Assembly: GCF_041248615.1 (NCBI RefSeq)
Contig: NZ_CP158426.1
DNA: 64,000 bases
Source: Escherichia coli
Lineage (GTDB): Bacteria > Pseudomonadota > Gammaproteobacteria > Enterobacterales > Enterobacteriaceae
Strand: one strand, 5' to 3'
This document shows, one piece after another, positions 1 to 64,000 of the stretch (within the stretch, counting starts at the first letter, position 1; each line of letters begins with the position of its first letter). The notes below the pieces were generated by a model that made no database searches, was not told the DNA's origin, and was given only the letters and a program-made list of their open reading frames with translations. The translations under genes were made by a program, and so were the position numbers.

Positions 1-396
1 TTGTCCGTCAGCACTTATCACCCGCCATGTCTGTTGCAATAAATCCACCCGTTGCGAACATTCTTCATCAACCGTGGCACTGACCCGTGGATGGCAAATG
101 CTCGTCTGGCTGAGCAGCAACAGGCATCGCATTGTTGCTCCTCCATGTTGTTCCCGCAACCAGCGTAATACCACCGGTGGTGCTGGACTGGCCGTGTGAT
201 TACGTTCAGTAATACGCTCGTGCACCTGTCGGTAAAAGGAAGTACAGAATGCATGAATCTGTTGTCCGTTGATGTTTCCTTCTGCCGAATGGAGCGTGAA
301 GTGAAATGCCAACAGATTTGGCCAGTGGTCCACCGCCTGCTGAACAAAACGCCGGATTTCCCCCGGCGCTGAAAGTAAGGCTTCGGTTATTTGCAC
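1..396 (-). CDS. Inovirus Gp2 / YagK-YfjJ family protein, partial (3' end cut by window edge)
   Basis: This frame is absent from the ORF track because it runs off the window. Reverse translation reads ...VQITEALLSAPGEIRRFVQQAVDHWPNLLAFHFTLHSAEGNINGQQIHAFCTSFYRQVHERITERNHTASPAPPVVLRWLREQHGGATMRCLLLLSQ... It shows the same pattern (hydrophobic strand, then LRW/LRY..RE....H.H..LLL) as the 243-aa ORF at 1920-2651. The GTG start at 396 is a guess. Confidence 0.5.
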   Translation of the reverse strand, partial: MQITEALLSAPGEIRRFVQQAVDHWPNLLAFHFTLHSAEGNINGQQIHAFCTSFYRQVHERITERNHTASPAPPVVLRWLREQHGGATMRCLLLLSQTSICHPRVSATVDEECSQRVDLLQQTWRVISADGQ

Positions 397-673
397 TATT
401 TTATCCCCGTTGAATTTTGTTAAGCCGGTGCAGACCAGACACACGGAAAGCGCACATCGACACCGGCACGGTACGATACAAACACCAGTGACTGGCGGGA
501 CGAAGGGAATGACGAATCAGTCAGGAAATGATGACAAACAGTTGGCTGGCCAGAGGGTGCCAGCAGAAAGATGAGCGGGAGTTGTCAGCGCCAGCACCAG
601 GGACAGGGCTGATTTCCACAATACCAGCGCCGGCATTTCGCACATTGCCAGCGTACTGGCATTACAACACGTT

Positions 674-907
674 TCATGCTGCTGCTCCTCGTGATTCCTC
701 AATTCGCTGCTGCATCCACTGCTCCACTTCACTTTTGTACCAGCGGCTGCTGCGCCCCAGTTTGATGGGTTTAGGGAAATGACCTTCACTGATCAGCTTG
801 TAAAACCATTTATCGGTCATACCGGTGAAACTGGTGATGTAGTTCATGTCGATCAGGGGATCGTCGGCACGCAGCAATACGCTGTCGTGGCTTGTTGTGG
901 TCAACAT
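674..907 (-). CDS. AlpA-family (CP4-57 type) small DNA-binding regulator
   Basis: 77 aa. The stretch ...LIDMNYITSFTGMTDKWFYKLISEGHFPKPIKLGRSSRWYKSEVEQWM is the typical AlpA/Vis winged-helix signature. Confidence 0.8.
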   Translation of the reverse strand: MLTTTSHDSVLLRADDPLIDMNYITSFTGMTDKWFYKLISEGHFPKPIKLGRSSRWYKSEVEQWMQQRIEESRGAAA

Positions 908-930
908 GGTCAGAATGTCCTTTGTGAGAT

Positions 931-1581
931 TTATGAAGGTTGTGCAAATGCGGGGGAATCTGCTGAACTGTGCTTTCTGAGCTGGCCTGCTACGGGATAC
1001 CAGGGATTACCGGCGAGGTAACGGGCTTCCGGATCGCGCACACCACGACGATCGCGGGCGAAATCACTGAACGCCCATATCAACTCTTTGAGGATGTCTT
1101 CGCAGTCCGGTGAACGACTGTCCAGCACCACATCCCGTGTTATCTGTTTCTGGTACGGTGCCGCTTCACCCGGTGACGCGAAGCCCAGTACGTTGCTCCA
1201 GGCATCCAGAATCAGCCGGTCCAGTTCAGGGCCATCGAAATACTCCTGTCTGACGCACAGCACCACGTGGTATTCCGGCTTTTCAGGATGACGGGTTAGG
1301 ATCCAGCAGAGATCACGTCCGGGGGTTGCATTCATCAGCGCACTGACGGTTTCGATAAAATCCATGCCTAACCAGGTCTTTCTGCAACTGAAGGCGTTGT
1401 CATGTTCCCACGGCAGACGAAGCAGGATCCGCCGTACCCGGGAGCAGGACTGTTCACGCAGCGCACGATTGAGAACGCCGACGATTTTGTTCTGATAAGA
1501 TGGCCAGAAGGGTGCCATGCTATAGTCGAAATAAGGGATAGCATTCATAAGATATGCTCCATATGGAAACACACGACGCAT
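931..1581 (-). CDS. Gp2/YfjJ-like family protein (second paralogue)
   Basis: 216-aa ORF. The stretch ...VRRILLRLPWEHD...LCWILTRHPEKPEYHVVLCVRQEYF has the same architecture as the YagK/YfjJ-like ORF at 1920-2651. The true start may be the internal MNAIPYF (1548). Confidence 0.65.
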   Translation of the reverse strand: MRRVFPYGAYLMNAIPYFDYSMAPFWPSYQNKIVGVLNRALREQSCSRVRRILLRLPWEHDNAFSCRKTWLGMDFIETVSALMNATPGRDLCWILTRHPEKPEYHVVLCVRQEYFDGPELDRLILDAWSNVLGFASPGEAAPYQKQITRDVVLDSRSPDCEDILKELIWAFSDFARDRRGVRDPEARYLAGNPWYPVAGQLRKHSSADSPAFAQPS

Positions 1582-1919
1582 CCCCGCCAGCGAAAGACGA
1601 GCGTATGGTGAAACTGAAGGCGTCGTGTACTGAGGTTGTTGATGTGATAACCGTGGAACCGGGGATGGCAGATGTCGTATGCCAGGACAGTCAGGAGACC
1701 AGACAGGTGTAAAATTCCTGAGGTGGTGATCTCCGTTGACTTCGGTTCACATCATTAATCATCCCGGTAAGTTTTTACCGACGGATTGTTTCCAGGAGCG
1801 GAAGCAGATAAAAATACCGTTTCATGACTTCAGGGCGATTAGCAGAAAACGATCTAAGGGCGTTGGCTGACGCCCTTACCGTGACATACACTCTGGTACC
1901 GGATGCCGTTTTACAGGGC

Positions 1920-2651
1920 TCACCTGCCATCCAGCAGACGCCCCGGCCCACGACTGCAACCATAATTACGTTGCCCGGAACCGTCATGCTGCTTCGTCTC
2001 ATATTTCACGAGATAACTGGCTCTGTTCCGGGCTTTCTGCATCGCTTCCACATCACCACGCTTGACCCAGAGCACAGCGGATTCACCCGGCTTTTTGTCT
2101 GAAGCCTTCCTAGTTTCAGAACATCCACCCGACAAAGGCGTATCATCGGAAGAAGGGCGAGCATCAGATGATGTCGGTTTACGGAAAGGCGTCCGCCTGG
2201 AAAAATGAACCAGTCCATTACCCTGCCAGGGCTCAAGATGCAGAGCACTACACCATGCCAGTTGGATCAGCGTCGCCAGCGAAGAAGGAACGGTGAAATC
2301 CCCTGGCGAGCACCAGGTATCTTTGTTGAGCAGTAATATCACGTGATAATGTTTCCTGCCTTTTTCCTTGCCAAACTCCCGACACCAGAAATAACGCAGA
2401 GTGGTTGCACGCACACGCTTGTTGGCACGTCGTTTATGTCGCTGGTAAGCCTGAATTTTTGCTTTCAGGGATGCAAAAAAACGAGAAATCACCGCTGAAT
2501 CTAAATCGGTATCCATGATGGTGGCAGGCATATACTCAGGGAAACGTAAATCCACCCGGATTAACGAGACGGCACGGTGCTGCGCCAGGGCACTGTTGAG
2601 AATACTTTCAAAACGGGATAACCAGTAAGCATTGTGTATTGGTTGATTCAT
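1920..2651 (-). CDS. YagK/YfjJ (inovirus Gp2) family protein
   Basis: 243 aa. The stretch ...VSLIRVDLRFPEY...LRYFWCREFGKEKGRKHYHVILLLNKD... matches my memory of the YagK/YfjJ family found in CP4-6/CP4-57-type islands. Confidence 0.8.
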   Translation of the reverse strand: MNQPIHNAYWLSRFESILNSALAQHRAVSLIRVDLRFPEYMPATIMDTDLDSAVISRFFASLKAKIQAYQRHKRRANKRVRATTLRYFWCREFGKEKGRKHYHVILLLNKDTWCSPGDFTVPSSLATLIQLAWCSALHLEPWQGNGLVHFSRRTPFRKPTSSDARPSSDDTPLSGGCSETRKASDKKPGESAVLWVKRGDVEAMQKARNRASYLVKYETKQHDGSGQRNYGCSRGPGRLLDGR

Positions 2652-5080
2652 GATGAGAGATCTCCGTTGATTTGGATTGACTTCACATCATTAATCACTG
2701 CGGTAAAACTTTACGGCATCCCGCCATTGAGCAACGCCAATGGCTCCTGATTAAAACAGAATGAATCCCCCACGAAGAAAAAATAAACCTACACGCAGAG
2801 TAAAACACACAACAACGGCATAAATGTTTTTTAAAAACTACAAAGCCTGAAGGGAAACGGATCAACAGAACGCGCAAACAAAACGTCAGAAACGCAATCA
2901 GAACGCTTTCTGGCGCTGTAAATCAACAGCAACACCACACCTACAGCTTAACCACACAACTCAATCACAGAGCCGAACAGCGCGATTAAAACCTGTTTAC
3001 AGACACCCCCGCTCCAAGAACAAAAACCACCAACATCAGAATCGATTTTCTTATACTGAAAACGTTACTTTTAACTACGCTCCATAAAAACGGTTAACCA
3101 TCGATAACGTAAACCTCATCTGAATCAAAACACCAGAACCAATCATCACGCTTTTCCTGAAAAGAGTCTTGCGCTGAGAAAAAACACCAGGGCCAGTTAA
3201 TCATCTCATCAATCTCATCGTTACAAAATCATCCATAAAACCATTTAACAAAATCATCGTAAGCACACAGTAAATCACGCCAGGTTATCTCAGCCGGATT
3301 TGCGTTTTTACATAAAGACACTTGTCTCAGGTTAACGACTAAAAACACAAAAACTAAGAAAAGGTTAAACGTAACTTCAGAAAAATAGAATATCATCCTG
3401 ATTACTTAAACAGGAAAGATTGTTTTGTAGCAGCTTTAAACTGATTTTAGCTAACGTAAAGATTTACTAAACTGGATGTGTATCAGATCAAACAATGTGT
3501 ACAGCAATGCTTAATGAAAACACTTGTAGAATTGTTTATGAAAATGCGTGTATAACACTTAGTGAAGATATGTCTGTATAATACGTATATAATACGTATA
3601 TAGTACCATTCCCGACATTCTCAATATCTTCAGACATCCATGCAGACTGAGTGTTGATTTCAGTTTTTCACGGCCAGCATGGATCTTTACTGGTCAAAAA
3701 ACAGACAGGTTTACTCTGGAATTATTTTTCTGATTCCGTCTTCAGAACAACAAAAACTCGTGATAACTCTACAACAAACTATCGTAATTGGCTTCTGTAA
3801 CCCCGTCACTTTTCCTAAGAAACGTGCCCCCATATGATGCGGGAGAGATAAGTCATCGTATACAGGAAACACTGCCAATCATAATATGGCGTCATTCAGT
3901 AATTTTTATCCATAATCAGATTAGCATATCATGATTATTGAATATTATGATATATAGCTCATATGAATGTGTTATTATCTGTAAGCGTTAAGCATCACAT
4001 TGAATAACCATACTAAGCTGGCTAATCATCAACATTTTTATATGTAACTCATTGAAATTAATTATATGTTTTTTGTTGATAATTAATATGTAATGTGAAA
4101 TTAATATTTTTACATCATGAGCGCCATTTAAAATTACCATCCTGAATATCATATGACAATATATTTTCACTAAAGCATGAATTGTATATGTCTATTAACT
4201 CTGGAAAATTATCAGGATTCACCTTCAAATTCACTTGAATGTTACGCTTAATTTCACCCAGCAGTTCTTCATGTGTGGATTTTATTATCCCTTTCTCATA
4301 ATCGATAAATACACACATGTTCTTTATGAATTCAAAACCTTTTCCTGTATACAGTTTAATGAATGCCACCAGAGCAAACATTTCAAGATATAGCCATAAT
4401 GCCACGTTAGTTTTTTGTAAAGTATAAAAAATTGAATTCGCCACTCTTTTACTTATTGCTCTTTTATACTGTGATCGGGCAAGATTCAGTAGCGGAAGCT
4501 CTCGTTCAATAAATGAATGTGAAAAGACTGGATAAATTGATGTAGGAAACCTTTCAGGTCTTATGATATTTTCTATTTCCACCATAAATCTATCCATAGA
4601 AAGAAAGTCACTTTCTTTTTTTATTCTGGTATAGAGACCGCCTTTATTCCTTTCTGAGGTTTGTTTTCGTGCTATCCCCCCCAACACTTTCTCTAATTGT
4701 TTATTTATCTTCGTATAATTAAATACAACCATTCTTCTTATCATCCTCGGAAGGATAATAATATCAGTGCTTGAATCACTTGAGCGGCAATTATTATTTA
4801 TCCATGCAACTTCAAGTTGCAGTATCGGAACATTAACTTTTCTGGGGTGAATATCTCTCTGATATCGTTTTTTGTATGCGTTTTCATTAAGATATTCTCT
4901 GCTGTAGAGAAACTTATAGCAATATAATCTGATAATATCTTTTATGTAAAATTTAAATAGTTCACCTGTAACAGATATATGTTTTCTGCTAGACTGGCCC
5001 CATGAATCTCCAGACAACCAATATCACTTAAATAAGTGATAGTCTTAATACTAGTTTTTAGACTAGTCATTGGAGAGCAG

Positions 5081-5446
5081 ATGATTGATGTCTTAGGACC
5101 GGAGAAACGCAGACGGCGTACTACACAGGAAAAGATCGCTATTGTTCAGCAGAGTTTTGAACCGGGAATGAAGGTCTCCCTTGTTGCCCGGCAACACGGT
5201 GTGGCAGCCAGCCAGTTATTTCTCTGGCGCAAGCAATACCAGGAGGGAAGTCTTACTGCTGTGGCCGCAGGAGAGCAGGTCGTTCCTGCCTCTGAACTTG
5301 CTGCTGCCATGAAGCAGATTAAAGAACTCCAGCGCCTGCTCGGCAAAAAAACGATGGAAAATGAACTCCTTAAAGAAGCCGTTGAATACGGGCGTGCAAA
5401 AAAGTGGATAGCGCACGCGCCCTTATTGCCCGGGGATGGGGAGTAA
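5081..5446 (+). CDS. insC: IS2 OrfA (InsC)
   Basis: [29 protein letters not shown]... is the canonical IS2 InsC sequence. The track ORF begins earlier at an alternative start. Confidence 0.9.
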
Positions 5447-6309
5447 GCTTAGTCAGCCGTTGTCTCCGGGTGTCGCGTGCGCAGTTGCACGTAATTCTCA
5501 GACGAACCGATGACTGGAAAGATGGTCGCCGCAGCCGTCACTCAGATGATACGGATGTGCTTCTCCGTATACACCATGTTATCGGAGAGCTGCCCACGTA
5601 TGGTTATCGTCGGGTATGGGCGCTGCTTCGCAGACAGGCCGAACTTGATGGTACGCCTGCGATCAATGCCAAACGTGTTTACCGGATCATGCGCCAGAAT
5701 GCGCTGTTGCTTGAGCGAAAAACCGCTGTACCGCCATCGAAACGGGCACATACTGGCAAAGTGGCCGTGAAAGAAAGCAATCAACGATGGTGCTCTGACG
5801 GGTTCGAGTTCCGCTGTGATAACGGAGAAAAACTGCGAGTCACGTTCGCGCTGGACTGCTGTGACCGTGAGGCACTGCACTGGGCAGTCACTACGGGCGG
5901 CTTCGACAGTGAAACAGTACAGGACGTCATGCTGGGAGCGGTGGAACGCCGCTTCGGCAACGAGCTTCCGGCGTCTCCAGTAGAGTGGCTGACGGATAAT
6001 GGTTCATGCTACCGGGCTAATGAAACACGGCAGTTTGCCCGGATATTGGGGCTTGAACCGAAGAACACGGCGGTGCGGAGTCCGGAGAGTAACGGCATAG
6101 CAGAGAGCTTCGTGAAAACGATAAAGCGTGACTACATCAGTATCATGCCTAAACCAGACGGGTTAACGGCAGCAAAGAACCTTGCAGAGGCGTTCGAGCA
6201 TTATAACGAATGGCATCCGCATAGTGCACTGGGTTATCGCTCGCCACGGGAATATCTGCGGCAGCAGGCCAGTAATGGGTTAAGTGATAACAGGTGTCTG
6301 GAAATATAG
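5404..6309 (+). CDS. insD: IS2 OrfB (InsD) transposase
   Basis: 301 aa with a DDE integrase-type core (...WCSDGFEF...WLTDNGSCY...NGIAESF...) and the canonical IS2 C-terminus ...[10 protein letters not shown]. Confidence 0.9.
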
Positions 6310-6774
6310 GGGCAAATCCATCTGCTCAGTAACTCCTGTGTATTAAGCCATTCCCGTGACCGAAGCACACCCTTGTGAAAACTTTTTCTTACTTGCTTTG
6401 AAGCACGCCATTGATGTAATATTTTTGCGTCCTCAATAATTCTCTTTCCCGTTTTATTTTTTGCAGCATCTCTTACTCTATAAAATATCTCCCAGTCCAG
6501 ACTTTTGTCATATCTACTAATTATACGACAAATATTCCTGACCCGACGATTCTCTTTATTTCGCTTCCATAGCTTATAATGATCATCGCATAACCTTAAG
6601 GCATTTGCCTCATCAAATTCTGAAACAGGATTACTGCATTTTTTATTCCGACAGATACCTTTGTTTTTAGCCATACTCTTCTTCCCGTCAATGGAAAAAT
6701 TTTCACACCCATATTACCTGAATGATAAACCGGATTAGTGTGATCCGGTTCAGTGAAATCAACAGGATACCGGT

Positions 6775-7659
6775 ATGCCATTCAGCAATTCTTCCCTCTC
6801 CGCGCAAGTGAAATCATATCTGACGTTTCTTCCTGAAGAAATTCGCCAGAAAATCCTTGAACATCTCCACGGTGTTATTCATTACGAGCCCGTGATTGGC
6901 ATTATGGGTAAATCCGGCACCGGCAAAAGCAGTCTGTGTAATGCCATTTTTCAGTCCCGTATCTGCGCCACGCATCCCCTGAACGGCTGCACCCGCCAGG
7001 CTCATCGCCTCACCCTGCAGATTGGTGAACGCAGAATGACGCTGGTCGATCTGCCCGGCATTGGTGAGACACCGCAGCATGATCAGGAATACCGGGAGCT
7101 TTACCGTCAGTTACTGCCGGAACTGGATCTGATTATCTGGATCCTGCGGGCTGATGAACGTGCGTATGCTGCCGATATTGCCATGCATCAGTTTTTACTG
7201 AATGAAGGTGCAGATCCCTCGCGTTTTCTGTTTGTTCTCAGCCATGCCGATCGCGTGTTTCCTGCTGAAGAATGGAATGCCACAGAAAAATGCCCATCCC
7301 GTCACCAGGAACTCTCACTGGCAACTGTTACAGCCAGGGTGGCAACCCTGTTCCCGTCATCATTTCCGGTACTCCCCGTTGCTGCGCCTGTCGGCTGGAA
7401 TCTTCCGGCGTTTGTGTCGCTGATGATCCACGCCCTGCCACCGCAGGCAACCAGTGCGGTTTATTCACATATCCGGGGGGAAAACCGCTCTGAACAGGCC
7501 CAGAAACACGCACAACAGACTTTTGGTGACGCCATCGGGAAAAGTTTTGACGACGCCGTTGCCCGGTTCACTTTTCCGGTCTGGATGTTACAGCTTCTGC
7601 GTAAAGCCCGGGACCGCATTATCCGCCTGCTGGAAACACTGTGGGATCGTCTGTTCTGA
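6775..7659 (+). CDS. YfjP/YeeP/YkfA-family GTPase (island-borne)
   Basis: 294 aa with P-loop GKSGTGKSS, DLPG (G3) and a later SHAD motif. This is the family typical of CP4-type cryptic prophages. Confidence 0.75.
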   Translation: MPFSNSSLSAQVKSYLTFLPEEIRQKILEHLHGVIHYEPVIGIMGKSGTGKSSLCNAIFQSRICATHPLNGCTRQAHRLTLQIGERRMTLVDLPGIGETPQHDQEYRELYRQLLPELDLIIWILRADERAYAADIAMHQFLLNEGADPSRFLFVLSHADRVFPAEEWNATEKCPSRHQELSLATVTARVATLFPSSFPVLPVAAPVGWNLPAFVSLMIHALPPQATSAVYSHIRGENRSEQAQKHAQQTFGDAIGKSFDDAVARFTFPVWMLQLLRKARDRIIRLLETLWDRLF

Positions 7660-7861
7660 CACACTCACGCCGACAGGATGTGTCGCTGGATTAACGAGTA
7701 TTCTTCTTTTTATGAAATCATCATTAAAAATCAGATAATTAAAGGAATATTTTTTCTGCTGCATTTTATTCCTGATTATTCAGATACGACACATCCTTTC
7801 AACACCATGAGGCATAATAACATCATGAAATAAAAGATGTTTTCTTACGGAGTACACATCT

Positions 7862-8542
7862 ATGTCTGATGATCGTTCCCGGCATGATCGTCTGGCGGTT
7901 CGCTTATCACTCATTATCAGCCGACTGATGGCCGGAGAATCTCTGTCACTAAAGACACTGTCAGATGAATTTGGCGTTACAGAACGTACTTTACAGCGCG
8001 ATTTTCATTAGCGTCTGGTTCACCTGGATTTAGAGTACAGAAATGGCAGGTACAGCCTCAGACGACAGAGCAGCCCAGGTGCGATCCCTGAAATGCTTTC
8101 TTTTATACAGAATACCGGGATCGCACGGATACTTCCGCTCCGGAACGGACGACTGATAACCTGTCTTACCGACAACCAGGAGCCCTCTCCCTGCCTTATC
8201 TGGCTACCGGCGCCGGATATCACTGCAACGTTCCCCGAGTGTTTCTCGCAACTCATCCTGGCAATAAGACAGTGTATCCACATCTCTCTGATGACTGAGC
8301 GATGGTATCCGTCACTGGAGCCCTGCCGGCTCATTTATTACAGCGGTAGCTGGTATCTGATCGCGTTACAGAAGGGAAAACTGCAGGTCTTTCCTCTGGC
8401 AGATATCAAATCAGTCAGCCTGACATCAGAACGGTTTGAACGGAGAGGCCACATCCACAGTCTGGTCGCTGAAGAGCGTTTTATCTCCGCCCTGCCACAT
8501 TTCTCTTTCATCCATAAACTTATCAACACCTTTAACCTGTGA
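7862..8542 (+). pseudogene. YfjR-like HTH + WYL-domain regulator interrupted by one in-frame TAG (8009-8011)
   Basis: ATG at 7862 gives [49 protein letters not shown]. The same frame continues to 8542 (the track ORF 8093-8542 is in frame) and contains ...LIYYSGSWYLIALQKGKLQVFPLADIKSV (WYL-like). Confidence 0.7.
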
Positions 8543-8689
8543 TCGCCGGCCTGCCAAAGCCGTCCCGACAGGTATGGAGACAATATGTTGAACAGAAAAC
8601 TAAATATACGGCTACGTCATTCCCTGAACAGTCACTGCATACCTTCCATCATTATCAATAACACCGTACGTTCATTTCAGAGGTCAGTC

Positions 8690-10239
<1,550 letters not shown>

Positions 10240-10244
10240 TAACG

Positions 10245-10420
10245 GCATTGCATAACCTTGCATAGGCGTTCGAGAATTACAATGAGAACCACCCGCATAG
10301 TGCGTTAGGTTATCTCTCACCACGGGAATATCGATGTCAGCGGATAACGTCACCTTAGATGTAGCAGTTGCCAAACAGTGACTCAAGGGCAGGCTTACCG
10401 CATACGCTGACACTTAGCTG
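10245..10420 (+). pseudogene. Degenerate 3' remnant of an IS2-like transposase
   Basis: gcataggcgttcgagaattacaatgagaaccacccgcatagtgcgttaggttatctctcaccacgggaatat parallels the IS2 orfB end at 6186-6260 (gcagaggcgttcgagcattataacgaatggcatccgcatagtgcactgggttatcgctcgccacgggaatat). It contains stops. Confidence 0.5.
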
Positions 10421-10479
10421 ATCGACAGAATATTATTAACAGTTCATCACTGAACGCTACATAATCAGAGTTGCATAAA

Positions 10480-10504
10480 TAAAATGTTATGTTATAACAT
10501 TTTA
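10480..10504. promoter_or_regulatory. Perfect 11-bp-arm palindrome upstream of the heme-receptor gene (candidate Fur-type operator)
   Basis: TAAAATGTTAT-gtt-ATAACATTTTA lies 20 bp upstream of the ATG at 10525. It is AT-rich and hexamer-like as in Fur boxes, but does not match the Fur consensus closely. Confidence 0.4.
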
Positions 10505-10524
10505 ATACCAACATATGTTTTCGA

Positions 10525-12495
10525 ATGTATATGAATGTAATCAGAACTGTCATTTGTACATTAATTATAGTCCCGGTGGGACTACAGGCAGCGACCAGTC
10601 ATTCTTCTATGGCTAAAGATACAATCACCATTGTCGCGACAGGAAATCAGAACACGGTATTTGAAACGCCGTCGATGGTCAGTGTCGTCACGAATGACAC
10701 ACCGTGGAGTCAGAATGCGGTTACATCGGCCGGCATGCTGAAAGGTGTTGCCGGTCTCAGCCAGACTGGTGCAGGACGGACCAATGGGCAGACCTTTAAT
10801 CTACGCGGCTATGACAAAAGCGGGGTACTTGTTCTTGTTGACGGCGTCCGCCAACTCAGTGACATGGCAAAAAGCAGTGGCACTTATCTGGATCCGGCTC
10901 TTGTCAAACGTATCGAAGTTGTCCGCGGGCCAAACTCCAGTCTGTACGGCAGTGGCGGGCTGGGAGGTGTAGTGGACTTCAGAACTGCCGATGCAGCAGA
11001 TTTCCTTCCCCCCGGAGAGACAAACGGTTTAAGTCTGTGGGGAAATATTGCCAGTGGTGACCACAGCACAGGCTCGGGGCTCACCTGGTTCGGTAAAACC
11101 GGAAAAACAGATGCGCTCCTTTCTGTCATTATGCGTAAAAGAGGTAATATCTATCAAAGTGATGGTGAGCGCGCACCTAACAAGGAAAAACCTGCAGCCC
11201 TGTTTGCGAAAGGCTCTGTCGGTATAACAGACAGTAACAAAGCAGGTGCCAGCTTGCGTCTCTACCGGAATAACACCACTGAACCGGGCAATCCCACTCA
11301 GACACATGGTGACAGCGGCCTGCGTGACAGAAAAACAGTACAAAATGACGTACAGTTCTGGTACCAGTACGCTCCTGTGGATAACAGCCTCATCAATGTA
11401 AAGTCAACGTTATATCTCAGTGATATCACTATCAAGACAAACGGTCACAACAAAACGGCAGAATGGAGAAACAACAGAACCTCCGGTGTTAATGTTGTCA
11501 ACAGGAGTCATACTCTGATTTTTCCGGGAGCCCATCAGTTAAGTTATGGCGCTGAATATTACCGTCAGCAGCAGAAGCCAGAAGGCTCTGCCACACTATA
11601 TCCGGAAGGAAATATTGACTTTACATCGTTGTATTTCCAGGATGAAATGACAATGAAAAGCTACCCTGTTAACATTATCGTCGGTTCCCGCTATGACCGG
11701 TACAAGAGCTTCAATCCCCGTGCCGGAGAACTGAAAGCCGAACGCCTGTCCCCAAGGGCGGCGATTTCAGTCTCACCGACAGACTGGCTGATGATGTACG
11801 GCTCCATATCCTCTGCATTCCGAGCGCCCACAATGGCAGAAATGTACAGGGATGATGTACATTTTTACCGCAAGGGTAAACCCAATTACTGGGTTCCTAA
11901 CCTTAATCTGAAACCAGAAAATAACATCACCCGTGAGATTGGCGCAGGTATTCAACTGGATGGCCTGCTTACAGACAATGACCGGCTGCAGTTAAAAGGC
12001 GGATATTTCGGAACGGATGCCAGAAACTATATTGCCACACGCGTGGATATGAAACGGATGCGTTCTTATTCTTATAATGTATCCCGGGCCCGTATCTGGG
12101 GATGGGATATGCAGGGAAATTACCAGTCTGATTATGTTGACTGGGTGCTTTCTTATAACCGGACGGAAAGTATGGATGCCAGCAGCAGGGAATGGCTGGG
12201 CTCCGGCAATCCTGACACACTTATCAGTGACATCAGCATACCTGTTGGTCATAGAGGCGTTTATGCCGGATGGCGTGCTGAACTTTCAGCATCAGCCACG
12301 CATGTGAAAAAAGGCGACTCCTATCAGGCTGGCTATGCCATACATTCCTTTTCACTGTCTTATAAGCCTGTAAGTGTTAAAGGCTTTGAGGCGTCAGTAA
12401 CTCTGGATAATGCCTTCAACAAGCTTGCCATGAATGGCAAAGGTGTGCCGCTTTCAGGCCGAACTGTCAGTCTTTATACCCGTTATCAGTGGTAA
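10525..12495 (+). CDS. TonB-dependent outer-membrane heme/hemoglobin receptor (ChuA/ShuA/HemR family)
   Basis: Features: signal peptide; TonB box DTITIVATG; plug-domain motifs (NLRGYDKSGVLVLVDGVRQ, RIEVVRGPNSSLYGSGGLGGVV); the heme-receptor signature FRAPTMAEMY...DVHF...VPNLNLKPE (FRAP / His / NPNL-like); and a terminal ...YTRYQW. It aligns along its whole length with ChuA as I remember it. The start may be 10531. Confidence 0.85.
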   Translation: MYMNVIRTVICTLIIVPVGLQAATSHSSMAKDTITIVATGNQNTVFETPSMVSVVTNDTPWSQNAVTSAGMLKGVAGLSQTGAGRTNGQTFNLRGYDKSGVLVLVDGVRQLSDMAKSSGTYLDPALVKRIEVVRGPNSSLYGSGGLGGVVDFRTADAADFLPPGETNGLSLWGNIASGDHSTGSGLTWFGKTGKTDALLSVIMRKRGNIYQSDGERAPNKEKPAALFAKGSVGITDSNKAGASLRLYRNNTTEPGNPTQTHGDSGLRDRKTVQNDVQFWYQYAPVDNSLINVKSTLYLSDITIKTNGHNKTAEWRNNRTSGVNVVNRSHTLIFPGAHQLSYGAEYYRQQQKPEGSATLYPEGNIDFTSLYFQDEMTMKSYPVNIIVGSRYDRYKSFNPRAGELKAERLSPRAAISVSPTDWLMMYGSISSAFRAPTMAEMYRDDVHFYRKGKPNYWVPNLNLKPENNITREIGAGIQLDGLLTDNDRLQLKGGYFGTDARNYIATRVDMKRMRSYSYNVSRARIWGWDMQGNYQSDYVDWVLSYNRTESMDASSREWLGSGNPDTLISDISIPVGHRGVYAGWRAELSASATHVKKGDSYQAGYAIHSFSLSYKPVSVKGFEASVTLDNAFNKLAMNGKGVPLSGRTVSLYTRYQW

Positions 12496-12513
12496 CCTCT
12501 CAGGAAATAAATC

Positions 12514-13305
12514 ATGATGAAAAATACAGGCTATATCTTAGCTCTTTGTCTGACAGCATCGGGGCATGTCCTGGCCCATGATGTCTGGATTACCGGCAAA
12601 CAGGCAGAGAACAACGTTATCGCAGAGATTGGTTATGGTCATAATTTCCCCTCAAAGGGCACGATTCCTGACAGAAGGGATTTCTTTGAAACTCCCCGGC
12701 TTTATAACGGGAAAGAGACAATAACGCTGAAGCCAACATCCACGGATTATGTCTATAAAATTGAGTCTGCAGGCAACGGTAATAGCTACGTTCTGTCAAC
12801 GAAAATGAAACCGGGATACTGGTCGAGAACCTCGTCAGGATGGAAGCCTGTCAGCCGGGAGGGCAGAAATGATGTGGCATACTGTGAGTTTGTGACTAAA
12901 TATGCAAAATCTTTTATTCCTGGTGAACAGCAGATGCCAGCACAACTCTATCAGTATCCAATAGGGGATGAGCTTGAAATCATTCCGTTATCCGATATCA
13001 GTCGTTTCGGTGAAGATGTGAAGCTGAAAGTTCTGTATAAAACTTCCCCGCTTGCCGGAGCCACTCTGGAGCTTGACTCTGTCAGTTATCTGAAATCATC
13101 CCGCCATACTCATGCGGCAGAGCATAAACATTCGGCTCATAAAGCAGAACTTACCTTTGTAAGTAATGAGGACGGTATCATCACTGTACCCTCCCTTCAT
13201 GTCGGGCAATGGCTAGCTAAAGTCAAAAATAAGAAAGTATTTCAGGACAAAAACCTGTGTGATGAAACTGTCGATGTGGCAACCTTAAGCTTCTCCCGAA
13301 ATTAA
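12514..13305 (+). CDS. Periplasmic DUF4198-like protein (TonB-receptor partner)
   Basis: 263 aa with signal peptide MMKNTGYILALCLTASGHVLA|HDVWI. The mature N-terminus HDxW is typical of DUF4198. It lies 18 bp downstream of the receptor, so it is probably co-transcribed. Confidence 0.6.
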   Translation: MMKNTGYILALCLTASGHVLAHDVWITGKQAENNVIAEIGYGHNFPSKGTIPDRRDFFETPRLYNGKETITLKPTSTDYVYKIESAGNGNSYVLSTKMKPGYWSRTSSGWKPVSREGRNDVAYCEFVTKYAKSFIPGEQQMPAQLYQYPIGDELEIIPLSDISRFGEDVKLKVLYKTSPLAGATLELDSVSYLKSSRHTHAAEHKHSAHKAELTFVSNEDGIITVPSLHVGQWLAKVKNKKVFQDKNLCDETVDVATLSFSRN

Positions 13306-13546
13306 TAATACTATTCCTGCCCTGTAATTTACGGGCAGGGTATATCAACCGGAAATAGCCTACTGACATCCATGTATAAAGCCACATAATTATTTTGTTG
13401 ATGTATCTTACCTAATACGTAAGCGTAAAGCCAATGCCGTCTGTAACTCCTGATCCTTGCAGACTAAATGTAAGCGCTCCTTCTGTGCCGTCTTGTGGTG
13501 GTTGTCCTGTCTGGCAACAATCGTGTCCATCTATTGATGGACACGA

Positions 13547-13723
13547 ATGATGAATTCTCAGACAACAAAAGATATCACCGGCTTTCGCTCTTATTTTCCA
13601 GATGTATTGCGACTAATATTCGAAGAGCAATTATCTGTTCGGGCTATCGCACTGGAGCAGTTAGGCCTCAGTCATTCCACCGTTCATAATATCTTTCAAC
13701 GGTTTAATGCCTCTGGCATGTAA
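13547..13723 (+). pseudogene. N-terminal HTH fragment of a transposase, truncated by an IS66-type end
   Basis: A 58-codon frame below the track cutoff: MMNSQTTKDITGFRSYFPDVLRLIFEEQLSVRAIALEQLGLSHSTVHNIFQRFNASGM*. The stop is created by the GTAAGCG terminus at 13720. Confidence 0.3.
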
Positions 13724-13863
13724 GCGTAAACCGACCGTTGTATTGACGCTTATTTATAGGGGAGAACTACGTTCCATGGCAGGAGTTCGTCAGTAAGCGT
13801 ACAGCCTGAACCGTCTGGTCAGAATCTGACGCATTAGACAAAGTGGTGTCCACAAAATAAGTA

Positions 13864-14265
13864 GTGGGAACCAAAGTGTCAGATATGCAGAAAAATGTGA
13901 CTCCCGGCAGGCGAAAAGGCTGCCCTAATTATCCTCCCGAATTTAAACAGCTGCTCGTTGCTGCCTCCTGTGAACCCGGGATATCCATCTCAAAACTTGC
14001 TCTTGAAAATGGCATTAACGCCAATCTGTTGTTCAAATGGCGACAACAATGGCGCGAGGGAAAGCTGCTATTACCTTCTTCAGAGAGCCCCCAGCTACTT
14101 CCTGTGACTCTCGATGCAGCTGCCGAACAGCCAGAATCGCTCGCAGAGGACCCGGAAACCCTCAGTATCAGCTGTGAGGTAACGTTCCGGCACGGGACGC
14201 TCCGCTTCAATGGCAATGTCAGCGAAAAGCTCCTGACTCTGCTGATACAGGAACTGAAACGATGA
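13864..14265 (+). CDS. IS66-family accessory protein TnpA
   Basis: ...YPPEFKQLLVAASCEPGISISKLALENGINANLLFKWRQQWREG... is the HTH of IS66 orf1. An ATG alternative start is at 13885. Confidence 0.8.
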   Translation: MGTKVSDMQKNVTPGRRKGCPNYPPEFKQLLVAASCEPGISISKLALENGINANLLFKWRQQWREGKLLLPSSESPQLLPVTLDAAAEQPESLAEDPETLSISCEVTFRHGTLRFNGNVSEKLLTLLIQELKR

Positions 14266-14609
14266 TCCCGTTACCTTCCGGGACCAAAATTTGGCTGGTT
14301 GCCGGTATCACCGATATGAGAAATGGCTTCAACGGCCTGGCTGCGAAAGTACAGACGGCGCTGAAAGACGATCCCATATCCGGCCATGTTTTCATTTTCC
14401 GGGGCCGCAGCGGCAGTCAGGTTAAACTGCTGTGGTCCACCGGTGACGGGCTGTGCCTCCTGACCAAGCGGCTGGAGCGTGGGCGCTTCGCCTGGCCGTC
14501 AGCCCGTGATGGCAAAGTGTTCCTTACGCAGGCGCAGCTGGCGATGCTGCTGGAAGGTATCGACTGGCGACAGCCTAAGCGGCTGCTGACCTCCCTGACC
14601 ATGCTGTAA
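14262..14609 (+). CDS. IS66-family TnpB
   Basis: MIPLPSGTKIWLVAGITDMRNGFNGLAAKVQ...LLWSTGDGLCLLTKRLERGRFAWP is the canonical IS66 Orf2. There is a 4-nt overlap with tnpA. Confidence 0.85.
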   Translation: MIPLPSGTKIWLVAGITDMRNGFNGLAAKVQTALKDDPISGHVFIFRGRSGSQVKLLWSTGDGLCLLTKRLERGRFAWPSARDGKVFLTQAQLAMLLEGIDWRQPKRLLTSLTML

Positions 14610-14704
14610 ATCTCTTTATCCTGGTTGTCACAGAATAAGCCCGGTAAAATACGGGCTTATGAACGACATCTCTTGTAAGCGTCAACGGAGCACCGTATTG
14701 ACGC

Positions 14705-16297
14705 TTATTTATTGGTGAGTACTACGTTCCATGGCAGGAGTTCGTCAACACAGTTGGAGGGCCATTCCGGCAGTACGCTCAGAATATGGCGCAGATACGC
14801 TTCCGGATCGATACCGTTCAGACGGCAGGTGCCGATCAGCCCGTACAGCAGTGCTCCACGCTCGCCGCCGTGATCGCTACCGAAGAACACGTAATTTTTC
14901 TTTCCGAGACAGACTGCACGAAGCGCTCTTTCCGCTGTGTTATTGTCCGCTTCTGCCAAACCATCATCACTGTAATAACAGAGGGCGTCCCACTGATTCA
15001 GTACATAGCTGAACGCTTCGCCCAGTCTGGATTTTTTCGACAGCGTGCCATTCTTCTCCACCATCCATTCATGCAGCGACGTCAGTAACGCTTTGCTTCG
15101 CTGCTGCCTGGCTGCAAGACGCTCTGACTCTGGTAATCCCCGTATTTCATCCTCGATGGCGTACAGTTCACTGATTCGCTTCAGGGCTTCTTCTGCCGTC
15201 GCACTTTTGCTGCTGATGTATACATCGTGGATTTTTCGCCGGGCATGGGCCCAGCACGCAACTTCTGTCAGTGCACCACCTTCACGTTCTGCACTGAACA
15301 ACCTGTCGTAACCTGTGAACGCATCCGCCTGCAGGATACCCCGGAAGGGGCGAAGGTGTTGCTCCGGGTGTTTCCCCTGCCGGTTCGGCGAGTACGCGAA
15401 CCAGACCGCTGGAGGAGATGACGAACCCACATTGCGATCATCCCGGACATACGTCCAGATACACCCTGTTTTCGCCTTTTTCTGACCCGGTGCCAGTACC
15501 TTTACCGGTGTGTCATCAGTGTGAACCTTGCGGGTATTCATTACATAACGGTACAGGGCATCATTCACCGGTGTCATTAACTGGCAGCACGCGTCAACCC
15601 AGTTGGAGAGTAAGGCCCGGCTCAGTTCGACACCCTGGCGGGCAAAGATTTCACTCTGACGATACAGTGGCAGATGTTCGCAGTATTTTCCCGTTAACAC
15701 GCGGGCAAGTAATCCGGGGCCCGCGATACCACGCTCTATCGGGCGGGACGGCGCCGGTGCTTCAACAATACAGTCACATTTTGTACAGGCTTTTTTTACC
15801 CGTTCTGTGCGGATCACTTTCAGGGCACTGCTCACCAGTTCCAGCTGTTCAGCGCTGACTTCCCCCAGATAATCCAGCTCACCGCCACACTCCGGGCAAC
15901 AGCTTTCTTCTGGCTCCAGGCGGTGTATTTCACGGGGAAGGTGTGCCGGTAACGGACGACGATGGCGCGACTGTCGCAACTGGCGGGGAACCTGAGGATC
16001 GTCTTCCCGCCCACTGTAACGATCGCTGTCCTGTTCACGTTGTTTCAGCAGAGCCTCAGCCAGTTCAACTTCACGACGCAGTTTTTCAGAACGGGTACCG
16101 AACAGCATCCGGTGCAGTTTTTCTATCTGAGCCCGCAGATGTTCTATTTCCCGTTCATCTTCTTCGATCTTTTCTTCGGCACGTGCCAGTGCAGAGCGCA
16201 GGAAGGCCTCCGTCTCTTCAACCAGACTCAGTTGCTGGTCTTTCTGACGGAGCTGGCTTTCCAGTTCTGCAATGCGAATGAGGTATTTCTGACTCAT
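14705..16297 (-). CDS. IS66-family transposase TnpC
   Basis: 530 aa with an N-terminal coiled coil, Zn-finger CPECGGEL...CTKC and a DDE core. It ends ...ELLPWNVVLTNK, as is typical for IS66. Confidence 0.9.
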   Translation of the reverse strand: MSQKYLIRIAELESQLRQKDQQLSLVEETEAFLRSALARAEEKIEEDEREIEHLRAQIEKLHRMLFGTRSEKLRREVELAEALLKQREQDSDRYSGREDDPQVPRQLRQSRHRRPLPAHLPREIHRLEPEESCCPECGGELDYLGEVSAEQLELVSSALKVIRTERVKKACTKCDCIVEAPAPSRPIERGIAGPGLLARVLTGKYCEHLPLYRQSEIFARQGVELSRALLSNWVDACCQLMTPVNDALYRYVMNTRKVHTDDTPVKVLAPGQKKAKTGCIWTYVRDDRNVGSSSPPAVWFAYSPNRQGKHPEQHLRPFRGILQADAFTGYDRLFSAEREGGALTEVACWAHARRKIHDVYISSKSATAEEALKRISELYAIEDEIRGLPESERLAARQQRSKALLTSLHEWMVEKNGTLSKKSRLGEAFSYVLNQWDALCYYSDDGLAEADNNTAERALRAVCLGKKNYVFFGSDHGGERGALLYGLIGTCRLNGIDPEAYLRHILSVLPEWPSNCVDELLPWNVVLTNK

Positions 16298-16327
16298 GGC
16301 CGTTTTTATAATGCGGCCAGGCGTTTT

Positions 16328-16678
16328 TTACAACATTGTCAGTGCGTTAAGGCGGAATGTTTTTGGCTGACGCCAGTCCAGCTTATCGAGGAGCATTGCC
16401 AGTTGCGAGCGGGTAATGGATACCTTGCCGTCACGTACCGCAGGCCAGATAAACTGGCCTTCCTCCAGGCGTTTGGTGAACAGGCACAGACCATCAGCAT
16501 CAGCCCAAAGAATTTTAACGGTGTCACCCCGTCGGCCACGGAAGATAAACAGGTGACCGGAGAAGGGATTATCATTCAGCACATGTTGTACCTGTTCTCC
16601 CAGTCCGTTGAAGGATTTACGCATATCGGTAACGCCGGCAACGAGCCAGATACGGGTACCTGATGGGAGTGAGATCAT
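16328..16678 (-). CDS. IS66-family TnpB
   Basis: MISLPSGTRIWLVAGVTDMRKSFNGLGEQVQ... is a paralogue of the protein at 14262-14609. Confidence 0.85.
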   Translation of the reverse strand: MISLPSGTRIWLVAGVTDMRKSFNGLGEQVQHVLNDNPFSGHLFIFRGRRGDTVKILWADADGLCLFTKRLEEGQFIWPAVRDGKVSITRSQLAMLLDKLDWRQPKTFRLNALTML

Positions 16679-17100
16679 CTTCCCCTCCCGGTCAGTTCAC
16701 GGATCAACACCGTGAGCAGCTCTGGCGATGGATTTTCCAGCGTCATGTTACCGTGACGGAATTCCACCTTGCAGGAACTGGCACTGACTCTGGTCTGAGT
16801 GGAAGTGGATAAAGACGGCGCAATGGCCGCCACAGGTTCTTTCTGCTCATCCGGCGTTATTTCTACAGGTAATAATTCAACGCCAGTGTCAGAAGAGGTC
16901 GTTACCGGAAGACGCCGCGAAACACGCCCTTCGTTCTGCCAGAGCCTGAGCCATTTGAAAATAACATTATCATTGACGCCATTTTCACGTGCAATCTGTG
17001 CAACACAAGCTCCAGGTTGTGATGCCAGTTCCACCATACGAAGTTTGAATTCATTCGAATAGTTTTTACGAGGTTCTTTTCGCCAGTCCTGTAATTCCAT
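16675..17100 (-). CDS. IS66-family TnpA
   Basis: ...YSNEFKLRMVELASQPGACVAQIARENGVNDNVIFKWLRLWQNEG.. is the IS66 orf1 HTH. Confidence 0.8.
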   Translation of the reverse strand: MELQDWRKEPRKNYSNEFKLRMVELASQPGACVAQIARENGVNDNVIFKWLRLWQNEGRVSRRLPVTTSSDTGVELLPVEITPDEQKEPVAAIAPSLSTSTQTRVSASSCKVEFRHGNMTLENPSPELLTVLIRELTGRGR

Positions 17101-17185
17101 ACTTAGATGTCCGTCTATATCAGATGGGCGTCTAAGTTACCAATTCTCGTCTGATGGCTACATACGGCGGTCAGTTTACGCTTAC

Positions 17186-18421
17186 CTTTATCCCGACAGA
17201 CGACGTATATTTACCAGTAAGGCCAACCCGGTTGCGCCCTTTGAACCAGAAGTCAAACGTCAGGCTGTCATGGCACTCTGTACACGACAAGTATCAGCCA
17301 GTGAAATCGCCAGGCGTATTGGTGTCAGTCGTGCGGTATTGTATAAATGGAAAGATAAAATTATCGGCAACAGTGCTTACCAGACTATGCGTAAACATAA
17401 CGAACCTTCCCTGGAGGCAGAACGCGATGCGTTGCGGGAGGAAGTCGCCCGACTGAATCAGGAAATACGCCGCCGGCAGATGGAGCTGGATATTCTGAAA
17501 AAGGCGGAGGAAATCATAAAAAAAGACCCGGGCATCAGTATCAGTCACCTGAACAACAGAGAGAAAACGAAGATCGCTGATGCCCTGAGACAAACATATC
17601 CCCTGACAGAATTACTGCATGTTCTGGGCCTTGCCCGTAGCAGTTATTTTTATCACCGGGCTGCACTGAAAGCCGGTGATAAATACGCCACGATACGTAC
17701 GATGCTGACAGATATATTTAACAGTAATTACCAGTGTTATGGCTATCGTCGCCTGCATGCGATGCTCAGGCATGAGGGGGGGCGGCTATCAGAAAAGGTT
17801 GTACGCAGACTTATGGTGGAAGAACAGCTTGTCGTCAGCCGTAACCGTCGTCGCCGCTACAGCTCATATTGCGGAGAAATCGGACCGGCTCCGGATAACC
17901 TTATCGCCAGAGATTTTAAGGCGGAGCAACCTAATCAGAAATGGCTGACAGATATCACGGAGTTCCACCTCCCTGCAGGTAAAGTCTGGCTATCATCGGT
18001 GGTGGACTGCTTCGATGGAAAAGTTGTGAGCTGGTCTCTCAGTACACGCCCCGATGCTGAACTGGTCAACACTATGCTGGATAGCGCTGTCGAAACGTTA
18101 AATGCTGGCGAACGACCGGTGATACACAGTGACAGAGGTGGGCATTATCGCTGGTCAGGCTGGCTGGAAAGAGTGAATGCAGAAGGTCTTATTCGCTCAA
18201 TGTCCCGCAAAGGATGTTCACCTGATAATGCGGCATGCGAAGGCTTTTTCGGCAGACTGAAAACGGAAATGTATCATGGGCGTAAATGGTCGGGCATCAC
18301 GCCAGAAAAGTTCATGCAGCAAGTGGATACTTACATCAGATGGTATAACGAGCGGCGTATAAAATTATCGCCGGGTGCAGTCAGCCCCAAAATGTACCGC
18401 CAACAATGCGGGCTGGAATGA
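17186..18421 (+). pseudogene. IS3-family transposase, OrfA and OrfB in one continuous frame, N-terminus missing
   Basis: ...VKRQAVMALCTRQVSASEIARRIGVSRAVLYKWK (HTH) ... leucine zipper ... DDE core (WLTDITEF...IHSDRGGHY...SPDNAACEGFF). An A7G run at 17518-17525 sits where IS3-family elements carry the A6G frameshift site. Confidence 0.7.
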
Positions 18422-18433
18422 TAAAGCAGTCCA
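17186..18433 (+). mobile_element. IS3-family element, 5'-truncated by the IS66-family insertion
   Basis: The transposase frame is open right up to the IS66 junction at 17186. The right end ...GCAGTCCA (reverse TGGACTGC..) at about 18433 is inferred, not verified. Confidence 0.65.
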
Positions 18434-18439
18434 GGAAAT

Positions 18440-18728
18440 CGTCCGCATCCCCAGAACGGTCAAACATCGTGGCGTTGACAACGGGTTCCTGAGTCCGGTG
18501 AAGCGCCGGTTACTGGAAAATGTTGTGTACGTCATAACAGAAACGGAGAGAAAAACGGCGATGCAAATCAGGCGGAGAAGGGTGTATCAGCGGTTACTGA
18601 AGGTTGACCCGCTGAAGTGCATCCTGTGCGGAGGTCAGATGCGGTTTACGGGGCTGAAGCGGGGCTACCGTCTGGCAGAGCTGGTCATGATGCATGAGCC
18701 ACTGGCACGACAGCGGGTATACAGCTGA
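18440..18728 (+). pseudogene. C-terminal remnant of an IS91-family-type transposase
   Basis: ...YQRLLKVDPLKCILCGGQMRFTGLKRGYRLAELV... resembles the conserved C-terminal Cys motif (DP..C..CG..M/L.F) of IS91/IS801-like transposases. There is no upstream catalytic part. Confidence 0.45.
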
Positions 18729-19312
18729 GAGCCGCAGAGGGGAAGTTGCGTCCATTTTTTGAGGAATGGAGCAAAAAATCATCACAGATATAAAAAATCA
18801 ATCAATGAAAGCCATTTAATTGCCGGTGCATTGTGGATGCAGTCCTCATGGTACGTAACCAGAGTTGAATAAACATCCATTTTTTTGTGTTTTTTTAACC
18901 TCCCCGGGTTTTTAATTCCTGTCGATTAAAAGTGTTAGATTATTTGGTTAAGAGTTCTCTCGTCCTATTTATTCAGGCGTTATCACGGATATGCAGATCG
19001 CTAAGTCAGTTGTAAGAAAACCAGACAGTGCACATCATTATACCTAGGTCTTCTCTGGAAAAATACTTAGGAATAATTTATGTAAAACAGGTTGTCGTCT
19101 TCATGATTTAAACGCAGTACATATATATACTCTATAATAAATACAGGGAGTATCACGAGACGTCTGGATAAGAGGAATAACCAGAATAAATTGGTAAGGA
19201 ATAAAGACACTTATTTCTATTGAGAAAAAACATTCATCCTGATGTGATTAGTATCAATGAAATAATGTGCTTGTATGGTTGATAAAAAATGCATCACTAA
19301 AGAAAAAACAGT

Positions 19313-22300
19313 ATGAATAAGAATATACGAATTTTACAATTTCTGGTCAGTATACTTTATTCTGTGCAGTCTCATTTTTCTGGTGCGCAAACAATACAAC
19401 TGAATGGTAATGGTATACCTGAAAGTATAACCAGGAGTATTACAGGTGTTGATGGAAACGCGGCGCTTAATATCAGCGTGCCGTATAAAACAAGTTATAC
19501 TCAAAATATACTATCTGTTGAAAGCAGTATTAACATCAAAGGAGGAACAAGCAATACATCAATCGGTGGTGCAGGTGTCTACGGTGAAAACTTTACGCTA
19601 AATAATAATGGTAGTGTTTGGGGAGGAGATGGATATAATGGTGGAATTGCTGTTAGTGGCAACAAAATATCTATAAACAATTACAGAAATGTATATGGGG
19701 GTAATGGTCTTGGTGGCTCAGGAAGTAGCGGAGGTGCAGGGTTAAGCGGGGATGATATTATAGTTGATAATTACAGAAGTATATACGGAGGTGATGATGT
19801 AGGTGGGACAGGTGGTTCCGGTGTAACCGGTAGCAATATTACAGTGCATAATTCCGGAGGAATATTGGGCGGTAATGGCGTAAACGGTGGTGATGGTATT
19901 AATGGTAGTAATCTTTTCATTACTAACGACAACATGATATCTGGAGGATATGGAATAAAACAAGGGGGAGATGCTATTTCTGGAAATCAAATCACTTTGA
20001 ATAATAACGGTATTGTTCAGGGGGGATATGGCCCCGACGGTGGTTGCTCTGTTTATGGAGAAGATATCCATATTAATAATCATGGTAATCTTTCAGGATT
20101 ATATAATAGCCAAAAAGATGCTTATAATACATCAATAATTTTTTCTGGCGGGTATAATTCATTAGATATTTATTCAGATTCTGTGATTAATGGTGATATT
20201 AAACTAGCTAGTATACCTGTTAATGGTACAAATGAATTAATTATTAAAAACATCAATAACGCAACAGCAATTAATGGTGGGCTAATGATTGGGAATGGCT
20301 CATCTGTTTATCTGTCAGGCAAGAACTCCATTTTTAACGGAAATATAAGTATTGATGAAGACGCATCTATGAACCTGTCTGTAGGAAATGCTAATGTTCA
20401 CGCAAATACTATTACATTAAAAAGTGATTCATGGCTTAATATAGACACATCAATTAAGAACTGGACTCAGGACTATTACACATTATTGTCGTCAGACACA
20501 GGTATCTCGATCGCTGATAATAGTCACATTGTACAATACAATGTATTACTGACAGAAGGTGCTGAAAGTTATGTTTATACGTCTTTAAATGACGACGATA
20601 ACAAACTGATATCCATGCTGAGATGGAATAATACAAAAGGGATGGGATATGGAACCTTTAATATAGAAAAAGATGCCACTCTGAACATAGGCGTTTCTCT
20701 TTCCGATAATCTTTCACCTTTATTATATGATGGCTGGGACGGCAAAAGTCTGACAAAATCAGGTAATGGTACTCTTATACTTTCTGCAACAAACAATTAT
20801 ACAGGAAATACAGAGGTTAAATCTGGCGTATTAATTCTTGCTGCACCTGATGCTCTTGGTCGGACTGAGTATTTATATTTATCCCGTGGCGCAGAACTGG
20901 ATATGAATGGGTATCCTCAGACAATAAGCAAACTACTGACGGCTGCAGGCTCTGTGCTGAACATTCATGGCGGAAGTCTGATACTGAATAATGGAGGAGA
21001 ATCTGCAGGTACTATTGCAGGGGATGGTTCTCTGAACATAAATGGGGGAATGCTTGATATAACGGGTAATAATCGTAATTTTTCCGGTGTTTTTACCGTG
21101 AATAAGGGGGCTCATTTGGCTGTATCCACGGCTGATAATCTGGGGACAGCCTTTGTTGATAACTATGGCACATTAACTCTGAACAGTACATCAGCATGGC
21201 AGCTTACCAACAATATCAGTGGTTATGGTAATGTTCGCAAGACGGGAGCAGGTGCACTGAACATTAGCGATAACGCAAAATGGACCGGGATGACAGATAT
21301 TATTCAGGGGACAGTGATACTGGGGAACGCAGATTCACCGGTGATGCTCGGCAGTAACCAGGTCATTGTTGAAGAGCAGGGCAAACTCTCCGGGTTTGGG
21401 GGCGTTGCAGGAAATCTGAGCAATAGTGGTATAGTCGATCTCACTACATATATGCCGGGTAATATACTGACTGTCGGAGGGAATTACACTGGCAGAAATG
21501 GACTTATTCTCCTCCAGACAGAAACAGGTGGTGACAATTCGAAAACAGATCGTCTGGTGATTAAAGGTAATGCCAGTGGCCGTACCCGTGTCGCTGTTAC
21601 TCAGGCCGGTGGTACTGGTGCAGAGACACTTAATGGGATTGAAGTGATTCACGTCAGTGGCAATGCTGATAATGCTGAATTCATTCAGACGGAACGTATT
21701 ACAGCCGGAGCTTATGATTACATACTGAAACGTGGTCAGGGGATTAACAGCACTAACTGGTATCTGATTAGCAGAAAAGACATTCCTGTACCACAACCTG
21801 AAGCTGTACCGGAAAGCCATGATAATAATTTGCGTCCTGAGGCAGGTAGCTATGTTGCCAGTATTGCTGCTGCAAATAATCTGTTTGTAACGAATCTGTA
21901 TGAACGACAGGGACAGGAGTTGTATATCAGCCACATGACAGGAGAAGAAAATGAAGCAGGTATCTGGATGTATAATAAAGGAAAACATAATCGCTGGCGT
22001 GACAACAGTAGTCAGCTGAGAACCCGGGGGAATAGCTACGTTGTGTTAATAGGGGGAGATATAGCTCAGTGGAGCCTGAATGGTACCGATCGCTGGCATA
22101 CAGGTATGATGGCTGGCTATGGTCATAATAATAACAGTACGAATGCCCTGAGCACCGGATACCATTCGGAAGGAAGAATGAATGGATACACAGCGGGTCT
22201 TTATGCAACATGGTATGCCAATGATGAAACACACAATGGTTCTTATCTTGATAGCTGGCTGCAATACAGCTGGTTTGATAATCATATAAATGGAGAACGG

Positions 22301-22810
22301 CTGCCTGCTGAGTCATGGAAGTCAAAAGGGTTTACGGTATCTCTGGAAGCAGGATATTCATGGAAGGCTGGAGAGTTTACCGACAATTACAAGGGAAGTC
22401 ATGAATGGTATGTTCAGCCGCAGCTTCAGGTTGTCCGGATGAATGTAAAATCAGACAAATATCATGAAAGTAACGGAACCAGTATTGAAAATACCGGTAA
22501 CGGAAATATTCTCACCCGCCTGGGAGCAAGAACATGGCTTACCAGCAAAAACGGTAAAAATACGCGGTATGCGGTTCCGTTCAGACCATTTGTGGAGGCA
22601 CACTGGTTGCACAATAGTCGTGTTTTCGGCACCAGTATGAATGGTGTAAGTATATACCAGGATGGTGCGCGTGATATCGGAGAAATAAATGGTGGTGTTG
22701 TGGGAATGATAACACCAGAAGTAGCATTCCGGGCTGATGCAGGCATTCAACTTGGAGAACATGGATACCATAATACATCTGCCATGTTGAGTGTGGAATA
22801 TCGTTTCTGA
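19313..22810 (+). CDS. AIDA-I-type (type Va) autotransporter adhesin-like protein
   Basis: 1165 aa, low GC. The N-terminal signal-like segment is followed by a Gly-rich periodic passenger (…NNNGxxxGGxGxxGGxGxxG…). It then has PATR-type repeats (LTKSGNGTLILSATNNYTGNTEVKSGVLIL) and a C-terminal beta-barrel ending ...MLSVEYRF. Confidence 0.9.
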   Translation: MNKNIRILQFLVSILYSVQSHFSGAQTIQLNGNGIPESITRSITGVDGNAALNISVPYKTSYTQNILSVESSINIKGGTSNTSIGGAGVYGENFTLNNNGSVWGGDGYNGGIAVSGNKISINNYRNVYGGNGLGGSGSSGGAGLSGDDIIVDNYRSIYGGDDVGGTGGSGVTGSNITVHNSGGILGGNGVNGGDGINGSNLFITNDNMISGGYGIKQGGDAISGNQITLNNNGIVQGGYGPDGGCSVYGEDIHINNHGNLSGLYNSQKDAYNTSIIFSGGYNSLDIYSDSVINGDIKLASIPVNGTNELIIKNINNATAINGGLMIGNGSSVYLSGKNSIFNGNISIDEDASMNLSVGNANVHANTITLKSDSWLNIDTSIKNWTQDYYTLLSSDTGISIADNSHIVQYNVLLTEGAESYVYTSLNDDDNKLISMLRWNNTKGMGYGTFNIEKDATLNIGVSLSDNLSPLLYDGWDGKSLTKSGNGTLILSATNNYTGNTEVKSGVLILAAPDALGRTEYLYLSRGAELDMNGYPQTISKLLTAAGSVLNIHGGSLILNNGGESAGTIAGDGSLNINGGMLDITGNNRNFSGVFTVNKGAHLAVSTADNLGTAFVDNYGTLTLNSTSAWQLTNNISGYGNVRKTGAGALNISDNAKWTGMTDIIQGTVILGNADSPVMLGSNQVIVEEQGKLSGFGGVAGNLSNSGIVDLTTYMPGNILTVGGNYTGRNGLILLQTETGGDNSKTDRLVIKGNASGRTRVAVTQAGGTGAETLNGIEVIHVSGNADNAEFIQTERITAGAYDYILKRGQGINSTNWYLISRKDIPVPQPEAVPESHDNNLRPEAGSYVASIAAANNLFVTNLYERQGQELYISHMTGEENEAGIWMYNKGKHNRWRDNSSQLRTRGNSYVVLIGGDIAQWSLNGTDRWHTGMMAGYGHNNNSTNALSTGYHSEGRMNGYTAGLYATWYANDETHNGSYLDSWLQYSWFDNHINGERLPAESWKSKGFTVSLEAGYSWKAGEFTDNYKGSHEWYVQPQLQVVRMNVKSDKYHESNGTSIENTGNGNILTRLGARTWLTSKNGKNTRYAVPFRPFVEAHWLHNSRVFGTSMNGVSIYQDGARDIGEINGGVVGMITPEVAFRADAGIQLGEHGYHNTSAMLSVEYRF

Positions 22811-22831
22811 TGTGTCGGTAATGACTCCAAC

Positions 22832-23335
22832 TTATTGATAGTGTTTTATGTTCAGATAATGCCCGATGACTTTGTCATGCAGCTCCACCGATTTTGAGAA
22901 CGACAGCGACTTCCGTCCCAGCCGTGCCAGGTGCTGCCTCAGATTCAGGTTATGCCGCTCAATTCGCTGCGTATATCGCTTGCTGATTACGTGCAGCTTT
23001 CCCTTCAGGCGGGATTCATACAGCGGCCAGCCATCCGTCATCCATATCACCACGTCAAAGGGTGACAGCAGGCTCATAAGACGCCCCAGCATCGCCATAG
23101 TGCGTTCACCGAATACGTGCGCAACAACCGTCTTCCGGAGCCTGTCATACGCGTAAAACAGCCAGCGCTGGCGCGATTTAGCCCCGACATAGCCCCACTG
23201 TTCGTCCATTTCCGCGCAGACGATGACGTCACTGCCCGGCTGTATGCGCGAGGTTACCGACTGCGGCCTGAGTTTTTTAAGTGACGTAAAATCGTGTTGA
23301 GGCCAACGCCCATAATGCGGGCTGTTGCCCGGCAT
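22832..23335 (-). CDS. insB: IS1 InsB
   Basis: 167 aa. ...[28 protein letters not shown]... is the canonical InsB sequence. Confidence 0.9.
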
Positions 23336-23529
23336 CCAACGCCATTCATGGCCATATCAATGATTTTCTGGTGCGTACCGGGTTGAGAAGCGGTGTAAGT
23401 GAACTGCAGTTGCCATGTTTTACGGCAGTGAGAGCAGAGATAGCGCTGATGTCCGGCGGTGCTTTTGCCGTTACGCACCACCCCGTCAGTAGCTGAACAG
23501 GAGGGACAGCTGATAGAAACAGAAGCCAC
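23254..23529 (-). CDS. insA: IS1 InsA
   Basis: [45 protein letters not shown]... is the canonical InsA sequence. Confidence 0.9.
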
Positions 23530-24002
23530 TGGAGCACCTCAAAAACACCATCATACACTAAATCAGTAAGTTGGCAGCATCACCCGTTCATTTTCTGAGC
23601 CTGTAAAACATGTGGTGATATAGTCTGAGAGCATAAAAGTTGAGATTCTGTGTATCAAGTCCTGTCTTGGCACCGAATGAATATTGCTTACGAAGCCCCT
23701 TCATGCTTTCCTTGAGAACAATAATTTTATCTTTATGTGAATCTCATTTTTTATAATGATGTCAGATGATTGAAATGCTAAATTATATCTGAATCAACTT
23801 TTCCTTTGCTAAAGGTATAGAAATAACTGCAAGGCTGTATTTTGTAATTGCCAATTTAAAAATGTCAATTTGTTTTTAATTATGTTTTTGTAATAAGTTT
23901 GAAGACACAAAAAAATAATATAATAACAAAAATCCTCCAGCCTTGTAGGCCAGAGGATAAAATACTTAATTGAGGAAAACATCAGGGAAAAGTATTTCTG
24001 AC

Positions 24003-25187
24003 TTAACTTTCCCGGCTGGAGAGTGAATCAATGTAATCAGCGTACCATTGCATCATTTCACGGCGGCCATCGAGATACAGGGCATGATTATAGGTACCCC
24101 TGATGGAATTTTTATCCACATGAGCTAACTGCATTTCAATCCAGGCGGAGTTAAAGCCTTGTTCATGCAGAATTGTACTCATGGTGTGTCTGAAACCATG
24201 CCCTGTGAGTCTTCCCTTATATCCAAGTAATTCAATTACTTGGTTAATGCTTTCCTTACTAATTGGTTTGCGGGGATCATTTCTACCGATAAAGACTAGG
24301 GGATGATGTTTTGAGATTGGTTCAAGCTGCTTAAATAGCATAATAACCTGCTCAGAGAGCGGCACAATATGAGGTCGCTTCATCTTCATTACTTCTGCCG
24401 GGATCTCCCACAATTTTGTCTCAAAATCGATATCTTCCCAGCGTGCAAAACGCAGTTCTTGTGTTCGTACGCCGGTTAACATAATGATCTGAGTAGCTGT
24501 CTTAGTGATTATACTTCCGGTATAACCCGCCAGATCGTTGAGGAAGTGGGGAAGTTCATTAGCAGTAAGAAAGGGAAAATGTACTTTTTTCGGTGTAGCT
24601 AAAGCACTGGCAAGATCGGGGGCTGGGTTATAGTCTGCCCGGCCAGTAACAATTGCATAGCGGAACACCTCACCACAGCGCTGGCGTACCTTGCGCATTT
24701 TCTCCAGAGCTCCACGTTTTTCCATTTTACGCAGTGCTTCCAGTAACTCCATTGGTTTGATTTCGGCAATAGGGCGCTTGCCAATGTAGGGAAAAATGTC
24801 TTTTTCAAAGGTATCAATGATTTCATCACGATAGCGTAATGACCACCGATCGGCTTTTGACTGGTGCCATTCGCGAGCAATAGCCTCGAACGTATTTTTC
24901 AGACTTATTTGCTGCGCGATTTTTTCTTCCTTTTTTGCCTCCCCTGGATCGCCTCCAGCAGCGAGGAGTTTCCTGGCTTCACTGCGTTTCTCGCGAGCAT
25001 CGGCTAGCGTTACATCGGGGTATACGCCAATAGAAAGCATCTTTTCTTTACCAGCAAAGCGGTACTTCATGCGCCAGTATTTAGAACCATTAGTGTTAAT
25101 CAGTAGATACATACCGCCGCCATCAGCAAGCTTATAGGGTTTGTCTTTGGGTTTTGCGGTTTTCACTTTGATATCGGTTAATGCCAT
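24003..25187 (-). CDS. P4-type tyrosine integrase of the selC island
   Basis: 394 aa starting MALTDIKVKTAKPKDKPYKLADGGGMYLLINTNGSKYWRMKYRF... (P4-int N-terminal domain). The catalytic region is HGFRHTMSTILHE...LAHVDKNSIRGTYNHALY. Its start is 300 bp from the 3' end of selC. Confidence 0.9.
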   Translation of the reverse strand: MALTDIKVKTAKPKDKPYKLADGGGMYLLINTNGSKYWRMKYRFAGKEKMLSIGVYPDVTLADAREKRSEARKLLAAGGDPGEAKKEEKIAQQISLKNTFEAIAREWHQSKADRWSLRYRDEIIDTFEKDIFPYIGKRPIAEIKPMELLEALRKMEKRGALEKMRKVRQRCGEVFRYAIVTGRADYNPAPDLASALATPKKVHFPFLTANELPHFLNDLAGYTGSIITKTATQIIMLTGVRTQELRFARWEDIDFETKLWEIPAEVMKMKRPHIVPLSEQVIMLFKQLEPISKHHPLVFIGRNDPRKPISKESINQVIELLGYKGRLTGHGFRHTMSTILHEQGFNSAWIEMQLAHVDKNSIRGTYNHALYLDGRREMMQWYADYIDSLSSRES

Positions 25188-25486
25188 GACATCCTCCGGC
25201 TTTTGATGAATTCATGTTCCTGAGGGGGATTTCTGCCAGTAACTAACCTGATACCCCCAATACACCCCTTGTATAACAAAGATGTTGTTAAAAGCCGTTG
25301 TTATGTATCACATTTTTCCTATTATGGGGGTGCTTGTATTTCAATAGGAAATAACACCCCCTAAAGTACCCCCAAAAGAAACTTGATACGGGGTGAAGTA
25401 GGTTGACCTCAGGATACAAATAAATACTGATATACAAGGGATTAGAAGAGATTTATTGACATTGGGAGAGTTCAGAAGAGGTAAAC

Positions 25487-25581
25487 TGGCGGAAGATCAC
25501 AGGAGTCGAACCTGCCCGGGACCGCTGGCGGCCCCAACTGGATTTGAAGTCCAGCCGCCTCACCGGAGACGACGATCTTCC
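25487..25581 (-). tRNA. selC: tRNA-Sec (selC)
   Basis: The reverse complement reads GGAAGATCGTCGTCTCCGGTGAGGCGGCTGGACTTCAAATCCAGTTGGGGCCGCCAGCGGTCCCGGGCAGGTTCGACTCCTGTGATCTTCCGCCA. This is the 95-nt E. coli selC sequence with anticodon UCA. Confidence 0.97.
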
Positions 25582-25873
25582 GCGCCTCGATTGCTACATG
25601 GAGGCGGGGCGCATTATAGCTACTTCCTTGAGTTTCTACATCCCCCAGATCAGTTTTTTCCGCCTAATACACGCAGCGTATTATCACGAAAGCATTATAA
25701 TTCATATAAAACCCATATTTTACAATGATATATGAGCGGAATTAACGCTACCACGATCACATAAAACAAGAATCATAAATTAATAACCAGATATCGGAAT
25801 ATTCGCTCTCACAGGGATGGTTTACAAAATGCGTTATCGGTCTCAGCACCCCTATAGCATCAAGGAAAAGCAG

Positions 25874-27256
25874 ATGAAGAGTGAAGTGTTGTCCGTTAAA
25901 GAGAAAATTGGTTATGGCATGGGAGACGCCGCCAGCCACATTATTTTCGATAACGTAATGTTATATATGATGTTCTTTTATACCGATATTTTTGGCATAC
26001 CTGCCGGATTTGTCGGAACCATGTTTTTGGTCGCTCGTGCACTGGATGCGATTTCCGATCCTTGCATGGGGTTGTTGGCCGATCGAACGCGCTCTCGCTG
26101 GGGTAAATTTCGTCCGTGGGTACTGTTTGGCGCACTGCCATTTGGGATCGTCTGTGTACTGGCCTATAGCACGCCAGATCTCAGTATGAACGGAAAAATG
26201 ATTTATGCAGCAATTACTTACACCCTACTTACCTTACTTTATACCATCGTTAATATCCCTTACTGCGCATTGGGTGGTGTAATCACCAATGACCCGACTC
26301 AGCGTATCTCGCTGCAATCCTGGCGTTTTGTGCTGGCGACTGCGGGAGGCATGCTCTCTACTGTGCTGATGATGCCGCTGGTTAATTTAATTGGTGGTGA
26401 TAATAAACCACTCGGTTTCCAGGGCGGTATCGCGGTCCTTTCCGTGGTGGCATTTATGATGCTGGCATTTTGTTTCTTCACCACTAAAGAACGCGTTGAA
26501 GCACCACCTACAACGACGTCTATGCGGGAAGATTTACGTGATATCTGGCAAAACGATCAGTGGCGGATTGTCGGTTTACTAACCATTTTCAATATCCTGG
26601 CGGTATGCGTACGCGGTGGAGCGATGATGTATTACGTCACATGGATTTTGGGTACGCCGGAAGTGTTTGTCGCTTTTCTCACCACTTATTGTGTGGGTAA
26701 CCTGATTGGTTCCGCACTGGCAAAACCGCTGACCGACTGGAAATGTAAAGTCACTATCTTCTGGTGGACGAACGCCCTGCTGGCAGTGATTAGCCTCGCG
26801 ATGTTCTTTGTTCCTATGCAGGCCAGCATCACTATGTTTGTCTTCATCTTCGTGATTGGCGTGTTGCATCAACTGGTGACACCTATCCAGTGGGTAATGA
26901 TGTCCGATACCGTCGACTACGGCGAGTGGTGCAATGGTAAACGCCTGACCGGGATCAGTTTTGCTGGCACGCTGTTTGTGCTCAAGCTGGGATTGGCCTT
27001 CGGCGGCGCTCTTATCGGCTGGATGCTGGCTTATGGCGGATATGATGCGGCAGAAAAAGCGCAGAACAGCGCCACGATTAGCATCATTATCGCGCTATTC
27101 ACGATTGTTCCGGCGATCTGTTATTTGCTGAGCGCGATTATCGCTAAACGCTACTACTCACTCACGACGCACAATCTGAAAACCGTTATGGAACAGCTGG
27201 CTCAGGGCAAACGCCGTTGCCAGCAACAATTCACCTCTCAAGAAGTGCAGAACTAA
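25874..27256 (+). CDS. yicJ: YicJ, GPH-family sugar:cation symporter
   Basis: MKSEVLSVKEKIGYGMGDAASHIIFDNV... gives 460 aa from this start, as in K-12. The track ORF starts 19 codons earlier. Confidence 0.95.
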   Translation: MKSEVLSVKEKIGYGMGDAASHIIFDNVMLYMMFFYTDIFGIPAGFVGTMFLVARALDAISDPCMGLLADRTRSRWGKFRPWVLFGALPFGIVCVLAYSTPDLSMNGKMIYAAITYTLLTLLYTIVNIPYCALGGVITNDPTQRISLQSWRFVLATAGGMLSTVLMMPLVNLIGGDNKPLGFQGGIAVLSVVAFMMLAFCFFTTKERVEAPPTTTSMREDLRDIWQNDQWRIVGLLTIFNILAVCVRGGAMMYYVTWILGTPEVFVAFLTTYCVGNLIGSALAKPLTDWKCKVTIFWWTNALLAVISLAMFFVPMQASITMFVFIFVIGVLHQLVTPIQWVMMSDTVDYGEWCNGKRLTGISFAGTLFVLKLGLAFGGALIGWMLAYGGYDAAEKAQNSATISIIIALFTIVPAICYLLSAIIAKRYYSLTTHNLKTVMEQLAQGKRRCQQQFTSQEVQN

Positions 27257-27265
27257 GGAACGGCA

Positions 27266-29584
27266 ATGAAAATTAGCGATGGAAACTGGTTGATTCAACC
27301 TGGCCTCAATTTGATTCACCCGCTTCAGGTATTCGAGGTTGAACAGCAGGGTAATGAAATGGTGGTCTATGCTGCCCCCCGTGATGTACGTGAACGTACC
27401 TGGCAGCTTGACACGCCTTTATTTACGCTGCGCTTTTTCTCCCCACAGGAAGGTATTGTCGGTGTTCGGATTGAGCATTTTCAGGGGGCGCTGAATAACG
27501 GTCCTCATTATCCGCTCAATATTTTGCAGGATGTGAAGGTCACAATCGAAAACACAGAACGTTACGCTGAGTTTAAAAGTGGCAACTTAAGTGCGCGTGT
27601 CAGCAAAGGTGAGTTCTGGTCACTGGATTTTCTGCGCAACGGCGAACGTATTACCGGTAGTCAGGTGAAAAATAATGGCTACGTGCAGGACACGAATAAT
27701 CAACGAAATTATATGTTTGAGCGGCTGGATCTTGGCGTTGGCGAAACAGTTTACGGTCTGGGAGAGCGCTTTACTGCCCTGGTGCGCAATGGCCAGACGG
27801 TAGAGACCTGGAACCGGGACGGCGGCACAAGTACTGAACAGGCGTATAAAAATATTCCGTTCTATATGACTAACCGTGGTTATGGGGTACTGGTCAATCA
27901 TCCTCAATGCGTCTCTTTTGAAGTGGGATCGGAGAAAGTCTCCAAAGTGCAGTTCAGCGTTGAGAGTGAATATCTCGAATACTTTGTTATCGACGGCCCG
28001 ACGCCGAAAGCGGTACTTGATCGTTATACCCGTTTTACTGGTCGTCCGGCGCTGCCGCCCGCGTGGTCCTTCGGCCTGTGGCTAACCACTTCATTTACCA
28101 CCAACTACGACGAAGCGACGGTAAACAGCTTTATCGATGGTATGGCGGAACGCAATCTGCCACTGCATGTTTTCCACTTTGACTGTTTCTGGATGAAAGC
28201 CTTCCAGTGGTGCGATTTTGAGTGGGACCCGCTGACTTTCCCGGACCCGGAAGGGATGATCCGCCGCCTGAAAGCGAAAGGGCTAAAAATCTGCGTCTGG
28301 ATTAACCCCTATATCGGGCAAAAATCCCCTGTCTTTAAAGAGTTACAAGAGAAAGGCTATTTACTCAAACGCCCGGACGGTTCGTTATGGCAGTGGGATA
28401 AATGGCAGCCAGGTCTGGCGATTTATGACTTTACCAATCCGGATGCCTGCAAATGGTACGCCGACAAACTGAAAGGTCTGGTCGCGATGGGCGTTGATTG
28501 CTTTAAGACCGACTTTGGCGAACGTATTCCAACCGATGTTCAGTGGTTTGACGGTTCCGATCCGCAGAAAATGCATAACCATTATGCGTACATCTACAAC
28601 GAACTGGTGTGGAAAGTGCTCAAGGAAACCGTTGGCGAGGAAGAAGCCGTCTTGTTTGCTCGCTCGGCCTCCGTTGGTGCGCAGAAATTCCCGGTACACT
28701 GGGGTGGTGACTGTTACGCTAACTACGAATCAATGGCGGAAAGCCTGCGCGGTGGTTTGTCTATTGGCCTTTCAGGTTTTGGTTTCTGGAGCCACGATAT
28801 CGGCGGCTTTGAGAATACCGCTCCGGCGCACGTTTACAAACGCTGGTGCGCGTTTGGTTTGCTCTCCAGCCATAGCCGTTTACATGGCAGCAAATCTTAT
28901 CGTGTGCCGTGGGCCTACGATGATGAGTCCTGTGATGTGGTGCGCTTCTTCACGCAACTGAAATGCCGCATGATGCCGTATCTGTATCGTGAAGCTGCTC
29001 GTGCGAACGCGCGGGGTACGCCGATGATGCGCGCAATGGTGATGGAGTTCCCGGACGATCCGGCTTGTGATTACCTTGACCGTCAGTATATGTTGGGCGA
29101 CAGCGTGATGGTCGCGCCGGTGTTCACTGAAGCGGGCGATGTACAGTTTTATCTGCCGGAAGGTCGCTGGACGCACCTGTGGCACAATAATGAACTCGAC
29201 GGTAATCGCTGGCATAAACAGCAGCACAATTTTATGAGTTTGCCGGTTTACGTGCGTGAAGATACCTTACTGGCGCTGGGCAACAACGATCAACGTCCCG
29301 ATTACGCGTGGCACGAAGGCACGGCATTCCACCTCTTTAATCTGCAAGACGGGCATGAAGCCGTCTGTGAAGTGCCCGCTGCTGACGGTTCGGTGATCTT
29401 TACTCTAAAAGCAACACGTACTGGTAACACGATTACTGTGACTGGTGCGGGCGAGGCGAGGAACTGGACACTGTGCTTGCGCAATATTGTGAAAGTAAAT
29501 GGTCTGCAAGGCGGTTCGCAGGCTGAAGGTGAGCAGGGGCTGGTGGTGACGCCTCAAGGGAATGCGCTGACAATTACGTTGTAA
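27266..29584 (+). CDS. yicI: YicI alpha-xylosidase (GH31)
   Basis: 772 aa starting [28 protein letters not shown]..., with the GH31 motif KTDFGE. It has the K-12 position after yicJ. Confidence 0.95.
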
Positions 29585-29598
29585 TCAATTTAAGAAAT

Positions 29599-29625
29599 GC
29601 CGGGTACGTCTCAATCGTACCCGGC
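29599..29625. terminator. Hairpin between convergent yicI and yicH
   Basis: GCCGGGTACG-tctcaat-CGTACCCGGC has a perfect 10-bp stem. It lies 15 bp after the yicI stop and 12 bp after the yicH stop. The flanking U-runs are weak. Confidence 0.5.
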
Positions 29626-29636
29626 GAGATTGATTT

Positions 29637-31346
29637 TTACTGCACCGGCTCCGTCGACGTAACTTCACCACTGGAAACGACGCCTGCATTCATGGTTTGA
29701 GTCACTTGCTGCTTTGTGGCGTTCACGGCATGCAATTGCCCGCTAACCGTAGGTTTCAGCGGGACATTGGCCTGAATATCGCCGCTGGCGGTAAGCTGAA
29801 TATTGCCGTCGCCAGTCAACGGTAATTCAGGCCATCCCCACTGTTGCAAAATATTCACCGGCACACCGCGTCCATTCAGGCTGATATGGGTCTGACGTTG
29901 TGGCGTCTGTGAAACACTGGCGGTGGCTTCCAGAATGCCTTTTTCAGTAAATGCACTCAGTTCGCTGATATTCACCGTGCTGCTGTTGGCGGTCAGCGCC
30001 AGCGACGGGCGACGAACATCAACACGATTGAATGTCGCGGCGGCGGCATTCAGATTCGCCGAACCACTCCAGACGCCCCATTTATGATCGGTAACCAGCG
30101 TCAGGTTGGCACCGTAACCATCGAGCGCGGTGAGCTGCCACGGGAAGTCAGGGTCGATATCAATGATCAGATTGCGGCTGGCGCTAAATCTCTTCAGTTG
30201 CAGGCTGTTTAACCAACCCGGTGTCGTTTCCATCCACAACTGTTGCCAGTTTTTTGGCAAGGTATATTCCAGTCCGGCAATTGCCGCATCATCAAGGATC
30301 AACGTTTTCCCGTTGCGCAGCCAGTTTCCGGACGTTCTGACCATGCCCCCTTCCCAGCGGCTGGTGAACTGGCGCAGCGCTACGCCCTGCGGGGAAAATT
30401 CCGCGTTTATAATCGGGTCAAATAAATGCAGCGAACCATAAATGAACTCGCTAGCGTTCATCGACAGTTTGCCTTCCTGTGTCTGCCAGTCATCTTTACT
30501 GAAGGTCATGTTGCGCAAGCTGAGATCGAGGTCGGTCACCGCCCAGTCCGGACCTTGCAGGCGAGCGTCGATGACTTCCAGGCGACCAATCTGCAACGAC
30601 GGGACAGAGCGTAATGGCGCAAAGAAGTCGGTTAGCGATTTTTCGCTTTGTAGACGGATATCCGCCATGCGCAGATTTTCCACTTGCCAGCTGCCGTCGG
30701 CGTTACGCTGCGCGTTTCCGGTTAATGTCCCGCGGGCGATGTCGGCACCCAGGTTAGTCAGCGTAACGCGATCGTTATCAATACTGCCTTCAATCAGTAC
30801 ATTGGTGGCAGGAACATCATTGAGCGAAAGCGATCCGGCACTAAACTGAATCTGCGCCTTCGTACCCAGCACTTTACCGGCTTCAGGTGACCACGGAACC
30901 ACGCCGCCATTTACTCGCTGCGCGCTTAGTTTCCATTCGCTATTCGGGCTATTAAACGCCATATCACGCAGTTGCAGACGATCGGCTTTGAACGGTAGCG
31001 GCGCGGTCTGGTCGGTGAGATTCAGCGTCCCGTTTTCCAGCAGGATGGTATCGACATGGCGTGGTTCGGTCAGTTGCCGACTGCTTAGCGCAATGTCGAC
31101 ACTTTTTGCCACCAGGGTCGCGGGCTGACCATCACGACCAAACGTGACGTTCTCCAGCACGATATGAGATGGCGCGGAAAAACGGTGATCCATCGCTCCG
31201 AAGGCCAGATGATAGTCGCTATTCTCGGAAACCCATGCGCTGATATGTTCTGCTCCCCAGCGGGTTTGCAGAAGAAAATAGAGGCCAGCGATCACCACTA
31301 ACAGAGCGATGAGAATGTAAAGAAGCAGCTTCCCAATAAATTTCAT
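29637..31346 (-). CDS. yicH: YicH (AsmA-family protein)
   Basis: MKFIGKLLLYILIALLVVIAGLYFLLQTRWGAEHISAW... gives 569 aa from this start, as in K-12. Confidence 0.93.
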   Translation of the reverse strand: MKFIGKLLLYILIALLVVIAGLYFLLQTRWGAEHISAWVSENSDYHLAFGAMDHRFSAPSHIVLENVTFGRDGQPATLVAKSVDIALSSRQLTEPRHVDTILLENGTLNLTDQTAPLPFKADRLQLRDMAFNSPNSEWKLSAQRVNGGVVPWSPEAGKVLGTKAQIQFSAGSLSLNDVPATNVLIEGSIDNDRVTLTNLGADIARGTLTGNAQRNADGSWQVENLRMADIRLQSEKSLTDFFAPLRSVPSLQIGRLEVIDARLQGPDWAVTDLDLSLRNMTFSKDDWQTQEGKLSMNASEFIYGSLHLFDPIINAEFSPQGVALRQFTSRWEGGMVRTSGNWLRNGKTLILDDAAIAGLEYTLPKNWQQLWMETTPGWLNSLQLKRFSASRNLIIDIDPDFPWQLTALDGYGANLTLVTDHKWGVWSGSANLNAAAATFNRVDVRRPSLALTANSSTVNISELSAFTEKGILEATASVSQTPQRQTHISLNGRGVPVNILQQWGWPELPLTGDGNIQLTASGDIQANVPLKPTVSGQLHAVNATKQQVTQTMNAGVVSSGEVTSTEPVQ

Positions 31347-31466
31347 GGTCTTCCATCCCGTGAAAAGCACATAAGGGAGTTATGCACGATTTACGCGCAA
31401 TCCTCAAGGCGGGAATGGTGAAAGAGGTGAGACTGCGGCGGTAATTATCTTACCGCCGCCAGTGAA

Positions 31467-32858
31467 TTACTGTTTTTCTGGTGGGAAAATCAGATTCAGC
31501 ACGATGGCAGTAATACCGCCCGCGGCGATCCCGGAGGAGAGCAGGTTTTTCAGCCACTCAGGGGCAAACTGCAAAATCAGCGGCTGCTGAGAGACGCCCA
31601 GACCGACCGCCAGCGACAGCGCGATAATCAGAATCGCCCGACGGTTCAGCGGCTCACGAGAAACGATACGCACACCGGAGGCGGCGATAGTGCCAAACAT
31701 TACAAGCGTTGCGCCGCCCAGAACCGGTTCTGGAATGTGTTGTACAAAACCGCTCACTGCCGGGAACAGACCCAGCACGATCAACATCAGCGCGACGACA
31801 AAACCGACATAGCGGCTGGCAACACCGGTCAACTGGATCACTCCGTTGTTCTGCCCGAAGCAGGAGTTCGGGAAGGTGTTAAACACCGCCGAAACAAACG
31901 AGTTCAGGCCGTTTGCCAGCACGCCGCCTTTCAGGCGTTTCATGTACAGCGGACCGGACACTGGCTGTTCGGAAACGTCAGAGGTCGCCGTGATATCGCC
32001 AATGGTTTCCAGCGAAGTGATCATAAAGACCAGCATCAGCGGCAGCAGCAGACTCCATTCAATGCCAAGACCGTAATAGAGCGGCGTTGGCACCATAATC
32101 AGTTCTTGTGTCATCGGTTCGTTGCTTTCTGGCAACATGCCCATAAACCACGCCAGCGCATATCCGGCCGCCATCGCAATTACCAGTGAGGCCACGCGTA
32201 AGTAAGGGTTACGTTGACGGTTAAGCAGGATAATTAAGGCTAAAACCACGCCTGCCAGCAGCAGATTTTTCGGTGCGCCGAAGGTGTTATCGCTCATGGC
32301 TGCGTAACCGCCGCCAATGGAGGTCAGCCCCACCTGAATTAGCGACAGGCCGATAATCATCACCACAACGCCAGAAACCAGCGGCGTAATAATGCGGCGC
32401 GCCAGATGCAGAACGCGGGAGATCACCATCTCGGTGCAACTTGCCAGCATCAACGTGCCAAACAAAGCCGCCATCATGGTAGGAACATCAGCACCACCGG
32501 TTTTCAGCGCGGTACCGCCCATAATCAGTGGGGCAACAAAGTTGAAGCTGGTGCCCTGAATAGACAACAGCCCGGAGCCAACCGGACCCCAGGCCTTAAT
32601 TTGAATAATCGATGCCACACCGGAGGCAAACAGCGACATACTAATAATGTGTTGCGTGTCTTGTGCCGGTAAACCCAGCGCCTGGCAGATTAATAGCGCT
32701 GGCGTGATCACCGCAACGAACATCGCCAGCAAATGCTGACAGGCGGCAAACAGGGTTTGAGGAAGCGGCGGACGATCTTCAAGACGGTAAATCAGTTCGC
32801 TGTTTTGAGTCTGCGCAACCGGTTGCGCATTTTCTGACTCGAGGGTGGAAACAGACAT
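31467..32858 (-). CDS. xanP: XanP (YicE) xanthine permease
   Basis: [34 protein letters not shown]... gives 463 aa. It belongs to the NCS2 family. Confidence 0.95.
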
Positions 32859-33136
32859 CGAAAACAATCCCGTGGTAGCAAAGCGGGCATTTTAGCTGAC
32901 CGAAAGAGAAAAGCAAACGTTTGCCACATCCTCATCTAAATATTTAAATGAGATAAATGCACTTTTTTATATAACTTTTGGTATTTTTCTGCTTAAAATC
33001 CATGCCATTTGTTCATTAACAGCTGAGAATTTGACCCAGGAAAGCATAACTCGATACCCGTCATAGTTCATAAGTTGCCACTGCGCGATGAAGTATGACG
33101 AGTATGAAAGAGTGATGCGGATACAAAGGAGTAACT

Positions 33137-34342
33137 ATGTTTCATCTCGATACTTTAGCAACGCTTGTTGCCGCAACGCTGACGTTGCTGCTCGGGCGTA
33201 AGTTGGTCCATTCCGTCTCCTTTTTGAAGAAATACACCATACCGGAACCTGTTGCGGGTGGTTTGTTGGTGGCGCTGGCGCTACTGGTACTGAAAAAAAG
33301 CATGGGCTGGGAAGTCAACTTTGATATGTCCCTGCGCGATCCGTTAATGCTGGCATTCTTCGCCACCATTGGCCTGAACGCCAACATTGCCAGTTTGCGT
33401 GCCGGTGGGCGTGTGGTTGGCATCTTCCTGATTGTGGTTGTTGGTCTGTTGGTGATGCAAAATGCCATTGGCATTGGTATGGCTAGCCTGTTAGGGCTTG
33501 ATCCGCTGATGGGGCTGTTGGCCGGTTCTATTACGCTTTCCGGCGGTCACGGTACGGGCGCTGCGTGGAGTAAATTGTTCATTGAACGCTATGGCTTCAC
33601 CAATGCGACGGAAGTGGCGATGGCCTGTGCGACGTTTGGTCTGGTGCTGGGCGGCTTGATTGGCGGTCCGGTAGCGCGCTATCTGGTGAAACACTCCACC
33701 ACGCCGAACGGTATTCCGGATGACCAGGAAGTCCCGACGGCGTTCGAAAAGCCGGATGTGGGCCGCATGATCACCTCGCTGGTGCTGATTGAAACTATCG
33801 CGCTGATTGCTATCTGCCTGACGGTGGGGAAAATTGTTGCGCAACTTTTGGCTGGCACTGCTTTTGAACTGCCGACCTTCGTCTGTGTCCTGTTTGTTGG
33901 CGTGATTCTGAGCAACGGTCTGTCAATGATGGGCTTTTACCGTGTCTTTGAGCGTGCGGTATCCGTGCTGGGTAACGTAAGCCTGTCGTTGTTCCTGGCG
34001 ATGGCGCTGATGGGGCTGAAACTATGGGAGCTGGCTTCGCTGGCGCTGCCGATGCTGGCGATTCTGGTGGTACAGACCATCTTCATGGCGTTGTATGCCA
34101 TCTTCGTTACCTGGCGCATGATGGGCAAAAACTACGATGCGGCGGTGCTTGCTGCGGGTCATTGTGGTTTTGGCCTCGGTGCAACGCCAACGGCAATCGC
34201 CAACATGCAGGCGATCACTGAACGTTTTGGCCCGTCGCACATGGCCTTCCTGGTAGTGCCGATGGTCGGTGCGTTCTTTATTGATATCGTTAACGCGCTG
34301 GTGATTAAGCTGTATTTAATGTTGCCGATTTTTGCCGGTTAA
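33137..34342 (+). CDS. gltS: GltS sodium/glutamate symporter
   Basis: 401 aa starting MFHLDTLATLVAATLTLLLGRKLVHSVSFLKKYTIPEPVAGG..., matching K-12 gltS. Confidence 0.95.
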   Translation: MFHLDTLATLVAATLTLLLGRKLVHSVSFLKKYTIPEPVAGGLLVALALLVLKKSMGWEVNFDMSLRDPLMLAFFATIGLNANIASLRAGGRVVGIFLIVVVGLLVMQNAIGIGMASLLGLDPLMGLLAGSITLSGGHGTGAAWSKLFIERYGFTNATEVAMACATFGLVLGGLIGGPVARYLVKHSTTPNGIPDDQEVPTAFEKPDVGRMITSLVLIETIALIAICLTVGKIVAQLLAGTAFELPTFVCVLFVGVILSNGLSMMGFYRVFERAVSVLGNVSLSLFLAMALMGLKLWELASLALPMLAILVVQTIFMALYAIFVTWRMMGKNYDAAVLAAGHCGFGLGATPTAIANMQAITERFGPSHMAFLVVPMVGAFFIDIVNALVIKLYLMLPIFAG

Positions 34343-34344
34343 AA

Positions 34345-35211
34345 ATGAAAAAGCGTCGGAAGGAACCGGAAACGCTACGTGAACACTGTCGCCATATTTT
34401 TGGTGACGAGCCGCCAGTGCTCTGTGTATGGGAAACGGAATTTGATTACGCAGATGCCGAACTCAAGGCGCTGGCGGCTAAAGAGTGGCAACAGATAGGC
34501 GAATGGGATTTGAGTGCTTACTATGTACTCAATCTCGTTTATAACGAACCGATGCAAATAGAGCTGTTTCGCTATCTGTTTCCGCTATGCCTGGCGCAAT
34601 GGCATGAAACCGTTTTAGCTGGCGGTTATGGTGATCACTTCGAAGAATCCTTAATGAAGGCATTGCGTCGGCCCTATCTCTGGCAGGAGATGATGAATGC
34701 TTCCCAACGCCAGCAGGTACGGCAATTTTTACTGGAAACCGCGTTGCAGCGTATGGATAACGAGCGTGGTTTCAATAATGTTCTTTGCTGGCTGGCGGTG
34801 TTCAATACTCTGGGCGGGGCCGCGCCGTTAATTCATTCTCTCTGGTCACGCTGGTGGGTGCTGGATACGCCGGGAAAAGCGGTGTGTGCTATTCAGTATG
34901 CCGCGCATCTAATTTATCCCATAGAAGCCAATCCGTTATGGTCGCAAGAATGGTTAGGCTGGGGGCATCCATTAGGTCATAAAGATGGCTGGTCCTCTGA
35001 GAATCGCGCTTTTCTTCGCCAAATGTTAACACCTGAAATGATTGTGGCTGGCGTACAGGCAGCGGCTGAAATTCTGCGTGGTGAACCGGAAGGCGCAATG
35101 GCGGCGCGAATTGCGCAGGATGCGTATGAGGCAGTGGATATCATCACTATCCAGATTGAAGATTTACTGCGTGACTTGTCTTGTGATGAGTCTGGTCATG
35201 CGTTGGAGTAG
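34345..35211 (+). CDS. Hypothetical 288-aa Trp-rich cytoplasmic protein between gltS and recG
   Basis: The ATG is 2 nt after the gltS stop. The ORF is long, with backbone-like GC and no obvious Shine-Dalgarno sequence. Its 3' end overlaps the recG 3' end by 16 nt. I recognise no family. Confidence 0.55.
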   Translation: MKKRRKEPETLREHCRHIFGDEPPVLCVWETEFDYADAELKALAAKEWQQIGEWDLSAYYVLNLVYNEPMQIELFRYLFPLCLAQWHETVLAGGYGDHFEESLMKALRRPYLWQEMMNASQRQQVRQFLLETALQRMDNERGFNNVLCWLAVFNTLGGAAPLIHSLWSRWWVLDTPGKAVCAIQYAAHLIYPIEANPLWSQEWLGWGHPLGHKDGWSSENRAFLRQMLTPEMIVAGVQAAAEILRGEPEGAMAARIAQDAYEAVDIITIQIEDLLRDLSCDESGHALE

Positions 35212-37277
35212 CGTTCTGTTTCTGGCATCCAGCGTTCTATCAGGGCTTTTGCCTGTTGTGGGTAACGTTCGTGAATATGTCGCGCCAGGCGCTGAACTTC
35301 CGGGATCATCGCCTGATCGCGCAGTAAATCCGCCACTTTAAACTCAGCATTACCCGTCTGACGCGTACCTAACAGTTCACCCGGTCCGCGAATCTCTAAG
35401 TCTTTCTGTGCAATCACAAAACCGTCGTTGCTGTCGCGCAGTACCTGCAGGCGAATTTGCGCCGTTTTAGAGAGCGGTGTTTTGTAGAGCAACACGCAGT
35501 GAGAAGCCACCGCACCACGACCTACACGCCCGCGAAGCTGGTGCAACTGCGCCAGACCCAGACGCTCCGGGTTTTCGATAATCATCAGGCTGGCGTTAGG
35601 CACATCAACGCCGACTTCAATAACGGTAGTGGCAACCAGCAGGTGTAACTCGCCTTGTTTAAATGATGCCATGACGGCCTGCTTCTCGGCTGGTTTCATC
35701 CGTCCGTGTACCAGACCAACATTCAACTCTGGTAGCGCCAGTTTCAACTCTTCCCAGGTAGCTTCCGCCGCCTGCGCTTCCAGTAACTCTGACTCTTCAA
35801 TGAGTGTGCACACCCAGTACGCCTGACGCCCTTCAGTCATACAGGCGTGGCGCACGCGGTCGATAATGTCGTTACGACGCGTATCCGGGATTGCCACTGT
35901 CGTCACTGGCGTGCGGCCTGGCGGCAGCTCATCTATCACCGAGGTATCGAGATCGGCATACGCAGTCATCGCCAGCGTGCGGGGGATCGGCGTGGCGGTC
36001 ATGATCAACTGATGCGGATGGAAGCCTTGCTGCTGGCCTTTCTCCCATAACGCCAGACGCTGATGCACGCCAAAACGATGCTGTTCGTCGATAATCACCA
36101 GCGCCAGGCCGTTAAACTGCACCTGTTCCTGGAAGATGGCGTGCGTACCAACAATCATCTGCACCTGACCGCTGGCAATGGCTTCCTGCTGAGACAGTCG
36201 CGCTTTACCTTTCTGCTTACCGGCGAGCCAGCCCACTTCGATACCGAGCGGTGCAAACCAGTTGCGGAAGTTATTGGCGTGCTGTTCGGCGAGTAATTCG
36301 GTTGGTGCCATCAATGCCACCTGTTTGCCGTGCGCAATCGCACGCAACGCGGCGAGGGCGGCGACCAGCGTTTTACCGGAACCTACATCGCCCTGCACCA
36401 GGCGCATCATCGGCACATCCAGCGCCATATCGCGCTCGATCTCCGCCGCTACGCGTGCCTGTGCGCCCGTTGGCTTGAACGGTAAGGCTGCGAGGAGTTT
36501 ATTTTTCAGCGCGTCATTGGCGCTAAGCGGCTGGGCATGGAAACGTTGTGCACCAGCGCGTAACGCCAACATGCTGAGGTTGTGCGCAAGCAGTTCTTCC
36601 AGAATCAGACGGCGTTGTGCTGGATGCTGTCCGGTTTCGAGATCGCTAAGCTGTAGCGTCGGCGGCGGGCGGTGCAAAGTGCGCAACGCTTCCGGTAGCG
36701 TCATCATTCCTTGTGACAGTTCCGGCGGCAGGAGTTCTTCAATGGCGCAGGTGTCGAGCAGATCCAGCGCCTGATCGGTTAATTTACGCAGCGTGGCCTG
36801 CTTTACGCCTTCCGTAGTTGGGTAAACCGGCGTGAGCGTTTCCTGTAATTCTGGCGTGCTGAGATCGCCCTGCACGCGGTATTCCGGGTGGATCATCTCC
36901 GCACCATATTTACCGCGCTTTGCTTCGCCATAAGCCAGTACACGGCGGCCCGTCGCCAGGCTATTTTTCATTGCCGCGTTGAAGTTGAAAAAGCGCATGG
37001 TGAGAATGCCGGAACCGTCGCTGATCTGGCAGGTCATCATCCGCCGACCGCCGAAGGAGATATTGCAGTTCAGCACTTCGCCTTCCACCGTGGCATAAAC
37101 ACCCGGCAGTAGTTCTCCGATGGGGTAGAGATGGGTGCGATCTTCGTAGCGCAGGGGAAGGTGTAAGAGTAGATCCTGCACGGTATGCAGGTTGATTTTC
37201 GCCAGTTTGTTACTAAGTGCTGCGCCAACGCCCGTTAGGGAACTGAGTGGGACAGCATCTAACAGGCGACCTTTCAT
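35196..37277 (-). CDS. recG: RecG ATP-dependent DNA helicase
   Basis: MKGRLLDAVPLSSLTGVGAALSNKLAKINLHTVQDLL... gives 693 aa, with Walker A GDVGSGKT and a DEQH box. Confidence 0.97.
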   Translation of the reverse strand: MKGRLLDAVPLSSLTGVGAALSNKLAKINLHTVQDLLLHLPLRYEDRTHLYPIGELLPGVYATVEGEVLNCNISFGGRRMMTCQISDGSGILTMRFFNFNAAMKNSLATGRRVLAYGEAKRGKYGAEMIHPEYRVQGDLSTPELQETLTPVYPTTEGVKQATLRKLTDQALDLLDTCAIEELLPPELSQGMMTLPEALRTLHRPPPTLQLSDLETGQHPAQRRLILEELLAHNLSMLALRAGAQRFHAQPLSANDALKNKLLAALPFKPTGAQARVAAEIERDMALDVPMMRLVQGDVGSGKTLVAALAALRAIAHGKQVALMAPTELLAEQHANNFRNWFAPLGIEVGWLAGKQKGKARLSQQEAIASGQVQMIVGTHAIFQEQVQFNGLALVIIDEQHRFGVHQRLALWEKGQQQGFHPHQLIMTATPIPRTLAMTAYADLDTSVIDELPPGRTPVTTVAIPDTRRNDIIDRVRHACMTEGRQAYWVCTLIEESELLEAQAAEATWEELKLALPELNVGLVHGRMKPAEKQAVMASFKQGELHLLVATTVIEVGVDVPNASLMIIENPERLGLAQLHQLRGRVGRGAVASHCVLLYKTPLSKTAQIRLQVLRDSNDGFVIAQKDLEIRGPGELLGTRQTGNAEFKVADLLRDQAMIPEVQRLARHIHERYPQQAKALIERWMPETERYSNA

Positions 37278-37282
37278 GGCAC

Positions 37283-37972
37283 TTACCCTGCAGCCTGCAT
37301 AGTAGCCCACCAGTCGGCATCAGCTTCGATCTCGCCTTGCTGATTGACGTGGGGATAAGGCAGGCCTTTGCGTTTTGCGACTTTCGCCAGCACCGGATAG
37401 CCGCCTTCAAACAACAGGCGTTGTTGCTCTGCTTCCGGCAACATGCTGTTTTCACGCAGGTACATGCCTGCATTTTGCCGCTGACGCTGGGCTTCGTAAA
37501 GAATGAGGGCTGAGGCAACGGAAACATTCAGCGACTGCACCATGCCGATCATCGGAATGATGATGTCCTGATCCGCCAGGGCCAATGCTTCCTGCGTGAT
37601 GCCCGTTTTCTCCTGTCCCATCAAAATGCAGGTCGGGCGAGTGTAATCAATTTCGCGGAAATCGACAGCGTTATCAGAAAGATGGGTTGCCAGAATCTGC
37701 ATGCCCTGGCCTTTCAGATGAGCGACGGCATCGCCAATGGTGCGGTGCGTTTTCACCTGTACCCAGCTGTTACTACCCGCAGCTGCCGAAGCCATGGTGC
37801 GCATCCGGCTACCAGGCCAGACAGCATGAACTTCATGTACACCAACGGCATCTGCGGTACGAATAATCGCAGAAACGTTATGAGGTTTGTGGACCTGCTC
37901 CATGCAGACGGTCAGATCAGGCTGCCGCCTGGCGAGCATTTCGCAGATACGTGCATAACGTGTTGGGTTCAT
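37283..37972 (-). CDS. trmH: TrmH (SpoU) tRNA (Gm18) 2'-O-methyltransferase
   Basis: 229 aa starting MNPTRYARICEMLARRQPDLTVCMEQVHKPHNVSAIIRTADAVG... Confidence 0.95.
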   Translation of the reverse strand: MNPTRYARICEMLARRQPDLTVCMEQVHKPHNVSAIIRTADAVGVHEVHAVWPGSRMRTMASAAAGSNSWVQVKTHRTIGDAVAHLKGQGMQILATHLSDNAVDFREIDYTRPTCILMGQEKTGITQEALALADQDIIIPMIGMVQSLNVSVASALILYEAQRQRQNAGMYLRENSMLPEAEQQRLLFEGGYPVLAKVAKRKGLPYPHVNQQGEIEADADWWATMQAAG

Positions 37973-37978
37973 AAAACA

Positions 37979-40087
37979 TTAATTTCGGTTTCGGGTGACT
38001 TTAATCACGTCTGGCATCACGCGGATTTTGCGCATGATATTCGCCAGATGCACACGGTCACGGGCGGTCAGACGAATAAAGGCGCTGTAGACGCGACCAT
38101 CTTTCTCTTCCGTATTCAAACTTTGAATATTCGAGGTGGTGGTGTTAATTGCCGCTGTCAGGTTTGCCAGCGCGCCCTGATGATTGAACATCTCCACCTT
38201 GATTTCGGTGATGAACTCCTGCGCCGTCTCTTTATCCCATTCCACAGCCATAAACTTCTCAGGCTCTTTCTGGTAGCCACGGATGTTACGGCAGGATTCA
38301 TGGTGGATCACCAGACCTTTACCGGGGCTGACGTGGGCGATAATCGGGTCGCCAGGAATAGGGCGGCAGCATTTCGCAAAGGTGATCAGCACGCCATCGG
38401 CACCTTTAATGGGCAGATGTCCGTGACTTTGGGTTGCCGGTGGAATGGAGGCGTCCCCATGTTGCAGATTTTTCGCGACCACCACGCTCATTGCGTTACC
38501 AAGGCCGATTTCAGCCAGCAGATCGTCAAGCGTTGCCAGCTTCATGCGGTCCAGCTCGCGCTGAATATTTTCCTGCGGGATTTCATTGAGCTTGCGGCTG
38601 CCACCCAACGCATGGTTGAGCAGACGACGGCCCAGGCTTACAGAATCATCACGCTTGAGGTTTTTCAGCAATTGACGAATTTTGGCGCGCGCTTTCGAGC
38701 TAACGACAAAGTTCAGCCACGCGGCATTCGGGCGAGCGCCAGGTGCGGTAATAATTTCAACGGTTTGACCGCTGGTAAGCGGCTGCGACAGCGGGTAAGG
38801 CTGGCGGTCGACGCGTGCGCCCACGCAGGCATGACCGATATCGGTATGCACCGCATAAGCGAAGTCGACGGGCGTTGCACCGGCAGGCAGCTCTACAATG
38901 CGCCCTTCCGGTGTGAAAACGTAAATTTCATCCGGGAAGAGATCGGATTTAACGCTCTCGATAAATTCAAACGAGCTACCGGCACTCTGTTGCAGCTCCA
39001 GCAGGCTTTGCATCCAGCGCTGGGCGCGGATTTGTGCGGTAGTACTGGTTTCGCCGTGCTCTTTATAAGCCCAGTGCGCGGCAACACCCATCTCTGCCAT
39101 CTGATCCATATCTTCGGTACGGATCTGGACCTCAACCGGCACGCCGTGCGGGCCAATCATCGAGGTGTGCAAAGACTGATAGCCGTTCGCTTTTGGAATG
39201 GCGATGTAGTCTTTCACGCGACCCGGACGCGGCTTGTACAGGCTATGCATTTGCCCGAGCACGCGATAACAGGTGTCGGAATCATTGACGATCACGCGGA
39301 AGGCGTAGATGTCCATGATTGAGTGAAAACGCTGCTCTTTGAGCACCATTTTGCAGTAGATCGAATAAAGATGCTTTTCGCGACCACTGACGCGGCACGG
39401 TATTCCCGCTTCCTGCAAACGCCCTTCGATTTCAGAAAGAATCTTCTGGATCATCTCTTTACGGTTGCCGCGCGCGGCTTTCACCACTTCTTTGATTACG
39501 CGATAACGGTTGGGATACAGCGCCTCAAAACCCAGCTCTTCGAGTTCGGTTTTAATGTGGTGGATACCTAAACGGTGCGCCAGCGGGCTGTAAATTTCGA
39601 GTGTTTCACGGGCGATGCGGCGACGTTTGTCCGGGCGAAGTGAGCCCAGCGTGCGCATGTTGTGGGTACGGTCGGCAAGTTTGATGAGAATGACGCGGAT
39701 ATCCTGCACCATCGCCATAATCATCTTGCGAAAGTTTTCGGCCTGCGCCTCTTTCTTATCGCGGAACTTGAGCTTATCAAGTTTCGACACCCCCTCTACC
39801 AGCTCGGCGACGCTTTTACCAAAAAGCTGTTCCATGTCCTGGTAGGTGGCGGGAGTATCTTCAATCACGTCATGCAGCAGTGCCGCCATTAGCGTTTCAT
39901 AGTCGAGTTTCATCTCGGCCAGAATGCAGGCAACCGCCACCGGGTGCGTGATATAGGGTTCACCGCTTGAACGTGTTTGCCCCTCGTGAGCATCACGTGC
40001 AACGAGATACGCCTGCCGCAGACGCTTGATTTGGTCTTCCGGCAGGTAGGTTTGAATCAGTTGATTCAGGCTTTCAAACAGATACAA
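37979..40087 (-). CDS. spoT: SpoT bifunctional (p)ppGpp synthetase/hydrolase
   Basis: 702 aa starting MYLFESLNQLIQTYLPEDQIKRLRQAYLVARDAHEGQTRSSGEPYITHPVAVA... (HD domain). Confidence 0.97.
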   Translation of the reverse strand: MYLFESLNQLIQTYLPEDQIKRLRQAYLVARDAHEGQTRSSGEPYITHPVAVACILAEMKLDYETLMAALLHDVIEDTPATYQDMEQLFGKSVAELVEGVSKLDKLKFRDKKEAQAENFRKMIMAMVQDIRVILIKLADRTHNMRTLGSLRPDKRRRIARETLEIYSPLAHRLGIHHIKTELEELGFEALYPNRYRVIKEVVKAARGNRKEMIQKILSEIEGRLQEAGIPCRVSGREKHLYSIYCKMVLKEQRFHSIMDIYAFRVIVNDSDTCYRVLGQMHSLYKPRPGRVKDYIAIPKANGYQSLHTSMIGPHGVPVEVQIRTEDMDQMAEMGVAAHWAYKEHGETSTTAQIRAQRWMQSLLELQQSAGSSFEFIESVKSDLFPDEIYVFTPEGRIVELPAGATPVDFAYAVHTDIGHACVGARVDRQPYPLSQPLTSGQTVEIITAPGARPNAAWLNFVVSSKARAKIRQLLKNLKRDDSVSLGRRLLNHALGGSRKLNEIPQENIQRELDRMKLATLDDLLAEIGLGNAMSVVVAKNLQHGDASIPPATQSHGHLPIKGADGVLITFAKCCRPIPGDPIIAHVSPGKGLVIHHESCRNIRGYQKEPEKFMAVEWDKETAQEFITEIKVEMFNHQGALANLTAAINTTTSNIQSLNTEEKDGRVYSAFIRLTARDRVHLANIMRKIRVMPDVIKVTRNRN

Positions 40088-40105
40088 GGGCGACCCGCTT
40101 TGTGA

Positions 40106-40381
40106 TTAACGACGACCTTCAGCAATAGCGGTAACGGCTTGTAATTCAGCGGCTTCCTGCTCTTGCTGTTCCTGGCGTTCGCGAACGTCGAGGATCTGGT
40201 TGTTGATCAGACCTTCTTCGATTTCGCGCAGCGCGATTACAGTGGTTTTATCGTTTTCTTCCGGTACCAGCGGATCCTTTCCGCCTACCTGCATCTGACG
40301 AGCGCGACGCGCGGCGACCAGTACCAGGTCAAAACGGTTACCAATTTTCTCTACAGCGTCCTGAACAGTTACGCGTGCCAT
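40106..40381 (-). CDS. rpoZ: RNA polymerase omega subunit
   Basis: 91 aa starting [45 protein letters not shown]... Confidence 0.97.
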
Positions 40382-40435
40382 ACTTAAAAAGCTCCACAGG
40401 TGAAGAAATGACTGGGCATGATACTGAAATCAGGT

Positions 40436-41223
<788 letters not shown>

Positions 41224-41224
41224 C

Positions 41225-43616
<2,392 letters not shown>

Positions 43617-43907
43617 GGTTCTCTCCCTAAAAATCTGTCTGGCAGGGTAGCGATTTGTGCGTATTGTCACGATTGAGATTTTTTAAGGTGAGAGGAAATT
43701 GATAACTTGTAGTTATGTGAAATCGCTATTTTCTGTAGCGTAGATGCATTCTTCTGACTTCTTGTCTGAGAAAATGCATAAGAAAAAATAGGTTAAAATT
43801 GAGGGGTGGAAAAGAAAGGTGCAATGTTTAGCCATTGTGTTCACCGCACCTGGACTTTGGCTTACGCATCGGGTATCTCAATCAACAAAAAGAGTTTTTA
43901 GTTTCTG

Positions 43908-44732
43908 CTATTTCTTCTCTGTAATTTTTACTCTGTTTTCCAACTGCTTGATGCTGACCTGCTGGGTCGGCAACTCCTCAGGCATGGTTCCGCCAAGTTC
44001 CTGAATGGTTTGCCTCACCTTGCGGCCCACGTCAAAGTGTGTGGTGTTAGCTTGCTGTTTTGAATTCACGCCATCCCGCTTGAGTTTTTCTTCTGTTTGG
44101 GTAGCTCGAAAGAGATTAGCCGCCAGTTCTGTTGAACCCATATGATCCAGGATCTTCTGACTCTTTTTCAGCCCCTTCCGCTGATGGATGGCTTTCTGAT
44201 CTAATCCACCATACAGTCCCCGGTAACCATGATTCTGAAATATGGCGAAATCGATAGCTGTCGCTACCCCAGCTTGCTGCGCTGCCTCAACTAATTGTTT
44301 GTTATGTTCTTTCAACTCATTTCTCAGAAAAAGACGCTTTTCGTCTTCACGAAGTTGCCTGAAAGCTTCATCGTCAGCCAGCTCCTGCCGTCGGGTCTGG
44401 ATAGCAAAATAAGTTTGTCCTGCCGCAATAACCGGTTTCGCAGGGTCGCCGTTTTGTACTACCAGGTAACAGGCATAGCGGGAGAGTACGATGTCTTTTA
44501 ATGCTCTTTTGGCATTTGAGCCAATTTTGACCATATCGAGGATCTCCTCGAAATGGTCATCAATGGTGTGACCACTATTCAGACAAGCTTCTTTGGCGCG
44601 CGTTAATACAGGTATAAAGTGACGATACTCTGAATAACCCAGTAGTTTTCCAAGTTGTCTTGCTGACCATTGTTCTGCTCCGTTTGCATTAATCAGCTTT
44701 ATCTCTTCAAAAGGTTGATGATGTTCGTTCAT
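43908..44732 (-). CDS. dinD: DinD DNA-damage-inducible protein
   Basis: MNEHHQPFEEIKLINANGAEQWSARQLGKLLGYSEYRHFIPVLTRAKEAC... gives 274 aa. Confidence 0.95.
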   Translation of the reverse strand: MNEHHQPFEEIKLINANGAEQWSARQLGKLLGYSEYRHFIPVLTRAKEACLNSGHTIDDHFEEILDMVKIGSNAKRALKDIVLSRYACYLVVQNGDPAKPVIAAGQTYFAIQTRRQELADDEAFRQLREDEKRLFLRNELKEHNKQLVEAAQQAGVATAIDFAIFQNHGYRGLYGGLDQKAIHQRKGLKKSQKILDHMGSTELAANLFRATQTEEKLKRDGVNSKQQANTTHFDVGRKVRQTIQELGGTMPEELPTQQVSIKQLENRVKITEKK

Positions 44733-44775
44733 TGCCCACTCCATGTGATATCGATTGCAAGGAAAGTAAGTCTAC

Positions 44776-44795
44776 AACTGTGTTTATATACAGTT
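44776..44795 (-). promoter_or_regulatory. LexA box of dinD
   Basis: The minus strand reads AACTGTATATAAACACAGTT (CTGT-N8-ACAG), 44 bp upstream of the dinD ATG. This matches the known dinD SOS box position. Confidence 0.85.
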
Positions 44796-44886
44796 GTAAG
44801 TATCTCACGTTCTCACTGCGCTGGGCAAAAAAACATCGCAAAATCTGGAGCAGGCACGCAAAACAGAATTGAATGTTGCGGGGAGG

Positions 44887-44919
44887 AAAAATGCCGCTCT
44901 GTTTGAGTGGGCGGCATTT
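44887..44919 (-). terminator. Rho-independent terminator (native yicC terminator)
   Basis: The minus strand has AAATGCCGC-13 nt loop-GCGGCATTT followed by TT (T5 in total). It lies 35 nt downstream of the yicC-type stop codon at 44954-44956. Confidence 0.7.
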
Positions 44920-44953
44920 GTGAAGGCTGAAAAGGAAGAATTGGCGTTACGAG

Positions 44954-44974
44954 TTATTCAATATTCTGAATCTG
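44954..44974 (-). pseudogene. yicC: Displaced 3' tail of yicC (last six codons + stop) marking the left junction of the inserted element
   Basis: The minus frame reads ...AALKPILYK QIQNIE*. K-12 YicC ends ...REQIQNIE as I remember it. Similarity stops upstream of QIQNIE, so the identity (att core) is about 21 bp plus downstream sequence. Confidence 0.5.
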
Positions 44975-45035
44975 TTTGTAGAGTATTGGCTTCAATGCCG
45001 CATTGTAGCTGGTTTATTTCTAATGCGGTTTTTGA

Positions 45036-45057
45036 TTATGTACACCCTTATGTACAC
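45036..45057 (+). repeat. Tandem 10-bp direct repeat TTATGTACAC (12-bp period) ~60 bp inside the element's left end
   Basis: TTATGTACAC-cc-TTATGTACAC. Its position fits an arm-type Int/Xis binding site, but that is inference only. Confidence 0.4.
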
Positions 45058-45442
45058 GGTTTTTTCGGGTGCTTTGGCCAGAAGCCATTGTCTACATCCC
45101 TCACGATCGAGGTGTGTAACCATGTTCAGGCTTGTTGTCCTGCGCGCGCGTATTGCTCGTGAAATTGCTGTAACCAATAGTGATGTCCGAAAAAACCTCC
45201 GTTCTCACATGAAACAGCCATGTGCAACTGGTAACTGAATAGACTGGTAGACCGTTCGTTCAGTAAATACCTGATATTTTCGCCAACGAGAAATTGCGTT
45301 GGCTGGCAGAGTACAAATTTGCACGATGACCTAACCCATTGATTTTTTCGAAAACCTACAATGCAGGAAGCCGGATAACACCATTTTTATAGCTCCGATC
45401 CCTTCAAAGTGAGGGGGAATTTGCCAAAACAGAGAGAGAGCA

Positions 45443-45730
45443 TTACTGTCTCTGGCAATCTTTATCGCGATAACGCCTGAAGTACCCTCTCGCTTCCTCA
45501 TCCATACCAAGAGCCGAATGAGTCCGCTTAACTGCCTGTCTTAAATCTCCGAATCTGTCTGTAGTTGCTGGTGGGCGTGCCGCCTTACGGATACATTCAG
45601 AGCGTCTGTTTGCTGCATGTTCACGTTCTTTATCGCCATCTGCCAGCATCATGACTTCTGCCCATCGTGCGGCAGCTCTCCGGTATAGCCCTTTTGACTC
45701 CAGCTCTTCAGCTTTCCTGTCCCTTATCAT
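45443..45730 (-). CDS. PerC-family transcriptional activator
   Basis: 95 aa. MIRDRKAEELESKGLYRRAAARWAEVMMLADGDKEREHAANRRSECI... is the PerC/Pch signature (AEELE.KGLYRRAA.RW). Confidence 0.75.
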   Translation of the reverse strand: MIRDRKAEELESKGLYRRAAARWAEVMMLADGDKEREHAANRRSECIRKAARPPATTDRFGDLRQAVKRTHSALGMDEEARGYFRRYRDKDCQRQ

Positions 45731-45766
45731 TTCTGCCTCTCAGATTATATAGATAAGCAAAAAGGT

Positions 45767-45887
45767 GTTGGTTCAGTTGGTTCAGTTGGTTCAATTTGTA
45801 AAGATCGTTGTTTTTATTGTGTTTTTTCTGAAATGTTGAACCAACATCAACTCATTTTGAACCAACACAGCCCAGCTCTGAACCAAC
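45767..45887. repeat. Iteron cluster A: 3x GTTGGTTCA (contiguous, 9-bp period) + AT-rich spacer + 3x inverted TGAACCAAC (21-bp period)
   Basis: Direct copies are at 45767, 45776 and 45785. Inverted copies are at 45837, 45858 and 45879. Positions 45760-45804 are 45/45 identical to the reverse complement of 54129-54173. Confidence 0.8.
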
Positions 45888-45940
45888 AACACAGCGATAG
45901 CTTTGTGATTGGTCCGTTATTTTCTGGCTGATATTTGAGC

Positions 45941-45972
45941 GTATAACAGTGTTATACAGTGGTATACTGTAT
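45941..45972. promoter_or_regulatory. Two overlapping perfect palindromes upstream of the RHH gene (candidate operators)
   Basis: GTATAAC-agt-GTTATAC spans 45941-45957 and ATACAGT-ggtat-ACTGTAT spans 45954-45972. They lie 18-50 bp upstream of the ATG at 45990 and overlap TATAAC/TATACT -10-like hexamers. Confidence 0.5.
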
Positions 45973-45989
45973 GGATATTACTCACTGAT

Positions 45990-46430
45990 ATGGTCTTTGC
46001 AATGAGCAAATCTAATCTGATCGCGTTCCGCATCCCATCTGAATTGCAGGATGAGTTTAATCGGTCTGTTCTCGCTTCTGGAGGGGATAAAACCTCCTGG
46101 CTTGTTGATGCGATTCGCATGAAGCTGGGACAGCCGGAAAAGTCTATTGATTCACGAATGCTTGGGCTGGTGGAGCGCATGGAAAAAGCCGCAGCATCGC
46201 TTATTGCCGGAAAGCCGAACATCCCACCAAAGCCATATAACGAAACGGCAGTTATAAAGATCATTGCCGATACCATCCGACAGGGATTTGATAATGGGCG
46301 TGTGATAGCGGAACGGCTCAATGAAGCAGGCTACCAAACAAAAGCTGGTAAAGCGTGGGATAAAGACATTTACAGCGCGTGGAAGCGTCAGGGTAACAAT
46401 ATTAAAAGAATCAATACGCTGCTTCAGTAA
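45990..46430 (+). CDS. Ribbon-helix-helix-type DNA-binding protein with recombinase-like C-terminal domain
   Basis: 146 aa. The N-terminus SNLIAFRIPSELQDEFNRSVLASGGDKTSWLVDAIRMKL has an RHH pattern. The C-terminus ...IAERLNEAGYQTKAGKAWDKDIYSAWKRQ resembles the LN..G..T..G..W motif of the serine-recombinase 'recombinase' domain. The start may be 46002. Confidence 0.6.
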   Translation: MVFAMSKSNLIAFRIPSELQDEFNRSVLASGGDKTSWLVDAIRMKLGQPEKSIDSRMLGLVERMEKAAASLIAGKPNIPPKPYNETAVIKIIADTIRQGFDNGRVIAERLNEAGYQTKAGKAWDKDIYSAWKRQGNNIKRINTLLQ

Positions 46431-46459
46431 TTGATCAGTGTATAAATGATATTTATCGC

Positions 46460-47437
46460 TCAATCGCTCCCTTTCCGCCCTTCAGCTACAGGGTCGTTGT
46501 CGGCGATAACAAAACCTAAGTCCTGAGAGAATCTCTCTCGTGGGAATCCTTTAGCAGGTAAACCCATTGAATCATATCCACATCCGGGAACATTTGGTTT
46601 AGAGTCAATAAGGTCTGCAATTTGCCGAAGCCATGTTGATCCCGGACCAAGTCGTTTAACTAAGTACCAGATAATACAGATCGCGCTAAAAATCCTCTCG
46701 CAACTCTCTGGATGGAGATTAAGTCCGTCAAAGTATTCATTATCCGGTACTGGAACTCGGGGATGCTTTCTATTCCATATTCTGGAATGGTGAGCGCAAC
46801 GATTCCTTATGAGATTAAGGCACTTCAACCATTTTGCAAATGTCTGCTTATTATCAATGCCAAAACGACGTATAATTTTCCCCTGCATATGACCATTAAG
46901 CATCGCATAATATTTAGACATCTGACCAAAATCCCAGGTCTCCACCGCCACCCAAAATGGAATCTCCTTGCCTTGGCTTCGATGCCATTCAATACAGTCA
47001 TCTCTGCTTTCGTCTAATTTTACTTTTTGCTTATACACCCAATGCTCGAAGGCAGATGAGAATTTTGGATTAATGTATTTTGATGACATGTAGGCAAGTG
47101 GATCATTGCGACCAACCTCATGCGCGATGACTGAACGAACATGAATCTCTATTCTTTCGATAGCATCAATCATCAAAAGACGCAGTTTTTTGTCAAAAAG
47201 ATATAGATCGTACGTCTTCTCGAAACTGGTACCAGCAAGAAATCGGTCTGTTCTGTACGAAAGACCTTTATCTGTTGTCGCAATAATTCTTGATGGGTAC
47301 CAAAAACCTGACAATCGATAATATCCAACCTGCGACAGCTTACGTATCGCACGATTTCGATCATTGATAATCATGCCACGTTCAAGTAGCAATCCTAGCA
47401 ATTCGTGATAGTCCTTATGAGGCTTTGCGGCAATCAT
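46460..47437 (-). CDS. Abi_2 (AbiD/AbiF-like) abortive-infection family protein
   Basis: MIAAKPHKDYHELLGLLLERGMII...YYRLSGFWYP...FWVAVETWDFGQMSKYY...LNLIRNRCAHHSRIWNR carries the hallmark R/N..AHH.R.WN motif. The track ORF starts 15 codons upstream. Confidence 0.8.
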   Translation of the reverse strand: MIAAKPHKDYHELLGLLLERGMIINDRNRAIRKLSQVGYYRLSGFWYPSRIIATTDKGLSYRTDRFLAGTSFEKTYDLYLFDKKLRLLMIDAIERIEIHVRSVIAHEVGRNDPLAYMSSKYINPKFSSAFEHWVYKQKVKLDESRDDCIEWHRSQGKEIPFWVAVETWDFGQMSKYYAMLNGHMQGKIIRRFGIDNKQTFAKWLKCLNLIRNRCAHHSRIWNRKHPRVPVPDNEYFDGLNLHPESCERIFSAICIIWYLVKRLGPGSTWLRQIADLIDSKPNVPGCGYDSMGLPAKGFPRERFSQDLGFVIADNDPVAEGRKGSD

Positions 47438-47910
47438 AGTGGCGAAACAAAAGATAATAAAAGGCCCGACCGTGAAACTCACATGCCTGAAATCGGCGGC
47501 GGAGAAACAGAGGATCGGGCTCGGTTGCCTGTAACTCTATCCGAAGTTATCCACATGTCAATGCACAGTTACTTAGGAAACTAACATAGATACTATCATC
47601 ACTCACGAAAAACCACTATATGTGGTTTTTATTCATATTGTTATCCACTACAGGCTGTGTCAATAACTTTTACCTATTAATTGGGTAATTTCTACATTTT
47701 CCTATGCTGGCTAGTTTCTCTACTGAAAAGTTGGCACTCCTTAATCGCTTTTCGGTTAATACTATCGGTCTTCATATTGCCAGCAGCATACGCCATCCGA
47801 TAATTTCTATGCTACGCGCGCGTACTTGTCGCAAAATATCAGGCAAAGGCCAGATTCAGAACGTCGTGATAACCACCAGCACAACATGAGATGTCATGTA
47901 ACGCGATTTA

Positions 47911-48170
47911 TCACACCAGATACATGTGATTGGTGTACCCGCATAAAACATCGTCATAGCGCGTCCTGTGCGCATATACGCCGATAATCAACACATCACC
48001 ACCACTCTGTCTTATGTAGAGAACAGTTTTATGGTGCTCCCCGCCATCGTGTGCGTACTGGTCGGACGTAGTTGCAAAATTTTTTGCAACTGATACCCCT
48101 CGCGCGCGTACTGGTCACGAAATTGGTGTTTTGCTGTGGCAGTGATATCAGAAAAATCTTCCTGTTTCAC
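47911..48170 (-). pseudogene. Possible frameshifted RelE/ParE-like toxin remnant
   Basis: The N-terminal frame (from GTG 48170) reads KQEDFSDITATAKHQFRDQYAREGYQLQKILQLRP... A second frame, shifted by one nucleotide, reads ...HKTVLYIRQSGGDVLIIGVYAHRTRYDDVL...*. Joined, they would give about 86 aa with a ParE-like C-terminus. No antitoxin partner is recognised. Confidence 0.3.
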
Positions 48171-48309
48171 ATAAAGCGGATATGCGCGTACTGTAACGGC
48201 CCCATCAACTGGGAGCGGATTTGAAATCCCGACCCAAGCTATGTACCAAATGCCATGTCTTGGATATATGATGATTGCCATTCTAAACAACGCTAAAGGG
48301 AGGGTTGGT

Positions 48310-48708
48310 GTGAATCAATTGAAGCGATTGGTTGTCTCCGGTTTATTATTTGCTTCTTTTGGAGCGAACGCTGAATGCTGGATTATTGGTGATCTGAAAG
48401 GACAAGAAGCCTCAAGTTCAGATGGGTATAACTATAAGTTATCATCTATACCAGATACCTTTCATTTGGTAATAAGTAAAGAGAAGGCGGATCTTATCTT
48501 GGCAAAAGATGGTATAGGTGGAGGTATTGATTATTACCCGCTATCTCCGAATGCCATGATGGGAAGAAGCTATCGAGATGGTCAACTGACGCTTGTCACA
48601 TGGGCAATCTCAAATGACGGAAAAGTGATCCATACACGAACAATTAGTCGATCTGATATAGGCTCATTTACAGGCTCATTTGTCGGCAATGTTAAAGGCA
48701 AGTGTTAA
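48310..48708 (+). CDS. Secreted 132-aa protein of unknown function
   Basis: GTG start, 6 nt after AAAGGGAGGG. The signal peptide is (M)NQLKRLVVSGLLFASFGANA|ECWIIG. It is low-GC and I recognise no family. Confidence 0.6.
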   Translation: MNQLKRLVVSGLLFASFGANAECWIIGDLKGQEASSSDGYNYKLSSIPDTFHLVISKEKADLILAKDGIGGGIDYYPLSPNAMMGRSYRDGQLTLVTWAISNDGKVIHTRTISRSDIGSFTGSFVGNVKGKC

Positions 48709-48770
48709 TGTTCATAACTATTTGAAAAAAATACTAATTACTATTATAACCAACCATCCATGGCCATCTG

Positions 48771-50876
48771 TTATTGAGCTTCCTTTTGCGATGCTTGTGC
48801 TGCTGTGGTCAGTGATTGTGTGACCGTACTGATCGCTCTGTCATATGCTGTGCTACCTTTTGGCGTATTTGCCAGACGTAACAAGGCATTTCGTATAACA
48901 GGGCTTTCGTATGCCTTCGCTGCTCCGCCTACGGCACCAGCAGCAGGAACAACAAACGCAGCCGTTTTTAGCATCCCCGCTAATACTGCTGCGTTTATGA
49001 TGCCACCACCAACTAACAATCCATAAAGCTGCTGACCATTTAAGTTTTGAACGTTCGCTTTTGCCGCGTGTCTTGTATCGTTGAGGTATTTAATAACGCC
49101 GTCCAGTTCCTTTCCATGTACGCCTTTAAAGAAAGTTGCTGATTGCTTCCTGTTCCGGTGTAACGCATTAATAAACTTCTCAACACTGATATTTCCAGAC
49201 GGATCAGTCGCCTTATCTACAGCATTCTGAACTATAGCTGCTCGTGCGTTTTGCCTACCATTGTCATCCAGAAGCCTGTAAAGCTGAGAACGTTCTGATG
49301 GGCTTTGGCTAAAAACGAGTTTTGTTACATCCTCAGGCGTGGCCTTGCCGCTGGCTATTGCCTTTTGAACGCGCGTTCTTCCCATCATGTCATTGAATTT
49401 AGACCATGAGCGATCAACCCTTGCCATATTAATGGCTTCGTCTGCTCCAAGATTTTTGGCTACGGCTTTTTTCATATCCGCCGTATATGCCTTGTAGATA
49501 ATATCGCTGGCTTTCTGGAGCGTATCTTTATCAACAGTGTCAGATGACGCCATAAATCGCTTTCGAAGATCGGTTCTGTTTTCCCTCGCCAGACGCAGGT
49601 CATTTGGTCCGCTGGTGATATCGTCTTTAAATTGCTGCAAGACTTTTACCGCGGCTCTATCCTGAGATTTGCCCGGGCGGCTTAACACGGCAATCTGATT
49701 GTCGATAGCTTTTACCGTGTTTGAGAGATCGACAGGGGTATCCCCCATAGCGTCAATTATGCGGTTATATCGCTTTCCTGCTGCCTCAATGAATTTTTGT
49801 TGCCCTTTAGTCGCAGATTCATAAAGCTGTTTATCAGAAATGCCACCCAGACCATCGCTAAATGTTCTGACTAAATTTTCTCGTGCTTGTTGTTGATTCA
49901 GCCGATTCTTACCGGTTCCAAAAAAAGGAACTCTTTCGCCTAATGTCTGAGCCTGACTCTGCATAAAGGTTTTATCTTTCAACATGTCACTGGTCATTAA
50001 CGGCAGATTTCTTTCCGATGCAAAGTCGACAGCAGCCTTTGCTTCAGGCGACATATCACCACGAACAGCCCTCGAAACCGCACTCGCTGTATTTTCCAGC
50101 CCCTTACCAATACCACCAATGCCAGCAGAAATTACCGTTTGTAACGGATCAATATCTTCTCCACCAGCAAGGCTGGTGGCTCCCTGTAGTGCTAAATCTG
50201 TAGCTGCTGATTTCCCTATGGCCCCCAGCACCGTTCCGGCCCTGCCCGCTGGTGTAAACGCCAGCGCATTAGCCAGAAACGATGCCACGTCTTGCGGCGA
50301 TAAACCCGGCTTGTTCAGAGCATAATCACCGGATGGCAGGGAAACGATAGTGTTACCCTTCTCATCCTGCCTTAATTTCGCTCCCATGCTCTGAAGAATC
50401 TTTTCCTGAGATGCGTCAGAGCCGAAAAGTTGAGACCATCGAGCTTTTAGAGCATCCATGCTGAGTGAGGTTAACTCTGGGGCAAGGTCGACATTTTGCA
50501 GTCTCTCCATCTCTGGAGTCATTCGGCTTTCGCCTGTTATAGCATCGCGCATCGCAGCCCCAAGACTGGCTCCCTGTTCTGCTGAACGCTCAAGCCCCTC
50601 TCTTTGCTGAGTAGCTAACTTTGCATACCCTGACGCAAGAGAATTATCAGATGATGTATGTTGAATATTTTGAGTTGCTGATTGGTATCGGTCTATTTCA
50701 TTCGTTGATGGTAGTGGATAGGCAGCATAAAAAGCCTGCTTAGCCTGCTCTACACTTTCTCCGGCTTGCGGGGCAACGACTTCATTAAAGTATTGCTCCT
50801 GAGCCTGCGCTTTTTGTTCTGGTGCTAACGCCTGATACTGTGGAGAGGCGATAACATCTTTCCATGCTTTAGCCAT
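48771..50876 (-). CDS. P22 gp16-like ejection (DNA-transfer) protein candidate
   Basis: 701 aa and the last gene of the operon. It has ...KPGLSPQDVASFLANALAFTPAGRAGTVLGAIGKSAATDL... and a Gly/Ala-rich hydrophobic segment near the C-terminus (LLVGGGIINAAVLAGMLKTAAFVVPAAGAVGGAA). Position and size class match P22 gene 16. Confidence 0.5.
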   Translation of the reverse strand: MAKAWKDVIASPQYQALAPEQKAQAQEQYFNEVVAPQAGESVEQAKQAFYAAYPLPSTNEIDRYQSATQNIQHTSSDNSLASGYAKLATQQREGLERSAEQGASLGAAMRDAITGESRMTPEMERLQNVDLAPELTSLSMDALKARWSQLFGSDASQEKILQSMGAKLRQDEKGNTIVSLPSGDYALNKPGLSPQDVASFLANALAFTPAGRAGTVLGAIGKSAATDLALQGATSLAGGEDIDPLQTVISAGIGGIGKGLENTASAVSRAVRGDMSPEAKAAVDFASERNLPLMTSDMLKDKTFMQSQAQTLGERVPFFGTGKNRLNQQQARENLVRTFSDGLGGISDKQLYESATKGQQKFIEAAGKRYNRIIDAMGDTPVDLSNTVKAIDNQIAVLSRPGKSQDRAAVKVLQQFKDDITSGPNDLRLARENRTDLRKRFMASSDTVDKDTLQKASDIIYKAYTADMKKAVAKNLGADEAINMARVDRSWSKFNDMMGRTRVQKAIASGKATPEDVTKLVFSQSPSERSQLYRLLDDNGRQNARAAIVQNAVDKATDPSGNISVEKFINALHRNRKQSATFFKGVHGKELDGVIKYLNDTRHAAKANVQNLNGQQLYGLLVGGGIINAAVLAGMLKTAAFVVPAAGAVGGAAKAYESPVIRNALLRLANTPKGSTAYDRAISTVTQSLTTAAQASQKEAQ

Positions 50877-52297
50877 TAATCACCCCATAGTGAAGAAAAG
50901 TTACTGCTGGCTGCTGGCTGTGATACCTGCTCAGATTGCGGCAATGTCTGCGACGAAGAAGCAGTTCCTCTGTCAACTGCTGAAATAACCCGCAAAGCAT
51001 CATAAGTTCGACCAGAAGCAGCTTTCAGCGAATTGAACTGGTTTTCCATCTTCCGGCGCTTGGTATCAATGGTTTTTGTGGAGTCGCCAGGCTGAGGGAA
51101 ATACATTTGATAATATTTTGACATTTCAGCAGGTGCGATAGCTGCCCCTGTTTCCTGACGGAGTATTGCCATTATTGCGTCATTAGCATTAACAACGTAT
51201 TGCTGCTCTGCTGGGCTGAGCGTTAAGTTAGCCAGCGTCCCATTACCCAAAGCATTATTAATGATCGCCACTCGCTGTGGGCTAAGCTGGTCTTTCAGTG
51301 TATCTATTGAATCAAGAGCATCCCTAACCCTGTATGCAAATCCAGCAGCTTTTTTAGCCCCATCTGGCGACTTTTCCATGATCTTTTGGGCTGTTGGCAA
51401 AGCTATTGGACGAAACCCATCTCCAGATATTGGCTGGTTTAGTTTTCCCTGCTCTTCACTTCCGTCTGTGTAGTATTTTGTGACAGTGCCATCATCGTTT
51501 TCTCTAACACTCATTAATTTTTTGGCGTTTGTATTAATTCCAGCCGCTGCCGCAAATGCCGCCGCCCCCTCTGGATCCGCCTTTAACATTTGAGCGTACT
51601 GATTGTAATTCTGCATTGCTGCTGTTGGTGCATATGCTGACGTTAACGCATTTGCTCGGTTAATATCCTGCCCTCTCGCCTGAAGTGCTTCGCTGGCCTG
51701 ATTGCTGCGGATTGTCTCTGCCAACTTGCCACGTTCAATATCCCGACCTTCCATTTGATCTTTGATATCGAAATACTTCTCATGACCGAGAGAAAACAGT
51801 GCCATACTACCAGCAAGCCGCTGGAATCCCTGTGGATCATTAACATGCATTTCGGCAACAGACTCAGGAGAAATTCCCAGGCGACGCATTTCATCTTCGT
51901 TATCTGCTATGAATTTTCCAAATGCCCCAGTTCCGAGCGAAGATGCGATTTGAGCACTAGTCGCAAGATGACCAATAGAATTTCTCTGGTCGTCATCAAT
52001 AAAGCCCATCCCTTTCTGAACGCTTTCAAATTCTTCTGGATACTCAGAAATAAGACTGCGCATTTTGTTTCTGTCTCCAGACTCAAAAGCCCCGGCATAT
52101 GCTTTCTGAAACTCTGCTTTACGCTGTTGTTGACGTGCCTGCTGATTAATCTCAGCAACGCCTCTTAGCCCCTGTAGCGCCATTAAACCTACGTTTGGCT
52201 GCTGCTGATACTGCACAGGCTGAGGAACGGAAGAACGAGGAGCATTATCATTTTGCGGTGCCATGCTAGGCAGCCCGCCAAGTTGCCATGTCGCCAT
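50876..52297 (-). CDS. P22 gp20-like ejection protein candidate
   Basis: 473 aa (P22 gp20 is about 471 aa from memory). The N-terminus is Gln-rich. It overlaps both neighbours by 1 nt. Confidence 0.5.
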   Translation of the reverse strand: MATWQLGGLPSMAPQNDNAPRSSVPQPVQYQQQPNVGLMALQGLRGVAEINQQARQQQRKAEFQKAYAGAFESGDRNKMRSLISEYPEEFESVQKGMGFIDDDQRNSIGHLATSAQIASSLGTGAFGKFIADNEDEMRRLGISPESVAEMHVNDPQGFQRLAGSMALFSLGHEKYFDIKDQMEGRDIERGKLAETIRSNQASEALQARGQDINRANALTSAYAPTAAMQNYNQYAQMLKADPEGAAAFAAAAGINTNAKKLMSVRENDDGTVTKYYTDGSEEQGKLNQPISGDGFRPIALPTAQKIMEKSPDGAKKAAGFAYRVRDALDSIDTLKDQLSPQRVAIINNALGNGTLANLTLSPAEQQYVVNANDAIMAILRQETGAAIAPAEMSKYYQMYFPQPGDSTKTIDTKRRKMENQFNSLKAASGRTYDALRVISAVDRGTASSSQTLPQSEQVSQPAASSNFSSLWGD

Positions 52298-52974
52298 TAG
52301 AATCCAAGCCCCCCAACAAGACCAATAAGCCCACCACCAATAGCGCCGGCCGCAGTTCCTATTCCAGGAACAACGGAACCAAGTTGCGCACCCGCTAAAG
52401 CGCCTGATGCTGCCCCACCAATACCACGCGCAAGACTGGATGGCTGCTGCGCCTGACCTGCACGAATAGCGCCAAGCCCCTGCAAGAGTTGTCCGGTATT
52501 ATTGGCGTAGTTTTGCCCTGCCGTTGCCTGCCCTGATGCCGCATTCATCCCGACATTTAGCAGGTTTCCATAATTTTGCATTTGCCCACTAAGCCAATTG
52601 TTATAAAGCATGGGCGCAATGGAAGATAACTGGTTACTGGTAGCTGTTGAGCCAAGCCCCCCGGTAGCTTCTGCTGAGACAAGGTTCTGATAACGGGCCT
52701 GATCTGCCTGTGTTTTATATAAACCAGAACCAAAGAAATCATTCGCGGCTTTATTCTGCCCTTCCAGAGTCATCAGTCCTTGTAGTTGTTGTAAAGCAGG
52801 CAATCCGACTTCTGCATACGGCTTGAGATTATTCATCACCGTATTCCACTGCTCGCGCTGCAAATCAATTGCCTGCTGCTGGGCCTTCGCCTGAGCTTTA
52901 GAGGCACCACCATCACCGCCTTTTTCGTATACGGCACGATTGAGATGTTTATGAGCTATATGGGTAATTAACAT
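52297..52974 (-). CDS. P22 gp7-like ejection protein candidate
   Basis: 225 aa (P22 gp7 is about 229 aa from memory). ...YEKGGDGGASKAQAKAQQQAIDLQREQWN... and the Gly-rich C-terminal tail GIGTAAGAIGGGLIGLVGGLGF resemble gp7-type DNA-transfer proteins. Confidence 0.55.
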   Translation of the reverse strand: MLITHIAHKHLNRAVYEKGGDGGASKAQAKAQQQAIDLQREQWNTVMNNLKPYAEVGLPALQQLQGLMTLEGQNKAANDFFGSGLYKTQADQARYQNLVSAEATGGLGSTATSNQLSSIAPMLYNNWLSGQMQNYGNLLNVGMNAASGQATAGQNYANNTGQLLQGLGAIRAGQAQQPSSLARGIGGAASGALAGAQLGSVVPGIGTAAGAIGGGLIGLVGGLGF

Positions 52975-53429
52975 TCGCTGAATTCCTTATATTGTTGCCG
53001 AGTTAACTGATAAAGCGTTACGCCGACGGGTTTACCACATCTGATATAAGCATCATCAAGGTGACCAACACGGGTAGCGCCAAGCAAACGGATAATTGCC
53101 CGTCCGTATTTCGTGGTGTCAGGAACCATAGTGATGCTGTTAAGGAATGGTGAGTTTTCGAGAAGCCATTTGCAGAATAATCGATGCCCTTGCAGTGCAT
53201 ATTCACCACGGAATCCGGGGTCGTACACCGCATGGCATTCAACAATGCTATGCCAGAAGTTACGCACTTCATGAACGCCAGCCAGCACCAATCCTTCGTA
53301 GATGCCGAGATATACCGCATCAGGCTTGATGTAGTACGTGTGCCCCGGCTCAACAATATTTTCGGTATTGCCAGGATCGTTAAGAAAGGCCTGTAATCGC
53401 ACAGGGTTATCAATAAATTTTAGTTCCAT
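52968..53429 (-). CDS. 153-aa protein in the position of P22 gene 14
   Basis: It precedes the gp7/20/16-like genes with a 7-nt overlap. MELKFIDNPVRLQAFLNDPGNTENIVEPGHTYYIKPDAVYLGIYEG... looks like a small alpha/beta (acetyltransferase-like) protein. The assignment rests on synteny only. Confidence 0.4.
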   Translation of the reverse strand: MELKFIDNPVRLQAFLNDPGNTENIVEPGHTYYIKPDAVYLGIYEGLVLAGVHEVRNFWHSIVECHAVYDPGFRGEYALQGHRLFCKWLLENSPFLNSITMVPDTTKYGRAIIRLLGATRVGHLDDAYIRCGKPVGVTLYQLTRQQYKEFSEC

Positions 53430-53445
53430 GCGATGCCATCCATTT

Positions 53446-53607
53446 TCACATACAGCCTGCCAGCGCCTTATCTATTAACCCTCGAGCAATTTCATGCAGA
53501 GTTGGCGCTACTCCAATTCCTGATTTTTTACGCTGCTCTTCCTGAATTTTCTTTATCGCTTCCATTTGCTTCTCACTTATCAATACCGGCTTTACTGAAA
53601 TAGCCAT
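53446..53607 (-). CDS. 53-aa ribbon-helix-helix-like protein, first gene of the operon
   Basis: Below the ORF-track cutoff. ATG lies 5 nt after AAGGGGG. The sequence is MAISVKPVLISEKQMEAIKKIQEEQRKKSGIGVAPTLHEIARGLIDKALAGCM, with a strand-helix-helix pattern like Arc/Mnt. Confidence 0.55.
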   Translation of the reverse strand: MAISVKPVLISEKQMEAIKKIQEEQRKKSGIGVAPTLHEIARGLIDKALAGCM

Positions 53608-53620
53608 AACGCCCCCTTAG

Positions 53621-53646
53621 AACTGTATAAAACAACAGTTATTATA
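53621..53646 (-). promoter_or_regulatory. Perfect -10 (TATAAT) immediately followed by a LexA box (AACTGTTGTTTTATACAGTT)
   Basis: The minus strand reads TATAAT (53646-53641) and then a 20-mer with CTGT-N8-ACAG (53640-53621). It lies 13 nt upstream of the RBS and ATG of the 53-aa gene. The -35 is poor. Confidence 0.65.
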
Positions 53647-53702
53647 GTTTCACAAATCGCAATATTCATCATCGTAATTGCAAAATATGAAACAGATAGC
53701 AC

Positions 53703-53735
53703 AAAAAAATGCCACCGCTCAGTAGCTGGTGGCAT
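53703..53735 (-). terminator. Rho-independent terminator ending the primase operon
   Basis: The minus strand has ATGCCACC-11 nt loop-GGTGGCAT followed by T6-7. Confidence 0.7.
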
Positions 53736-54055
53736 CGTTCTGTGTGTCAGGTTTTGACAGGTTTTTTATGGACTCTAAAAACTATATTTATGGTGTCGCA
53801 TTACCCTTCACGGCAGGCGCTTTTCAGTTCTGCCCTTGCTTCTGGCTCCATTGGTAATTTGATTCGCGATCAGCTATGCGGATGGTTTGCTGAACAGGCA
53901 TAACAACTTCTCAGTGGCTGTTTTCTGAACTACGAAAATTTCGTAGTGCTCACTTTCAAAAACGTCACGCCCTTGTACACAGGATTTTACGAAAGTCTCG
54001 TAAAACACTCTCTGATGCCAGCCAGGTGTTGTGCGCATCAATTCAGTCACATTGT

Positions 54056-54166
54056 GTTGGTTCAAAATACCGTGTTGTTGGTTCAGTGTTGGTTCAATAA
54101 AAAGAATAAAATCCTTATAAAACAATACTCTTTACAAATTGAACCAACTGAACCAACTGAACCAAC
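54056..54166. repeat. Iteron cluster B: 3x GTTGGTTCA + AT-rich spacer + 3x TGAACCAAC (contiguous), mirror image of cluster A
   Basis: GTTGGTTCA occurs at 54056, 54077 and 54088. TGAACCAAC occurs at 54140, 54149 and 54158. The cluster ends 26 bp from the stop of the primase-helicase gene. Confidence 0.8.
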
Positions 54167-54191
54167 ACCTTTTCTACGCACATGAAGAAGC

Positions 54192-56951
54192 TCATTCTTC
54201 AGATGAGTTATAATCTCCTGGCTGGTAATTGAGTACATAAACGTTTATTTGTCGTCCCTGAATACGTGGTGATTTTCTTTGGTATCCACGACCGCTGTTT
54301 GGTGGGGTTAGCATCCCGGCTTTTTTCAACACTTCAGCAAACTGTTTTGCGTTGAAACCACATGCGATCTCCTTTTCAAATGTGGCCGGGAATGTGTAGA
54401 AAATCATTGGGCTTTCGTCATGTTCTCCACGCTGACGGTATCCGGCTAAATCTTTGATGGGCAAATCTGCCGGGCTGTATGGAAATGGTGCAAAACGGCT
54501 AAGCCCATAGGCATTAAGAAATGCCTCCGTTTGTTCAATAATCTGCTGATGCTCTTTGTTACCTGTGCCGAACTCGCGCAACCATGCGTTATAGCTGTGC
54601 TGTATCGCATCACGGCATGTCTGAGCATCCCAGCCTGTTACAACCTCGCCTAACAACAATGCGGCCTCCAGAATGGCAAATCGCGCGGCTACACGGTGAA
54701 CCTGCTCACCATAATCGGATGGGATCAGGCTTCTCCATCTGCTTTCGCAGTCACGAACGGTTTTAATAGCCTGTTGCTGGTGGTCTGCCAGCCATTTAAT
54801 CCACTCACGCCCGGACGCGCCGTGGTGATGCTGGTAAGCGTCTTTCAGTGCGTCTGCGTGCTGTTTTCCGTTCTGGTAATCGTGAAAGCGTACTGCTTTA
54901 CTCAACGGAATATTCAGCAGTCGCACCAGTTGCCCGGCTTTGGTTTTTCGCCCGGAAGTAGCGATAAATGTTTCTAAATCCATTTCTCCGGTGCTGATTG
55001 CCACTGTACGCCAGCGTTTTAGATCCCGGTTTCCACCATCTTTAGCGCCTTGCAGTTTCCCTACACCGTTAAATAACGCATAGGCAGACTGTGAAACGCT
55101 GACAGGATCAGCGCCCTGACCAACTTCATCAAGCGGCATTAGTCCGTCATTGTGGGCGGCGGCCTCATTTGCCAGCCCCAGCGCGGTTCCGTACCACGTC
55201 AGCCGCAGTAAATCAGGGTTGCCGTATAAGCTGCTCGCCACGTTTGCCGTGGTGGTCTTACCTGCGCTCGACTGCTCATAGAAATGAATGCCGAACCCGT
55301 CAGCGCCCACCAGCCCAATCAATGGCGCTGCCAGTGCTGCGCCGATCCCGGTCATCATTGAATAGTTACCAAAGGCCAGACGCGCCACGTTATCACGCCA
55401 GCTTTTCGCGCTCCCTGAGACGGTATATCCGGCTGCGGCTGAGCTTCTCCCGCTGAACAGCACAGGATTTTCAGGTGTTCCGATGATTTCCCCATCAGGC
55501 ATGATGTACGCTCCGCATTGCCAGCCAGTGGCATGAGCAACACGCCACAATTCACGAGAGCCACTGCGTTGTAGCCAGTCTGCCAGTATTGCTCTGAGGC
55601 TGCTTTTGGTCGTGACATTTACCCCACCAGCTTTAAGTGTGCGCCATCCTTCACGTTCACCAATATCAGCCAGTGGAATGGCAGCGGTTGTCGGCGTTTC
55701 AGAACCAAACGACAGCCAGCGAAGAATGAGATACTGGTCTTTATCGTCTCTGCCAGTACCGATAACGCTTAACGGAGAACATAACCAGCTTTCGTTATTG
55801 ATGATTTCTCCACTCTGGCTGTCAGCTCTCGGAGATACCCAATAAATACCATCCTCGCGGCTTTCTATTCTTGGTTTCAGTGGATCGGTATCCATAACCT
55901 TAAAATCGCTTCCCTCAATGGTCTGTGGCTCCTGTTTCACGCCATTACCCTGTGGTTGGTACATTGACTTATTGAACGCTTCTGTGGCGCATTTAATGCC
56001 GTGTTTTTGGTGGTAATCATTCCAGTCTGCTTTGTGATCTGTCGGGGGTAATGCCACCCATCCAGAAACAGATAAAGCTGCTTTTTCTGCTGCTATTCTC
56101 CCCGTGTTTTGTCTTCCTTCGCTGTGGTCGTTATCCGCAGCAATGATGATTTGTGCTGAAGGAAATTTATCCCGCAGTACCTGGGCGACATATAACAGGT
56201 TCCCGGCATCAATCGCCGCCACTGTCAGCGCCTCTGGACGAATTAAATGGGCAGATAATGCCGTTGCCAGCCCTTCTGCGATTAAGATGCTCTGTGTTGT
56301 TTCTGGTGCGTTTATGGCGTGATATGCCCCCCGCTTTGCTGAACCTGTCAGGAGTCTTTTTTCACCATGTGAGGTAATAGTCTGTGCTGCTGTGACTGCG
56401 CCGGATTTATCCACCAGCGCCAGCAACAGAGATCCATCGGGCAACACGGGGAATGTAAAATCACCTACCCCTTTCGCAACCAGATAATCAGATTTGCCGT
56501 TTACAGCCTTTCTGCGCATGTCATCAAACTGACGGGAAAACGTATCCCGTCTTTGTTGTTCGTCCTTCTCTGCCCTTTTCAGGCGCTCCTGTTCGCGTCG
56601 CTGGCGCTCGGTTTCCAGTTGTTCCCGTTTCTGGCTGGTGGCTTCTGGTGTTTCCGTTGTCCGGTAATCAATACCCAGAACATCAGCGGCAAGAAGCGCC
56701 GCCTCTGTTGTGTCGCAGTTATTTACGCGTTTAATTAAATCCAGCCCATCACCAGCGCCGCACTGATTACAGATGAAGCTACCGCGCCCGTTGTCATCGA
56801 ACCGGAATCGATCTTTGCCCCCACATGCAGGGCAGGGAGCATGACGGCGCGGAGAGTCAGGGACATTTATGTTCAGGCAGCCCAGCACATGAGGCCAGTT
56901 GTTTTCAGACGCACTGATAACCTGACGGATAAGATCAATGTTTCGCATCAC
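54192..56951 (-). CDS. P4 alpha-like primase-helicase (Zn-ribbon + Toprim + DUF927/SF3-type NTPase)
   Basis: 919 aa with Zn-binding CPACGGKDRFRFDD...FICNQCG. Toprim motifs are ILIAEGLATALS and IIIAADNDHSEGRQNTG. Walker A is YEQSSAGKTTT. Confidence 0.85.
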   Translation of the reverse strand: MMRNIDLIRQVISASENNWPHVLGCLNINVPDSPRRHAPCPACGGKDRFRFDDNGRGSFICNQCGAGDGLDLIKRVNNCDTTEAALLAADVLGIDYRTTETPEATSQKREQLETERQRREQERLKRAEKDEQQRRDTFSRQFDDMRRKAVNGKSDYLVAKGVGDFTFPVLPDGSLLLALVDKSGAVTAAQTITSHGEKRLLTGSAKRGAYHAINAPETTQSILIAEGLATALSAHLIRPEALTVAAIDAGNLLYVAQVLRDKFPSAQIIIAADNDHSEGRQNTGRIAAEKAALSVSGWVALPPTDHKADWNDYHQKHGIKCATEAFNKSMYQPQGNGVKQEPQTIEGSDFKVMDTDPLKPRIESREDGIYWVSPRADSQSGEIINNESWLCSPLSVIGTGRDDKDQYLILRWLSFGSETPTTAAIPLADIGEREGWRTLKAGGVNVTTKSSLRAILADWLQRSGSRELWRVAHATGWQCGAYIMPDGEIIGTPENPVLFSGRSSAAAGYTVSGSAKSWRDNVARLAFGNYSMMTGIGAALAAPLIGLVGADGFGIHFYEQSSAGKTTTANVASSLYGNPDLLRLTWYGTALGLANEAAAHNDGLMPLDEVGQGADPVSVSQSAYALFNGVGKLQGAKDGGNRDLKRWRTVAISTGEMDLETFIATSGRKTKAGQLVRLLNIPLSKAVRFHDYQNGKQHADALKDAYQHHHGASGREWIKWLADHQQQAIKTVRDCESRWRSLIPSDYGEQVHRVAARFAILEAALLLGEVVTGWDAQTCRDAIQHSYNAWLREFGTGNKEHQQIIEQTEAFLNAYGLSRFAPFPYSPADLPIKDLAGYRQRGEHDESPMIFYTFPATFEKEIACGFNAKQFAEVLKKAGMLTPPNSGRGYQRKSPRIQGRQINVYVLNYQPGDYNSSEE

Positions 56952-57306
56952 CGTACCCCACGTGGTCTATAGCGTTTGCGATATGGCTAACCAGCATCTG
57001 CCACTTGGTTATTCCGTAATCAGTCAGCATGCCATCATTGTTTAGCCACATATCAAATTCAGCGGTTGTCGCAAGTTTCCACTTATCGCCGTGGACAGTC
57101 CTCATTGCTGGGTACATGAATGCGCAAATCAGATCACAAACATCTGACGGCTTCAGAGATGTAGTAATGGTGCGTCCCTCTGGCGTCTGAATTGCCATTT
57201 TCTCTTCACCAGTAGAATGAAGGTTATGAATCCACACAGCACCAGCAATCTTTGCCACCTGCTCTCCGATTGCGGAGCTAAGCGCCATTTCTGCATTTTC
57301 ACGCAT
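56935..57306 (-). CDS. Hypothetical protein (123 aa)
   Basis: Part of the translationally coupled chain, with a 17-nt overlap with the primase and an 8-nt overlap upstream. No family recognised. Confidence 0.5.
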   Translation of the reverse strand: MRENAEMALSSAIGEQVAKIAGAVWIHNLHSTGEEKMAIQTPEGRTITTSLKPSDVCDLICAFMYPAMRTVHGDKWKLATTAEFDMWLNNDGMLTDYGITKWQMLVSHIANAIDHVGYGDAKH

Positions 57307-57640
57307 GAGAACCTCCCGCTACAGTTGCGCCCATGTCATTAACCATGCTTTGCCATATCTCACGCCCGACGTCAGTCAATCCGTCCTTAGTGACGCAACG
57401 CTCAAGAAGCTCGATCCCCACGGTTTCCCACTGCGGGTAGAACACTTTCATGGCTGCCAGTGTGTAGCTATCGATCAGGCTGCGAACGCCTTTTACTCCA
57501 TTGACGATTTCCACACGTACGGCCTCGCCGTCCGCATCAACCATGAAATAGTCCCCGCCGCTGGTGGAGGTAATGTGGTTATACAGTGCCGACGCATACT
57601 TATTTGCCAGCGCATTCAGTCGGAAATTTTTAGTAATCAT
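57299..57640 (-). CDS. Hypothetical protein (113 aa)
   Basis: Same operon, with plausible globular composition. No family recognised. Confidence 0.5.
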   Translation of the reverse strand: MITKNFRLNALANKYASALYNHITSTSGGDYFMVDADGEAVRVEIVNGVKGVRSLIDSYTLAAMKVFYPQWETVGIELLERCVTKDGLTDVGREIWQSMVNDMGATVAGGSHA

Positions 57641-57650
57641 GGCTCCATCC

Positions 57651-58253
57651 TCAGTGCGTCACTGGTTCCGCTGGCATGCCGTTTTCATTCAGTTCAGCTA
57701 TAAAGCTGTTGTGAAGTTCAGCAAGCGTTTCACGACCAAATGGAGTCAGTGCTCCTTGTTCCACATCCATCATGGCTCTGTAGAAAATGATGGCGCGTTC
57801 TGTGCCAGACTCGATGCCAAAACGTTCTATCATCGCGCCCTCAATGTTGTTTGCCATAGCGAGGCGCTCTGCTACTGGATACAGCGGCATGGCGACGATG
57901 CCGTTGGAATAAACAGCCACTTCGGAAGGATTGCCAGTATCATCAATGATGCTGACAGTGCCGTTTTCCTCTCTCATTTCCAGCATGAATACTGTTGCGA
58001 TCAGCCATCTCCACATAATGACGTTATGCTGTGATGTGTAATCGAAATATCCCTGGTTGCCGCCATCGGCTATAGCGAGATGTATTGACATGCCTTCATC
58101 TGGTTTATCGTCATAATCCCCGGCATCCAGACGATTTACGGCATCAATATATGAGACGGTCTCAACGCGTTCTGTCATGCCATCGTTGCTGCGGTGCATG
58201 ATGTTTACGCCGTCAGGCGTTGCTTCTGCATGGAAGGTTAAGAAATTATTCAT
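57651..58253 (-). CDS. Hypothetical protein (200 aa)
   Basis: I take the start as MNNFLTFHAEATPDG.., whose ATG overlaps the upstream stop (ATGAATAA). The track ORF extends 35 codons further over the upstream gene. Confidence 0.5.
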   Translation of the reverse strand: MNNFLTFHAEATPDGVNIMHRSNDGMTERVETVSYIDAVNRLDAGDYDDKPDEGMSIHLAIADGGNQGYFDYTSQHNVIMWRWLIATVFMLEMREENGTVSIIDDTGNPSEVAVYSNGIVAMPLYPVAERLAMANNIEGAMIERFGIESGTERAIIFYRAMMDVEQGALTPFGRETLAELHNSFIAELNENGMPAEPVTH

Positions 58254-58467
58254 GTTTCGCCTCGCCTGAATGATTCTGTAACTCATATTTGCCCAACAAT
58301 TCGTCCGCTTCCTGAATAGCTTCTGGTACGCCATTGAGCAGTGACATAACCGCGCCAATCATTAACTTGTCTCTGTTGCTGGGGCTGGCCCCTTCAAGCC
58401 AGAACCCTAAAACAGTCTGAACCTGTTCGATGCGACATTGCGCTTCAATGAGCTGGATGTTGGTCAT
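58246..58467 (-). CDS. Small helical protein, paralogue set member (73 aa)
   Basis: MTNIQLIEAQCRIEQVQTVLGFWLEGASPSNRDKLMIGAVMSLLNG... shares SPS.RD.KL with the 72-aa protein. Confidence 0.5.
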   Translation of the reverse strand: MTNIQLIEAQCRIEQVQTVLGFWLEGASPSNRDKLMIGAVMSLLNGVPEAIQEADELLGKYELQNHSGEAKHE

Positions 58468-58727
58468 TTCGCACTCTCCACATCGATTAAACTGATATCT
58501 ATCAGGGAGGTAACTTTTTGTAGCCAGCTATTGATTACTGTCGCCTGCTCCCCTCCCACCGAGGGAATAATCTCATTCATCACATGAACCAGACCTGTGC
58601 GCGCTCTGGTAAGCCGTTCAGTCGCGCAATCTGCGGGAGTGAATGTGTCTGGATATGGCTCTTCACTCCCCAGCAATGATTCAATTTCCAGCTCACACGG
58701 ATGACGATAAATTAAGTTGATATTCAT
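58464..58727 (-). CDS. Small helical protein (87 aa)
   Basis: Has 4-nt overlaps on both sides and a two-helix pattern. Confidence 0.45.
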   Translation of the reverse strand: MNINLIYRHPCELEIESLLGSEEPYPDTFTPADCATERLTRARTGLVHVMNEIIPSVGGEQATVINSWLQKVTSLIDISLIDVESAK

Positions 58728-58918
58728 TTTTCACCCCCAAGAATTACCAGCTCTGCACGGGCATCGTTAACCAAAGATGAGCACGCTTTAATCGCATCCA
58801 CGACATCAGTAGCGTCCATTTCTTCAGCCGAAAGACTGACAGCAACCAGGACAGCCGCTGCTTGCTCGATTAATTGAAGTGCGGACGTAAGGCGAGGGGT
58901 ATTAATTGAGTTATTCAT
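58724..58918 (-). CDS. Small helical protein (64 aa)
   Basis: ...LTSALQLIEQAAAVLVAVSLSAEEMDATDVVDAIKACSSLVNDARAELVILGGEK. The C-terminus L..GGE resembles that of the 72-aa protein. Confidence 0.45.
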   Translation of the reverse strand: MNNSINTPRLTSALQLIEQAAAVLVAVSLSAEEMDATDVVDAIKACSSLVNDARAELVILGGEK

Positions 58919-59129
58919 TGGTTGCCCCCGTTTTTACTGGCATTTCGCCACCTTCCAGCAGGAAATGAACGTCACGAACGGCGAGATCCAATATCGCGAG
59001 TAACGCCTTCAGTTTTTCGTCTCGTGAGGGAGAGTTGCTCACCAGAATGTCATTAATCACTTCTGTCAGTGTGATGATCTGGCTTGTGCGTTCGAGGGGG
59101 TCCATATGCACATCGTAGGTTTTAATCAT
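58911..59129 (-). CDS. Small helical protein (72 aa)
   Basis: MIKTYDVHMDPLERTSQIITLTEVINDILVSNSPSRDEKLKALLAILDLAVRDVHFLLEGGE... Its ATG overlaps the stop of the Icd-like gene (CATGATTAA). It is in the same frame as the long 342-aa track ORF. Confidence 0.45.
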   Translation of the reverse strand: MIKTYDVHMDPLERTSQIITLTEVINDILVSNSPSRDEKLKALLAILDLAVRDVHFLLEGGEMPVKTGATNE

Positions 59130-59316
59130 GTGCCACCTCCATGCGGATACGACCAGCAAAAAAGCAGACGTGATCGCGCACCAGAGAACGGCGAGCATCG
59201 CGTTCAGACTCGGCAGCAATATGATGAATTTTGGCGGTAATTGTCGGGCAATCGCGGCGAACTGCGGCGATAATCCAGATAAATTGCGGTTTTTGGGTAG
59301 GGGTAGTAGCCAGCAT
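59122..59316 (-). CDS. Icd-like (P4-type host cell-division inhibitor-like) protein
   Basis: 64 aa. MLATTPTQKPQFIWIIAAVRRDCPTITAKIHHIAAESERDARRSLVRDHVCFFAGRI matches the KPQF/Y.W...A..R...A..E.EARR.L....FAGR pattern I remember for Icd-like proteins of P4-like prophages. There is a strong SD (AAGGAGG) 7 nt upstream. Confidence 0.6.
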   Translation of the reverse strand: MLATTPTQKPQFIWIIAAVRRDCPTITAKIHHIAAESERDARRSLVRDHVCFFAGRIRMEVAHD

Positions 59317-59379
59317 GTGGCAGCCTCCTTGATTGATGGTTTATAGCCACCGCCGGAGGTCCTAAGCTCGCTGGCGGTG

Positions 59380-59450
59380 GACTGTACAGGGTTAGGACTA
59401 CTGGCAATCAAGGAAACCAGCCTGACCGAAGTCAGCCCCATACAGCCCAC
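59380..59450 (-). ncRNA. Candidate P4 CI-like immunity RNA (seqB-bearing segment); boundaries approximate
   Basis: The minus transcript contains GGGGCUGACUUCGGUCAGGCUGGUUUCCUUGAUUGCCAGUAGUCCUAACCC. The motifs GAUUGCC and GUCCUAA are complementary to an upstream site (59514-59536) and a downstream site (59359-59365). CCUUGAUUG is complementary to the SD region of the Icd-like gene. Confidence 0.35.
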
Positions 59451-59480
59451 CATTGATAAGGTGTGCGTGTGCGCCGATAC

Positions 59481-59501
59481 AAAAAAAGACGCTGGCGCGT
59501 C
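59481..59501 (-). terminator. Short GC hairpin + U7 inside the leader (candidate immunity-controlled terminator)
   Basis: The minus strand reads GACGC-gcca-GCGTC-TTTTTTT. It lies between the seqA-like and seqB-like elements. Confidence 0.4.
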
Positions 59502-59932
59502 ATGTATCGCCTCGATTGCCTGCGGGGTCCTAATCCCGGCACCCGTTTTATGAGGTGCCTTATAACCATAAACCGTGTTGCCGCATAACGGCAAGCTCTT
59601 TTTTATGGACTCCGAAAACTCACTATTGGAAGAACCAGATGCACAATACATCGCGCTCATTTCGTTAACGTCACGCGCATGGACGAAGGTTTTTGTGGAG
59701 TCACTACGCGAGAAGAGAAAGCCATCTACGACCAGAAATTCTCTGGCGCAGCCGCTGACCTTCTCAACGCTAACACCATCGACCGTAATTTCTGACATGG
59801 TTAAGGCATCCGCTCCTACCACCAGCAAATGACAAACTTTGCTTGTATCTGCTGTATTAATGCCTGACTTTGCTGTCATATTGCTGGATTTTGGCGACAT
59901 ACCAGCCAGTGAAAATATCTTCTTCTGGACGG

Positions 59933-60115
59933 TTAGCATTTGTTAACCTCCGCGAACTCCTTCATGAAGCGCGCCAGCGGTTGTACGCATGGCGATTGAT
60001 ACCCGTCGCGATAAAACGTCACTCGGTTGTGAGACACGCTTTCGACAGTAACGAGTGCTCCGTGGGCATCTTTGTAGCGTTTTTGTGGTTGTGGTATTCC
60101 TGTTGGCTTAGACAT
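59933..60115 (-). CDS. DUF4222-like small protein (60 aa)
   Basis: MSKPTGIPQPQKRYKDAHGALVTVESVSHNRVTFYRDGYQSPCVQPLARFMKEFAEVNKC shows the pattern KD..G..V.V......V.F.RDGY......P...F.K.F. Its ATG overlaps the upstream stop (AATGTCTAA). Confidence 0.5.
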   Translation of the reverse strand: MSKPTGIPQPQKRYKDAHGALVTVESVSHNRVTFYRDGYQSPCVQPLARFMKEFAEVNKC

Positions 60116-60941
60116 TGAGCGCCTCCAGACGCTTGGCGAGCCAGCGTTGCGACAGGTGGGTGAGTTCTCCTTTGCGCTGCTCATATTCCATGCCCATATC
60201 AATTAACGTGATATTGGTGCTTTCGAGATATGAGAGGTGCTCAAGCTGTTCTGCGTTCATATGGTCGCGAGGTTCGCCAGAATAGCCATTTATCCGCGCC
60301 CACTGCTTAGCAGTTAGCCCTCCAAGAACGATACGAGAAATCATATTGCTCTCGTTTGTGTAGTGGTGTTGCTGCGTCGTTTTCCCCTGCTCGGCACGGG
60401 CCATATTCAGCGCATCGCACATTGGCTTAAAGTTGTTTGCGGCACTGATACGGGCTTTTAGCTGGCGACGATAGCGGGCGGCGATTTCAGGCACGCTACG
60501 CTGTAATTCTTCCTCGCACTGGATGAAATAACGACGGATAGCGCGACCCTGATCATTGCGTTCGATCATTGCCAGTTCTTTCGCCATTCCGACACTTAAC
60601 AGATAGTCTTTGCCGGGTCTGCCAGACTGCTTAATCTTGCTGTAAGCCGCGCCATTCGGGCTTTTCCCCAAATTTGGGGAAATTGTTTTATGGACTGAGT
60701 AATCGTGCCCAATGGTGAAGTCATATTCAGAGATGCGATCAGTGATCCATGTAGAGAAGTCTTTTCCCACGCCCAACGCTTTGTGTAACGCTTTTGCGCT
60801 AACAATATTGGTTTCACGCCCACCGATGTGACCAGGAATAACCGGGACAATTGCGGCAAATTCATTACCGTTAATTGTGCCCAGAGAGGCGTTCAGATGA
60901 GGGGCGGCCTCAGAAATTAATCTGCTTTTTTCGATGTTCAT
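60108..60941 (-). CDS. Phage antirepressor-type protein (AntA/Bro-N-like N-terminus + KilAC-like C-terminus)
   Basis: 277 aa, with ...NIVSAKALHKALGVGKDFSTWITDRISEYDFTIGHDY... and ...DYLLSVGMAKELAMIERNDQGRAIRRYFIQCEEEL. Confidence 0.7.
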   Translation of the reverse strand: MNIEKSRLISEAAPHLNASLGTINGNEFAAIVPVIPGHIGGRETNIVSAKALHKALGVGKDFSTWITDRISEYDFTIGHDYSVHKTISPNLGKSPNGAAYSKIKQSGRPGKDYLLSVGMAKELAMIERNDQGRAIRRYFIQCEEELQRSVPEIAARYRRQLKARISAANNFKPMCDALNMARAEQGKTTQQHHYTNESNMISRIVLGGLTAKQWARINGYSGEPRDHMNAEQLEHLSYLESTNITLIDMGMEYEQRKGELTHLSQRWLAKRLEALNV

Positions 60942-60953
60942 TTTCAGTCTCCG

Positions 60954-61385
60954 TTAGGCGGCGTTAAACGCGTCCGGGTAGAGTTTCAGAATGTCGGCAA
61001 TTTCCTGCTGAGAAAGTCCGTTGTGATCATTTATGTTCGCAAGATGGTTAACATGAGTGATCACTTTCAGAACATCACCACGGCAGGAGAAACGGTAGCG
61101 AAGGTGTGTTCCGATACCATCAGGATTCTTTTCGTCGATACGCTCCAGAGTGATTCCAAGCTGGCGTTCTAACTCTGTTGCATAGTTACGACCAGAAGAC
61201 AGACGGCAGTAGCGAAGAATGTCATTTTCTGTCCATCCCTCTATACCAGTACGCAGCATATAGACTCGGGCACGATGCTTTTTCGGTGTGCGCTTTGGTG
61301 CTTGAAGGGATTTTGTAAGGGGCGTAATATCAGATACGCGAATATCTGAATTAGCCGCCTGTAATGGGCGGTTTTTCTTTTCCAT
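60954..61385 (-). CDS. Hypothetical protein (143 aa)
   Basis: Overlaps the AlpA-like gene stop by 1 nt. The N-terminus is basic. No family recognised. Confidence 0.5.
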   Translation of the reverse strand: MEKKNRPLQAANSDIRVSDITPLTKSLQAPKRTPKKHRARVYMLRTGIEGWTENDILRYCRLSSGRNYATELERQLGITLERIDEKNPDGIGTHLRYRFSCRGDVLKVITHVNHLANINDHNGLSQQEIADILKLYPDAFNAA

Positions 61386-61603
61386 CAGGCCACCTTCCCG
61401 CGGCGTTCTGCCAGCCAGTTATTAATTTCCACCGCATCAAACGCAGTCACGTTATCTGTTAGCTTCACTGGGCGTGGAAGAGTGCCATTTTTAACCCATC
61501 TATCAATAGTAGGCAGTGAAACACCTAGCAATTCCGGCATGCGAAAGCGACGGATGTATCCAGTTGTTGGGATAGCTGATGATGCTGGCTTGTGTGCTGT
61601 CAT
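61385..61603 (-). CDS. AlpA/Vis-like excisionase-type regulator
   Basis: 72 aa. ...YIRRFRMPELLGVSLPTIDRWVKNGTLPRPVKLTDNVTAFDAVEINNWL is the AlpA family signature. Confidence 0.8.
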   Translation of the reverse strand: MTAHKPASSAIPTTGYIRRFRMPELLGVSLPTIDRWVKNGTLPRPVKLTDNVTAFDAVEINNWLAERRGKVA

Positions 61604-62074
61604 ATCTCTAGTAACCTCTCTGATAGCTCATGAAGTTACTTAAAGTTTAGTGGTTGCCCATACAGTATTTCTATTAAGACTAGAATCTATTGAAAGAAAT
61701 TATAAATCTATTGAAAAAATACCGATCCACTGAAAGATTGCAAATGCAGGTGGGATAATTATTTTCTTTATTTTCAATTAGTTACCAGTTTAAAAAATCA
61801 TTGTTTTATCAAAGAGTTATATCTTTCATCGTCATTCATCATGTTTTTACATTTCTTTTTATCTTTTATTATTCAATTGGTTGAGTCGGTTTATAATGGC
61901 TCATGATGGCTTAAAATGGCTAATGATAGCTGGCGTATCTTTTAGAGATGGGGTGATTACAGATGAACTAAGCCGAACAGATATAGCAATGGCTAGGCAT
62001 AGAATTATCTATGCTGGTGGAGATGGGTAAACAGGTAATGCCCCGCCATTGCTTTGGAGGGGCGTGAAAAGTGA

Positions 62075-62725
62075 TTAGTCGAGATCGTGGACAGCTAATA
62101 AAGCCCGTGAGATTTTTTCTAGGAATGTGGCTTTTGCTATTCCTTTATGGGATATCCCTTCATCCTTGATTAAGGTTTCTATGTCACGGTATATAGCTGT
62201 GCGATTAGGTTTCCCATTTTGGATGTAGGAAGATGAGCCTGATTTTTTTATCAGCAGATGTACTATCAACCCCATCATTTTCATTGTCCCGTTTTCCTCA
62301 TCCTGCTTTCTATGCTGCCCACGTCCGCTGCGGTTGGTTTCTTTGATGTAGTTTACTAACTGGAGTCCTCCAAGGTTTCGGGCTTTTTCTTCCCAGCCCT
62401 TGGTGCCACGCAAATCATCAATCGCTTCTGATATTTTCTGAACAATTATTTCTGGTGTATTTGTGTCAATAAATGGGTAAGAAGCTAAGAAAATATCAAG
62501 GGCATGGCAAGGCTCGTCTTTACTAGTTTTTTCACCTCTGTACACCTTGATAGCTCTGGCAAGATGAGTTCTGACAAAATCGACATATTCGAAATTTTCC
62601 TCAGGCACATCGCTAATGCGCATAGATGGGTTTAGGCCAGCCAAGGCCACAGCCATTTCATGAGGGGTAATCGATACAGATGAACAAAGCCGTTCGATTG
62701 GCGATTTTCTCAAGATGTTGTTCAC
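62075..62725 (-). CDS. Hypothetical 216-aa protein coupled to the integrase gene
   Basis: The GTG start overlaps the integrase stop (GTGA). GC is lower than in neighbouring genes. No family recognised. The alternative start is Met24. Confidence 0.5.
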   Translation of the reverse strand: MNNILRKSPIERLCSSVSITPHEMAVALAGLNPSMRISDVPEENFEYVDFVRTHLARAIKVYRGEKTSKDEPCHALDIFLASYPFIDTNTPEIIVQKISEAIDDLRGTKGWEEKARNLGGLQLVNYIKETNRSGRGQHRKQDEENGTMKMMGLIVHLLIKKSGSSSYIQNGKPNRTAIYRDIETLIKDEGISHKGIAKATFLEKISRALLAVHDLD

Positions 62726-63990
62726 ATTTGCCTCCGGGCTTTATCGAATGGCGTTACGTTGTAGTCTTTCCCGCTTTCCAGTGCCACCAGCAGATCAGCC
62801 CACTGTGCCAGCGCAGCTTTACGCTCATCAAAATACTGATGGCGGTTATAAATCCCCTCCACACCCTTAATGCGATGATTGAGGCATCGTTCCGCTACGA
62901 CAGGATCAACACCCAATGCTGCTAAATGAGTACGTGCGGTACGCCGGAAGTCGTGAATCGTGAAATTAGGCACATCCGGCATTTCGGCGCGAACCTTAGC
63001 CAGTGCTACGGGTAAAGTGCTTTCCTGAATATGTGGGATCATTCTGTTTTGCATCTTCCTGGCTGGAAGCACCCATGCGCTATTACATGAAAAGGTGTGT
63101 AGCTCTCTCAACCATTCAACGGCTGGGGAAGGTAGAGGTATATCAATAGGGTCTCCGTTTTTGCTGCGTTCTTCCGGCAAATGCCATACCGCACCATCTA
63201 AATCAAACTCTTCCCATCGTGCGGCGCATAACTCCATCTTACGAACGCATAGTGCCAGCAATAGCTTAAATGTCAGTTCGTTCTGGCGGCTGAATCCTTT
63301 TGCGGTGCGCATAGCTTCGAATAGCCTGATAAGCTCATCGCGAGTTAGCCAACGGTCGCGGGAAACCTCTTTACCACCAGCATCAGATACTTCAAACGCT
63401 GAACAAGGGTTTATCTCCAGAGCGTGGCGTTTTATCCCATAGTCAAAGATACGGCGTGTCCAGCGTAATACATCTGTTGCTATCGTTGGTGCTCCTCGGT
63501 CAACGATACCTTTCAACATGTCGTCAATGTGGCGTGGCTTAACGTCCTCCACCTTCATATGCCCAATGCAGGGGTTAATATCCTTATCAATTCTCCGGCG
63601 AAGGATATCGGGATGTTTCCATCTTGGAAGTATCTGGCGCTCGAAGTATTCGGCGGCCAGATCTGAAACGCGCATGGCGTTTTTCTCAGCCTCCATTTTT
63701 GCCAGTGCTTCAGCTTTTCGTTCCTGTTTCTCTGCTGCTACGTCATAGCCAAGAGCAACTCTGGCTGACAGCTCTTTTGCTGTTTCTCTGGCTTTTGATA
63801 GTGACAGTTCGGAGTAAGAGCCTATAACCATAGCCCGCTGCTTTCCTGCGAGCTTATAGCGGAATCGCCAGAACGGGACTGTGTAGTTTTTTGGGTAGCA
63901 AATATAAAGGCCGTTGCCGTCTGCCTTGCCATCAAATCTGTCTCCCGCCTTTATCCATGCGCGGATCTGCATATCTGTGAGTTTTGGCAT
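62722..63990 (-). CDS. P4-type tyrosine integrase of the yicC-inserted element
   Basis: 422 aa starting MPKLTDMQIRAWIKAGDRFDGKADGNGLYICYPKNYTVPFWRFRYKLAGKQR... The catalytic region is HDFRRTARTHLAALG...LNHRIKGVEGIYNRHQY. It starts 10 bp from the window edge. Confidence 0.9.
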   Translation of the reverse strand: MPKLTDMQIRAWIKAGDRFDGKADGNGLYICYPKNYTVPFWRFRYKLAGKQRAMVIGSYSELSLSKARETAKELSARVALGYDVAAEKQERKAEALAKMEAEKNAMRVSDLAAEYFERQILPRWKHPDILRRRIDKDINPCIGHMKVEDVKPRHIDDMLKGIVDRGAPTIATDVLRWTRRIFDYGIKRHALEINPCSAFEVSDAGGKEVSRDRWLTRDELIRLFEAMRTAKGFSRQNELTFKLLLALCVRKMELCAARWEEFDLDGAVWHLPEERSKNGDPIDIPLPSPAVEWLRELHTFSCNSAWVLPARKMQNRMIPHIQESTLPVALAKVRAEMPDVPNFTIHDFRRTARTHLAALGVDPVVAERCLNHRIKGVEGIYNRHQYFDERKAALAQWADLLVALESGKDYNVTPFDKARRQM

Positions 63991-64000
63991 TGCGAATACC

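Follow-up and report, generated by a model that had tools for sequence, protein, structure and literature searches.

The locus described here belongs to a satellite island of Escherichia coli adjoining yicC, and was analysed within a stretch of 64,000 nucleotides (64 kb; hereafter the window), in which all the features given below with coordinates lie on the minus strand. The island has the known four-zone layout of gram-negative phage-inducible chromosomal islands (PICIs): int and AlpA, then Bro-network genes (AntA, Phage_ASH) with C4/isrK, then the primase, and finally captured late genes. An alpA-antA-DUF4222 operon lies upstream of the RNA leader, which is followed by a gene of 64 aa (59122..59316) and by the downstream genes of the same operon, the replication zone (54192..59129), in which six small ORFs accompany a Toprim/DUF927 primase of 919 aa. 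The ORFs between 43.9 and 63.9 kb include DUF2824, P22 gp7, Inj_translocase, Abi_2, PerC and Bro-N; psu, sid and delta, the capsid-hijacking and late-control genes that would mark a P4-like satellite, were not found among them, and the island suits the gram-negative PICI layout better than that of a P4-like satellite.

The 64-aa gene had been called Icd-like in a preliminary description of this DNA, and the call held. It matched NCBIfam phage_ICD_like with 71.7 bits, a model that gives 76.1 bits to P4 Kil and 49.8 bits to a P1-like Icd, and its product is 39% identical to P4 Kil. By homology and position it is an Icd-like (Kil-like) first gene of the operon, as in a P4-type immunity region, and its control by immunity is our proposal. 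The gene carries no RefSeq annotation in an identical genome, where the sole label on this stretch is a 342-aa 'ash family protein' and both regulatory RNAs are absent as well.

The putative promoter and the two leader RNAs

A putative leader promoter, the counterpart of P4 PLE, was placed at 59565..59594, with a -35 hexamer TTGCCG (59594-59589), an 18-nt spacer and a -10 hexamer TATGGT (59570-59565), the same geometry as in P4 (TTGCCT-18-TATAGT). This promoter is weak by consensus (8/12 matches, by our own count), and a generic sigma-70 promoter scan of the window did not list it at the threshold used; we assigned it through its conservation across loci, as both hexamers occupy conserved positions in 65 related loci, with TATAGT or TATGGT at -12..-7 counted from the isrK 5' end. 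The conserved hexamer replaces the -10 element suggested earlier (TTATAA, 59565-59560), which is displaced from it by 5 nt in the downstream direction. The 5' end of the leader is predicted to be G59558, because the isrK model begins there.

The first RNA of the leader is an isrK-like, or seqA, RNA (59481..59558), delimited by the Rfam model, the fold and a terminator scan. A covariance-model search, proposed beforehand as a check, was positive for both leader RNAs, and isrK (RF01394) scored 63 bits against a gathering threshold of 50 at 59482-59558. The RNA has the three hairpins of the family, the last of which is an intrinsic terminator: hairpin 1 (59558-59539), hairpin 2 (59538-59523), which presents the a-site UUAGGAC (59533-59527) in its loop, and, after the single-stranded b-site GGCAAUCGAGG (59520-59510, with GGCAATC at 59520-59514), a GACGC/GCGUC stem (59501-59488) followed by U7 (59487-59481), which was also found in the terminator scan. 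The upstream site had previously been delimited as 59536-59514; it is present, with its start at 59537. In 66 distinct sequences the helices of this leader were 95.3% paired with 10 compensatory pairs, and the terminator was invariant in 68 loci. The c4-a1b1 model (RF03163) stayed below its gathering threshold of 46.7, with 14.8 bits in the window and 44.1 in P4, which we judged to reflect a narrow model and not the absence of the site, because the isrK model captures the same element.

The second RNA is an 88-nt antisense RNA of the C4/CI type (seqB, 59370..59457). C4 antisense RNA (RF01695) scored 80.2 bits against a gathering threshold of 45 at 59370-59457, with a full-length match to model positions 1-87. 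In accordance with this family, a long closing stem of 17 bp (59452-59436 with 59391-59375) surrounds two hairpins and two exposed segments: hairpin I (59435-59422) is followed by hairpin II (59421-59400), whose 12-nt loop UUUCCUUGAUUG (59416-59405) forms b', and by a single-stranded linker AGUCCUAA (59399-59392), which forms a' and includes GTCCTAA (59398-59392). The exposed segments thus read GUCCUAA for a' and UUUCCUUGAUUGCC (CCUUGAUUG) for b', the b' of the mature RNA being the loop UUUCCUUGAUUG plus CC; within it lie the motifs GATTGCC (59409-59403) and CCTTGATTG (59413-59405). What had been described as a middle segment is the loop and the single-stranded linker of this C4 RNA. The minimum free energy fold was identical to the model structure (-42.4 kcal/mol, z -4.4), and across 66 sequences 99.8% of the cells of the intramolecular structure were paired, with 14 compensatory pairs. 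The closing stem is followed by a GCCA tail and has the shape of a hairpin-like substrate; RNase P processes P4 CI and P1 C4 (PMC5499578).

Predicted pairing of the C4 RNA with its targets

On the same transcript the C4 RNA has complementary targets to either side, a1b1/seqA upstream and, downstream, a2b2/seqC, which overlaps the first gene's RBS, as is characteristic of the family. All the motifs named in the preliminary description were found on the minus strand of the window, and both b' pairings proceed further than had been proposed. TTAGGAC occurs at 59533-59527 and 59365-59359; three of the four copies of TTAGGAC/GTCCTAA in 64 kb fall within 175 nt, where about 0.013 would be expected. 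The 7 + 7 bp proposed for seqA are complementary, and the b' part reaches 11 bp (59413-59403 with 59510-59520, one G.U). The downstream a-site is displayed by the seqC (a2) hairpin (59347..59380), formed by CCACCGCC/GGCGGTGG in DNA letters and by the RNA arms CCACCGCC/GGCGGUGG, with UUAGGAC (59365-59359) in the loop. One and the same sequence serves as 5' arm of this hairpin and as 3' arm of the C4 closing stem, which makes the seqC hairpin and the C4 structure mutually exclusive. The b2 site CAAUCAAGGAGG (59324..59335) overlaps the Shine-Dalgarno AAGGAGG (59330-59324), which is spaced 7 nt from the ATG of the icd-like gene (59316). Pairing of CCTTGATTG with CAATCAAGG (59335-59327) over the Shine-Dalgarno had been noted before, and both exact window copies of these motifs are within the leader; it is, however, the whole 12-nt C4 loop (59416-59405), and not 9 nt of it, that is complementary to CAAUCAAGGAGG. 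No further targets of the C4 RNA were found elsewhere in the window. In the window the seqA b-site was predicted to pair at -19.2 kcal/mol and the RBS site at -13.4 kcal/mol, and folding of the full read-through leader predicted seqA-seqB pairing in cis.

The same layout, consisting of promoter, seqA and terminator, C4, seqC hairpin, Shine-Dalgarno and icd/kil, was observed in all 66 Icd-like loci sampled from Enterobacterales. With custom covariance models, C4 adjoining the ATG was found in 66/66 Icd-like loci of different species and the isrK-like leader in 65/66, the exception being cut by a contig end. Alignments built with covariance models are biased toward the modelled intramolecular structure, and the intermolecular pair counts were taken from a MAFFT alignment. 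In 66 distinct leaders, 84.6% of cells were paired between C4 and seqA in comparison to 58% in shuffles, and 90.7% between C4 and seqC/RBS in comparison to 66.7%; the corresponding covariation was 0.691 vs 0.196 (reached by 0/500 shuffles, with slid controls at 0.07-0.15) and 0.640 vs 0.208, although these shuffle statistics are inflated by the relatedness of the 68 leader sequences. A purely phylogenetic origin of this covariation is argued against by the slid controls and by the reassortment of specificity, since about 12 a' types and 24 b' types occur in 36 combinations.

Both a' and b' covary with both of their target sites. The a helices were 99.8-100% paired with 6/7 pairs compensatory (100% and 6/7 for the a'-seqC helix), the b2 helix between the C4 loop and the RBS was 85.3% paired with 9/12 pairs compensatory, and the seqC hairpin itself was 99.1% paired with 4/8 pairs compensatory. 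The duplex energies calculated for the four contacts in the 68 related leaders (cognate/non-cognate: -9.4/-3.7, -11.4/-5.4, -9.5/-4.2 and -12.8/-6.0 kcal/mol) favour the cognate duplex by about 6 kcal/mol at each contact. The P4-like seqA-seqB-seqC logic proposed for this DNA is supported by compensatory covariation in 68 leaders. The comparative set also gives a clean view of modular immunity specificity, and the a'/b' pair defines the immunity type of the island.

The long open frame through the leader

The frame annotated as the 'ash family protein' (342 aa, 58911..59939, from the ORF list) spans the whole RNA leader. That a long open frame of the 'Ash' kind covers this DNA had been noticed before, and it does; we reread it as a frame that is not conserved as a protein, and which we take to be the counterpart of P4 eta, reportedly described by Forti et al. 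in 1999. A GGAGG precedes its ATG (59939) by 7 nt, and the ATG is overlapped with the DUF4222 stop (ATGCTAA); downstream, the frame passes icd in the +1 frame and joins the next ORF because of a ATGATTAA overlap. Pfam Phage_ASH (PF10554) matched with 54.1 bits against a gathering threshold of 26, only over aa 124-219, which correspond to nt 59570-59283, i.e. to the RNA leader. The PHROG matches, several of them labelled repressor or regulator, were likewise restricted to aa ~106-220.

The mean column entropy at the three codon positions across the leader was 0.64, 0.70 and 0.66, hence the variation in the leader showed neither codon periodicity nor a third-position excess, and the changes compensate base pairing, not amino acids. 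The N-terminal 123 aa of the long frame were barely conserved except over the promoter DNA. We rejected a leader peptide or N-terminal extension evolving as a protein, given the lack of codon periodicity and the little conservation outside the promoter DNA. It appears that Phage_ASH and several 'repressor' families of PHROGs represent a structured RNA leader read as protein.

The frame is open through the whole leader in 65/68 loci, it is in phase with icd in 62/68 (P4 included), and the in-frame loci fall into nine classes of leader length, each of them a multiple of 3. This shows that the frame is kept open for the act of translation and not for its product. Relative to icd, the long frame is shifted to +1 in the window and in two other loci (L003 and L007), and a TAA in the icd frame precedes the ATG by 27 nt. 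The shift in this lineage is due to the loss of 1 nt ahead of the ATG, so that the P4 kil/eta nesting is not exactly reproduced: P4 eta is nested and in frame with kil, whereas the window retains a read-through frame in another phase. Selection on the long frame to stay open through icd in the +1 phase was also considered and rejected, as +1 is open in 44/68 loci regardless.

Probable regulation of the island, and related systems

The leader is supported as a real and intact antisense RNA immunity switch of the P4/P1 type, a system which is already known. Directly observed at this locus and its relatives are the membership in the RNA families, the structures, the complementary segments and the way they covary, an architecture that is conserved and a frame that is kept open, and very probably what these describe is the lysogeny-maintenance immunity of a chromosomally integrated phage satellite, of the C4/CI antisense-RNA kind known from P4 and P1/P7. 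With the switch recognised, the genes that it would hold silent are those of the replication operon of the island. The value of this is mainly in annotation, and none of the results changes the accepted model.

How the switch could operate is carried over from P4 and P1 in respect of processing, Rho dependence, direction of regulation and escape route. Transcription from the presumably constitutive promoter TTGCCG-18-TATGGT would start at about 59558. Some transcripts would stop at the hairpin and U7, giving an IsrK-like RNA of ~77 nt with a1 in a loop and b1 single-stranded, and others would read through. From the read-through transcripts the 88-nt stem-loop RNA (59457-59370) may be excised, with the 5' end presumably made by RNase P as in P4 and P1. 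This C4 RNA could then pair in trans with seqA of the nascent leader (7 + 11 bp) and with seqC, by 7 bp in the hairpin loop and 12 bp covering the Shine-Dalgarno of the icd/kil-like gene. When translation of the icd-like gene is blocked, a C-rich and G-poor stretch (59220..59350, C/G 1.6-2.1), which covers the RBS and the first ~30 icd codons, may be exposed to Rho; its role as a Rho loading region in the untranslated icd is a candidate suggested by composition. Rho termination before the small genes and the primase would keep the island quiescent. Transcripts of alpA-antA-DUF4222, on the other hand, would be translated through the leader by the 'Ash'/eta-like frame, which may prevent RNA pairing and termination and in this way let them escape immunity.

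Alternative explanations differ in how much of this they would change. If the region were a plain protein-coding gene for an 'Ash family' repressor, as RefSeq, Pfam and PHROGs suggest, the RNA motifs would be incidental; the 342-aa frame is indeed open, with a good Shine-Dalgarno and coupling to the gene before it, it gives a Phage_ASH score of 54 bits, and a frame stays open across the leader in nearly all loci, as noted above. This explanation is nevertheless extremely improbable, as the protein-family matches are confined to the RNA-leader part, the variation follows base pairing, conservation of the N-terminal part is limited in the way described, and in the lineage of the window the frame has shifted against icd while the RNA elements show no sign of loss. 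P4 'cI', moreover, proved to be RNA. A different doubt is whether the module, intact in sequence, is idle in an island that is decaying and has lost excision and replication. With no psu, sid or delta and a mixed late zone, the island departs from a classical P4, and it carries the frameshift between the long frame and icd; we consider this reading improbable all the same, because all the elements are intact, 34 E. coli chromosome records match the 141-nt stretch from C4 to the RBS with an identity of at least 99%, 233/5426 genomes cover at least 80% of the 601-nt region and its flanks, open frames are present for integrase, alpA and primase, and functional gram-negative PICIs have the same layout (PMC10111431). 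Strains with the identical module include E. coli 21AR0303 and NCTC9040.

The two remaining alternatives concern seqA. Binding of C4 to seqA could strengthen the adjacent terminator, which would make seqA the main point of action and C4 chiefly an autoregulator of its own synthesis and of all read-through. The seqA b-site is the strongest contact in the window (11 bp, at the energies given above), its pairing ends 8 nt before the terminator stem, and the same possibility was raised for STnc1160 (PMC4825925). We regard this as unlikely: the extra three seqA pairs are missing in the other 64 distinct leaders, averaged over the leaders, the b contact at the RBS pairs better than that at seqA (-12.8 vs -11.4 kcal/mol), no antiterminator alternative to the hairpin was evident in the folds, and b2 always overlaps the Shine-Dalgarno, which is hard to square with a dispensable seqC. 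More plausible, though still a minority view in our estimation, is that the short IsrK-like RNA is the key activator in trans, which by its a and b sites would pair with seqB, on the read-through mRNA or on C4 as a decoy, and thereby open the RBS and switch on the operon; such activation can coexist with C4 repression. The window leader matches the isrK model, its invariant terminator suggests that a discrete short RNA is a conserved product, and the read-through leader is predicted to pair in cis as described above. In P4 genetics, though, seqA is needed to establish immunity and not to relieve it. In Salmonella, IsrK activates in trans the translation of its own read-through mRNA, with the C4-like STnc1160 located downstream (Hershko-Shalev et al. 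2016, PMC4825925), whereas the requirement for an IsrK-like element in S. Typhi P4-like prophages suits a repressive or maintenance role (Barquist et al., PMC3632133).

Among known systems, P4 has the same order of elements as the window (PLE - seqA - CI/seqB - seqC - kil/eta - ... - alpha), the same two Rfam families over CI RNA and the seqA leader, homologous promoter geometry, a terminator with U7 after seqA, a seqC hairpin presenting the a-site, a b-site over the Shine-Dalgarno of a 64-65-aa Kil/Icd-like gene, a primase operon downstream and a long frame that enters from upstream and reads through the leader. The likening to P4 made in the preliminary description thus stands for the logic of the elements, but not for the scaffold, which is nearer to P1-type (83% identity) and Stx-phage c4 (97%) than to P4 CI, where the C4 part is only 66% identical. 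P4 differs further in its specificity (GUGAGAA / UUCACAGG, in comparison to UUAGGAC / CAAUCAAGG in the window), in the spacer between terminator and C4 (107 nt vs 24 nt in the window) and in the phase of the long frame, which in the window does not agree with the icd-like gene; in the element of the window, for its part, psu, sid and delta are missing and the late zone is P22-like. What is said here of kil, eta and timm, the Rho-dependent termination triggered by CI pairing, is background from P4, in part after the accounts given in PMC4825925 and PMC3632133.

The immI region of P1/P7 shares with the window the a1b1 - c4 RNA - a2b2 - icd architecture (followed there by ant), and the P1-like Punavirus gave the same Rfam hits, the same short spacer and an Icd-like first gene, with b2 overlapping the icd ribosome-binding site. 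Biere, Citron and Schuster reportedly found in 1992 that P1 icd is translationally repressed, with Rho-dependent polarity on ant. P1 controls an antirepressor, whereas the switch in the window would control replication genes, and the P1-like specificity (a' GGCCAA, b' CCUUGGAC) differs from that of the window. The IsrK family was defined on the RNA of Salmonella Gifsy-1 (IsrK - STnc1160/orf45 - anrP), which, like the window, has short terminated and long read-through forms and a C4-like processed RNA downstream (PMC4825925); in Gifsy-1, in contrast, IsrK activates orf45-anrP translation in trans, leading to prophage induction, and the downstream gene is an antirepressor. In P4-like prophages IsrK corresponds to seqA RNA and C4 to CI RNA (PMC3632133, PMC4825925). 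The Bro zone of gram-negative PICIs has C4 and isrK matches (Mageeney et al. 2023, PMC10111431); nothing essential separates these RNAs from those of the window, and the yicC island, whose late zone has P22-like ejection proteins, adds a further example.

The isrK-C4 cassette of Stx-converting and other lambdoid phages (e.g. phage F039, LC710660, annotated with isrK and C4) is ~90% identical over exactly 59557-59295. Its a' and b' determinants and a target sites are identical to those of the window, and one or two bases are changed in its b target sites (GACAAUC in seqA, an extra C before the RBS site). Unlike in the window, its first gene encodes a 215-aa Rha-family regulator in place of Icd, the leader lacks a frame that stays open throughout, and the flanks are unrelated. 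As the a'/b' determinants are the same and the target sites near-identical, the island and the many Stx-converting lambdoid prophages in which this cassette controls a Rha-family regulator could in principle cross-talk through RNA, for which we see only a slim chance. If so, the C4 RNA of the island could silence phage rha, and a burst of the phage IsrK-like RNA could titrate island C4 and wake the island, a form of RNA-based sensing of another mobile element. A role of these specificity-sharing Stx phages as helpers of the island was unsupported, the captured late genes resembling those of P22-like podophages. The exact 25-nt seqB was found in 11 IMG/VR contigs.

Elements of the leader

The preliminary description had read the minus strand as a P4-type RNA immunity leader and proposed a search with covariance models. 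This search (Rfam) returned isrK at 59558-59482 (-) and, adjacent to it, C4 antisense RNA at 59457-59370 (-), both above the curated thresholds (63 bits against 50 and 80.2 bits against 45, respectively). The motifs listed earlier were all located on the minus strand where they had been placed, to within one base, and the terminator hairpin with its U7 run (59501-59481 (-)), which forms the 3' end of the isrK match, was independently detected by a terminator scan. What had been called a middle segment kept its motifs and was refined in identity: it comprises two parts of the C4 RNA, its 12-nt loop and its single-stranded linker. The Icd-like ORF at 59316-59122 (-) was confirmed as a member of NCBIfam phage_ICD_like (71.7 bits).

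Folded alone, the C4 RNA adopted exactly the structure of the family model (-42.4 kcal/mol, z -4.4). One sequence serves both as the 5' arm of the hairpin in the downstream target seqC (59380-59373 (-)) and as the 3' arm of the C4 closing stem, making the two structures mutually exclusive. The seqC hairpin was backed by covariation (99.1% paired, four of eight pairs compensatory), and in the predicted fold of the full read-through leader the upstream target, seqA, pairs in cis with seqB, the C4 RNA, with the seqC hairpin formed.

Putative promoter hexamers CTTGCY and TATAGT/TATGGT were conserved across 65 loci, the latter at -12 to -7 relative to the isrK 5' end; in the window they correspond to TTGCCG (59594-59589 (-)) and TATGGT (59570-59565 (-)). 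The -10 element suggested earlier (TTATAA) lies 5 nt downstream of the conserved hexamer.

Predicted pairing of the C4 RNA with its targets

Both complementarities of the b' segment (the C4 loop) are present and longer than first described. With seqA the helix has 11 bp, including one G.U, instead of 7 (59413-59403 with 59510-59520), and at the ribosome binding site the entire loop 59416-59405 takes part, being complementary to CAAUCAAGGAGG (59335-59324), which takes in the Shine-Dalgarno sequence itself. Of four TTAGGAC/GTCCTAA copies in the whole 64 kb, three sit inside 175 nt, and both exact copies of CAATCAAGG/CCTTGATTG in the window are located in the leader.

A stronger, comparative test drew on 66 loci with a gene for an Icd-like protein, each from a different species and mostly from Enterobacterales, which were scanned with covariance models derived from the window, P4 and the Stx phage. 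All 66 have C4 immediately before the ATG, and 65 have an isrK-like leader, the remaining one being truncated by a contig end. Enterobacterial-typical icd/C4 modules also appeared under unrelated taxon labels (L010, Vagococcus sp.; L039, a Ferruginibacter MAG; L021/L033, a 'Proteobacteria' soil MAG), which is likely due to contamination or mis-binning.

The intermolecular pairs predicted in the window were then scored across 68 whole leaders aligned with MAFFT. For C4-seqA, 84.6% of cells were paired, compared with 58% after shuffling, and covariation was 0.691 against 0.196 (0/500 shuffles reached 0.691; slid controls 0.07-0.15). For C4-seqC/RBS, the corresponding values were 90.7% against 66.7% and 0.640 against 0.208 (0/500 reached 0.640; slid controls 0.09-0.14). 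Pairing in the two 7-bp a helices reached 99.8% and 100%, and six of seven positions showed compensatory changes. At each of the four contacts, duplexes of C4 with its own sites were favoured over those with foreign sites by about 6 kcal/mol, and we counted 12 a' and 24 b' types in 36 combinations. Immunity specificity is therefore modular and has been reassorted many times, a pattern that common descent by itself would hardly explain.

The regulatory logic proposed earlier is supported by P4 itself (NC_001609), in which the same two Rfam matches cover the seqA leader and the CI RNA; P4 kil, the gene after CI, is likewise a phage_ICD_like member and shares 39% identity with the window ORF. A P1-like Punavirus has the element order of the window (isrK-like leader, C4, icd). 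Compared with the C4 of the window, the copy in Stx-converting phage F039 is 97% identical, the P1-like one 83% and P4 CI 66%, and the terminator-to-C4 spacer of the window, at 24 nt, is of the short P1/Stx type. Thus the label 'P4-type' holds for the logic, but by its scaffold the RNA sits closer to the family's P1/lambdoid branch. In most P4-type loci the spacer measures 60-107 nt (columns ~86-190 of the leader alignment), often with an inverted repeat such as GGGCTGTGGTG...CACCATAGCCC; it is only ~24 nt in the window, the Stx phage, the P1-like phage, L004 and L006.

The same cassette, of identical a'/b' specificity (4000-4260 of L002, the Stx2 phage F039; L070-L080, from IMG/VR) precedes three different first genes, encoding a 64-aa Icd-like protein, a different Icd-like protein of 62-88 aa or a 215-aa Rha-family regulator; the exact seqB 25-mer occurs before three different first genes in 11 IMG/VR contigs. 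Since the similarity begins at the leader 5' end and ends ~20 nt inside the ORF, leader and C4 together make up a portable regulatory cassette.

The long frame and the proposed switch

The long open frame annotated as Ash indeed spans the leader (342 aa, 59939-58911 (-)). Its Pfam Phage_ASH match is restricted to residues 124-219 (nt 59570-59283), coinciding with the RNA leader, and its PHROG matches to residues ~106-220. Matches to phrog_29966, 6928, 995, 3960 and 821, as well as Phage_ASH, are all confined to the structured-RNA-leader segment, and these 'protein families' look like an RNA element translated. RefSeq NZ_CM132268 (L069, 8762-9790) labels window 58911-59939 (-) as one 342-aa 'ash family protein', with neither an icd-like CDS nor the two ncRNAs.

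An open frame fully spans the leader in 65 of 68 loci and is in phase with icd/kil in 62, P4 among them; in-phase frames start 51-120 nt, sometimes ~350-420 nt, upstream of the leader RNA. The in-frame loci fall into nine leader-length classes, every one a multiple of three, as are all indels in the leader alignment. No excess of third-position variation and no codon-position periodicity was seen across the leader in the 68-leader alignment, and the N-terminal extension is scarcely conserved, save where it overlies the promoter. It seems that the frame rather than the peptide is under selection. Loss of one nucleotide immediately ahead of the ATG places the long frame +1 relative to icd in the window, L003 and L007; in the window this frame stays open through icd and then joins the next ORF, and the +1 frame through icd is open in 44 of 68 loci regardless. 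The long frame is probably translated, because a GGAGG lies 7 nt before its ATG, and this ATG overlaps the DUF4222 stop codon. In P4 eta, translation from the upstream promoter, and not its product, reportedly frees transcripts from immunity-dependent termination, in work attributed to Forti et al. in 1999; the pattern across the 68 loci fits such behaviour.

On the direct results (family membership, structures, complementarity, covariation, conserved order and the maintained open frame) a working scheme can be placed which, from promoter activity to escape, follows P4 and P1 by analogy. The leader promoter would be constitutive; transcripts halted by the U7 terminator would give a ~77-nt RNA, and the others would read through. 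The C4 RNA would be cut out of the transcript, as P4 CI and P1 C4 are by RNase P (PMC5499578), and would pair with seqA and seqC/RBS on new transcripts, blocking icd translation. The stretch 59350-59220, C-rich and G-poor in composition, would then be open to Rho, leaving the primase operon untranscribed, and transcripts of the alpA operon, translated across the leader, would escape. As the main rival reading, the short leader RNA may act as a trans activator of its own read-through mRNA, as Gifsy-1 IsrK can (PMC4825925); this activation could coexist with the antisense scheme.

Host island and distribution

The identical region in RefSeq adjoins yicC of E. coli. In transcript order, the island encodes an integrase, a 216-aa protein, an AlpA/HTH_17 protein, a 143-aa protein, AntA and DUF4222; then come the leader, the Icd-like gene, six small ORFs and a Toprim/DUF927 primase, followed by DUF2824, P22 gp7, an injectosome translocase, a 701-aa injection protein, Abi_2, PerC and Bro-N. 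None of psu, sid and delta is among the island genes. The island has the four-zone layout described for gram-negative PICIs by Mageeney et al. 2023 (PMC10111431), who reported C4 and isrK matches in the PICI 'Bro zone' and counted Phage_ASH as a Bro-network domain. The 216-aa ORF (62075-62725 (-)), which overlaps the integrase stop, had no match in Pfam or NCBIfam, and the 143-aa ORF after alpA (60954-61385 (-)) had none in Pfam, NCBIfam or PHROG. In the distal part (43908-53429 (-)), the DUF2824, gp7, translocase and injection-protein genes show patches of 85-95% nucleotide identity to P22-like podophages of E. coli and Salmonella. The same part encodes Abi_2 (abortive infection), a Bro-N protein and an activator of the PerC family.

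The 601-nt region with flanks was covered to at least 80% in 233 of 5426 complete E. coli genomes. The 141-nt stretch from C4 to the RBS recurs with 99% identity or more in 34 E. coli chromosome records and with 90-95% in ~50 further ones; those sampled from the latter were STEC prophages with a Rha-family gene downstream. The equivalence of IsrK with seqA RNA and of C4 with CI RNA in P4-like prophages has been published (PMC3632133; PMC4825925), as has the presence of isrK and C4 in PICIs (PMC10111431). Given these reports and the wide occurrence, the leader is a known system, correctly recognised, and the practical use of the finding is annotation correction. The sole less ordinary aspect is the immunity specificity common to the satellite island and Stx-type phages, which makes RNA cross-talk between them conceivable; we consider it unlikely. 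We found no evidence of a helper relationship between Stx-type phages and the island, whose late genes resemble those of P22-like podophages.

Elsewhere in the window we noticed an isrC sRNA (9050-9172 (+), 150 bits) and tRNA-Sec (selC, 25487-25581 (-)). Since selC is a classical insertion site of islands, the window may contain a second horizontally acquired region.
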